Below, piece by piece: positions 1 through 64,000 of a stretch of DNA of 64,000 bases. The position numbers and the translations under genes were made by a program. Positions within the stretch are counted from its first letter, which is position 1; every line of letters begins with the position of its first letter. The DNA is from Bugula neritina (taxonomy: Eukaryota > Animalia > Bryozoa), in assembly GCA_964035545.1 (NCBI GenBank), contig OZ037765.1:32735504-32799503 (forward strand), given 5' to 3'. The notes under the pieces are model-generated. The model saw only the letters and a list, made by a program, of their open reading frames with translations, did not search any database and had not been told where the DNA came from.

Positions 1-479
1 ACACTTAAAACATACTAAGCTACCAAATATAAACAAAAGACACTATTTTATGATTTGATATTTTGATTGGTTATGTTGCTGAGTTTATGTTATTAATTTC
101 CTAATCTAAGAATAATTACAAATAGGTTTGATTCAATCAATAACATAATATTTTATTGAAGCTCTCAGCTTTTATAACAGAACAATGCTTTTTGGTTCAG
201 TGTACAAATTTGCAGTTTATTATAGCTACTATTAGCCCTTATAAGAACATTTAAAGCCTTTGCGACAATGTATTGCTTTAGCAACTTTTCAAACTGCTCC
301 ATATTTGAATATTTATTGCACAGTTATTGCATGAGACATAAGCAATTTACAGATGGGGTTAGGTTGGCTTATAGTTGCTATTCACTCGCGTGAGCTCGAT
401 TAATGTCTTTATATATAATGATTGTTTACTTTGTTTGCATCAAGCTATGCTGACAACATATTACAGTTTAAGGCAAGAA

Positions 480-525
480 AAGTGGGGCAAGGAGCAATTT
501 TGATTGGTTGCCCTCCTTATCATTT
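480..525 (-). mobile_element. Fragment of tRNA-derived SINE family
   Basis: ggggcaaggagcaattttgattggttgccctccttatcat matches the body of the SINE copy at 22715-22755. Confidence 0.45.
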
Positions 526-3500
526 ATAAGAACCTTGTAGGGTTCCAAGCACCTGCCTAACATGACATGTGTCACACTGATACTTATAAGGTTAGGTTAG
601 ATATAGCAACATGTAGTTGAAGTACCAAACCTTACAGGTCAACTTTATATTGCTTGCTGTTGTTTGACACAAAATATCAAAGTACTCAATATTAAGATTA
701 GTACTATTGAGAGTAGAATTAGTAGACCAGTATTAGTCTGAAAGATCACATTGTGAAATAATGTTTACAAACAGCCAAATTTTCATTTGTCAATAAAATT
801 GAAGAAAATTATATTAAAAAATATATTGGTTTTAAAAAAGTTGGATAAACCATACAGATGTAATAACATCAAACATTTTTTAGTAAGAAATACGTATTCA
901 ATATGAGGTTTCTAACACGTTTTAATTACTTTTGTTTAGGAAGTAGATGTGCACCCATGAATAAAATCTTTATTCCAATAAGTAAACTTTTGAAGGATTT
1001 TTTTTCTGGGCTAAGAAGTTTCAGACTTGCTAACTAGCGGTGTATTATGTACTCCTTCAATATATTTTCTATCAACAAACATTAAGATAAAACACATTAT
1101 GCAGAAATTACATAGCATTGCACCGTGCATTACTATATATAACATAAAATCAACTTCATCCTACGTGCATGTCTGGGTAGATTTATTGAAATTCCAGCTT
1201 TCTAGGTATATAAAAAACTTCAGGTATTGAATGACGCTTAAAAGGAAATCCTGCCCATAATTCCATCCTAAACGTGTCAAGGTCCATAATTCATTAGTTT
1301 TGGTTTATATAATATATATTATTTATTTATTTGATGTCTCAATAATGTAAAACAATTGCACCAGTTTTAGAAGCCACCAGGAAACAGTCAAATGAATTTG
1401 CATATTTATTTCATCATAACTTCAAGTCTTCAAGGAAATGATGCATAGATCAGATATAAATTAGCTTTTTATTTTAGTTTTGGCAAACAGAAAGCATCAG
1501 GTAATAAAATACCTCACTTGTTTGTCTGTAAATTCTTCTAATTAAATTCTAATTAGTATAAACAGTTTATGCTTTCTCTGTCAACCTCAATTTGATCCTT
1601 TTGGTAGTAAAATTGATTTGGTTTAGTAGATTAGTAGTAGACTATTGACTAAGCAAACAAATCAGTTATTTTATTGATTTAAAAAACAATAAAAATTAGG
1701 GCTACAACTTTAAAAGTTAATTTGGCAATTATTTTTAGCGAGTTTATAGGCACTTCAACTGGAAGGAAAGCGGCAGGCTTATAGGTTTATGATGAATGTT
1801 ACACGCAGCTCTTGCTATGATGACATAATTTATGCTGCATCTGCCTAATTAACATTATAAACTGTATTCGGAGTCAAAAAGTACTTATTGCACCTAATTT
1901 TATTCCAATGCATTCATCTGGTATAAAATATGTTATTTATTTAATCCTGTTGTTATAAAACAGAAAGCTGTCAACGTATCTAATTTCTCTTTGTTGACAG
2001 AATTTAAAATTTGTTTTTACAGATTGCAGACAAAAGATATAAAACACAGCTAATGCTAATTAAACTATTATTCTATAATAATTCATTGTACATTATGACT
2101 TTCTGGCTATTGTCTATAAACTATAATAATCATTGTGATTCTTTGTCACATAAGACTGAAAAGTGTGAGGGCCACAATTAAACATATGTATAGTACTTAT
2201 TAATTATGTAAAGTATTGAAATTCTATAGCTATTAAATTTAAATAAATTTAATAATAAATATACACTTGTCAATTGTCCTGCTATAGAAGCAAAAAGTGT
2301 GGTTAAAACGATATGTTCTAAGTACAATATTGCTGGTTTTACTTGTTTCAATGATATTTGTTTAGCATAAACTTCATTTCATTAAATAAATTAGTTTTTA
2401 ATAATTATAATGTGCAACATTAAATTATTCTTAAATAATAAACCCATGCAACAAAATTTGAAAAACATGCAACATACTGAATATAATAAGAAAACATCAA
2501 AACCATACATTAAACTGCCTGATCAAAACAAAAGCTCATGTTTAATAAAGTTTTTTTGAAAAAAATATTTTATTTTGAAGATTATATTTTAAAGTAACAA
2601 ATATCTTAATCTAGTAAAAGATGAACGAGGTGGTGTGCTAGTAAATTATACAAGTATATTAAAATAATATTAGAATATCACTATATTAGATATATTATTG
2701 CTGTGTCAGACGAGGTTTCATTCAACGTAGAAATTCTGTCTCAGCTCTACTCTTTAGACAAATGCTTTCGTCCAATTTCCAGTTCAAATTTTCTTGGCGT
2801 TCAATAAGTAATTTGTGATTCAATGCATTGTAGCATGAAACTTACATTATAAACTCTCATTACAGCATATAGCACAAAATTTATATATTATATGTTGAGC
2901 TAAATGCATCATATATTACAGTATGTGCATATATAGCATAAAAATTCAAAGACATATAGAATAAAAGTGAATTATTTTCACTAAAATAAGTCTTTGAGGG
3001 AATTGAATGTTCTGCCGCTTTGGTCGAATTACAATTTTAATGTTGTTTCTCTGTTGCATAGTAACTTGTACATAAGTGAAGGTAAAAAAAAGTACACAAC
3101 AGTATGCCAGCAGTATGCAAGCCAACTCGTATACTAAGTTATTTCCTTTTTAAACTGTTACATAATGTTCTAATAGCAAAGCTATCAGCTGAACTGAATC
3201 TAGCTGGGTAGAAGCTTCTTGATGGTTTGTAAAATTTGCTCTGTTAGCCTGAAATATACTCGTAGAGTCTTCATGAACTTTAAGTTGATATCAAATAAAA
3301 TAGAAAGTTTTATAGAAAGAATTTTGAAAACACTAGACAGATTTCTATTACTAATATTAATAAATAGCAGTCTTTATAGATTATTGTGAGCCAAACTGCC
3401 TTAAATAATTAATGCTTCAATTGCTGAGGTGATGCATAGTATCCATTAGCATAGATAATATTATATTTGCGGATGCATCTGAACTAACTATCTGCATGAA

Positions 3501-3526
3501 ATGAAGCAACCAACATTGTTTTGTAG

Positions 3527-6500
3527 AAACTGATGCTGTTTGTGAAACAGAAAACGCATTCGGGTATTTATCTAGCAAGTACGGAGGTCACCTTGACAGT
3601 TATTTTGAAAACCACTCTATTGAATACATACTAAACGACGTCCAAGGTCTAACCAGGCAGAAGAGAATGGTGAGAAATGTATTGGACGTGAGCCAACGAC
3701 CCACAATGCCACCAGCAACCACTCCGCCACCTCCACGTACAGCCGAGAGCTCATCTAATCAGCAGACAACCACACGACCTTCACCTGCAATTTATACTCA
3801 CCTCTACAGCATTTCCCACATCTTTGGCTATTCCAGTTCTGCCATCATCATTTCTACATTTCTAATAGTGAGTCATTATCTTTTTATAGATAAGCAACTA
3901 TACACATTAACTGCAGCTTTCTTGCACAATGGAAACCTAAAAATATCTCTTTGTTTTAGCAAAAGAAAGAATTGTGTATGCATACAGTTAAACTTTCATT
4001 TGGTAAACCACATGTATTAGAACTTTGCAAACAAGAAAATTAAATTTTTATTATCTCTATTACTGTAAAAGAATGTATATTGCAATAACATGCTAATTTC
4101 AATTAGAAATACTCCAGTGTTTACTGTACCAGAGCAAAGTGTAATGAGCAGCACTGAAAATAATGATGTTTGTTGCAGAATATTCTTCGTATTGCGACAC
4201 TGAAGAGAACATTCTTTCACTCAAAACTTCAGGTATGTTATTCAACTCAAGGTTTACAGTGATTGACTTGCACTCATTTCAGGACACTGTCATTGCATGC
4301 GCAGCATATTATGATGTATTAGCAATCCTATGTGAATAGTTTGCCATCTTATACGTCTTATACACTTTTGCATTTTCAATAATATAATAATATAATAATA
4401 GTATTATATTACAATACGCTATTATATATTACACTTCAAGTACTACATAACATGCACACAACACAAACACAACACAAACACAACACAAACACAACACACA
4501 CACACGCACACACGCACACACACACACACACATCTGTTTGTTCTACAGGTGTTGGATGCTCTAATCGTCTGCGTGTGCTTACCAGTAGACTTGACGCTGT
4601 TTCCTGTTGTGTGGAACTCGAGCTACACGTTAGCCAATGCCACGGCAGTTCCTATTCTCTTTGATGTTCTCAGCAGGTCTATCAGAGTCGTGATCAGTGA
4701 GTACTAAGTGTAAACTACTAAGTATAAATTACTAAGTGTAAACTACTAAGTGTAAACTACCAAGTGTAAACTACTAAGTGTAAACTACTAAGTGTAAACT
4801 ACTAAGTGTAAACTACCAAGTGTAAACTACTAAGTATAAATTACTAAGTGTAAACTACTAAGTGTAAACTACCAAGTGTAAACTACTAAGTATAAACTAC
4901 TAAGTGTAAACTACCAAGTGTAAACTACTAAGTATAAATTACTGAGTATAAATTACTAAGTGTAAACTACCAAGTGTAAACTACTAAGTATAAATTACTA
5001 AGTGTAAACTACTAAGTGTAAACTACCAAGTGTAAACTACTAAGTATAAACTACTAAGTGTAAACTACCAAGTGTAAACTACTAAGTATAAATTACTGAG
5101 TATAAATTACTAAGTGTAAACTACTAAGTGTAAACTACCAAGTGTAAACTACTAAGTGTAAACTACTAAGTGTAAACTATTAAGTGTAAACTACCAAGTG
5201 TAAACTACTAAGTATAAATTACTAAGTATAAATTACTAAGTGTAAACTACCAAGTGTAAACTACTAAGTGTAAACTACTAAGTGTAAACTACTAAGTGTA
5301 AACTACTAAGTGTAAACTACTACATGCAAGTGTAAAGGTTGCAGTAAGTACTGAGTATAAGGTAAAAGGGTGGCAGGTGCTCCTGAATTACATATTCAAC
5401 TTTTTAGCTAAGTACACGTCTAACAGTCAAGTGTTTCTATTGAAAAATAGTTTTAAATTTACGATACCAAAAATTTATGATCAAAGCTATAAAAATTTTT
5501 GCACCTAAAGTTTTTACTCAATTTGAGAGAAGCTGCCAAATAATTACTTAATAACAAATTCCAATTGTAAATTCTGTTAAACATATAATTTTCATGTTTA
5601 ACAGTAATAATTTTTTTGTTGAGACTGAAACCATAAAGTAACTATGAAATGAACTATATTTATCTGTAAGTGTCACGCGTTCGTCTTTTTACACATTTCA
5701 ATGAAATTCATTAGTATACAAGCTCACACCTTCAGAGGTGAGCTGTAATATACGTTACCTATTGTCTGCGGCCAATGCAATCACAGGTGACACACTCTCA
5801 TTTCATCTTAAGCCAATTACGCCCTCCAGAACTGACCAAAGCCATCACGCCATGTATGCTAATTTATATGCTAATACAGTGTTGGTGGCACGCAAGCACT
5901 TGTGTATGCAGTAATTACCTTGTTTGGTTGAGTAATGTCATAGCAGAAATGTAAATATTATTATATTGAGAAGATCTGATTAGGATAGAAATGAGTTATT
6001 AGTGTGACATGTTAAGTGTTTATGACATTCAGAAAAAACATAAAAAGTGTATGTTTAATGAATGTGTGTGTGTGTGTGTGTGTGTGCGTGTGTGCGTGCG
6101 TGTGTGCGTGTGTGTGTGTGTTTTTGTGTGTGTGTGTGTTTTTGTGCTGTAGGCGTGCTGTGTGTTTCCTATTGTATATAGTAAATATATTGTATCTTGA
6201 GTAGCATTTTATATATTATTATATAAGTATAAGTATAGTATAGTATATCATATTGCAAGTCACATCTACTACTCCTTTAAATATTCAGAATATCAAACAA
6301 GAGTAACCTGGTATTCTAACACTACTTATGTAATCTTCAAGTACTGGTCATTGTTCCCCTTAAGCAGCAGCATATCTCTCAAGATGTGTTGAACTACAAG
6401 AGTTGTTGATATATGAAATACAAATTTCAACTATTGATGGACATATTTTGCAGTTTTATGTTGCATATATACTAGTTTATCTACTCTATTTTTAGATAGT

Positions 6501-8313
6501 TTAATAAATGTAGATGCGCAAAACCAAATGGCTATTAAAGAAGAGGCACAAAAACACAAAATTTCGAAGAAAAAGCAGAGACATTTTAAAGTAAGCCTAG
6601 GTTTTATCAAATTTCTATTTCTGCAACTGCACCTTATGCAAAAAGCACTGATTGGCTGTTTCTGCTAATAATATCCAATGAAAATATTTCTTACAGAGAC
6701 ATGCAAGAAGACTTAGAGAGTTAGCTAAAAGGAAAGGAGCAAGTATCGAGCAAATAATTGCTTGTATCAAGATAGGTGAGCCTCTTACAGAGAATATATG
6801 TATATGCAAATATAGCCAAAGTAATTATTAGCACTTAGCACCTCAACAACTTAAAGAGCTACATGTTCATTAAACTCATTTTGATACAATACTTCCTAGA
6901 AAACTGTTAAATAGACGACAGGAAAACATGCGTTTCCTTGCTACTGAAAAAAAGTTCTATTAACGAGTTTGCCAAATAGAAACTGATGCAACATGTTGTC
7001 ATTAAAAAACAAATGTATTATGATACAACATGATGCAATCTTTTATATCCAGTTTTTTTTTATAAAACTTAATCATTGGTATGCTAAAATTATTTTCTAA
7101 GTGAAAAGAAGAGAAGACAAGCTAAAGAAAACCAACCTGACATCTGCGGTTATGTCGGTAAACAGACTGTTGTTCTTCGGAGCTCCAGAACTCTTTCCTC
7201 ACCCCAGCAAACACAAGCTGGATGAGAAATACCTCAGTGATGTAGAGAGAATATTTTCCCTTCCTGGACCTTTGCCAATTATAAGTGAGCAAAAACTTAA
7301 AGACAAGCTTAAGGCGACCAGAAAATCATAGTGAGTATTTATTTGAACATTTTTCGAAAAGTTTGAATTTTAATCTACAGCCTCTACTAATTAGTCCCCA
7401 GTAAAAATTGACATTAAATGAAAGCCATTGAGGCGATTATCTCAATATTATCTTGTTCAAATTTCAGCCAAAAAATTGTGACATTCAACATTTTTGAAAC
7501 TTGTGTTGCAAAGTTTGTATGGTTTTGAAAACGTGTGGTTTTAAATACTTCCCAAGAATTCATATTGCTCAGAAGCCAAGCTATGGGATTTGCATATAAT
7601 TAAAAGCAATGTAATTAATTACTCTTACAGAATTTCAACTAAATGGATAATTACATTTTTTCAATGTTTCAAAAAATTTATTTTAGCTTTTGCTGTATGA
7701 ATGCATCATGTAATAAGTTTAATCAAATGCTTTTGAGAATTTAAATATTTTGGCGAATAACCTGTTCTCTTTTATTCATGAAATTACAACTTCAGTATGT
7801 AACACACAACTCTACTATAGTCGATGACAACATAGAATATAGTATAAGGTTATGTAATACTATGCTGTATTTTTAAATTAGTTTGTATGCTCAGTCACTG
7901 GTGCCGTCAATGGATAGTTTTGAGAGTGACGACGACGGGCTAGATGACATTACTTTTGACGAGCCAATAGAATCCGATGTCTCAGAATCGGAAGACTCAG
8001 ACTCTGGCAGTCTGGACAAAAGTGACCATCTCTATAAGAGTCAAGAGGTAATTTGGCTTCTTTTACTTGAATTGTTCTATATGCAGCTCCGAGTTGGTGG
8101 TGAATGAGTGCAGTAGTTGGGGATTCTTGCGTTTGGGGTTTGGGGTTTAAATTAGAACTTGGAACCCCCAGCCCCAAACACAAGAATCCCAAACTATTAC
8201 ACTCAGTCACCTTCAACTCCGAGCTGCTTATAAATGATTCCCTCTAATTATGCTTCTTATATATTTACTGTGGTTCTATTTAGTAACTACAGTCTCTCCA
8301 CGGCCTATTATAA
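3527..8313 (+). CDS. Divergent Hv1/TMEM266-like voltage-sensor-domain membrane protein (5' end and S1 exon not located; last exon tentative)
   Basis: Phase-consistent GT-AG exons 3527-3867, 4179-4232, 4549-4696, 6496-6590, 6697-6775, 7102-7330, 7882-8047, tentatively 8293-8313 (stop). The spliced product HIFGYSSSAIIISTFLI|NILRIATLKRTFFHSKLQ|VLDALIVCVCLPVDL...VLSRSIRVVI|NSLINV...RHARRLRELAKRKG aligns by eye with Hv1 S2-S3 (FHYMSITIL...[29 protein letters not shown]), S4 and the C-terminal coiled coil. Acidic C-terminal tail. Confidence 0.7.
4455..4532. repeat. (CA)n-type microsatellite upstream of exon 4549
   Basis: acacaaacacaacac... followed by (ca)n with cg interruptions. Confidence 0.9.
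4701..5322. repeat. 14-bp minisatellite (AAGTGTAAACTACT), ~44 copies, starting at a splice donor
   Basis: Direct tandem array beginning just after the GTGAGT donor at 4697. Confidence 0.95.
6063..6146. repeat. (TG)n microsatellite
   Basis: tgtgtg...gcgtgtgtgcgtg... run. Confidence 0.9.
8083..8227. mobile_element. Small foldback/MITE-like inverted repeat (~65-bp imperfect arms)
   Basis: gcagctccgagttggtggtgaatgagtgcagtagttggggattcttgcgtttgggg is mirrored by ccccaaacacaagaatcccaaactattacactcagtcaccttcaactccgagctgc; TA-rich flanks. Confidence 0.7.
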
Positions 8314-10056
8314 CATATTGAAAAAGAAGCCATGCAAATTCAGTTTCATGTGAATAATTGAAGGATTAGAAGATGTTTAATAAAACATATTCTGTGCTTT
8401 AAATGTCTTGAGTGATCAGCTGATTTGTTGCAGCTTTCATAGCAGACCTCCTGAAACCATCTGAGTAGATAAAAATTTACCTGGTAAAACTCGGCGCTTG
8501 GTACTCAAACAAGTTAATACAGCATAAATCATGTTCCAGTTATAGACTGCAGCTGCATAATAAAGTTTTTTATAGATTAATTGATATTCAATTTAAGCGG
8601 TTTGAATTTAATTATATCCATAAAATTGATAAATTTTAGAGGTAAAACTTTGTGTTTCAATTTGTATGTAATTTATACAACAAAATTAAAGTAAATTATT
8701 GATACCAACATAGCTTATAAACTTTAGTCCTAAACAGATGGTTGAGACAAAAATTACCGGAATAGTAATTGATCAAAGATATGATTAATGTACTTTTGAT
8801 TGGCCTAGTCCCTGTAAAGAAAAACATTAGTTTATTGTGTAGATCTAATAAGATGAATTATTTAAAATATTTTTATTAGGGTGGAAAGATTCTTGCAAAA
8901 AAGTTTTCTTTTAATGAATATTATGAATTTAAACCACCCAAGAGTAGAATTTTCTTGTCAACTTAATTGTTCTGGTCAAGACATTAAAGAAAACCAATAA
9001 ATTGTAACAAAAAGTTGTTTTTGTCAACAAAACCTGGGTTCTCAAATCAGTATGCATGTGCCTCCATTCAAACCCAAACCCAAGCTGAAAAAATAAAAAA
9101 ATCTTAAGCTAAATCAGAAATCAACCAATTTGAAAAATTTTTGCTTGCATTAATGAGATTAAATTATTCAAATCTTTAAGGAAAACTCTGCAGTATAAGC
9201 GCTTAGTGTATTGGACAGATAATTAAAAGTTGGTTAAAAAGTACCCAAAGTAATTACCTGTACACACTCCATGCCTATTTGCACTTTTTACCTGCTAACA
9301 GAGTGTTTATATTATTTCAGAGTATTATAACATACATGTAGAGGTCATGTGATACATCTGCTTGAAGACAATCCAAACTACTAACCGGTATAATTATTCT
9401 CCAAACAGAAAAACACAAACATTCTCAGATGTGAATAACTCAACAGTTTACAGACGCTCTTCTATTCTATAAATAGATTTATGAGTATTTATGTTCCGTA
9501 CTGATTAAGTCCAATAACTTGTTGGTGCAATGAAACAGCAGGTTAATGCATTTCAGTCAGATAAAGCTTATTTGATGCAAGTTTTACACATTTTGGCTAT
9601 TTATAACGCCAACATATTATTAACCATATTTTATTATTTCTATTCAATTTGACTGGTGATTTTTAAAACTATGTTTCTATTTCTGACGAATTTATGATAA
9701 AAAATATATTATATATTTTTGATTATAAAAGATTGAACCAATAAATTTGCTAAAAATGTTTTGTTGAATTGTGACCGTCAAGTTATTTGCGATCAAAGTA
9801 ATTTGTCTGCTGCCTTTGACAAATATTTATTAATTAGTATTTTGCATAATAATAATTACTTTTATGGTAATATGTTAAAAAGGTCGTTTGTGTCCTCCCT
9901 TTAGACATGGTACAAAGTTGCAGATGTGAATCTTGCAGGGATTCAGCAATGCAAGTCTACTATTTGGAATCCTCAACTTTATAGCTAGTAAAAGGCTTGC
10001 TTTACTGAAAGAGTAAATTATAAGCGTCAATATAATTATCAATTAAATCATTTGGA

Positions 10057-10071
10057 TATATATATATATAG

Positions 10072-10109
<38 letters not shown>

Positions 10110-10112
10110 ATA
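10057..10112. repeat. (TA)n microsatellite
   Basis: Direct observation. Confidence 0.9.
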
Positions 10113-11053
10113 TTTTTCTTTTTTCTGTTGTCTAATGACTATACATAACTCCAGGAGTGCAACTACAGAAAGAAACAATAATGGAGGTTAACCACACAGC
10201 TGTGTTCTGTTAAATCAACTCTTTAAAATGTAATATTGAATGTATTTTTAGCTGATTTATACTTACAAAATTACAATGCTCTCTCCACAGTTCCATCTCT
10301 CAAGAAATTCTATACTTCCTGAGAAGGACTTGGAAACTTATTTTGTGGCTTATGTATGTGTGTATAGAGACAAAATGGCTGAACTTAACGGATCCGTGAG
10401 TTAAATTTAGTATTCTACTACGTCACAAATTGAGGTTTCGGTATCGCAGCCTAGTGAGATACAAAGAGAGCACTGTATATATATTAGAGTTTGCTGAATC
10501 ACTAAAGTTTAATTTGAACAATGACTTGGTTAAAGTCTTCACTGGTTACTTGAAACCAATGTGTATTTTTAAAAAGAGAACACCTAGGTCTTAAGGCTAC
10601 TATATTGCAGTATCCTATCACATGCAATCAGTAATCAATAAGCTTGCATTTTACCAAAACCTTGTTCCAAACTAGTCTCACAAATTTGAACCTCAAATAG
10701 GCTATTTCCAGTTCCTATAGAAAAAATAGCTTGAAAGCATAAAATCAGAAACATTGTAATTTGAGGGCTTATGCTGGGAACCCCAATTTATAAGGAAACT
10801 TGTCTATTTTGCAGTTTTTACTATATTGGAAACCAGGCAAAGACCTTAGCCTGCTTTCTTCTGTCACACCATAGCCTTAGTGTTGAAGTAGAAAAATGCT
10901 ATCCCTGACTAACATATCAACACCGTATGATATATATTATAACGCTGTGTTATTGCATTATTCATATCCTGCTGTTGTTTACATTAAATGTGCAAAGGCA
11001 GTAACATTATATGATGATTAAAGAGAAATTAATACAGCGAAAATCTTGGCAGC

Positions 11054-11059
11054 TTTATT
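11054..11059 (-). terminator. Candidate AATAAA polyadenylation signal of KRIT1
   Basis: TTTATT on plus strand about 600 bp downstream of the KRIT1 stop codon. Confidence 0.4.
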
Positions 11060-11651
11060 TATAAAAAGAAACTGCAATATGCACATACTTGTAAAACATT
11101 GGCACCAAGATTCAAATTTAGAAAAAAGACATATTCATGGACAGAAAAGGTAGAATTTAGAGCAAAATAAATAGCTATATAATATATAACAAACTATGTA
11201 CACCATAATATTACTCTACAGTTTGTATGACATTTGTTATATAAATACAATTGGAGAAAATTTGAATAATTAATGGAAATAATTTAAAAAGCTAGAAAGT
11301 ATTATAAAAACAGATGAAATCTTGCCTTTGTGTATACCAATGCAGTGCGTGCACAGCAAATACACTAAAGTTGTGTACATTACGAAAAGAATAAATTACT
11401 AATTGATTATAACATAGTTTCATGCAGTAACTTGACTGCAGAATATAAAAAATTGCATAGCATAACTTATAATTGGAAGATACTGACTGAGAGAATTTTA
11501 TAGCAAGCTAAATTAAATAGAGGGGTACCCTTATCAGGGCACCCAACTTGTAACCTGAATAATATCACAGGCTAAAGCGGAGTTACTGAGATTGTGAATA
11601 GACTAGGTTCCATAGTGTGAGAATGAAGACTGCAGGTAGAGACATACGCCC

Positions 11652-14600
11652 TCACTTCGCTCTGGCTATGTTAATATCTGATAGTCTTTTCATGAGGGAA
11701 CAAATCAAAGAAGCCTAAAATAAAGACTTAAACTTGTAATACAAACTGCTACCTGATGGAGAGGAACAGCAAGTCTAACGGAACAAGAAAAAAGATTAAA
11801 AACAGTATTCTGTGTGAACACCTAATAAGGATGAAGGCTATCCAGCTGTACACAATAATAGTAGGTTGGTACTCGAGCTAAGTTATAATATACATAACAA
11901 GTGGCTGCGTAAAGAAAAGAGTCGTCACTGAGCGAGCAACCCTTTAGAATCGAATGTAATTCAAAGAAAGACTTGCCAAAATAAAATGGTAATTAGTAAA
12001 AAAAATTAAATAATCCTTTTAAATGTGCAGTTTAACCATGTTTACGCTGTACTGTAATATGCAGTATACACAAGAATTATATAGTTGACACATGAGTCAT
12101 GCACTTGACATATGAGTCATGCACTTGACATATGAGTCCTGCCCTTGACATATGAGTCATGCACTTGACACATGAGTCATGCACTTGACACATGAGTCAT
12201 GCACTTGACACATGAGTCCTGCCCTTGACATATGAGTCATGCACTTGACATATGACAATAAAACACAATATACAATGACAAACATAATCTACAATAAAAT
12301 AAACATATAGCATGTCTACCTGCTTTGTTCTAAACAGCAACAATCTCCCGTTAGACTTAATCTTTACTTCAACTGCAGATTCTTCTTTCTTCTGAACCCA
12401 CTCTATCTGATCAAACTTGAAGCTGTGCTGCATCTGTTTCGTGTCTCTCAATATCGCGTGAAGGCCAAGGTCGTTGATACCAATTATCATGGCTGTGCTC
12501 TTGTTGTTCTACAAAACAGTAAAATGAGTATCGTCACATATTACTCTATATCAGTGATGGGCCAAGTATTAAAATTTATATAATACCTTTAGCTCATATC
12601 GACTCTTTAAAACCAGAGTGAGGCCAATGAGATGTTGTCCACATTAATAAGCAGAATAATGATGTCCCCACAGTAAAGGGAAGGTGAAGGTCAAAAGCGC
12701 CATTGACGTCACTTTACCTTTAACCCTTTGCTTAAAACATAGCCTAGAGTCAGCCCACAGATGTTGAGTAGAGATGGGGGGGTGTATATGACAGCCTACC
12801 TTGCCGATCTGTAGAGCATCAAAGAACGCTGAGCCGTACACGGTGAGGTTCCAGCAGATGAGCAGGAAGTTGTAGTGCATGACCTGCTCCTGCTGGACGT
12901 GTGTGCCGTCTGCAAACACGTCTGCGCTGATCTTCTTGTACTGATTGAATATCTTGTGAACCCAACTGGTCTTGTATCTCAGCTGAGTGAATGGTACGAT
13001 GGCTTGCAGGTTCACGTCGCTAAAGTATACACCACATGAACCTTACATAAGTTATTATCGTTTTTTGGAGTCGTCTTTCTAACAACTAAACTCACAGAAA
13101 AGTCATTAAACAACTGCATTCAATGCTGAAAGTTACCAGGGAAACAATGAATAACTTTTACTGATAAATAATACCTTTAAACCAGAAGGCTTTATTTCAG
13201 ATAGAGTTACTATTACTGTGTTACTATGACAACGTGTTCCCAAGCAATACTAGGAGAGTCAGGTAGATTAGTACATACTTAGAAAGGTGTTGTTTGGCTC
13301 TGCTGGGTTCAAACTCGCCAAGTTTCAGCACCATAAGCATGGCAGCTAGTCTCAGAGCATCTACCTCGTCACACGGGTAGTACGCGTTGATGTAGTTGTG
13401 GTACGCCTCCAAGAATAGCAAGCGGATGGCATTCGGGTTCTTGAGCTAAAACAATTCAAACTTTCTTCAAAAATTATAGATTTTAAAATCTTGACTAAAT
13501 TTACACAAGGAAGCAGCTAATAGTTAATAATATATCAGAGAGAATGTTTTGAGCAATGGCTTAACAAACACAAGGTCAGTAGTTTGAATCCCAGTAAAGG
13601 CCATTGGTAATGTTAGGAAGGTCATAATTGCTCTTTTGCTAGGATAGAAAACCAGTCATAATTGCTCCTGTGCCCTATCTGAATAAGTCTTTAGCCTGCT
13701 TAAAAACCCTTTTCATCGGGGGTTCTCACAGGGATGGCGACTATAAACTTATGTAAGTTACTCTTGACTAAACGTAGACACTAGGATAGTTCACAGGCAT
13801 GCTAGAGGTATGCAGTGGCCCCGTATAGAGCGAACAGAGGAAATATGGAAACAGTAGGTATGGCTAGATCTTTAAGTGCTGTTTCAGCCCTACAGATGTT
13901 GGAAGGCATATAATCTAGAGAAGCAGAAGGCAGACATACAGTGTGCAGCTCGTGATTTACTCCAAGCCTCACATCCCTTCTCCAAACTAGTCTGGGAACT
14001 TCAGTGGTCGGGTCTTTACAGTCGGTGAGGGCCATCACCTGACTGCTCCAATCTCTGAGCTGCTGCATTGGTAAGTGCTCTCTCTTCAACTGCAGTTCTG
14101 TAATGAGTAAATGAAAATGCCTTCTTTACCTTCAAGAAGACACGGCATTCTAATGCAGCCAATAGAAAGCTCATATTCACAAATATCTAATCAACAAATA
14201 GATGGTTCCACAATGTAGAATTATTCAACATTTTAAAGTGAAAGAGAGAGAAAAGCCAAATAATGTCTATTAAACAGCAGCATGAATAATCATATAGACA
14301 TGTAGGAAGTGTCTGCAAGAAGAGACGACTCACGTAAGCTCTTGCTGCATATCCAGATGGTGAAGAAATGTTCATACTGTTTGGGTAGATTGAGTTGCTG
14401 TAAGTAATATGTATGTATATTTAGCATCAGATAACAATCATATCTAGCATCAAATAACAATCATATCTAGTATTATATGACCATTTGGACTATAATATAA
14501 CAGTTCTTATTACAAAACGATATTCACCATCATATAAAAACTATCTTATATAACCATTATATTATCGTTTCTTATCACAAGCTATCAGAGCAGATAGAAA

Positions 14601-17600
14601 GTTTACAAAGAACATCATTTTTTTAAATAAATGCGATATAAGATAATATATAGTTAATAGATATAGAGTTAATAGATATACAGTTAATAGATATAGAGTT
14701 AATACTACAAGGAAGCTGTACCTTCATCATCTGCTGGTGAAGCTGAATAACTGTGGTGCTGGTGTTGGAGACGAGGTTTAGAGTCTTATAGGAGTTATCA
14801 TTGTCCATAAGGTAGACGTGTATGATTGGATACTAGAAATATAACAGATCATGTGATTGGATAATCTTGATAAGCAACAGAACTGATTGGATAATGTAAG
14901 AGTAGATTCCATTGGTCATTCTAATTACAATAGACTATACATGATCTTTTTTCAATCACAGCTGATTTAAGTAGGAGTTAGATTTAAATATGAATTAAAA
15001 GCGATAGTCTACATTTATCCACCAACTGATCATTTCTTGTATGTTATCTCACTTGTTGCTTACGTAAACTGATAGCAACTTACGGGCTTGTCCATGGCTG
15101 CTTTCAGGATTTCCTTACACTTCACAAACTTAGGCTGAGTTGAATGTTCACACAGAGATAGGGCTACCTGCTTCTTGCTATCTAGAGCATTCTATAAAAG
15201 GAGACAACTCTGATAAAATAATACACCAACTTATCAATTATTTAAAATGATGACAATGATATCAGCTGCTTGCTACCTTAGTACTGTATTAGCACAAAAT
15301 TTCAAATAGGAATACTAAAAAAGAACTTAAGTATTTCACTTAGCTCAACACTGGTGCACCTCTATTGACTTAGAAAATATACTAACTGGTACACCTCTAT
15401 CAGCTCAACAGATATACTAACTCTATCAGCTCACAAAGTACATAGACTGGTACACCTCTACTCACTCACAGAACACACTAACTGGCACATCTCTACTCAC
15501 TCACAGAACACACTAACTGGCACACCTCTACTCACTCACAGAACACACTAACTGGCACACCTCTACTCACTCACAGAACACACTAACTGGCACACCTCTA
15601 CTCACCACGTCTATGGTGTCTAGACTCAGTAAATACTCCACAACATATCTCTGGCCGTTCAGAGCTGCGTGATGCAACGGAGTCCAGCAGTCCACATCTG
15701 TGACAACGTTTGGGGAGCAGCCGCCAGTAGTAATGAGCACTTTACACGCCTCTACTCTGCCAAACCTGTTGGATGGTATATTATGGCTGTGTATTCTTAC
15801 AGCATTACCTCCTGACTGCTAACTTAACTCTCATTCATATCTGCTGTCAACACATACTTCTAGAGAGGAAGTACCAGAGTAGAAAAACACGACACACAAA
15901 TTCATTTCAATAGAAACAGACTTTCTTATCACTCTTTGAGTGACTCCTCAAAATATACCAGAGTAGGTGAAGAGGCCCGAGATAAACAAGATATCTAGTT
16001 AGTATGTTGGCATGGAAGTGTTATATATAAAATGTATTGAGGTAGAATTGAATGCTTTTTAAACTCAACCGGCCAATTAACATGGAGCATTGGAGCATTA
16101 CACACAGTAAACCTTGGTCATGTGATCAATATCTTATACGGCAATTTGTGTGCTTACAATGCTTTCGCATTCATTTTGCTGAGCTAAACCGAGATTACTT
16201 TTCTAGCTTATAACCTATCATGAAGCAAGTGAAGCTAGTCTTTTACTGGACAAAAACTACAGCCAAAAATAAAAGACAACTGAAATTAGAATAACCAATA
16301 TACATTATTATAATCCAACAAGACATATATGACAAGTAAGCTAATCAACATTGAGCAAGGTGAGTATAAACTGACCAGGCTGCGTAGTGTATGGGAAGCC
16401 ATGAGTATGGGTCTCGTTGACTAGCTGAGTATCCTAACTTTATGTGAGTGGTTAGTTGGCGGGCGTCTCCTTCGTATGCCAACTTATGTAGTGGGTACTC
16501 ATCAGCTAGCAGTCTGCATACAACACAACGTGAATAGGAGATTAAGTGGAGTTACTAACTGAACTGACGGAGTGATGGCCAAATTTACAGCTGAGCTTTA
16601 TTAAAACTTCACTACTACTGTAGTGTAAAGGAAACAGTGGAAAGAATGCAAAAAAAATTCAAAATGAACGTTTGCAATAGATGAGTCCAATATGACATAG
16701 AGTTAATAGTTATTAGACTAGTAATTAATAAATTATACTAACTAATCACCAGTCACTAGGAGTTTACTAATAACTAAGAAAAATACTAATAACTAAAAAT
16801 ACTAATAAATACAAACCTGTAATAAATTAATAAGTAGTAACTAATAACCAATAGCTAAAAGCCAAAAACTAATAGCTAGTAATAGTGATTAGTAACTAAC
16901 AACTATTACATAAGATATAGTGACTAATAACTAATGACCAAGAACTAGTTATTAGTATCTAACAACTAAGGGCTGCTAACTAACTAGTAACTGCCAAGTG
17001 CTCATGAAGACGGGAAGGGGGGGAGACAACTCACCCTGGTTTACTCGCCATACAAGCAGCTGCAAGACGGATCTTAGTGATGTCTGGTTTACCGTAGCCC
17101 CAGTAACTGTTGACAGAGTACGCGTCTACCTGCAGAGGTGAAGTGAGAATGAGAGTTATCAGCCCTATGAGAAACTATTACGTAATATTGTATAGCTGAG
17201 CAGCCAAAACCTACTTACTCTGTGTTTGTACTGGAGTCCTGACCCAAAGAGTGGATTGATCACAACTTTGTCACATTTCTCTATGGCCATCATTTTAGTG
17301 AATGCTTCATTGGCAGTGCATCTGAATACAGATATACGCATAAGTATAGAATACATTTATATAAAGTATAGAATACATTTATATAAAGTATAGAATACAT
17401 TTATATAAAGTATAGAATACATTTATATAAAGTATAGACTACATTTATATAAAGTATAGAATACATTTATATAAAGTATATAATACATTTATATAAAGTA
17501 TATAATAAGTTATTAGCTCAGTGTAGAAACTGAGCAATCCTGGTGTCAGAGTAAATGCTGTGTCATTTTATACACTAAGAAATGCTTTCAAATCTGAAAT

Positions 17601-19667
17601 ACTATACATTAACAGCAAAAAATGACAAAATATGCCAAGTAGAGTATTTACTTAATAAAAATATTAGAACAGGTACTTGTACATTAACAATAATATTGAT
17701 AAGAAGACAACTTCATGGCAAAAAATTGTAATTCAGAATAATTTTTTCCATATGTTTTTATAATGTTGCCACCACTTACATTTTTGCAATGCTTGCTTTT
17801 TTATAACGCAAAAAATGAGTTCCAGACTAAAGCTAATATAAATAATCAAAAAACTGCTAGATCTTTCAAGAGATGATAATTCTCATTAACAAACCCTATA
17901 GGTCCTCCTATTCATACTTCAAATTCCATATACTTTTATTGACAGTTGAAATAAAATTGGCAGGTTTGCTTCAGCCTACAGCCAACTCAACAGACCGGCT
18001 ATGAGAAATGCAACAGCCAGTTTATAGAAGAATGCATAACCATAGCCAGTTTAGTCCTTACCTTTCCGCAAAGTCTTCTGGGAAGGTGTGATCTACATCC
18101 TTAAACACCTTGATGAGAGGTTTATTGCGTGGAATGTAACAGGGGTTATCTACAGACATGACTAGTCTCTCCTCACACGCCTTCCGGAGAAGAGCTTGTA
18201 TGAAGTCCGGCTTGTGCTGATTCTCTGACAGCCAGCTGAAACCCACAGAACCTTAGAGGTCATTGCTCATTCACCAGATATGCTTAGAGCTCAATGCAGT
18301 ACTCACCAAACATTTTAGAGGTTAATGCTGCCTTCACCTAACGAATAAAAACTCGGAGGCTATGATTTTAATTTGATTATTTATGCAGTATTGGGTACTG
18401 CCACAGATTAAGTTTAGTTTTTTGTATGTGATAAGTTGCATTAGTTGCCCATTTCCTTTACTTGAGAAAATTCAGCGAAAGACAGAAACTATTTTACCCA
18501 GTTTAGGCTAATACCATTTTATTCTTTTGAAAACTAGGCATGGGGTATGATTTCTAAACCAGCTAGTAAATTTATTTCTTAGCTGATGCGAATGCCAACA
18601 ACAATTACCGCCTCTTATAACTTTCTTCGCCTACACTCAATTGTTAAAATTAACAAAAAAACTAAAATGCAAACTGAATAAAACTTTAATCATATGTGAC
18701 AGACATTAAATGTTATAAATAACTTAGAAAGGATGCCATGCCCAACATTTGTTAATATTGCAAAGACATACCATTGTAGCCTAGTTAGCATAATTCTAGT
18801 AGGACGGGTGAACACAGTCTGGCCAGCTTTCACAGACTCAAACATGTGATTAAGGTCGTAGAACCCAGGCAATGTTGCTATCTGATCTACTACATGCTGA
18901 TTCAGCTTGTCTACAAATTCATTGAAACACAAAAATAATTTGATTGGTCACAGTCATAGCTATAGTTGCATTTAAAATCATAGTGAGAGTTACAGTTGAG
19001 GTTGTATTACAGTCAGAGTGAGAGTTACTAGATTATAATAAATTTACCCAAATATGGCTAAACAAAAACCTGTTAAAATTAACTGAAAAGTCTAAAGACT
19101 GCCTCAAATAAGATAAAAGCAAAAAACCCTGGATCATATGAACAAGAGACTTAGTAGTTTACAGAAAGAGTTATTTATAGCAACAGATGATGCAGTATTG
19201 ACAGTAGAGAGATAATTATATATAGAGTTTTACCTGCCGAATCAACAATCAGACAGTAGAGAGCAGCTCTGGACACTTCCTTCCTGTTGGTTATTGGCTC
19301 ACCATCGTTGGGAGGAACATAGACAGAGCGTAGAGCTACAAGAAATATCATTACGTCTTAGTGTATTTGCAAAATAATATCAAAACAACGAGAATGGTGA
19401 ATTATTGGAAGGAACTCGTGCCCTGTACTCACCCTGTAGCCCACCTCGATCGGCTCCTGTTAGGAAAAATAGAAAATCAACGACTTTGACCCTAGGGTCT
19501 TCCTGGTAAGGTACGGACACTTGTGGCAGGCCTTTGAGTGGCCTGGATTCGCTGTGAGAGATCTCAAGAAGTAGAATGTCATAGAAATTAGCTTGGAACT
19601 CATTTTTGGGAGGCTTGTGAAACGGTTTGGGTCGAATCACAGCCAGGTATATGTCCACCCCTTCCAT
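11652..19667 (-). CDS. KRIT1: Krev interaction trapped protein 1 (CCM1): Nudix-like N-terminus, NPxY/F motifs, ankyrin repeats, FERM domain
   Basis: 16 phase-consistent exons in transcript order: 19433-19667, 19234-19335, 18772-18910, 18062-18235, 17219-17321, 17035-17129, 16376-16513, 15606-15765, 15084-15191, 14722-14832, 14334-14397, 13940-14097, 13279-13445, 12800-13019, 12320-12508, 11652-11714 (TGA). Motifs: IYLAVIRPK...YDILL, DNPCY, VINPLFG, ankyrin YPLHKLAYEGD...WLPIHYAAW, FERM IWICSKSLQLQLK...RRDVRL, CWNLTVYGSAFF, FRTKQA. Confidence 0.93.
12085..12255. repeat. 20-bp minisatellite (CTTGACAYATGAGTCATGCA), ~8.5 copies, last KRIT1 intron
   Basis: Direct tandem array; six units contain ATGAGTCAT. 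Confidence 0.95.
13545..13750 (+). mobile_element. tRNA-derived SINE copy (degenerate)
   Basis: B-box-like agtttgaatccc, core ggccattggtaatgttaggaagg and tail ataattgctcc...tctgaataagtc...ctcacagggatggcgactataaact shared with the copy at 22645-22837. Confidence 0.65.
14648..14705. repeat. 18-bp tandem repeat (AGTTAATAGATATA-based), ~3 copies
   Basis: Direct tandem array next to the KRIT1 donor at 14721. Confidence 0.75.
15340..15605. repeat. 35-bp minisatellite whose unit contains the KRIT1 exon 8 splice donor
   Basis: Unit ctactcactcacagaacacactaactggcacacct: ~4.5 clean copies at 15445-15605 and decayed copies further into the intron. Confidence 0.9.
17342..17505. repeat. 22-bp minisatellite (AAGTATAGAATACATTTATATA), ~7.5 copies
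   Basis: Direct tandem array ~20 bp from the KRIT1 acceptor at 17322. Confidence 0.95.
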
Positions 19668-20249
19668 GCTGGCTGTATAGACATTTCATTCAAGTCCTAA
19701 GGATAAACTGAAACACCTGAAAAAGTGAGGCAATATTGCTTAATGAAATATCTTGGTTGTTTTTCATTCATAAACTGATTTTTAATTCTTTTTAGAAAAA
19801 AATGATTACTAATTAGACTTAAGACAAACAATAAATAGTGTGATCACCGACAGCTCATTCAAATTTAACATATAATTTACTTTTAGTCTAGACTCCTTAG
19901 TTAATCTATTATCTAAACAGCTTTACTTTTAGACTTGCAAACTAATACTTAGTAATAGCAATTAGGTTGCTTGCTTAAAAGTTAGTAAATCAATCCAGCA
20001 TTACAAGATTGTCAAGTTTTATACCCAGTGGTTCCATTTGGCTTTACTCTTACAGTTACTCTAACCCTAAAGTCTAAATGAGTAAATCTTCAAGTTTATT
20101 TTACAGTTAATGTTATTACTCTTAACAGTAACTTACAGTTACAGTTCGCATAACTAAAACTAAAAGTAACACTAATTCACTAATTGACTTTAAAAGTAAC
20201 TAAGGCGGTCTAAGCAATTACAACTATTAGTACAAGCATAACCATAGTC

Positions 20250-20950
20250 AAAATCATAAAAATTATATTCACTTACTTTTAGTGTATATGACTAGATCAA
20301 TCTCAATCTGAATCTCAATCTGGGACTGGTTTTACTTCTACTTCTACAGTTCTAGCTTTATGATGTTTTTTTAAAAAACTTGCTTACGGATAGGCGATAA
20401 GTGATACGATCACGATTGCAGTCACAGTCCAAAACTTTAAAACTAGCTTAAGTTAAAATTATACTAATGTTTACATTTAAAACCCTCGCAAGAATTATAG
20501 TCATACTTGCTATTATATCTCATTATGACTATACTTTCAGTTTTCGCTTTCTTCGCTCCTTCACATTGACTGTAAATTCGAAAGGAAATTCATTAGTAAG
20601 CCCCACCCACAGACACCAAGGGCGAGGTCTATCTTAAACAGAAAGAGTTATCGTCTCACAGCTATCTAAATCGCTAAAGTATAAGTGCTGTTGAACTTAA
20701 ATCCTGCTATATTCAGTGTGGTATATTAAATATACCACACTGGCTATATTCTCTAAAAGAAGTTATAAATTTGGTTTATGATTTCTCACCGCATCCAATT
20801 TTAATTTTTCACGAAACTTCAAAAATGCCAAGAGCCAAGTCCAACCCTAGTAAAATATTAATATAATATAATTACAATTTAAATTAACAGAGACATAGCA
20901 AAAATTGTAAGTAAGTTTAATTACTATGCAATAAAATAATTGTTATGTAA
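20250..20950. promoter_or_regulatory. Putative bidirectional promoter of KRIT1 and TTI2
   Basis: Head-to-head gene arrangement; donor-like sites for non-coding first exons near 20275 (minus) and 20907 (plus); central 29-bp palindrome. Confidence 0.45.
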
Positions 20951-21641
20951 GTATAACTACCAACATTCAATAATAATCGTTGTTGACTAAGTGTTATCTA
21001 ATAACTAATAAGTAATAAGCATAATGAAAATTAGTAAAAGTTAAAGTTAAACTTAAAGTAAAAGTTTAAGTATTTAATTTTAAAGTTAAACTGAACTAAA
21101 ACTACACAAACACATTACTACAAAACTTAAAGTTGAACTGAAAAAGCTAAAAACTAAAAGTACTCATATACTTATAGTGAAGCAGAATTGATTTTAATAC
21201 TTTGTGAACTAAAAATTTAACTGTTTGTGCATATTGATATTCTAATTCAACTTATTGAATTTAATATTATTATTAAAATAAATGTATTATTATATTATGT
21301 TTTTGTTTCAGCTCATCATTTTGGCTAAGCCTAAAGACTCGGTTCAGAATTTTTCAGAGTTCAACTTCAAAGATTATTTGTGTTGAATAGACATGTACTT
21401 GCAGCTTCACTTTCAGCCAGGAGGCAGGGCTATGTTATTGACAGTGAAACAAATTTACTAGTCACCAAATAATAACATAACTTCATGTGTTGGTGATGGC
21501 AGTATGCAAATTCAACACTGCTTTAGATTGTCGAGGCATCTGATATACCAAAGAACTTGAAACTACATATTATTATTAACATTTACATTTTATTACTTTA
21601 ATTTAAAATCCTTAACATACTGATACAGTACATTCAATGAA

Positions 21642-24060
21642 ATGCGAGGTAGAGACATTGTGAGCAGTACGTGGTATAAAATACCACAGATAGAAAGTGA
21701 AAACAGTAAATCTGTATTTCTAAAGGCGAAAACTACTCTACAAACTGCAGTCAATAACCTCAAGGTCAGCATACCTTCACATACTCAAGAAGATTTGTTA
21801 GACATCATTGTTGTTTTAGCAGTGAACCAACAACTGCAGCCTTGGAATAATGCAGATCTGGTATGTTGTTGTCAGGAGTTATTACCTCAACTATTGGCTC
21901 AGCATGACCTCGAAGCTAGCATGCCGCAAAAACTATTTGAGAAGTATTCCAAGTTATGTCTAGAGATCAATGCATTGATCAGCTCTACATTACGAAGAGA
22001 TCAATGGCAAGATCATGCTATGATGTGCTCGTTGTACACATGGTACTGCAAGGAGTTGTCTTTCCCATTAGTTAGTGAATATTTAGATATTCTGCTACCT
22101 CCCAGCTTGCATCTGGTAGACAGCTATATAGATGAGATGAAAGTGATTGGAGTCGAATGTCTGTCTCATATTATGAAGGAAAGCGGCAAAGCTGAGCTCC
22201 GATGGCACGGCAGGTCGGGCGTTATACTAGACGCCCTACTTAAACTGACTTACTCTAAACACGAACCACTACTAGTAGTTCTTCATCCAACTCTTATACA
22301 GATACTTGAAGTGCTGGATACCGACTCTAACTCAGTGCGAGTAAGTAAGTTTTTTGTCTTCTAAGCTCTGATTTAAACACCAAATTGTTTTTGTAAGAAT
22401 GCAAGTTACATGCATGGTAGTTTGTTAACACATGGTGTATGAGCTAAGATGCATGCTGTAATGAGTGAATTAGCCCAACTATATTGATATCAATCTTGAA
22501 GGATTACATACTATTCACTATCGCTCTACTTAACTTTGTTTACTTCTTGCCTTATGTATTATATATAATATATATTACATATTATACATTGTAGTTTATA
22601 TTGTATATTATATTATTATTATGTGTTGTAAAAGCTCATGCCAGTTCATAGTCGCTATCCCTGAGAGAAATGTTTTTTGCTAGCTCAAGCTAAGTACTAA
22701 GGACTTATTCAGATGGGGCAAGGAGCAATTATGACTGGGTGCTTTTCCTAACATCACCAATGGCTTTTGTCGAATTAAAACCTATGACTTCGTGCTTACT
22801 AGGCAAACGCTCTGACCTCTAGACCACGGCTGCTCCCTTATATTATGTATTATAGATAATATATATTACATTTTAGGCTACTACTATTGTGTTATTACTA
22901 TTGGGCTGCTAACATGTACTGTTTGTCATAAGCTCTGTTAGAAGTTGGTTTGTGTTCCCAGAGCTCACCTGGAGAGAATATCTACAGAAGTTTGTTGAGT
23001 GACATGTACTTAGAAGATAAACTTGCCCTCCGAAGGTCATACGCGTACTCCATGAAGTTGTATATCATGTACATGAAAGGTGACATTGTGAAGCATCTGA
23101 AAGAAACCATGAAGATTGTATTGAATTATTTAGAAGATAGTTGTGGTTCGTCAGAATTGACAAGGTGAGTTCTGACTTGCAACTAATTCTTGTCTTTTAT
23201 TCATGTAGACAAAATTCTTGGAACAAAATATTTTGAAGTTGTCTTCTTTTAAAATATATGTAACTCTGACCTTGGTAGCTATGAAAGAAATAATAACTTC
23301 GATAGTTAATTACCCGATACGTTTGGAAAATTCTGGTTTGAGGTTTTAACGCAAACAAAGCTAAAAAAATATGCCAGTTTTTTCTATAAATTTGACAAAG
23401 TGTGTAAATTCATGAATTTAGATATTTCTCTCAGTCTTGATTACAAATTAAGAGCATAAAATCAAATTTCAATTATGAGTTGTTTAACTGGGGTTTAAAC
23501 TCCTGCAGTACTTATTTGTTTTGTATTGTGAGTTTATGTCTGCCCTTCATGATTTTTTCTTATAACATGTTGCAGTGAAGTTAGTGATGAATATTTGATA
23601 ACATTGCATAATCAGCTCAGCAGTGACCTCATGTTATTACAGGGGACAATAACTCCACGCTATGTAGTTAATTTCACTCGCTGCTACTCCCTCGCCATGC
23701 ATACTTTTGAGGATAGCTGTTATACATGAGCATTTTATTGGCAGGTTGACAATGCTGGAAATACTGAGTATTCTGTTTGAAGCTGCACAGCCTCGAATAG
23801 TGAAGTATTACAGAGAGACGGTCAAGGTTCTTCTGCGGCTAGTGGTGGATACAGCAGTACTCCCCCTTGAGTCTGACACTCGTAACACTATTCTACTCAA
23901 AATTGCTTCGCTGTTGAAACATGTACATAAGAATACTAACAAATTTGTCCTCCCAACGTTAGAGGCACTAACAGGCGCCTTGCCCGAATTTCCAAACCGA
24001 GTTGAGGAAGGAAATCTATTAGTATCGGCCATCATCTTTTTAATATCAGAAATAAAATGA
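21642..24060 (+). CDS. TTI2: TELO2-interacting protein 2 (TTT complex); start codon uncertain
   Basis: Exons 21642-22340, 22962-23164, 23745-24060. LLPPSLHLVDSYIDEMKVIGVECLSHIM...AELRWHGRSGVILDAL and MYLEDKLALRRSYA resemble human TTI2 (LPASLVISDDY...KILGVHCLHHI; MEPEHRLLLRRTYA). Confidence 0.85.
22645..22837 (-). mobile_element. tRNA-derived SINE, best-preserved copy
   Basis: Minus strand reads gggagcagccgTGGTCTAGAGGtcagagcg...gcctagtaagc (A box and tRNA-like head), a degenerate B box, then core gccattggtgatgttaggaaaagcaccc. Related copies at ~480, 13545 and 26140. Confidence 0.7.
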
Positions 24061-24542
24061 AACAAAATTGTTTTCTACTCTGTGCACTGATTTCCTCATT
24101 AGTTGATCTTGCTGAAACTTATTAATGTAAATATAATAGAATAAGGAGGTGATATCTATTGTATGTTATATTCATTAGTCAACATTGCGGTGTTCAATAT
24201 ATAATATTACATTATTATAAGCAATCTAGATCCACATTAATGCGGTAAATCTACCATAATTATTGTAAATGGGTAAAATAAGAAAACAACCAGTTTTGTA
24301 AAGTTGAACATGAATAAATCATAATAATAATTTGTAAAAAAATAACTGCGATAGCCAATTGTAAAGCAATATCTAATAAAACAACAAGTTAGAATGTAGC
24401 CTGGAATATATTGTAAGATGAAGTGCCAACTCGAGTAAAATAAATTACAGTGAATTACGTTTGAACTATAAATATAAAGCTGGTTATACAGGATGTGCTC
24501 TGGCGATTGATATAAGGCTCGGTGAGGGCAATATCGGCATTC

Positions 24543-27500
24543 TCAGGACTGGCTCGACTACAAAGCACACAAGATAAGGTAGAAGTAACAAATATAATCT
24601 CTTTAATGCTTGAGCATAACTATTTCCAAAAATTGGAAGCTATTGGAAGTTTAGTTCCAATGAAAGAAAAGACAATAATTCTTAAACACCTTTGTGAGAA
24701 AAGGTTAGAATTGGTTAGAAACCAAATCATATGAAAGTAATAGTGGAACAGCTGGATATGACTTGATAGCAGAAATAGGGGCTAATAAAGTTTCTGTAAT
24801 TAATAGCAGTGACTACTTACAGTAACAGTGTTCAGTTCTTCCATCACTTTGTCAACACAGTGCTTCATAAACACGTACTACAATTACATAATACATTAGT
24901 ATACACAACAAAATATGTACAATCTAAGTGTGCACATTAATTCACCAGTGCACACAATATACCAACATGTATAAGAGTTTTAACACTCCAAGGGTTGAGC
25001 TACAGTTATCTTTTGAGAAAAAAAACATTACACTAAGGTAAAGTGCTTACATGGTATTCAGTTTGATTCAAGAGATGTAATAAATAGATGTGCTACCTAT
25101 ATTATATTACATAATATACATATTACATAATATACATTATATCATATCATTTAACATAATATAATACATTATTATATTAGTTAACATACATTGTATCATA
25201 TTACTCAATATATATTACATAAGAATATTATATAATTTATATTATAATATTCTAGAACTTATATTATATAACTGCATATTATATTATTGTATCATATAAC
25301 TGTGGGTACTACATTACATTATATAACTATACATAAAACACCATGTAGAATAGGAACTAACGTGAGGTGTATAAACTTTGATGGTTCTTGGTTTTTTCCC
25401 TTCTCTCTCATATTCAAAATAGAAACAAGAAAGCTCATGGTTCACGTCGTACGAAACCACACTCAACCACTGAAAGTCTATGACATTTCCCTGCAAGTGT
25501 CACACAATGATATGATAGAAAACTATGATGTATCAGACTCATATATGTCATGTGACTCAGCTTAAAATCTGCTGACAGCTTAGATATCGTTATTATATTA
25601 GAGAGCACATCATTTATAGAAGTTGTTCATCATAGAGCAAAAATACATTATACTAGTTATTAAATTGAATTGTCAATGAAATAACCTTATCAAATTTAAT
25701 CATCTTTCGATTATTATTAAAATTAGGTAGTTACTTTTAATGATTAAAAAAATATTTAATTAAAATGAAACCCTGTTCTACATCCACCACTGGCAGTGGT
25801 GCAGTATCTAAATCCACCACTTAATAAACACACACCTCCAGCACTCCGTGGTCGTCACAGGCATGTAGTTTGAGGTTTTTGATACCGACGGACACGATGA
25901 CGAATCCATCTTTTCTCGCGTCACATTTACAGAACGGGAAGGTTATGGAGCCGTAGCCAGGCAACTTTCTCACTGCCTTCAGATACTACAATACCACAAC
26001 AGGAAGTTATACAACAGGAAGTGACTCACCAACTCAAGTGACAGGAAACAGAAATTATACTTTGAATGAAAACAAGATATTTCTAAGCAGTAAGCTAATT
26101 TTCTAAATTGGGTTGACCCTGTTGTTACAAGGAGTTGTGAAAGAGTGCTAGGAGCACTGGCCTAGTAAGTGTCAGGTGCTAGGGCTATTAGTGATGTCAG
26201 GAAGGGCATTTGATCTTTAACACTTCTGTGTATAAATAAAAACCCCAAACCATATTTTAGCATGATCAGAATCACAGCACTTAGTTGAGTTAAAAACCTC
26301 AGGTGTTGTCATGATGACTTTTAATAAACATCAGTTTATCATCATAGGGACATTACAAGTCCTGCATTTCTACCTGACACCTTGCATGTACTGTTTAATA
26401 AATTCTACTATCCACAGTAATGACTAGAGCAGGTGACTAGATGCAAATTGATGCCCTGTGGTGATAATAGTAACTACTAATACCTTAGACACTATTATTA
26501 CAGAGTTCCAAATATGTATGAAGTAGAGAAATTTATGTTTAAATAACAGTAGACACAGTATCATTTATACAGAGTATAGTGTAGAGATATCTCTATACTA
26601 TACTCTGTTTAATAGTATAGAGAGATATTATACAGAGTATAGTACAGAGATATACTATTAAACAGAGTATAGTATAGAGATATACTATTAAACAGAGTAA
26701 TCTGTGGCCAAACCTGTATCTGTTTCTGTGGATCTCCCTTAGCCGTGTCTCTGAGTGTCTTCAGCTCAAAGTCATGCTCTTCTATAGTAATGAACCCTCT
26801 AGATATGGCATCCGACGCCTAGAACACAGGCTATACTTAGTGAGATGTGACACACTGTATTGGCTATTTGGTGTAAACTACTCCAACCAGTAGTTTGGAG
26901 GTGTGGCTGAACGTTGACAACGAGTACTAGAGGAATACCTTAGTTAATACTAGAGGAACACCTTAGTTAATACTAGAGGAATACCTTAGTTAATACTAGA
27001 GGAATACTTTAGTTAATACTAGAGGAATACCTTAGTTACTACTAGAGGAATACTTTAGTTAATACCAGAGGAACACCTTAGTTAATACTAGAGGAATACC
27101 TTAGTTAATACTAGAGGAATACTTAGTTAATACTAGAGGAATACCTTAGTTAATACTAGAGGAATACCTTAGTTATTACTAGAGGAATACCTTAGTTAAT
27201 ACTAGAGGAATACCTCAGTTAATACTAGAGGAATACTTTAAGTAATACTAGAGGAACACCTTAGTTAATACTAGAGGAATACCTTAGTTAATACTAGAGG
27301 AATACTTTAGTTAATACTAGAGGAATACCTTAGTTACTACTAGAGGAATACTTTAGTTAATACCAGAGGAACACCTTAGTTAATACTAGAGGAATACCTT
27401 AGTTAATACTAGAGGAACACCTTAGTTAATACTAGAGGAATACGTTAGTTAATACTAGAGGAACACCTTAGTTAATACTAGAGGAACACCTTAGTTAATA

Positions 27501-30500
27501 CTAGAGGAATACCTTAGTTAATACTAGAGGAATACCTTAGTTAATACTAGAGGAATACCTTAGTTAATACTAGAGGAACACCTTAGTTAATACTAGAGGA
27601 ATACCTCAGTTAATACTAGAGGAATACCTTAGTTAATACTAGAGGAATACCTTAGTTAATACTAGAGGAATACCTTAGTTAATACTAGAGGAATACCTTA
27701 GTTAATACTAGAGGAATACCTTAGTTAATACTAGAGGAATACCTTAGTTAATACTAGAGGAATACCTTAGTTAATACTAGAGGAATACCTTAGTTAATAC
27801 TAGAGGAATACTTTAGTTAATACTAGAGGAATACCTTAGTTAATACTAGAGGAATACCTTAGTTAATACTAGAGGAATACCTCAGTTAATACTAGAGGAA
27901 CACCTTAGTTAATACTAGAGGAATACCTTAGTTAATACTAGAGGAATACCTCAGTTAATACTAGAGGAACACTTTAGTTAATACTAGAGGAATACCTTAG
28001 TTAATACTAGAGGAATACCTTAGTTAATACTAGAGGAATACCTTAGTTAATACTAGAGGAATACCTTAGTTAATACTAGAGGAATACCTTAGTTAATACT
28101 AGAGGAACACCTTAGTTAATACTAGAGTAACACTTTAGTTAATACTAGAGGAACACTTTAGTTAATACTAGAGGAACACTTTAGTTAATACTAGAGGAAT
28201 ACCTTAGTTAATACTAGAGGAATACCTTAGTTAATACTAGAGGAATACGTTAGTTAATACTAGAGGAACACTTTAGTTAATACTAGAGGAACACCTTAGT
28301 TAATACTAGAGGAATACCTTAGTTAATACTAGAGGAATACCTTAGTTAATACTAGAGGAATACCTTAGTTAATACTAGAGGAATACTTTAGTTAATACTA
28401 GAGGAATACCTTAGTTAATACTAGAGGAATACCTTAGTTAATACTAGAGGAATACTTTAGTTAATACTACAGGAATACCTTAGTTAATACTAGAGGAATA
28501 CCTTAGTTAATACTAGAGGAATACCTTAGTTAATACTAGAGTAACACTTTAGTTAATACTAGAGGAACACTTTAGTTAATACTAGAGGAACACCTTAGTT
28601 ACTACTAGAGGAATACCTTAGTTAATACTAGAGGAATACCTTAGTTAATACTAGAGGAATACCTTAGTTAATACTAGAGGAATACCTTAGTTAATACTAG
28701 AGGAATACCTTAGTTAATACTAGAGGAACACTTTAGTTAATACTAGAGGAATACTTTAGTTAATACTAGAGTAACACTTTAGTTAATACTAGAGGAATAC
28801 TTTAGTTAATACTAGAGGAACACTTTAGTTAATACTAGAGGAACACTTTAGTTAATACTAGAGGAATACCTTAGTTAATACTAGAGGAATACCTTAGTTA
28901 ATACTAGAGGAATACCTTAGTTAATACTAGAGGAATACCTTAGTTAATACTAGAGGAATACCTTAGTTAATACTAGAGGAATACCTTAGTTAATACTAGA
29001 GGAATACTTTAGTTAATACTAGAGGAATACTTTAGTTAATACTAGAGGAACACCTTAGTTAATACTGGAGGAATACCTTAGTTAATACTGGAGGAATACC
29101 TTAGTTAATACTAGAGGAATACCTTAGTTAATACTAGAGGAATACCTTAGTTAATACTAGAGGAACACTTTAGTTAATACTAGAGGAACACCTTAGTTAA
29201 TACTAGAGGAATACCTTAGTTAATACTAGAGGAACACCTTAGTTAATACTAGAGGAATACCTTAGGTAATACTGGAGGAATACCTTAGTTAATACTAGAG
29301 GAATACCTTAGTTAATACTAGAGGAATACCTTAGTTAATACTAGAGGAATACCTTAGTTAATACTAGAGGAATACCTTAGTTAATACTAGAGGAATACTT
29401 TAGTTAATACTAGAGGAATACCTTAGTTAATACTAGAGGAACACTTTAGTTAATACTGACCCATATTAGCAGTAATTACCCTCAAAGAATGAATATATGC
29501 ACAGATCCCAATTTATTCACCTTGAAGGTAACACAAAGTTTTACTGATTGTTAGTATTAAATAAAAGTAGACATCACACGACTTTTACCAACTAGTTGCA
29601 GTTTTTCGTAAACACAGACATACAATATACACTATAGGTTTGACCACAATACCCAGCTATGTTTAACAGTCAGCTTAGGAGTTGTCTTTGAGAACAAATA
29701 AATTTGCATTAGAAACATAAATTACAACAAAAAAATTAACCCGTTACACTATAAGTTTTGTTATACAATAATATAACTCAAGCAATATCAAATAATAAGA
29801 TGTATTTCGTGTTGAATGATTACAACTCATAATGCCACGCAGCAATACTATATAAAGTTCTTGTTAGATCATGCATAAATCTTAATAAGTTAAAATATTA
29901 TTAGTTTTTAGCAATGTGCAACGTCGCTTAAAAAGAAGATAACTTCGAATAGAAAAAAGAAACATAATATACTAAAACCGCTGCCTATTATACAGTACGA
30001 CAGCAGCAGCACGCATCTCGTCACAGGCAATAGCCGACACCACTCCTACCTCCCAGAATATGTAGTTCAAGGCCGTATCGTCATGACATAACTGAGACTC
30101 CAGTTTCGTGTTGAACAGCCAACGCTTCATGGCAATGCAGGTGACTTCCCCATTCTTGTAGTTGTCTATATATACTTCGTGTACTTTCTCGCTCGGTGCC
30201 AACAGACGAACTAAATTAGGAAAAAAACATACAGCATTTTATTATTAGTACAATTATCATAATAATAAAGTTATTATAATAATATTTTATTCTGACCACA
30301 CTGTATGACACTCCATATTGGTTATTGGCTCCATTAAACTAATTAATATTTATTTTAGTATCATTTTTACAATAATAGAAGTGTAAAGAGGTGAAATTTA
30401 ATTTGACAATCAACTTAAAATTTGAGAAAAACACAGCCTATAAAACTTTATGCCACCTAGGGCTTTTTAGATGTCAAGATAAGTCATGCGACATATGAAT

Positions 30501-33500
30501 TCTAACCAAAGCAGATCTTTTGCACTGCAATAAATATTCTAAAATAGAGTCTAACAATATGTCTGAAAATAGGTACCATTTAAAAATCATTTACTGTACA
30601 AGACACACCAAAATGACAGTTTTGGCGTTCTTAATCACAAAGTGTATTTGGCTAAAGGAGACATAATTGGCGGAAAATTCAAGTTCTCTAACAATATAAC
30701 AACGTGTAAATGACAGAAAACCCCTACACATTTGATTGATTCATCAAATCACGTCCGAAACTTGCTAAAGCAAAATTGTAATTCATCATAACTATAATCC
30801 CTTATGAGAAATTTTGACACTGCTATGTCCAACATATCAATACAAACTTCCCAATATCCTTCCTTTAATTTCCTTATCCTAATCTTTACCTGCATAGGCA
30901 CATAGAGAACGAATGTGGAATAAGGTAAGTGGGTGACTGAGTGAGCTAAGAGTAACAATATTATAAATGCTGACGGAAAGACTGAGGAAAGATGACTCAC
31001 TAAAGTTGTTCTCCAGCATCTGAAAAAGACTGAAGGCCATGGCGGTCTCCTCGGATATCTCCATCTTCTTCACCAGCTGCTCGTAGGCGTGCTGGGTGCT
31101 GCCGTGACGAGGTATGCAGACGGTGCAGATGCTTCTGTCCGGCAGCTGTATTCGCATCTCCACTTCGGTGCTTGCGCTGTCGGGGGCAGCGTGAGCTAAC
31201 AGCTGCTTGGTGTGAGCCTGTGCGTCGCTCTACAGCATACCCGAGTACTAACTGACACATTAGAGTACTGAATGACACTTTAGAGTACTAACTGACACAT
31301 TTAGGTACTGACTGACACAATATTTTCAAAATTTCTACAGAAACTTCACTCTAGCTGGTGAATGCATATTGACAAGCCTTGATTCAGTCACTTTTCGACA
31401 ATCAATATAAACTTGTAGTACAGAAATTCAATAAAAAAGTCAATCAATTAACCGTTCAAATTAATAACATAAATAATTGACATGTTAGATGGCCATCTTA
31501 CATGCTTTGAATTTTCTGAGTGGTTATTTTCTTCTTCCATCTCCGGATAGAGGAATTCTTGCATTATGTTGTGCTCGGCTATGACCTTGACAGCTGAGAC
31601 TGAAAACCCCGCAGACATACATTAGTATAGTACATAGTACATAGTAGTAGTAGAGTAAAGAGTAGTAGAGTAGAGTGTAGTAGAGTAGAGAGTAGTAGAG
31701 TAGAGGGTAGTAGAGTACAGAGTAGTAGAGTAGAGAGTAGTAGAGTACAGAGTAGTAGATAGTAGAGAGTAGTAGATAGTAGAGAGTAGTAGATAGTAGA
31801 TAGTAGAGTAGAGGGTAGTAGAGTACAGAGTAGTAGAGTAGAGAGTAGTAGAGTAGAGAGTAGTAGAGTAGAGAGTAGTAGAGTAGAGAGTAGTAGAGTA
31901 CAGAGTAGTAGACAGTAGAGCAGTAGAGTAGTAGTATGTTGATATAAAGTATATCCACCTTTTTCTATGTAGGTTTCAAGGCCCCTCCGTCTGTTGTCCA
32001 GCTTTTGCTCCGACAGCGAAAACGGCCATTTCCCCGGCAGCTTAGGGAAAGGATAATCTATAAAGTGCCTCTTCAGAGCGTTGTGTAGGTCAACAAACTG
32101 ACTGTATCTCTTGGAGCAAATCAGCTTCCCGGACATATAGATGTTGAAAACCTGAAGTAATGCAGTATTCTATTGGTTAAATGCGACACAGCAGTTTAAT
32201 GCTGGTTGAATACTAAACAGTATATGTAACACAATATTCTATTGGTTAGATACAACACAGCATTGTATTGGTTGCATTAGAATGAAAAATTGTTTTATTC
32301 AAAAGGGCTACATAAAAATGTGAAAATACTTCAGTTCAGTTATTGTCCCCGCATTGACAGAATAAGTGTTGCAGATGGCTGACAGCATCATCCCTACTAG
32401 GGTGCTGACTCAAAGCTGACACTCACTATGTATGTTTCCTCAGTTGTTTCTATGGTGCGGTAGTCGGGTATAGAGATGGGTAGAGTCTTCCTCTCGGTGT
32501 AGTCGTAGTCAATATCCGGGTAGTCATCGCTAGCGTTGGAAACTTGTGACAAGGAGGTAGAAACAGGCTCTGTTGGTACAGCTATCACTGTAACAGTATG
32601 ACATCATATCTCTATATGACATCATATCTCTATATGACATCATATCTCTATATGACATCATATCTCTATATGACATCATATCTCTATATGACATCATATC
32701 TCTATATGACATCACATCTCTATATGACATCATATCTCTATAGGCACCAGACATGGATCTGGAGATGAGTTTAATATAACCATAGAAAGGTTAAAGTATT
32801 CCGCTACCTGAACAGGACTAAGCAGAGATAGGTGAGAATAGAAAGGTAAAATATAATATACACAGCATAAAAAGGCAAAATATAGAATTATGTAAACATA
32901 GAAAGGAATTATATTGAAATGTCATCTATTGAGAGGCAAAGTCTAGATTCACACAGTATAGAAGTACAGAGTAGGAAAATACCAACTGTAGAAAGGAAAG
33001 ATAAGTAGACAGAACATAAAATGGGCAAAGTATAGAAATGAAGTGTAGAAAGGTATGCTGTAGAAATTCTATGTAGAGAAAGACAAAACATAGAAATGTT
33101 AAAATCTTGGCTACAAAGTATCAAAAGATAATGGACATGGAAATGGTTGAATGGATTTTGAGAAACGACCTTTTCACTCCCTGTTAGTTAACCAACTCAG
33201 ACTTTTACTAGAGCAAGTAGTTCATTAGAATGCTAGAGGCTGAGTCATTCTATTTAATGACAGGACTGTCCAACAGGCAGCCCCAGGGCTGGATGTCCCC
33301 CCCCCCCTACATTTATGTGGCCCTTAAAGGCATAAAGCTAATATTAGTGTTCACACATATACATGAATTAGAGTGAAAAACCTCCTTTTAAATGTCTTTT
33401 TTTTACACATGCTACAAAAGATGCAGCCTGTAGTAACTATTGGGACTTAATTGCATAATGATTCATGAGAATTTAGAATAAAATAATTTAAAAGATTTTG

Positions 33501-35933
33501 ATGCTGTGGCTCTGAGCTCAAACCAAAGTTTACGATGTGCCCTCACCATGGAATATTCTCTTTTAGTGGCTCTCCGTCTAAAAAAACGGAGGGCTAGAAG
33601 TGACTAGAGTGTGACTTGCAGTCTGAAGGCTTCACAGCCACTACTGGAAGTATTGGAATGGGAAGTTAGACATTGTGATTGATCTTAGCTGCGGGAGGAA
33701 AAAAAGTACTGAATGCTGTAGCTTTTGTTGATTGTACAATCAGCACAATCAGCTAATCTTAGCACAACCATATTATAAAGGTATTACAGCAGAAGACACA
33801 GTGATTAATTTCACAGTAACATCCATGCAGTGTAATTCTAATGATAATGTAAAAAGTGCAATAAACAACATTTTACTGGAAATATCTAAAGAGCATCATT
33901 TATGTTCACAAAAAGCATTCATTAGAAAATATTCTCTTTAACCTTGCATAACATATATCTTCTGTATACACTATCATTACACTAGCAGGTAGAATGCCAA
34001 GCTTTGCAATGAGATAAAGAAGTGGCAGGAGTAGTTAGTGAACACACAGCCCTTTACGTATCAGATATGACACATGATAAGGGAGAGTGATGGAGTCTAA
34101 TTGATACATAGCTGTTACAGGAAGGTATAGTACAGTGCTGACAGCTGGCAGCTTTAGGTCAACAAGTATGAATTCCTTCTGACACAAAAAGTAGACAGCT
34201 AAGTGTCAGGGTGTGTGAAGGTATCAGTCAGACTTGTGTCTTAGGGTATCAGATGCTTTTAACCAGAAAGCTGTAAATTTACTGAATTAACTCGGTATAA
34301 AGATAATATGCCTATTATAAAACCTTTTTCAAAAATTAGGCAAGCAGAGACTAAGAAGGCTTGTAAAAGTTTAACGAGAACTTGTGAATGTTTCTTGTCC
34401 TTTTATATCTATGCATTGAATAGAATGAGTAGAGCTCAAAATTTCTTATACGACAAGGGAGTAGGTGACCTCAAAATTTGAGGGAAATAAGTTCAAGCAA
34501 CTTTACTTCTCAGATAAGAGGTCATTTATCAGACCAATGAACACGATTGGTTACTGCCAGTTTGTAAAGTACCTGATTGGACACCCTTGAGCCAATAAGA
34601 CAACAGCATACATGTGCAAAAATCTTTAGGAGCACAAACAGAAAGACTTCGACTGAATAGCATGATTAGAACAAACTATTTTTCAACAGGCAACCGACTG
34701 TTAGCTAACGCAAACTAGCTTGGTCTACATAAATACTTCTATGTCACTAGCATAACTAATTAACTGGATTGAGTGAGTAACTCTGATGACAGAGGAAAGA
34801 AATCGCACAAAAGTTCCACAAGCATACAAATAGAATAAAGATGAGCAAAACAAATAACTAAAATAACAAAAACAGTGACAATATGTACAAGACACAGACT
34901 GAGTAATACATGAGGAATGAGCAGGTTTTTACCTGATAACGACAACTTGTCTCCCCCTGATCTTATTAAATCCACCACTTGTTTATGAGTAGCACCTTCC
35001 ACATCCACTCCATTACTGTGTACAAATAATTTTGTTATAAAAAATCCTTTTGAACATATGATAATGAGATTTTATACAAATTTAATTAATTTTCATTCTA
35101 TCAATCAGTTTCACAAGGTGACAAATATTAGTAACAAGTAGAGAATATACTGCATAATATACTGTCTTTCAAGTTCTTTTAGCCTTATTTTTAAAGTTAC
35201 ATCAATGACTCATTGGTTAATAAGTAAACATTTAGTTATTATTAGTGGGGGAGACTACAAATTCATCACAAAATTTGGCTGTAGATGTTATTTACAACTG
35301 ATGAAAGAAGATTCGGCTTCAAGTCCAAATGACTCATACTAGTCACAGCTAGCTATTAGAATGTACTTTTTAAATTTTGAGAATTAATTTCAACTCAACT
35401 GTAACCTAATTATTCATAACAGTATGTATTATATTATAAAATAGGCTAGTTTTAAATACAATAGCCTGAATATACAACCATCAACCATAATAATTTTCTT
35501 CCAATCATATTTAAACACAACTTGCCAAATATCAATTAATTGAAATAGATAGAATAATTAATTAAATTAATTTTTGAAAATTATTTTAACCAATTTAAAC
35601 AGATGCGACAGCTTATTCTCAAACAGTACAACAACAAAATATATAGAAATTTCATACTCACACGGCAAGAATTCTGTCACCAACAATAATGCCTGCCTTT
35701 TCAGCAGCTCCACCTTTCAACACGGCACTAACATGTTGCAGAGGTGCATAAAGCTCTCCATTGATACTCTTCATTTGCCCTCCTTCTGTAACTTGGCCAC
35801 GCACGTTGAACCCAAAACCAGTTTCTATTTTCTCAACGATGACATTTCTGGGTCCAGACGGCACTTGAGAACCGTTTGCGTCACCTGAACCGTCAAATCC
35901 CTCTTGATCTTCCTGGTCATCAATATCAGCCAT
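24543..35933 (-). CDS. SNX27: Sorting nexin-27 (PDZ-PX-FERM-like)
   Basis: Exons in transcript order: 35662-35933, 34933-35015, 32427-32587, 31959-32151, 31502-31599, 31001-31229, 30050-30210, 26714-26818, 25836-25985, 25362-25490, 24821-24877, 24543-24557 (alternative unspliced stop at 24800). [17 protein letters not shown]...[16 protein letters not shown]...[14 protein letters not shown]; PX KRYSQF...[25 protein letters not shown]; [33 protein letters not shown]. Confidence 0.95.
26140..26222 (+). mobile_element. Degenerate SINE fragment
   Basis: ggcctagtaag...ggctattagtgatgtcaggaagggcat matches the SINE head and core. Confidence 0.5.
26563..26698. repeat. ~30-bp degenerate tandem repeat (ACAGAGTATAGTATAGAGATATACTATTAA)
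   Basis: Tandem copies next to the SNX27 donor at 26713. Confidence 0.7.
26925..29457. repeat. 23-bp minisatellite (TACTAGAGGAATACCTTAGTTAA), ~110 copies, in SNX27 intron 7
   Basis: Highly homogeneous head-to-tail array with few variants (AATAC/AACAC, CCTT/CTTT) and no spacers. Confidence 0.97.
31242..31318. repeat. 20-bp tandem repeat (GAGTACTAACTGACACATTA), ~4 copies
   Basis: Sits ~10 bp from the SNX27 acceptor at 31230. Confidence 0.8.
31625..31936. repeat. TAGAG/TAG-based compound minisatellite (~15-bp unit TAGAGTAGAGAGTAG) filling SNX27 intron 4
   Basis: Direct observation; it produces the spurious Y/L-rich ORFs. Confidence 0.9.
32598..32741. repeat. 18-bp minisatellite (ATGACATCATATCTCTAT), 8 copies
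   Basis: Tandem array ~8 bp from the SNX27 acceptor at 32588. Confidence 0.95.
33261..33595 (+). mobile_element. Non-autonomous hAT(Charlie)-like DNA transposon, copy 1 (retains 5' TIR)
   Basis: Starts CAGGACTGTCCAAC; ~300 bp colinear with 49463-49759, whose end GTTGGACAGCCCTG is the complementary TIR. Confidence 0.65.
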
Positions 35934-37555
35934 ATCTGTCTTGATCCCGGCTATGTTCAAGGTCACTTAACAGTGTTTGCTTAGAGTGAAACTTCAGAAT
36001 CTTAATAATCCTGTGGCTAAACTTCGAGTAAGAGTCAGTCTTGGGCTACACTTCAAATTACTACAAATATTAGCAAGTATATTACTAAATAAAAGAAGAT
36101 GTAACTAATAATATAAATATTACTAAAAGTAGTAAAGCTTCAGTTACTATTGACCCAAAACTAATTCAGAGTAAGTAAAACTAAATGCCCAATAGGTATA
36201 GCCCATTTGGCGGTTCAGTGAACAAAATTAATTTGTAATTAGAAATTAAAAGTTAGCCCTCATTACTTAAGCCTAATGACAAACATTGGCACGGACTCTT
36301 GGCTTTGTGTCTTACACTCACACCTAGTGTTACGTCCTAATTATTGGCCTTTGCACTCTTTGGCCTTGTTTTCGTATTCAGAGTGAAAGCAAAAATCAGT
36401 GTAAGTGTCACTATTATTATTAAAATTATCTCCAATATTGCAAGTGCATTAGTTTAACACCAGGCTTTGTCTGCAGCCTAATTTAGTAATTACTAATTGG
36501 GCTATAAACCTACAAAGTAAATAAAAGGTAAAAGTTATTACAAGTTTGAATTTATCCTACTTCCTTAAAGTTAAATTTAAATACTAGAGAGTAGACTGTA
36601 GAGCCAGAGGCAGAGTTGATACTAATACTTATACTGATAGCAGCTATCTTAAAGTTAAAGTTATTGTTAATCTTAGACTTAAAGTTAACAATAACTGTTA
36701 AGGCTACCTTAATACTAATACTAATAGTAAAACTAGAAGCAATATTATCATATCACTACTAGTACTACTTTTTGGCTTTTATACTTTTCACTTTATTGCT
36801 TCCAATACTTATACTACTACTGACACTGACAGTGACACTACCGCTACGGCTACCAGTACGGTGAGTACCAGTGTGAGTGTCACTGTCAGTGTACCAGTTT
36901 CAGTTTCGTGGCTTTCTATACCAACAGGCTGATGGAATAAAAACACAGTACAACAAACATTGATAAATAGAATACCATTCGTAAAAGATAAAGTCTTGCC
37001 AACTCAAACTTGATTTACTTTTGGCAACAACTACAGACTTGGAATAAAAGTTAACAAAATTACAATTATTGAATTTGATATGCTGTCTACTAGTGCCAGT
37101 GGGATTCTCCCTCAAAGTCAAGGACTAATTAATGTCACTTGTAGTGTAAATATTCTCATGTCAACGTTCGTTATATTATCGAAATCTTACTACAAAGTTA
37201 CTGCACGGAGGTCATTAAATACACAGTTTACAAGAAAAGACAACTAACACATTTTCAACACGGCCTACACCCATTTTGTTGCGATTGCTTTAGAAAAAAT
37301 TAGGTTAATATCTTATATTTTCTTCAAGCCACGATTTTTAGAAGACAAAAAAGTTTGAGCTACCATTTATTATTATTTGTGTATATTTACATCTTGCCAT
37401 GCACAAAGATCACATTTTATTGAGATATATACAATTTTATTTAAGCTATAGCATAGCAAAGGGTAATTAATATCAATATAATTGTTTAGGTAATTGAATA
37501 CTGAATAGACAATGTAAAATGTATACACTAAAAAAACTACGACTACAAACCAAAT

Positions 37556-37604
37556 AGATAATCAGCATTACAGATAATCAGCATTACAGATAATCAGCAT
37601 TACA
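37556..37604. repeat. 16-bp triplication (AGATAATCAGCATTAC) in the SMARCE1 3' UTR region
   Basis: Three direct copies. Confidence 0.85.
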
Positions 37605-37880
37605 ACAATGAAAGAATTCAACTAAACAATAATATTGTAATAATGTGTTACAATAACAAGTAATATACATGTATTATACACCATCAAGTGTTAGACTAGC
37701 ATATGATTCAAAAGGTCACCATGGATCTTATAAATCTTAGCTTTACTTCCAGACTTCTGCCACTATTTGTCAACTTCCTGTATCATTGACTAATTAAAAA
37801 TCTTTATAAACAAAGAATTATAGCTCAGGTACTGTTCCAATGTTCCAAGAGAATTCCCCAAATCGCAGAGTAAATGCAAA

Positions 37881-40800
37881 CTACGTCTGCTGATCAGTGT
37901 TCTCATTGGGAGGCACGGAAGGATCTTCACCTGCAAACACAACTCAGACTAAATGCTGTGTGGTCTATTGAGTATCAGTAACAAGAAAATTTACATAGCC
38001 TCAAACATTCTGACATAGATCAAAGCTGTGTACCTACCTGCAGAATCAGTGACGGGCCCCCCTTCATTTTGCTCGTCCTTGGCCATATTCTCAGTCTAGA
38101 GATATTGGAAAAAATCAATTTAGGAGAAGAAAAAGTCAAGCATACAAATTTCATGCTAGTGGAGATACTAGAAAGTAGTTGAGAGAATTGTCACAGAAAA
38201 GTACCTGATTCACAGTGTCATTAGTCGGATGAAGGCCTTCAGAAGCACCTGGTGTCGAGTCTGAAGGGGCACCTGCTGGAGCACCTGGTGGAGCACCTGG
38301 TGGAGAGTAGGCTGGAGTTTGGGGCTCTACCGCCTGTAACAAATATCACAACACAGTTAATAAATTTTACCAAGTTATGAGGAGTTGTGTCAGCTCAACG
38401 TTTAACAGATTTTATTCAATCTGTAATAATAGTTTCTTGTGATTGAAAAATATATATCTAATGAATATGCTAAAATTGACTGATGGTGCATAAACTAGGA
38501 TTATCTAATTGGATATCAAATAGGGAGATGTAAAATATAACTAAGTGAACGGAATAAACAGCTAGCAGGTGATAATTCCAATGGATGAATCAACCTGAGT
38601 TAAGTAGCTGAGTCATGCGGCAGCGTAATATACGGCAGCAAAGTTGCCGAGACTCACCTGTTGATCCGGCACAGCTGACTCTCTGGCAGAGTATTGCTGG
38701 TAAGCAACAGGCTGATTGGCTGAATACGCATCAGACTGGAACTGTGGGTTACCCATAGAGTAGGTTGAAGATTGAGACACTTGATACATGGGGGAGGGAA
38801 CCTGTTGAGGGGCTATTTGTTGAGGGGCTATTTGTTGAGGGGCCATTTGTTGAGGGGCCATTTGTTGAGGGGCCATTTGTTGAGGGGCCATTTGTTGAGG
38901 GGCCATTTGTTGAGGGGCCATTTGTTGAGGGGCCATTTGTTGAGGGGCCATTTGTTGAGGGGCCATTTGCTGAGGGGCCATTTGCTGAGGGGCCATTTGC
39001 TGAGGGGCCATTTGCTGAGGGGCCATTTGTTGCGGGGCCATCTGCTGAGGGGCCATTTGCTGAGGGGCAATTTGTTGCGGGGCCATCTGCTGAGGAGTTA
39101 TTTGTTGAGGGGCCATTTGCTGAGGGGCAACTTGTTGAGGGGCAACTTGTTGAGAGGCCATTTGTTGAGGGGCCATCTGCTGCGGAGCCATTTGCTGAGG
39201 GGCCATTTGTTGAGGGGCTATTTGCTGCGGGGCCATTTGTTGAGGGGCCATATGTTGAGGGGCCATATGTTGCGTGGCCATTGGTTGCGGGGCTATTGTT
39301 TGAGAGGCCATTTGTTGTGGATGCATTTCTTGCGCTGGAACTTGTTGGGCGATCATCTGCTGATCTCCGGGGTAAACTGGTTGCTGCTGACTCGCAGGCT
39401 GCTGTGACGTCGTCTGCTCAGCCATCATTCTTTCCTGTTTTTGCTTCTTTTGTTGCTCAAACAACTTATCATACTTGCTTCTCAACTCGGCCTTGTGTTT
39501 GATTACCAGCGCCTCAAACTTGGCGGAGGTCATGAGGGGTTTGCTGTCACATTCCTGCAATAACAGTCAACTGTCCAATGAGAAACTGGGTAACATAAAT
39601 GTCTGTCCAATGAGCTCGCAAAAATTAGCGTGAAATTAATAAGTATAAAACAAGTAAACACATATCTAGTAAGTATAGAGCAAGTGAGTACACAACAAGT
39701 AAGTGTATAATAAGTAAATACATGTATAGCAATTTATAGAAAGATAATGAAGATACATAAAAATCTGATGTAATTATTTGATGGTCACTTCACAGGAGCC
39801 TGAGAGGAACTGCAAGTCTTTCACCATCCTGATGCTCAATAACTCGGAGAATATCAATTATGTGAATTCATTTAATTGAAGCTTACAACTATTGGACTAT
39901 AAGCTATCCCAGCTGCATAAAACCAATACATGTCCCACCTCCTTCAGCTTCTCCGCAAATTCCTCACTGCTTTCCGTGAACTTCCTCTTCTTTGCGTTGA
40001 ATTTATCAGTGATATCTGAGAGTTCTTTCTCCAACTTCTGCTGATGGTCCATTAGAGATCGTACCTAGAAGACAGTCATAGTAAAGTGTGAGCTGTAGGA
40101 TAGTGAGACCGGTGCTCTAGAATGTTCTCTAATACTAGCAAAGACTCTTGCCCTTTAAAAATTCATCTGGACATGATATAGTGGTTAGTATAACATTGTT
40201 GGGTAAGGTAACAAAGAAAGTGCAAAAATTTTGTTTCAAAAAGATTGAAAATGAGACATTCAAAATAAAAACCACAAGCCAAGTTCTTGCAAGTTCCAAG
40301 AGTTTAAGGCTAAGTGACATAATACAATATATTACCACTCATCTCTCCTCACCAAATGCACTGTATAATGTAGATAAAGTTTCGGTCATAAAACTTTGAT
40401 AATTAACCTGTTTTCTGAGTAACGCCATCCGTTGCTCCGTAACCACGGATCTTGAGTCAGGGACGAGAGACTCGGAGAACAACTCGTTCACCAGAGCGTG
40501 GTTCCTGTGATACCGACTGGCCGCCACAGCTTTGACAGAGACGTTAGACTCAGTTTCCATGTTGTAGTCGGCTGGCTGGATAGACACCCGGTGCTCATTA
40601 GCAGCAGACTGAAACAGCAACAGAAGAGAGGCTACAGGTCACAGAGGAGGTCACAGGAAAGGTCACAAGCACAAACAGAATTATTGAAGCAAAAAGCCAC
40701 AACTTTGAAATAACAATTTTGTGTATCTGCATTCAAAACAAAGTCTGAAAATTCTCACCCAAATAGACCCGTATTTAAAAGCTTATTTTAAAATTTAATC

Positions 40801-43506
40801 TTTCAATAAATACCTTTGCCACTTGACAATAAAAATTACAATGTTGATCATAAATTCCTGCAGATGGTACAAATAGTTATTATTGGTTGCAATAAATTCT
40901 GATTGACTTTCAAGTCAATGAGCATCAAAAACAAATTATTAATTCAAAATAGAAGTAAAAGGTTTTTAAGAAAAACCATTCATTTCAGAACTTAGAAATA
41001 AAGAGACACAACTAATACAGCCTCCAGCATCAAAGAGTTGTATTTACATTTTTAGACCGCCTCTCTTCCTCTTCAATTTGATGCTCAGCTCTCTGCTTTT
41101 CTCTCAGATAATTCTGGTACTGAGCTGAGTTGTGGAATATCTTCAGATTCTCCTGGAACTGTATCTGTACACAGAGCATAGATTTGAGATTGTATCTTCA
41201 CACAGAAGATAGCACTGATACTGTATCTTCACACAGAAAACAGTGTGAGAATTAAATTCTCATAGAAAAAAGATTGTATATAGACATGAAAGCAGAGATT
41301 CTGCCTATACCACAGAAACTTAGTCTTTACAGGATTGCACAGAGAAATTAACAAACAAAACAAATACCTTAGCGACTGAAGCCATTTTTATTTAGCAATA
41401 ACTATACACTATATATCCTGCATACGATATGCCAACAGAGTGAATTATGCACATATTGAAACTCAGTTTTATTATATGTAATAGCTGTCACTAGCTATCT
41501 TGCAGGTAGCCAGCTTTTTTGCTTTTTCATTGTGTGTGATATCTAAATTACAAAACATGACCTAATTTCTCCAGAAAATATAAAATAGACCAAACTATCT
41601 AACCAACTGCCATCTTCAATAAAATAACCCAAGTTCTAAAATAACCTACTTACACTTAAAGACACGCAACACGACAAAGAACCTAATTTATATAACATTA
41701 CCACATTACAAAAATATAAACAAGAACAACTCAATGATATGAGCTTCACAGAGAATATTTGACAGGTTTTGCTATCACAAGGAGACAACACACACCTTGT
41801 CGGCTTCATAAGCATCCATATATTCCTTCTTCTCTGCATCCGAGAGCTCTCGCCACATGTGACCGATAATCTTACCAATCTGCCAGAGTCTGAGGTCAGC
41901 ATTCTTAGCCTTTACTGACTCCCACACCTTTCGGCTGTACCTCATGTAGGGCATAAGGGGCTTCTCCGGAGCTTTCGGTGCTTTGGGTAAAGTCTAGTGT
42001 AAGAAAGCAGCAATGAGTCTAAGTGCTGACAAAGCAAAGCAATCTAAGATAATTAAAATTTTGAGAAACATAAAAATAATATATGGGTCATTTCACCTAT
42101 TTTAGTCCACACTGGAAACCTCCAGATTTTAGCTGTTTTTTGCAATTTAGCTGGTAATAAACATTGTTTTTTGTCGAAAACCAATAAAGTACCAATAAAT
42201 ACACCTAAATAATCGAGGTTATTTTTAATTTTGCTTGATTTCCCATGTTTTTTCCTAATTATTCAGCTACTTTCGATTTCGGGCCATTATGACTTTTTCG
42301 TAACGATCCGCAATCTAAATTAGCTAAAGAAATAGAAAAAAAAAACATGGGAAATCAAGCACAATTAGGAAGAACCTTGATTATTTATATGTATTTATTG
42401 ATATTTTACTAGTTTTGGGCAAAAATCCATTTTAATTAGCAGCTAAACTGTAAAAAAACAGCTAAAATTTGGAGATTTTCAGTGTGTACCAAACTAAGTA
42501 AAATGATTCATATTATATTATCAATATATTCAAAGAAAAATCCTTAAATTAGAACATGAAAATGTGTGGATTCATTAACAAAACATTTGAACAAAAACTA
42601 ACTAAAGAAAAATGGTGGGAATACCTGGTAATAATAGATCTAAAATTACAAAACAAACACATCTATTAATTCAAAGAAAAAACAGCAACATTTGTTAAAA
42701 AAGGAGCTACATTTACCGTTGGAGTCTTTGAAGATGATTGTTTAGATGGGGTGAAGGAGGAATGGCCTGGGGAGCCTGAGACAAAGGGGGGCACCTGAGG
42801 ACAGCAAATATATCTTCAAATATTCAACAGAAGTCAACAAACTCAACTGATAACAAATAAAAGCTCTATAAAATGAAAAAATCAGAAGATTAAACAAATC
42901 AAAGATATGAAAAAAATAGTCTTATCTTACTGGTGAGCTGCTGAGACCTGGTGACTTTCCATATGAAGGACGGGACCGGTCTGCAAACACAGAATATCAT
43001 TTACATGAGCACAGGCTATAAACCTTTTCATGTTCTTCAATAGTGAAGAGCAGTTTATTATTAGCCTGTAGACCTACATTTAAAGTGCTGATTAACATAA
43101 AATAAAATAAAACTGGCAAATGCACTATATGTATACCTAATTTTTTTCTGAGAACTTGTAACAAAGCAGCATTTTATTATAATACTGAATGCTGTACTGG
43201 TGGTGCAGAGAAGCAGCCTATCAAATGCTTTAGCTTCTAAGACAATTCAAAGCAACATCTAATGGATTCACTAGAACAGTGATCACTTTCTTATCTAATG
43301 CAAAGTAATTTCAATTAATGGCTGATGGCATGCACACCACCTTTGAATTTTTCTGCAAATGAGCCTTTTCGTATGACTGGTATCACACTTTTTTTAATTC
43401 TTTACACTAATTAGAATCAAAGAAGCATCATTACATGTTTAAGTCAGAATTTACCTCTGAATGGGGGCGTGGCAGACATTCCTGGACGAGCTCCAATCAT
43501 TGACAT
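37881..43506 (-). CDS. SMARCE1: SWI/SNF (BAF) subunit SMARCE1/BAF57: HMG box, NHRLI-like domain, coiled coil, Q/P/M-rich tail
   Basis: Exons in transcript order: 43455-43506, 42931-42980, 42717-42794, 41796-41993, 41048-41164, 40408-40608, 39939-40064, 38658-39554, 38205-38333, 38038-38095, 37881-37930 (TAG). [22 protein letters not shown]...[15 protein letters not shown]; [52 protein letters not shown]. Confidence 0.93.
38802..39326 (-). repeat. Coding 15-bp minisatellite encoding ~35 (M/I/V)APQQ pentapeptides in SMARCE1 exon 8
   Basis: atggcccctcaacaa / atggcccctcagcaa units in frame within exon 38658-39554. Confidence 0.95.
42082..42512. mobile_element. Foldback MITE (~430 bp, long imperfect arms) in SMARCE1 intron 3
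   Basis: tgggtcatttcacctattttagtccacactggaaacctccagattttagctgtttttt...gcttgatttcccatgttttt is mirrored by aaaaacatgggaaatcaagc...aaaaaacagctaaaatttggagattttcagtgtgtaccaaactaagtaaaatgattca; TA flanks. Confidence 0.8.
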
Positions 43507-44449
43507 ATCAGCTGTGTACTATGTTATAGAAAGTAAAAACATATATTTTTGATACACTTATTTGCTAAAATGTTTCAAATAGACAAATGCTACTTTAACT
43601 TTATGACCAAATTAAAAAAAACGAAATTAATTGTAAAATAAAAAGATGGTGCACTTTGCTATATAAGTTGAAAATATTTTAGAATATGTAGCTTAGTATG
43701 CATTTGAGTTTTGCATTCCAAAATCTTATTATGAAATATAATGTGGCTTATGGTATTTATCAGATTATCTACAAGCTAACCTGAAGTGATTGGCTAACTG
43801 CCCAACAAGCATTCTCATTACATACCAGCTTGTACAGCTTGGATATTGGCTATTGAAACGGTAAAAGTAAAGACTACATGCGGGACTCTACTTCTGACTG
43901 TCAAGTAAGTCGAACGTGATATTTCATAGTAACAATTAAATTAAATTTGCAATAATTTTAAATAATTATAAATATAATTATCATTTAATCTTAAACTTAG
44001 TTATCAACTAATTAAGTTAGTGTTACTAATGCTATTATTAGTAGTAGAACTACTAGTACTGCAGTGGTTAGACTTAGTAGTTAAGTTTTACTTCAAGTTT
44101 AAGTATTACTATTACTATTACTATTAGTATTACTATTACTATTAGTATTACTAATAGTATTAGAGTATTACTATTAGACTTAGTATTACACTTACAGTAT
44201 GAGTATTACTATTACTATTAGTATTACTATAGTATTGCTATTACTATTAAGTATTAAATTAGGTATTAGTATAACTATAACCACACAGACTGAGACTACA
44301 AAGGTATTGGTAATAACTCAATAACTGATAAGTATTACTTGAAGTTGATAAGCATATTTTAATTTAAACTTAAAGTAAACATAATTAACATAGGTCATGA
44401 AAATCAGAATTATTATAAATTATTAAATTTCACAACTATAATTTTGATC

Positions 44450-44900
44450 AAATTCAATAACATCATTAAAAATAAAAACTGATAAATTACTGAGTCGAGC
44501 TAAATATCAATATGAATATGAAATTGGATGTGAATATCTCATCCAGCGATTGTGATTATTTGGGAATGAAATTAGGTCACGTGATAGCATATAAACTGAA
44601 AGTAATGGGCTCGTCGAAAAACTACAGAGGTTTCTCACGGGTATGCGGTTCGGGTTCAATATTAATATTATCACCATAACTCGAACTGTAGCGTGAAAAA
44701 TAACAAATGATCTATAAAAACTTGCTAAACATAAATGTGCGAAAGATGAGTTTGAAGTGAATAATGATAATATTACCACTTTTTGAAAATTAACATTAAT
44801 TTGCTGCGTGCTAAATTAGTAACTAATAATAATATTTCTATACTCATATTGTAATTATTTCATTTTGTAAAGATAAAAGCTCTCATTATCACTCCGATGC
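44450..44900. promoter_or_regulatory. Putative bidirectional promoter of SMARCE1 and TRMT10A
   Basis: Head-to-head genes; locally CpG-retaining segment flanked on both sides by ACT/AGT-rich low-complexity DNA. Confidence 0.45.
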
Positions 44901-46030
44901 TGGTACTGATAGCGATACTCGTACTCATACTCATACTCATACTCATAGTCATACTCATACTGATACTCATACTCGTAGTCGTAGTCACACTCACAGTGAA
45001 TCTAGCTAACACTAACAGTAACACCAACCGCAACAGTAACAGTCATGTAACAGTAAATGAGTAATACCTAAACTTTGAGACTCACTCTCAGACACTGACA
45101 GTGACATGCTGAGAGTGATTACATTTACTATCACTATCAGTGTTATCATTAGTATTACTATAATAATAATAATATTAGTATTACTATATTAATTAATATT
45201 ATTATTACCAAGTCCAATGGCAATAGTGAATAGTAATAGTACTAATAGTCATAGTAATACTAATAGTAACACTAATAGTAATACTTAATAATAATAGTAT
45301 TACTCCGTAATAGTAATACTAATAGTATTGCTATTACTATTAGTATTAGTATTAGTGAGCTATAAGATTAAGTATTGCCATTAGTCGATTAGACTTAGTC
45401 AGTTAGTGATTGTAATATCGTAATAATGTTGCACTTACTGTTACTGTTAGTGTTACTATTAGTATTAGTGTTGGTATTACTGTATTAGTATTACTCTATT
45501 GGTGATAACCCTAGTGATATTGATAGTTATTTATTCATTATTGATTGTCATTATGATTATTATTATATTTATAACTTAATCTGATAAATGTAACTTGTAA
45601 CTGTAAGTTATTATTTATACTTATTGTTATTATTAGTATAAATAATAGCATTGACAATATCAATAGTTGTCTGTTTCATAGTTATACTAATTGAGCTAGT
45701 AGTTACTGTTAGACTGAGTTACTATAGTATTAGTTGGCTGCTTGAGTTAGAGTTGATTATTTATTATTGTAGTTACAATTACCAGCTATAATAGACATAG
45801 TTACTAGTAGCAATGCTAAAAGTAATACAGTTAATGAGTTATACTCATACTTGTAGTTTATAGTTATATTTATAGAATTACTATTAGTATTAGTTAGTCA
45901 TCATCATAATCATTACGTTAATAATTAACTAATAGTAATATAAAACTACTTTATTATTATACGTTATAAAGCCTCTACAGCTCACTGGAAGCCTATCACT
46001 ATCAAGTTGTAGTTTACTAACAAAGACCCA

Positions 46031-48511
46031 ATGAGTGAAAACTCTCCCGTAATCAGTTTGTCTGGTGCTGAAGTAATTAAAGAAGAAGATAACACAGAGT
46101 CATGTGACAAGGAAGAAAGTGTTGAGACTGAGTCATGTGCAGCAGAAACAAAAACTATGTCGAAGAATCAGCAGCGAAAACAGCGACGTCTGGAAGCTAA
46201 ACTCAAGTTCAGGCCTGAGAAAAGGTGGTTAGCATGTTTGTACTTTGAATTAAATCAGTTTTGTAGAATGATATCTGTATGTTAGCTTTGAAGTATGATG
46301 GCTAGCAGATTGAGTCTAAGTAGTCATTTATGTTGTTTATTCTCATTGCTGAGTAGTAAAAATTATCTTTAATAAAGTAATTAAAATACCTGAACTAACC
46401 ATCAGATATGCTGCACTGCAGGGTTGACTTACTCGTTCTATCAGTCATTGAATTTGTTTCTATAGAAAGTTAGAGAGAGAACGTAGAAAAGAGAAAAGAA
46501 GACAAGCTATAAGTGAAGGGGTGGTACTGCCCCCGTCCCGTAAGAAGCTGAAACAGAAGCTGATGGAGCCGAGTGACATAAGTATAGTAGTGGACTGTTC
46601 GTTTGAAGAACAGATGCATGATGGTGACATCAAGAAGCTGGTCAAACAGATACAGCACTGCTACGCTATAAACAGGAGATCTCCTTGTCCTTGTAACGTA
46701 CTTGACTAGTTTTATGTTATGAATCAGTATACTTAGTAAACATTGCACAGTCTTGAATATGGTTTTTGTACCAAGTTAGTCTAGAATATTCTCTATAGAG
46801 TCTAACTGAATAGTGGTGCTGGTAAAGATTTACCCAACTATCATGATAGTAGATGGACATATTTGAGCTGTGACAGTGTCTCTACTCTTTACAAAGTTGT
46901 AGGTTTCTGTAGGAGTTGTATGGACATTGTGTCTGCCGTCAACTTCACTTCTCTGTTTTGTGTTTCAGTACGTTGTGTCCAGTTATGGTGGTAAGATGAA
47001 GGATATAATAGAGAACCTGTCAGGTGCCACTCAGTGGAATGTAAGTGCAGGTGCTTTCAGGTGTCACATTCAATGTTGTTACTTTACTAGACTACTACTC
47101 AGCTCAACCAATCAGTAATTAGTATTATCCCAATACCATTAATACCCTGCCCTGACTATTTTACTTTTAATGTTGATTAGTTAGTCTGTATTCATGATAC
47201 ACTTTTTAGATATCTTGGAGAGAAGAATCATACGATTCCTTGTTTAGTAAAGAAAATATAGTTTACCTGTCAGCAGAGTCAGAGAATACTCTCACCTGTC
47301 TGGAGGAAGGAAAAGCGTATATCATAGGAGGTCTGGTTGATCACAACTCTAAGAAGGTGATTCTTGAGTTAATTTTGAGAAAAGAGCAATGACAAATTTG
47401 GTTTACCTCTCTTTTCTATGTATCACTTTATCGAACATGTATGCCCAATAAGATTATGCAATGTCGAAAGTTGTAAGATTTTCATTGCTCTTTTAGTTTC
47501 TATCAATTTTTAATATTTTCTCACTTTAGACAGCTCGCTAGAAATTCCTTCGCTTTAACAATTGCAATTTGAATTTCTCTTCCCAAATCATTCAGAAAAG
47601 TATAATTTAAACAAATATTAGGGAGGTTTTGTTTTGAATTTTCTTATCTAGTAAAGAATATGTTTTTGAAGAGATGTGTTGCTAATTGTTACTATATCAA
47701 AATTTGAAATTTTATGCTGCACTGTGTAAAGTATTTTGCATAATTTTGATTGGCCACAATCTAACTTTGAAAAGAGTGTTTTTTGCCCTGAGTGTAAATG
47801 CATACGCAATGATATTGGCTTTACGTTTTGAATGTTTTTCACCATGTGATTTAGTATGGGATGCAAAATATTTCTCAGTATTCCTTCCTCAACGGGAAGC
47901 CTTTATCAGCAGAAATATGGCCCGATCCTCACTCTGGTTTTCTTGTGTGTGTGACAGAATATGTAATGTTCAAGATGTAATACCTTGAAGTTGTATTTCT
48001 CTAAAGATTTAGCTGTATTGTTAGATGGTTAATATTGAGCACGCAACTCCCACTCCCTTAAATATCGCATATATTTCAGGGTTTGTGTCACGAGTTGGCT
48101 GTAAAGAGGGGAGTGAAGCATGCCCAGCTGCCTATATCACAGTATATAGATATGAAGAGTAGGAAGGTGCTGACAGTAGACCATGGTGAGTCATCAATAT
48201 ACAAGAGTTTCACTCTACTCACTGGTATACACTGCGCTGTATGTTTACTCTCCTGTGATTGGCTACGTGTGTGGTCCTAGTCTATGACTCATCAACCCTG
48301 CTGTAACAACTCTCCCTCTCTGTTTGTAGTGTTTGAAATACTTCTCAAGTATCAGCAGCAGAAAGACTGGGAGTCAGCTTTCTTTAGTGTTATACCAAAG
48401 CGTAAAGGAGCTCAGGCTAAATTAGACTCTAATCTGTGTAGTTCAGGTCATGTGACAGAGGGGGCGACTAAAGAGACTGAAGTTAGTGAATCTAATGATA
48501 GGAAAATTTAG
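46031..48511 (+). CDS. TRMT10A: tRNA (guanine(9)-N1)-methyltransferase TRM10 homolog A (SPOUT family)
   Basis: Exons 46031-46224, 46466-46697, 46969-47040, 47210-47356, 48080-48185, 48330-48511. MSKNQQRK...; [11 protein letters not shown]...[16 protein letters not shown]; [10 protein letters not shown]...[11 protein letters not shown]; [10 protein letters not shown]...[13 protein letters not shown]...[15 protein letters not shown]. Confidence 0.93.
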
Positions 48512-48980
48512 TGTTGAGAGAATCTGTGTAGACATGTTAGTTCAACTGTTTAGAGGAAATGCTGTACTTTATAGCAGACTGACTGTATTTATCATCATTG
48601 TCAGGTATTAATATAAAATATAATAAACTACATTGAATTGTATTCAGTTCTTGAAAGTACTATTACTTAGTAGTCTATTTAAATATTCCTTTTTATTGTT
48701 GTTTTTTAAATATATTATATATAATATATAACTGACGCTCTTGTATTTATTACATAACAGAGTGTCAATTGTTTCTAATAGATAGTCATTTGAAAGAAAC
48801 TTTTAGGCTTGACAAAAATTATTGCAATGACTTTATAGAACATAATTTTACACTTTAGCTTGATTATTACACACAGTGCACACATGGTATATTATAGCTA
48901 TATTAATGTTATTGTGCTTGCTGTAGGCCAAAATATTGGTTCAACCATGTGAGTGACGGTTCATGTTTTGGTTACAGACT

Positions 48981-49093
48981 AGCAGTAGTAGTAGTAGCAG
49001 CAGTAGCAGTAGTAGCAGCAGCAGCAGTAGTAGTAGCAGTAGTAGTAGTAGCAGTAGTAACAGTAGTAGTAGTAGCAGCAGTAGTAGTAGTAA
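48981..49093. repeat. (GTA/GCA)n trinucleotide microsatellite
   Basis: Direct observation. Confidence 0.9.
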
Positions 49094-49462
49094 TACATTT
49101 CTATAGCATATGTATACAGTATTGTTATACAAGTTTTACACTGAAAGAGAACTGGCCAGTGAGCTATAAAATGATCTGGTTTACTGCATAGCTACAAGGA
49201 TGATTAACCTGCTCATCCAATTAGAGAGGAGCAGAAGGAAACCACCTTTGACAGTGAATTAGAACCAGCGAAATAATATTATGCCAACAGGAAACAGAAA
49301 AATAATAAAAACTAGAAAAAAGTATCCATGTGCAATCTGTTTTCCTATAGATACAAGATATTTATGTCAAATGTATGTTCCCATAGCAATTTGATCTAAG
49401 ATATGACATTTTGAGTGCATTGAGCTTAATAATATAAAATTTTATGGTTTGTTAAGCCTATG

Positions 49463-49759
49463 CCAAGGCCGGATGTGCCCCCCCCCCCCCCTACATTTAT
49501 GTGACCCTCAGAGGCATAAAAGATAAAATTATTTTTCACATGTATATGAATTAGAGTGGAAAAAACCACCTTTCGAACACATGTCTTATTTTTATATATG
49601 CTAAAACAAGCATCCTGCAGTAATTATTGGAACTTCATTACATAATGATTCATAGAGATTTGGAATATAGTAATTTGATAAAAACTGATGCTGTACGGCC
49701 CCAAGCCCACGCTAAATTCTACAATGTGGCCCACAGCATGAAAAGGTTGGACAGCCCTG
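49463..49759 (+). mobile_element. Non-autonomous hAT(Charlie)-like DNA transposon, copy 2 (retains 3' TIR)
   Basis: Homologous to 33283-33560 (ggatgt-polyC-tacatttatgtg...gaattagagtg...); ends gtggccc...aaaaggTTGGACAGCCCTG. Confidence 0.65.
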
Positions 49760-50757
49760 GTCTATACAAATGCATAATTCTCATTAACATAGTAGGCTAC
49801 TGTGTATGTGGACTGATTTTACTATTCAACTCTCTCGACTTGACAGTGCAGTGGATAAATGCTCACTTTATATGGCTAAGTACATTGAGATGTGATGTTC
49901 AAGTCACATGACCAGCTGACACAGAACTCTACTGCTGTAGTTACTAGTTACAGTGAATAATTCAGGTATGGAGTTAGTATGTAGCGTATAAATACGCTGA
50001 GTATAAATAATAGACTGTAAGTATAGAGACTCTGTAGCTACTCCAATGAATGGTTTTTTTATTCTATATATTATGTATAAGTCTTTAAAGCTCAGCCATT
50101 CTTTGTAATATATGAATCAAGAAACTAGGTCACTTCGCAGTAAACAAGATTAGGCAAGTGAATTCTAACATTGAAACTAGACTAACATGTAGAATATGGG
50201 TAACAATAGAGTCTTTTTTATAGATATTATATTATAGAATAATAGCATACCAACCATCATTGAAATTTGATTACCACGGCATTTAACTGCTTTGAATTTA
50301 TTAGCTCACATGATGCAGTACAATGAATAGAAGCTATAAATTTCAATATCTACTGAGTAATCAATAGACCCTCCACTCTTCTATACACATTGATTTATTC
50401 TATTATTAGTCTCCCAGCAGTGAAGGTGGAGACTGTGACTCCATTTTCTCTTCATCTCAGAATAAGATCTCTCTTTCAGATTATCTCCACATACTGACAC
50501 TATATGCAGGTGTAATATGGAGCATGCAGGTATGTCTTATTATAGTAACACTGTGAAGTTATTTATTCAAACTCAGTGAGTAGTTTAGTTAAACTGGAGT
50601 ATAGAATGATGGTTTATTAAGAGAACTAATTAGGTATTCTGTGCAGCTTTACTGTTACTGTGGGCAAAATATTTTCCAGTTTAATTCCATGAATTAGGCT
50701 GATAGAGTAGATGTTATACATTTGAATGGAAAACCACATTTAGTAAGCACAGTTATA

Positions 50758-51638
50758 CTACTTACTGTAGACACACAGACAGACTACTTACTGTAGACAG
50801 ACAGACTACTTACTGTAGACACACAGACAGACTACTTACTGTAGACACACAGACTGCTTACTGTAGACACACAGACAGACTCCTTACTGTAGACACACAG
50901 AGAGACTACTTACTGTAGACACACAGACAGACTACTCACTGTAGACACACAGACATACTACTTACTGTAGACACACAGACAGACTACTCACTGTAGACAC
51001 ACAGACTGGCTACTCACTGTAGAGACACAGACAGACTGACTACTTACTGTAGACACACAGACAGACTACTTACTGTAGACACACAGACAGACTACTCACT
51101 GTAGACACACAGACAGACTACTTACTGTAGACACACAGACAGACTACTCACTGTAGACACACAGACAGACTACTTACTGTAGACACACAGACAACTACTT
51201 ACTGTAGACACACAGACAGACTACTTACTGTAGACACACAGACAGACTACTTACTGTAGACACACAGAGAGACTACTTACTGTAGACACACAGACAGACT
51301 ACTTACTGTAGACACACAGACAGACTCCTTACTGTAGACACACAGAGAGACTACTTACTGTAGACACACAGACAGACTCCTTACTGTAGACACACAGACA
51401 GACTACTTACTGTAGACACACAGACAGACTACTCACTGTAGACACACAGACAGACTACTTACTGTAGACACACAGACAACTACTTACTGTAGACACACAG
51501 ACATACTACTTACTGTAGACACACAGACTGCTTACTGTAGACACACAGACAGACTACTTACTGTAGACACACAGATATACTACTTACTGTAGACACACAG
51601 GCAGACTACTTACTGTAGACACACAGAGAGACAACTTA
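50758..51638. repeat. 26-bp minisatellite (CTACTYACTGTAGACACACAGACAGA), ~34 copies
   Basis: Direct tandem array in a probable 5'-UTR intron of the LRR gene. Confidence 0.95.
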
Positions 51639-51906
51639 ATTTCAATACTAAGAGTTAAAGCAAGAATAATTATTACAAATGCTGATGCCATCTTGTGTAT
51701 AGACTGTTGCTTCCTATATATATATTCAGACTCTCAGTATATTATTGTGATAGCTATCATTTATATGAAAATATTAAACAATATTTAATTTATATTTTCT
51801 TGTAGGTCATTTAGGAGCTCAAACACACCAATAGTTACAAAGAAGAGATTCAACTGCTATACTGTAGATGATACTCAACACTTAGTAAAGTGTATATAGG
51901 TCAAAC

Positions 51907-54654
51907 ATGGAGGAAGACACTTCTGAAGGTAATCTACCATTATTCTAAAGTATAATTTATTCAATGTAGTGTTTTCTTTCTCTAGTATAAAATTAGGCTA
52001 AAGCTAAATGTATTTCAATGCTTCTAATATTTTGATAGCATATAATCTTTTCTGATGCAAAATTTAAAAAAGAAATACATTATATGGATTAGAAGCATGC
52101 AGAACAACCAGTAGATGCCACAAAAGGGAGTAGAAAAATAAAAAACTTGGGTTGGTTATATTAAGTAAGCAACTACCTTGCTATATATAAATATGAATCC
52201 TGGGTTAGTTTAATATATCAGAAGATTACGTCTCTAATAGCATATTGAGGTAGAAAAGTAGAGCGTGGTAGTATTGAATCTCAGTAGCTAAAATATTAAC
52301 TATGATGGGGGTGTCATGTCTTTAGGATGAAAAGCAACAAAGTGATGGTGTTTGGTAAACTGTGTAATACCCAATCAAACCTGGTTTAAAGAACACCTCT
52401 TTGTTAAACTCGGTGAATTTTCTGCTATACAAATACTATATAAAATGTTACACAATTTCAAAGGCAGTTATATAGATTTATATAGTGGCCTCTGCAATTA
52501 AAAACATGAACAATATTTGCCTGTTTAAAATGCTTGTAATGTGTACAGAGCTGACCGTTATGAGTTTATCAAAGACCGGAAGGTATACTTTGTAATAATG
52601 ACTTCAAATACATACTCTATCACGTTATGAATTATTTCAACTAATTATAAGAAGTAGTTGATGATTACTGCAGCAACCAACTAGATTTAGCGATTATTCA
52701 GAGATTGCCAAAATGTTTATACAGGAAGTAGAATACACTGTGAACCATCTATATCTATTTAGCCTTCATTAACTGGCTGTGATGAAGAAGTGTTAAAAAG
52801 ATAGGGTAGCGAAATATTAATAATATCATGAGCATCAATTACAGTATGTATGTATTAATAATACTATCTCTGTGTTGTTACAGAGAGTTTCAGTATCTGG
52901 TTCAGACATTCTGGACAGAATCCTGTAGACTTGAAAGATGTAAAGCTGGCTGCAACCAAATCATGTACTTTGAGTGAAGTGAAGACTCAAGTTGGGAGTT
53001 ATCAACTCACTCACCTCAAGTTAGAGGAGACAATTCCTAAGAATATAGGAGAGATTGCTTCTCATGCTGTTTGTTTGGTACTTGAAGGTATAACTGACAA
53101 GGAGAGTCTGAATAAGTGAGTGTTTAGTTGAGTATATATGAGTCAGAGCACTTCCACTCATGATATGATTTATATATGAATTTGTTATGTAGTTTATAGT
53201 AGACATATATTATGTGTCACTATACTGTTACACTATACAGCACTAGTGTAATCTATATGCTGTTTCTTTATATTACAGTCTCAGTCAGCTAACTCAGTTA
53301 GAGGAACTACACATAGGAGGGAATACTCTCAACACAGTACCAGATGTTGTGTCATCACTCACATCACTTAAACAGTTGAATATGTGGAGTTGTGGTATAT
53401 CCAGCCTACCTGAGAGGTTTGTGTGTCACATGTTTATTACTGCTTCACAACATCATTATTACTACTCTGTAACTTATATTTATACGTAGCTTATATAGTC
53501 TATAAAATAATATTCAGGCTATAGGGTGTGGCTATAATTATTTCTGTGCTCAACCTGAGTTCCCTGTGTTATACAATTACATAGTAAGGGCAGAGTGTAG
53601 TTTTTTGGCCAGCCTCCCTCTCGAATGCATGATCATGAATAGAAAAAATGGGGGTCATGAAAATTGCATATGGTTCAAACATTTTTAATATTTTGAGACA
53701 CATAGAATCCCAGTTTATTTGTAAGCATCATATCAGATGCTACAGTCGAAGCTTTATCTGGGATATAACTTTACCAAATAATCAATAATATATTTGTAAC
53801 ATTCGGATTCGTGGTCGCATGCATCTTTTTGTGCTGCATAAAATACATATGTTATGTGTATTTTTTATTCTCTTGTTATAGTACAACTTTATATTACAGT
53901 CTCAGTCAGCTGACTCAGTTAGAGATACTACACATAGGATGGAATACTCTCAACACAGTACCAGATGTTGTGTCATCACTCACATCACTTAAATTGTTGA
54001 ATATGAGTGGATGTGGTATATCCAGTCTACCTGAGAGGTTTGTGTGTCACATGTTTATTACTACTTCACAACATCATTATTACTACTCCGTAACTTATAT
54101 TTATACACAACCCATATAGTATATAAAATAATATCCAGGCTATAGGGTGTGGCTATAATCTCTGTACTCAGCCTGAGTTCCCTGTGTTATACATTTAAAT
54201 AGTAAGGGTAGAGTGTACTTATTTTGAAAGCCCTCCTCTCGAATGACCATGAATAAAATTATTAGGACTCGTGAAAATTTCATAAGTGATTCAAACATTT
54301 TTACTAATAATATGACCAACACAAAAACCCAGTATATTTGTAAAAGTCATATTAGGTGCTAAAGCCACCAGTTTATCTGGGATATGAATTTGAAAAATCG
54401 TCAATGATATATTTGTAAAATATGAGTTGTAGTCACATGTATATTTCTGTGCTGCATAACATACATATGTTATGTGTATTTTTATTCTCTTGTCATAGTA
54501 TAACTTTATATTACAGTCTCAGTCAGCTGACGCAGTTAGAGACACTATGCATAGCATATAATCTTCTCAACACAGTACCAGATGTTGTGTCATCACTCAC
54601 ACCACTTAAGCAGTTGAAGATGAATAATTGTTGTATATCCAGTCTACCTGAGAG
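51907..54654 (+). CDS. Leucine-rich repeat protein, 5' portion (3' end not found in window)
   Basis: Exons 51907-51928 (MEEDTSE, tentative), 52884-53115, then three 138-nt phase 2-2 exons 53279-53416, 53900-54037, 54517-54654, each LSQLTQLExLxIxxNxLNTVPDVVSSLTxLKxLxMxxCxISSLPE (two 23-aa LRRs). Probable UTR exons end at donors 49965 and 50529. Confidence 0.8.
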
Positions 54655-54880
54655 GTTTGTGTGTCACATGTTTATTATTTCTTCTTAACATCATAACCAT
54701 CTCCCTTTAAATTATATTTATACATAACTATTAGTATATAAGATATGTACAGGTTATAAATGTGTATATAGGTATTGTGTCTCTGTACTCAGCTTGAGTT
54801 CCTTGTGTTATACAATTAAATAGTAATGGCAGAGTGTAGTTATTTGGAGAATCCTCCTCTCGAATTACCATGAGTAGAAT
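53265..54880 (+). repeat. Tandem array of three ~620-bp exon+intron cassettes
   Basis: Exon starts at 53279, 53900 and 54517 (periods 621 and 617). Shared acceptor tatattacag and donor GAGAG|gtttgtgtgtcacatgtttatta, and alignable intron bodies. Third unit breaks off at ~54880. Confidence 0.92.
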
Positions 54881-55779
54881 TGTTTTAGTGGGGGTGCCAA
54901 CATGCAAAAAATAAGCGGGTGGAGCACATTGACACTAACCTTTGTCGCTATATATCACTGTGAAGCCAACATTCTACTGATTTTAAATCTGCGAGTAACT
55001 TTTTTGTGTCTGGGGAGGGGGGGTTCTCGCTTGAAACGGGTGGATATACAGGGGTTGGCGAATTTTCAAGGGGGCATCATCAAATTTCAAATATGCAATT
55101 ACTTGAGTAATATTTTCTAGATATGTTGTACACCTATTAAAGTATTTTTCAAAGAAATTGTAACTAAAAATTAATAGGTGGACGGAGCCTATGGCATAAT
55201 GTATTGCTTTTTCGGATGTACCAGATATTCGCTAAGCCGCCACTTTTTTGTTGTAGCATCTAGAATGGTAATTTTTAGCATGTAGACACTCTTCAGTGTC
55301 CTTATAAGTCACACTAATTTTTAGTATATTTTGACCCTCAAAATGTTTTTTACATCTCTGAAAATCAAAAAAGTTAAAATCGAAGTTATCTCCCCCGTTT
55401 AAAAAGTTGCTTTTACCCAATATTATTGCATTTTATTAAGTGGTTTGACATTATTATAATATAAATTGAAGTTTAACCTGTTCTTATTAGCTGATGGTTC
55501 ATTTCCAGCACATAGAGGAAGTACTGCTTTAAACGCACAAATGTGAAATGTTTCATCTCTCGAATAGCTATTAACATTTATTACTTGTTTGATAATGAGC
55601 CATGTGTATTCTGCTAGTCACACACATTGTTAAAAGGCAACTTTAGAACCTGCAATTAACAGAACAAATTATTTTAGAATAATAACAACTGTTAAACAAT
55701 GCAGGAATAAGTAATCCAGAAAGGGGATATTTGTTTTCGTCATTGCTGTAGAAGTAAAATTGTTTCACCATAATTTTTG

Positions 55780-58180
55780 AATTTTAGTCTTCTTTTGCCC
55801 GCCAACTCTGTCCATATCTACATTTTTCATATTTCGATTCACAGTGTCTTTAAAACTTAGCCTGGACCTTCCTTTGCAATGCTTACTTCCTTGAAGCAGT
55901 GAATAAAAGAGTTGTCTACAGATAAACGGCTATGGTCTATCTTATCTTGACGTCCTAGCCATCTCAAGTTCATCTGAATGAGGGTAGAGTTCAAAAATGG
56001 CTAATTAGCTCTCTTTTATACAATTTCCTTGACTAGTAATCTTGTTCCTCCAAGAGATACCCATGATTGATCATAGATATCGCATGACATATGCCTGCAC
56101 ACCGGACATGTTCAAGGTTTCAACACTATACAGTAAGGCAGCTATTACCGTAGCACGATACACCTGACACTTGACTTTGATTGGAACATGACGATTAGTT
56201 CAAAGTCTAGTCCTTGATTCTCCATACACTGCACTAGCATTTCCTATTCTCAGAGAGATTTCATTATCTACTTTAGCATTGGCAGCTACTGTGCTTCCAA
56301 GGTACTTGAAAGCTTTAAGGCCTGGCCTCACTCTCGTGAGAATCACACGGAATTTGTGTAACGATTTTCGTGAGTGATCTTCTCGTCAGACGAAACACAT
56401 AATAAATAGTCCTTGAATGAGTTTTGCACGGGATACAAACAGCAGAAAATTGGCCAACAGAGAAAAGTGGTAGAAATGAAATAATACTGTTGCTAAAATT
56501 CTATTGACCAATGAAATGGTGCTTATCGTTAATTGTGATTTTTCATCCATCGTCTTCGTTGGGTGCCCCCAACAAAGACGATTTCGTTTGAATTCCCTCA
56601 AATTTGATCATACGTTTGTGTTTTCGTGTCAAATAGACAACTTCGTGTGATTCTCACGAGCGTGTGGCCAGGCCTTTACACTTTTTCAAAGGTTATCCAT
56701 TGATGGTTGTGGTGTTTGGATTAGATGTTCTACTTTGAAAATTTTGAGGCTGATCCAGGCATTCTGTCTTCTTGATGTTGATTTTAGCACTAAAACTTTT
56801 TGCAACATTAGCAAAGTATGTATATCATCAGAGTGATATAAGGCACTATAGCACTAACACCAAAAAATAAGAAGTCTCTAACTCAGTAGTGGTTTCAATT
56901 TTAAAATTGAAATGAGGTACATCAAGTAGGTCTGCCTCTTCTCTAGTTTTTACATATATACCCTTTCCAAGCTGTCTTTAAAAGCAACTTTTAGTATGGC
57001 TGACAGGTAAAGTGAGAAAAGTATTGACGCGAGAACACATCCGTGCTTGCTTTCACGTGTTACTTCAAAATCATTTGCGAAGGAACTGCTATCATTGCTA
57101 CATATGTTTGCATGCCTGTATGAGGAGCTTCATTAATGCAAATAAACTTGTTCGTACAGCCAAACCTTTTAAGGACCTGCCAAAGGCCTGCAATAGATGT
57201 ACAATATGAAATGCCTTACTGAAGTCAAAAAATACCATATAGAGTGGCATGTTTTGTTCTGTGCACTTCTTTTGCACTTGCTTCAAGCAGAAACCATGTC
57301 TATTGTATTTCTTTCTACTCCTTAATTTACACTGAGACTCCAGTAGCACCTCTTGGGTAGTATGTGCATTTAGCCGATAGCATGCGAGAGAGATTCTTGC
57401 CTACAATAGATAAAAAATATGTGCCCAATAATTCCCCATTTACTTTCCCCATCCCCTTTCTTAAAAATCGGACAATGCCTGCATCCTTCCAGTCTGGTGG
57501 TACAGTCTTAGTGTTCCACACATTCTGTATTGACTTAAAAAGACAACCTGTCAATTTTTGACCACCATGTTTCCATATGTCAGATGGAATACTATCTCTG
57601 CCAACAGCTTTTCCATTCTGCATTGAACTAATTGCTGGCATTAGCTTATTCATATTGGGATGATCATTCAAAAGTGCAACAGGTGGCCTTTGCACCATAT
57701 TGTTATTTGCTGCTTCATCTAGCTCTCCTGGTATGTTGAGCAATTGATTGAAGTGGTCAGATAATCTTTCTAATATTTCCTCCTTTTCTTGTAGAAATGT
57801 GTATCCGTAGTAGTCACGGAGTTGAATCAATTTGGGACCATAAGCTTCATTTAGGCCTATATAGAATGCTTTCATGTCCCTTCTGTCTGCTTCCATTTAA
57901 AGTTTTATTGTTTTTTTTCCACCATCTACTTTTCATCTCTCTGGTATACCTCTGGGCTTTTTAGTAGGTCTTTCTTTTCAATATGGTATTATACTGGAGG
58001 AAAACCTGCCTCGCCTTGTTTCTCTTCTAAATCAACTGCCGTAGCAATTTATCATGTCCATTAAACCAATCTTCTTGGTGTTTCAGGATCTACTTACCCA
58101 GCACTTCAATTAACAGTTGAAAAGACTATTTTTCTCAAATCTTTCCACATTTGCTCTATGTCAACATTATGTACATCCCA
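55780..58180 (-). mobile_element. Decayed non-LTR retrotransposon (RTE-clade-like LINE) reverse transcriptase fragment
   Basis: Minus-strand remnants KHQEDWFN, GKAVGRDSIPSDIWKHGG...VPPDWKDAGIV, MVFFDFSKAF, FKYLGSTV...EISLRIGNAS...KCQVYRATVIAALLYSVET, GRPRLSFKD, with many stops and frameshifts. Confidence 0.85.
56318..56675. mobile_element. PIF/Harbinger(Tourist)-like MITE inserted in the LINE
   Basis: ~33-bp imperfect TIRs AGGCCTGGCC(T/A)CAC(T/G)CTCGTGAGAATCACACG; TTA target-site duplication (56315-56317 and 56676-56678). Excision restores the LINE frame ING*PLKKCKAFKYLGS. Confidence 0.88.
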
Positions 58181-59096
58181 ACACTTTAGATTCTCATCTA
58201 ATTCCTTCTCAAGGTTTTCTCTTTTCTTCTGATCTTTCAGCATGCCGGTATTTAGTTTATGCTGTGGCTAAAACTCATTTTTCCTGTAATGAAACTTAGA
58301 TCTAATTCAAATATTATTGTTGTTACAAGCTTTGCAAAAAACCATACTGTAATAAGGCTAATAAATTTTAAAAAAACTTCTTATTGGCCGGCAAAATCTC
58401 TTGACTGGATTTTGTGACTGCCTTAAATTCTCAAAATGATGAAATAAGCTGAGTCTTGGTTTGCTAAGTTTAAATGATTTGATCTGAGTTTCTTTAATTT
58501 CCTGTAAAAAACAGACACCATATGATTCCCCTCTAATTTTAATAATTATATTGTCAAGTCAATTTTACCAAATCTAAATTGTTGAGATGTCTTCTGTTGT
58601 CTTCTTTCTACCAACTGCATTTTCTAAAAAGGCAGCATTGTCTTTTACGGCTCACACGAAGGTGTGTGATACCTGGACAATACTTGCTAGAGTAATAGCT
58701 TGAAATCAATTGCTGAACTTAGTTCATTGATAGCTACCGCACTATCTATAGCCTTAGCATTTCCAAATATGAGTGATTGTGGTCTAAATTTGTAGTTACT
58801 ATATTATATGCTTGTTTCTAGTCGGGTCATTTACTGTTGTTGCTAATAAAACCTGCTTATGGGTTATTTTTGTCATTCTAGTAACGGTCACCAGAAATAA
58901 CTTGAGATTAAGATGATAATCCTGTTCTAGGTCAACATGAATTTTTTTCAAAAAGTGTTTTAAATAAATTTTGAGCACAGCTATACTGCTAATATTTCAC
59001 GTACAAGTACAAGGGTTATTTTATTTTTCCACATGGATAAACTTTTGAAGCACCTTATATAAATTTTACGTCTACAGTGACGAGGAAAACAAACAT

Positions 59097-59515
59097 TGTA
59101 ATGGATTTTAGTGGTGTAATTATTGTTAGTATTATATCGAAAGGGTCGAGACTATATGGTATGCTATTGTGGAGATCGACTACATCGACCTCCAGCGACT
59201 TGTAGCTATGGCTGACAGTGGCACCACTAGTAACTACCAATCAGGACTGACATACTAATTGATAGCAGGTGGAGCTAGCTACTCGTAGTGGAAGCGCACT
59301 GAGTAGCCAACCAGGCAGAGCAGCTTGGGACTTCATTTAGAGTAGTTGTGTATTAAAGCTCACTTATTATGTAATCGTTTCTATTCATGTTTAGCAGTAA
59401 TTAGAACTTCTTGTATCGTGTAAATAATAAACTTATCATAGCGTAAACAACCTGGTGTAGTGGCTTTGTTTAAGTTGACCCACACATAATATAGTGAATT
59501 GCGAAATTCACTACA
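59097..59515 (+). repeat. 5' LTR of the Gypsy element (boundaries inferred from termini and PBS)
   Basis: TGTAATGGA...TTCACTACA imperfect inverted termini, internal AATAAA near 59426, followed after 1 nt by the PBS. Confidence 0.7.
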
Positions 59516-59516
59516 G

Positions 59517-59531
59517 TGGTGGCAGCGGTGG
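59517..59531 (+). promoter_or_regulatory. Primer-binding site complementary to the tRNA-Leu 3' end
   Basis: TGGTGGCAGCGGTGG is the reverse complement of CCACCGCTGCCACCA. Confidence 0.85.
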
Positions 59532-59576
59532 AATCCCACTTAATACAAATGCTCCTAGCCAGGAAGTAGAAAGAAG

Positions 59577-60449
59577 ATGGCCGACGAGGACGACGCGCCC
59601 GGACAGGAGCCGGCAGCAGTAGAGGAGGATCACATAGGCGGCCCAGCGCTGCCTATGGACAGGTACCACTTGCGGGCTCCCATCTTCTCAGGGGAAGAAA
59701 ATGTGGAGCAATTCATCACTGAGTTTAGTGATGTGGCGGACATCTGCGGATGGCCGAATAGGGTTACTCTGATCCAGCTGCGGTTATGTCTGACAGGGCC
59801 GGCTAAACCCTATGGGATAAGCCAGAATGTCGGGGACATATTTGAAGCATTACGAGCTCGGTTTGGATTAACCGCTCGAGATGCTCGCGTGCAACTACAG
59901 GGGCTTAGGAGAAATCCTAAGAATAACCTACGAGAGCATGCTACCGCAGTAGAACGACTGGCACAAGTCGCCTACAGCGACTTGCCTGCTGATAGTCGAC
60001 AGAGTTTAGCACTGGATGCATTCCTCCAGTCTATTAACAACCTCGGTTTGAAACAGCATTTGCTGGTGGCCGAAGTTGAGGCTATGGAGAGAGCTCTAAG
60101 GCTTGGGAATGCCTATTTCCAAGCCGACAGTGCGAGTCGACCTGGTGCGACGATGCAGCAGGTCGGGGCAGATGACGACGTGTCGACGTCGCCGGCGAAG
60201 ACAGCTGTTCAGGTCGCCTCGGCAGCAGCAGACGAATCTACTAGCTTGACCACAAGCTTGATTCGAGAACTGCTAGCCGAGATCAGGCAACTGCGCCAGC
60301 AGTCGACAGCCGAGCGACCCAGGAGGTCGTCGGTAGCTGTCGATGACAGGCGCCGCCCCGTATGCTGGGGCTGTGGTAGTGGTGGGCACTTCATACGAAG
60401 TTGCCCCCGCGATAATGGGAGGCAGTTAAACAACAACGGCCCACGGTAA
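59577..60449 (+). CDS. gag: Gypsy Gag (intact ORF, CCHC zinc knuckle)
   Basis: 290-aa ORF with APIFSGEENVEQFITEF...W capsid-like start and CWGCGSGGHFIRSC knuckle. Confidence 0.9.
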   Translation: MADEDDAPGQEPAAVEEDHIGGPALPMDRYHLRAPIFSGEENVEQFITEFSDVADICGWPNRVTLIQLRLCLTGPAKPYGISQNVGDIFEALRARFGLTARDARVQLQGLRRNPKNNLREHATAVERLAQVAYSDLPADSRQSLALDAFLQSINNLGLKQHLLVAEVEAMERALRLGNAYFQADSASRPGATMQQVGADDDVSTSPAKTAVQVASAAADESTSLTTSLIRELLAEIRQLRQQSTAERPRRSSVAVDDRRRPVCWGCGSGGHFIRSCPRDNGRQLNNNGPR

Positions 60450-60492
60450 CTTCCGCCGACCGTGGGCCCCAGTTTAACTCCCAAGGCAGAGG
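60425..60492 (+). promoter_or_regulatory. Putative -1 ribosomal frameshift signal (slippery site plus stem-loop/pseudoknot)
   Basis: G_TTA_AAC at 60425-60431, 6-nt spacer, perfect 10-bp stem 60438-60447/60459-60468; loop CTTCCGCC can pair with GGCAGAGG at 60485-60492. Confidence 0.65.
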
Positions 60493-63448
60493 CTAAGGCC
60501 CAAACCCCACCGGGTGAGGAGGCCGCCTTCGCCAGAGTGGCAAGCCCCAAGGAGAGTGAGTAGGCCGCAAGGCTCACCAAAACCTCCGGCTTGGGCACTC
60601 AAAAACCGCTTTGAAGGTTTGCTTGATGAGGGAGTGAACGACGAGTGGGAGCAAAACAGGGATTTTCCTCGGTTGCCCACACGAGCATCAGTTCGATAAT
60701 TCACTCGGCCGCCCGTGTGTGAGCGAGACCGAGACGTAACCTGCCTGACCACGCAACGTCGACGACCCCCTCGCAACCAAAAAGCACAGGTGCATCCCCA
60801 ACTCCATGCACATGAGGTGTCGCCTCAAGAGACGAACCGCTCAGTGAGCGCTCAGCCATATGGAAGCAGCTATTTCCTCCCCGGCAAACTTGCTGGCAAA
60901 GCTGTCACATTCCTGTTAGATACTGGGTGCACCACAAATCTACTGAGTCGGCGTCTATTCAACACTCTCAGTGCCAGGGACAGGGCTAGCCTAGAACCAT
61001 ATGAAGGGGAACACGGCGCGTTGGCGGACGGGTCGTGTATTCCTTTCTATGGGGTAATCCAGTTGACTGGTAGAGTCCGTGATCAGACGATCAGTGAGAC
61101 CTTCATCGTCAGTCAACTCAAGGAGGACGCCATCTTGGGCATACCATTTTTTGAAGCGACACAGGTGCTACATCGACTTTAGCAAGTCGGCGGTAGGGAT
61201 GGCCGGGCATGAGCTGGCCTGTGTCGACCGATTTGGCTGACCCTTGGTGGGGGGAGTGCAGGTGGTACAGCGTTGCACTGTACCTGGGCGCTCCCGGGCT
61301 ACAGTTCGCTGCAGAGTGAACTGTAGAGAAATCTCCGAGCTAGGAGTGGTGGAAGGTGCACTGGGGGGCGTCCAGCTCGCTAACAGTCTAAATAGGCTGG
61401 ATGAGCGGGGGGGGAGTTCCTGGTCCGGTGCGTAAATCCTTTCACGGAGCCGGTAGAATTGCTGGCTGGGTCTCTAGTGGGGAAGTTCCATTCCGTACAG
61501 GAGGAGGATGTGGGGCCCGCGCTTGAGACGGCGGACGAAGCTCGTGGGGTACCCACTAGAGACGGCAGGGGGCCGGTGCCTGAACACGTAGCGGAGTTGT
61601 ATGACGATGCCTGTGATGGCTGCAAGAGCAAGCGGGAACGCCTGGTGATGGCACGGCTACTCTCTGAGTACAAGGACGTGTTCAGTTGCGGCGACCATGA
61701 CATGGGTTTGACTAAGACTGTCTGTCATGAGATACCCCTGGCGGCGGGGATGGCGCCCATTCGGCAACCGACCCGCCGGTTGGGTCCTGAGAAGGAGAGA
61801 GAGGTGAGCCGTCAGGTGCAAGACCTTCTGAACCGGGACCTGATTGAGCCAGGCCATGGGGCCTGGAGTTCTCCAGTCGTCCTGGTTCGAAAAAAGGATG
61901 GGAGCTGGAGGTTTTGCGTTGATTATCGCAGGCTGAACAGCACGACCATCAAGGACGCTTACCCTCATCCTAGAATTTATGAGTCGCTCGATGCCTTAGC
62001 TGGTAGCAAGTTCTTCCGCACGTTGGACTTGCTAAGCGGGTATTGGCAGGTGCCCCTGAGTCCTGAAGCACAGGACAAGGCCACGTTTATAACGCGGGAT
62101 GGGCTTTGGAAATGGAAGGTGTTGCCATTCGGACTTACGTCCGCACCAGCTACCTTCCAGCGACTCATGGAGCAGGTCCTGAGTGGGCTGCACTGGAAGA
62201 CTTTGCTCATCTATCTCGATGATGTCATTGTCATCTCCCCCGACACCGACACACATGTCAGTCGACTCAGGGAGGTGTTTGACAGGCTTCGAGCTGCTGG
62301 TCTGAAGCTCAAGCCCTCTAAGTGTGCATTACTGCAACGCGAGGTCAAGTACCTGGGCCATGTAGTTGGCCGAGACGGGGTACGGGCTGTGAGGGACTGG
62401 GCTGTCCCTGTCGACCTCCCTGAATTGCGGGCATTCCTGGGACTGGTAAGGTACTATCGTCAGTACATACCAGATTTCGCCGGAATTGCACAGCCGTTAA
62501 ATCGGCTGACAGCAAAGGGGGTGCGATGGCAGTGGACGCAGGCCGAGCAGAAGGCGTTTGACCACCTGAAGGATCGCCTGGTGGAAGCACCCATCTTGGC
62601 GTATCCTGACCCTGCGAAGGAGTACATTTTGGATACTGATGCCAGTAACCATAATGTGGGGGCTGTGCTATCGCAGGTCCAAGATGGTCGCGAGGTGGTG
62701 GTGGCTTACTATAGCAAGGCCCTGTCGGCGCCTGAGAAGAACTACTGTACAACCAGGAGGGAACTCTTGGCAGTAGTCAAGGCGGTCAAACACTTTAGAC
62801 CATATCTGTATGGGCGCACATTCCGTCTTCAGACGGATCATGCGTCTTTGATATGGCTGTGTCGACGAGCGGAACCATCAAGCCAAGTAGAGCGCTGGCT
62901 GGAGATCCTGGCAGAGTTTTCTTATCGGATCGAACATCGACCCGGTAAGAAACACAGTAATGCCGATGGACTCAGCCACCGCCAGGCCGATGGGTGTAAG
63001 CAGTGCCAGAGCATTGAGCGCAGGGATGGTGGACCCCTCGCTCGGACGTTGAAGCACAGTTGGGAAAAGCGGGTGTATACAGCTGGGAAGAAGGACAACT
63101 CCTGTCCGAATTTCCTAACGAAGCTGTTAACAACCTTCACGCAAACCCTACGCTGCTCAGGAACGTCGGGGAGCTGTGTCGGCTCCAGGCTACGCTACCA
63201 GGGGTGGTAGCTGACCTAGTCCGGACCAAGAAAGAGGGACGGCGGCCGAGTGAGGCCGAACAGCGAGTGAAGAGTGCAGAGTTTAAGTACTTCTGTGACC
63301 GCTGGGACTCCCTCAGGTTCAACAGCGATGGGCTGCTAACGATCACATTGGCAGCCGGCACCAATCGCAGTGAACGAGAGAGGGTAGTCTGCCCATCCGC
63401 TCTGAGGCGGGAGTTGATCTGGGACACCCATAGGCAAGCTCACGCGGG
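60450..63448 (+). pseudogene. pol: Gypsy pol (aspartic protease, RT, RNase H, partial integrase), disrupted
   Basis: LLDTGC (protease); WRFCVDYR, DLLSGYWQV, LPFGLTSAPATFQR, YLDD (RT); LDTDAS, RELLAVV, TDHASL (RNase H). Split over several frames (60514, 60715, 61244, 61459, 63060) with stops, frameshifts and a short deletion after GHVVGRDGV. Confidence 0.9.
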
Positions 63449-64000
63449 TGGGTGGGTGGGTGCCTGCATGAACTTTCTAAAAGTTGTCCACCAACAGCTG
63501 TCCTTGCCTTCCCAGAGAGAGATTTTTTCAAATATCTTAAAGAATTCCTGACACACTTTACTTATATAGCATGAAAATATTCATTTATGTCTTAGCTATC
63601 ATTTTAACACTCTTTTAGGATTTCAGGTCTAAACAATTTTGTTTTATAACAGTTTTAGTGCATGCATGTCCAAAAAACTTCGAGAATTTTTTTCGCCCTT
63701 CTGTGACGTATTACACCGCAGTTGCGAGAAATAGATGGAAACGCCGCCTGTAAGACATTCGGGAAATAAGTATAGGCTATATTTTCCGTTGCATGTAACC
63801 TTAGTTTTAGCATTTTTTAATTTATCGGACGTCTGTCTAGCCCCCCCAATTAGTATTTTTTTGTGGAATTTAGGTTTTATTTCATAAACAAATTTCGCGG
63901 CAATAAATACATAGCTACCAACTTACCGTGTCCGAGTCTGTGCAGTGTAATTGTGATAAAGATAAACCTAATACAGAAATAACATAAATACGATATCAAT

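Follow-up and report, generated by a model that had tools for sequence, protein, structure and literature searches.

Genes in which leucine-rich repeats (LRRs) are assembled from repeated exons are known from brown algae, whose LRR-ROCO genes encode one LRR per 72-nt exon, are subject to diversifying selection, and contain orphan LRR exons in antisense orientation within their introns (PMC3341825, PMC11378527). In bacteria, proteins of the LRR-AP-GTPase(Roc)-COR-caspase type are listed among predicted counter-invader proteins (Kaur 2021, PMC8195603). No description of an animal LRR-Roc-COR-caspase protein was found in the open-access literature, and the bryozoan family presented here, with at least 70-80 single-chain LRR-Roco-caspase genes, is apparently undescribed.

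The DNA read amounted to 264 contiguous kb, composed of the 64-kb window (the whole stretch of DNA analysed, part of a contig of 35.6 Mb in a genome of 216 Mb) and 200 kb onward; positions beyond 64000 are counted on from the window. The analysis revealed an 82-kb gene on the forward strand with 32 coding exons encoding 2,134 amino acids without an internal stop, in the order LRR array, Roc-COR GTPase, and caspase. The start-codon exon (51806..51928; ATG at 51907, MEEDTSE, phase-1 donor) was placed by an RNA joint and a frame check, and is followed by a 232-nt exon of phase 1-2 (52884..53115), probably the LRR N-cap, which is situated just upstream of the cassettes and was placed by the frame check and by an RNA joint from 53115 to a cassette (run X7). 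LRR cassette exons 1, 2, and 3 are located at 53279..53416, 53900..54037, and 54517..54654; each is 138 nt long, bounded by AG and GT, of phase 2-2, and composed of two 23-aa LRRs according to Pfam (E 1e-5 to 2e-6 for each exon) that align with solved 23-residue LRR proteins. The introns were duplicated along with the exons (53417..53899, about 16% different from the next intron, and 54038..54516), with a unit spacing of 621 and 617 nt. Cassette 2 has the same peptide as cassette 4, which lies 21 kb downstream and is 2 nt apart, while cassette 3 is a mosaic. These exons are the first three of 21 cassettes: a 20.5-kb intron holding mobile elements starts at 54655 and occupies the remainder of the window (54655..64000), past whose end the gene continues with cassettes 4-21 (75169-127217; L032-L037), a Roc-COR exon of 1,958 nt identified by Pfam (129525-131482; L037), three short exons, and five caspase exons with the stop (132663-134364; L037-L038). 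The 21 cassettes span 74 kb, encode about 42 LRRs, and are separated by introns of up to 20.5 kb with mobile elements. In a scripted frame check, all 32 coding exons were bounded by AG/GT at the expected places and joined in compatible phases; the exon ends in the 3' part were placed by inspection and homologues, without RNA, and the domain searches were run exon by exon, the joined spliced model being covered by the script alone. The initial annotation, which had proposed three symmetric 138-nt exons of phase 2-2 duplicated with their introns, likened them to ROCO genes, and suggested looking beyond the 64 kb for a C-terminal domain, was right in positions and spacing; the symmetry extends to all 21 cassettes of one gene, which carries a Roc-COR and, in addition, a caspase. 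On this chromosome, the 232-nt exon has eight close copies, each matched by one of eight close Roc-COR exons; this correspondence links cassettes 1-3 to the Roc-COR exon at a distance of 75 kb, there being no other for them to join. A stand-alone LRR gene ending at cassette 3 was rejected given this pairing and the fact that no stop exon was found. An assembly artefact was also rejected because the copies differ and variants are present in the DNA and RNA of other individuals.

Regarding the surroundings of the gene, the window contains a TRMT10-like tRNA m1G methyltransferase gene at 46013-48508 (+; Pfam PF01746), pieces of whose 3' end (48368-48701) recur just past the next two caspase ends and mark the tandem duplication unit. 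On the reverse strand, an ankyrin gene (12200-19685; KRIT1-like by eye), an SNX27-like sorting nexin with PDZ and PX domains (29975-35966), and an HMG-box gene (38616-41993; SMARCE1-like by eye) were identified, along with long tandem arrays of a 23-mer (x110; 26925-29457) and of a 26-mer (x34; 50757-51638), the second of which closely precedes the start exon. The intron that follows cassette 3 harbours the gag/pol of an LTR retrotransposon with RT and RNase H (59559-63548, +), a LINE-like fragment (57101-57896, -), and an element with 46-nt inverted ends (56309-56684), and the 18.6-kb intron after cassette 18 bears a Polinton/adintovirus-like insertion (L035:3400-10000, L036:1-5600) with ORFs for a double-jelly-roll capsid (Pfam 1e-30), a packaging-ATPase-like protein, and an endonuclease VII. 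Three cassettes of this gene are degenerate (L033:4642-4770, L034:8002-8130, and L035:2972-3112; 129, 129, and 141 nt), with a proline in the beta-strand and an altered acceptor context, still in frame inside duplicated blocks. The next gene in the cluster has 6 cassettes, the last of which (L044:4376-4516) contains a 3-nt insertion that creates an in-frame stop, although the reading frame is uninterrupted in the Roc-COR exon and the first caspase exon of that gene.

In our preferred reading, the gene probably encodes a cytosolic, single-chain LRR-Roc-COR-caspase receptor that is diversified in the germline and would sense a ligand through its LRR arm; we infer its biochemical steps. No membrane-length hydrophobic stretch is present in the 2,134-aa model. 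The same architecture could, however, yield its variety mainly through alternative splicing, with cells skipping or selecting among the 21 cassettes. All cassettes share phase 2-2 and near-identical splice sites, so that any one could be skipped in frame; moreover, the three degenerate cassettes and the stop-bearing cassette of the next gene would have to be skipped in order to do no harm, and 42 LRRs would form a very long solenoid. Contigs of the RNA-labelled run X7 contain joints between 51926 and 52882 (GT..AG), between the 232-nt exon and a cassette, and between cassettes, and coverage in run X10 falls mainly on exons; introns are covered in runs X2 and X4, where none of the X7 joints appeared among the rows listed. 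The RNA contigs are short and come from other individuals or paralogues (90-99% likeness), so the family is spliced as modelled, and these data say nothing on the cassette usage of this particular gene. No joint could be assigned to skipping, as the short paralogue contigs explain those of that type that were seen; in addition, family members with few cassettes exist, such as the 6-cassette next gene, whose in-frame stop may merely mark a pseudogene. We consider splicing as the main source of variety unlikely and retain the germline-diversified receptor as our reading.

At the level of the genome, at least 81 related Roc-COR exons were identified on seven contigs, and 77 of the 81 lack stops. 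A caspase match on the same strand and within 12 kb was found downstream of 71 Roc-COR exons vs. upstream of 2. The highest-ranking named homologues come from Watersipora subatra and, at 77-81%, from Bugula neritina. A B. neritina protein also reaches 88-91% against members of the family in this genome, so the DNA probably derives from B. neritina or a close relative, and Watersipora has full-length LRR-Roc-caspase proteins with the same two-LRR module. Among the best 8,000 candidates scored, the named homologues bearing a caspase were exclusively bryozoan. Database homologues carry the automatic name MFHAS1, with approximately 24% identity. The gene itself has no NACHT or NB-ARC central domain, a place taken by Roc-COR, and the genome search yielded one partial match for NACHT and none for NB-ARC, an absence that is suggestive, as well as three matches for gasdermin. 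The family may stand in place of NLR inflammasomes, which were not found in this genome. A different role, which we regard as rather improbable, is that these receptors serve colony self/non-self recognition or the control of bacterial symbionts, with caspase-mediated killing of cells wherever an incompatible contact occurs. As colonial animals, bryozoans are able to fuse or overgrow, symbiont metagenomes are among the sequencing runs in which the sequence is present, and a diversified face linked to a death effector would suit such a role equally. Allorecognition loci, however, are usually one or few, highly allelic, and often expressed at the cell surface, whereas the family comprises about 80 dispersed paralogues and the model is devoid of a membrane segment.

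The variation among cassettes was evaluated at 12 x codons, fixed beforehand from the pattern LxxLxLxxN/CxL, and at 33 framework codons, the assignment of the former to the concave face following the established LRR consensus. Exons 1 and 2 differ by 11 nt, 9 of which alter 5 amino acids, with 2 synonymous codons accounting for the rest; exons 2 and 3 differ by 19 nt, with 11 amino acid replacements and 2 synonymous codons. The three window exons have the same nucleotide sequence over codons 17-28, ISSLPE shows one silent change, and S29P in exon 3 is the one change outside the x positions. A total of 345 cassette candidates were counted genome-wide and 58 cassettes were read, from the 264 contiguous kb and from 20 loci chosen for their similarity to exon 1, a biased sample whose diversity pattern was unchanged in the unbiased subset of 23 cassettes. 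In the 53 intact cassettes used for the selection analyses (51 distinct peptides), pN was 0.31 at x codons vs. 0.05 in the framework and pS was 0.20 vs. 0.09; within the x codons, pN thus exceeded pS (bootstrap ratio 1.02-2.44). The codon model M2a was preferred over M1a (2dL 121; own implementation), with an omega2 of approximately 4.7 on 25% of codons, a value that is overstated because the framework dS is depressed by conversion or constraint. Nine of the 10 sites with a posterior above 0.95 under M2a were x positions, and the M2a vs. M1a comparison was significant for each half-exon on its own tree. Nucleotide diversity was 0.05 at fourfold framework sites and 0.31 in adjacent introns, and over all pairs the x positions equalled the introns (0.31 vs. 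0.31). In 15 independent sister pairs, by contrast, 72 of 360 x positions (20%) differed, compared to 242 of 4410 positions in flanking introns (5.5%) and 35 of 990 in the framework (3.5%), although the pairs were selected for low intron distance, a choice that favours the contrast between x positions and introns. The 53 cassettes display 45 distinct first-LRR and 37 distinct second-LRR faces. Concave-face positions are under positive selection. The earlier claims that changes concentrate at x positions and that a homogenised framework carries a diversified face both held once the sample, previously limited to three exons, had been enlarged; the substitution counts (5 + 2 and 11 + 2) were reproduced on recount.

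As a separate observation, the constant middle block (codons 17-30; window 53328-53369) has a silent-site diversity of 0.03 over all cassettes vs. 0.31 in introns, and these near-invariant silent sites may reflect conversion, splicing signals, or another constraint.

A rival explanation of the same variation is that the x positions are merely unconstrained, with purifying selection and conversion keeping the framework constant and drift increasing the number of cassettes in a region rich in transposons. The overall equality of x-position and intron diversity, the depressed framework dS, and the introns full of mobile elements fit this explanation; however, x positions evolve about 3.6 times faster than flanking introns in recent sister cassettes, pN exceeds pS inside the x codons, and 77 of 81 long Roc-COR exons are free of stops. 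Relaxed constraint is already disfavoured as an explanation, and we give it very little credence compared to the selected receptor.

When considering the domains downstream of the LRR array, COR was identified above the Pfam cut-off (PF16095, E 2.4e-10) directly after Roc and in the same exon, and Roc itself scored below the cut-off (PF08477, E 8.5e-4), with the G1, G3, and G4 motifs present (GQTMSGKT, DFGG, and THLD). The exon matches C. tepidum Roco and LRRK1/2 in the PDB. By domain content, the gene is a ROCO, and its GTPase and dimer functions are predicted. The caspase matches Pfam with an E of 7e-22, and its best PDB matches are of the caspase-3 type. Its predicted catalytic His and Cys are kept, as MSHGG and VACRS align with caspase-3, and the usual Gln of QACxG is replaced by Val here (QACSG in Watersipora). 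The exons of the p10 subunit are in frame and match the Watersipora p10, with the S1 arginine motifs REGS and SIR recognized by inspection. The interdomain linker of the caspase (L037:9490-9600) contains a 12-nt tandem repeat (QETQ-like) that is longer here than in the next gene. The His-Cys dyad is intact and Asp-specific proteolysis is predicted. The Val in VACRS counts against the caspase part of our reading. That variant motif could indicate a caspase that acts as a non-cutting scaffold or as a decoy for pathogen effectors, signalling through binding partners; given that His and Cys align with caspase-3 and that, by inspection, both substrate-pocket arginines are kept, we find this highly doubtful and favour a predicted active protease at the end of the receptor chain.

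Concerning the origin of the variety, block duplications of cassette groups are recorded in the germline, and 36 of the 53 cassettes have their nearest neighbour in another gene. The intron downstream of exon 3 contains 100 nt (from +7) that are identical to those of 6 cassettes, the exons of which differ from exon 3 by 15-23 nt. In three cases, a face block differs by 4-7 nt from the sister cassette yet is identical to that of a cassette whose flanks are less closely related. In 16 pairs, the 24-nt face blocks are identical even though the flanks on both sides diverge by more than 15%. Together, these observations fit patch conversion between cassettes. The PHI test gave p 0.06-0.21 for exons and was significant for exon plus intron at the widest window only (p 0.006), and half-exon incongruence gave p 0.55; results this weak do not establish that crossing-over is frequent within the constant middle block. 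Cassettes are diversified in the germline, and the duplication and exchange among cassettes anticipated by the initial annotation are visible in the block duplications and the shared face blocks. Somatic rearrangement of cassettes into an anticipatory, VLR-like repertoire, for which the near-invariant framework could serve as homology for templated exchange and patch exchange is indeed visible, is extremely unlikely, since the germline gene is complete and open, with cassettes that are spliced exons instead of the donor fragments that accompany an incomplete VLR-type gene, all cassette matches in the 264 kb lie on the coding strand with no inverted or orphan cassette except one 55-nt partial match, no APOBEC_N match was found in the genome, and C/T changes at x codons are rare (4 of 97 on the coding strand), although A/G changes number 45.

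In the proposed germline-diversified receptor, a foreign or altered molecule would bind the LRR concave face and shift the nucleotide state of Roc, and Roc-COR would then dimerise by analogy with C. tepidum Roco, which dimerises in the GDP-bound or nucleotide-free state and is monomeric when bound to GTP (PMC5714945). Equally, a GTP-monomer cycle could hold the caspase inactive. Initiator caspases activate by proximity; the attached caspases would thus come close to each other, cleave themselves within the acidic linker, and go on to cut substrates of death or inflammation, for instance gasdermins. Diversity of the repertoire would be generated mainly in the germline and over generations, as genes duplicate, symmetric cassettes cross over unequally, conversion takes place, and selection acts. 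A far-reaching extension, which we offer as a speculation with low odds, is that cheilostome bryozoans have replaced NLR inflammasomes with Roco-caspase receptors and that their cells or colonies choose or exchange LRR cassettes, by splicing or templated conversion, to create an anticipatory intracellular repertoire acting on a death protease. An animal family of approximately 80 genes that each unite sensor, GTPase, and caspase in one piece, in a genome that yielded no NLRs, would represent a new way of achieving intracellular immunity, one that converges with the brown-algal ROCO cassettes and the predicted bacterial systems. The family also offers a direct read-out for a long-open question, namely the process that is switched by the monomer-dimer cycle of Roc-COR, as in LRRK2: the fused caspase needs dimerisation, so the cycle becomes a measurable activity.

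When compared to the brown-algal LRR-ROCOs, the present family shares the LRR-Roc-COR core, symmetric repeated LRR exons, diversifying selection, a clustered family with fast turnover, and a proposed immune role. In contrast, the algal genes have one LRR per 72-nt exon and are devoid of a C-terminal effector, whereas this animal gene has two LRRs per 138-nt exon and a fused caspase; antisense intronic LRR exons like the algal ones were absent from the 264 kb. Alternative splicing of LRR exons is reported for the algal ROCOs. The bacterial conflict proteins (PMC8195603) have in common with this family fast-evolving LRRs, Roc-COR, and a C-terminal effector that can be a caspase; they are prokaryotic, intronless, and predicted, while the caspase here appears animal-like and its Roc-COR has approximately 25% identity to the bacterial ones. 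Among animals, MFHAS1/MASL1 and the ROCOs of Trichoplax, Lingula, and Aplysia (CARD, death, TIR) likewise combine LRR-Roc-COR without a kinase and a link to death pathways, but they recruit partners via adaptors; in the bryozoan gene, the protease forms part of the same polypeptide, the LRR region is built from cassettes, and the family has far more members. The receptor would work like the NLR inflammasome, the PIDDosome, or the apoptosome, with an LRR sensor, a nucleotide switch, and caspase activation by proximity; unlike these, it has a GTPase switch in place of NACHT/NB-ARC and would need no adaptor. Finally, the gene differs from the lamprey VLR in being complete in the germline, in having its cassettes as exons, and in a product predicted to be neither secreted nor GPI-anchored, and shares with it variable concave-face residues displayed on a constant LRR framework.
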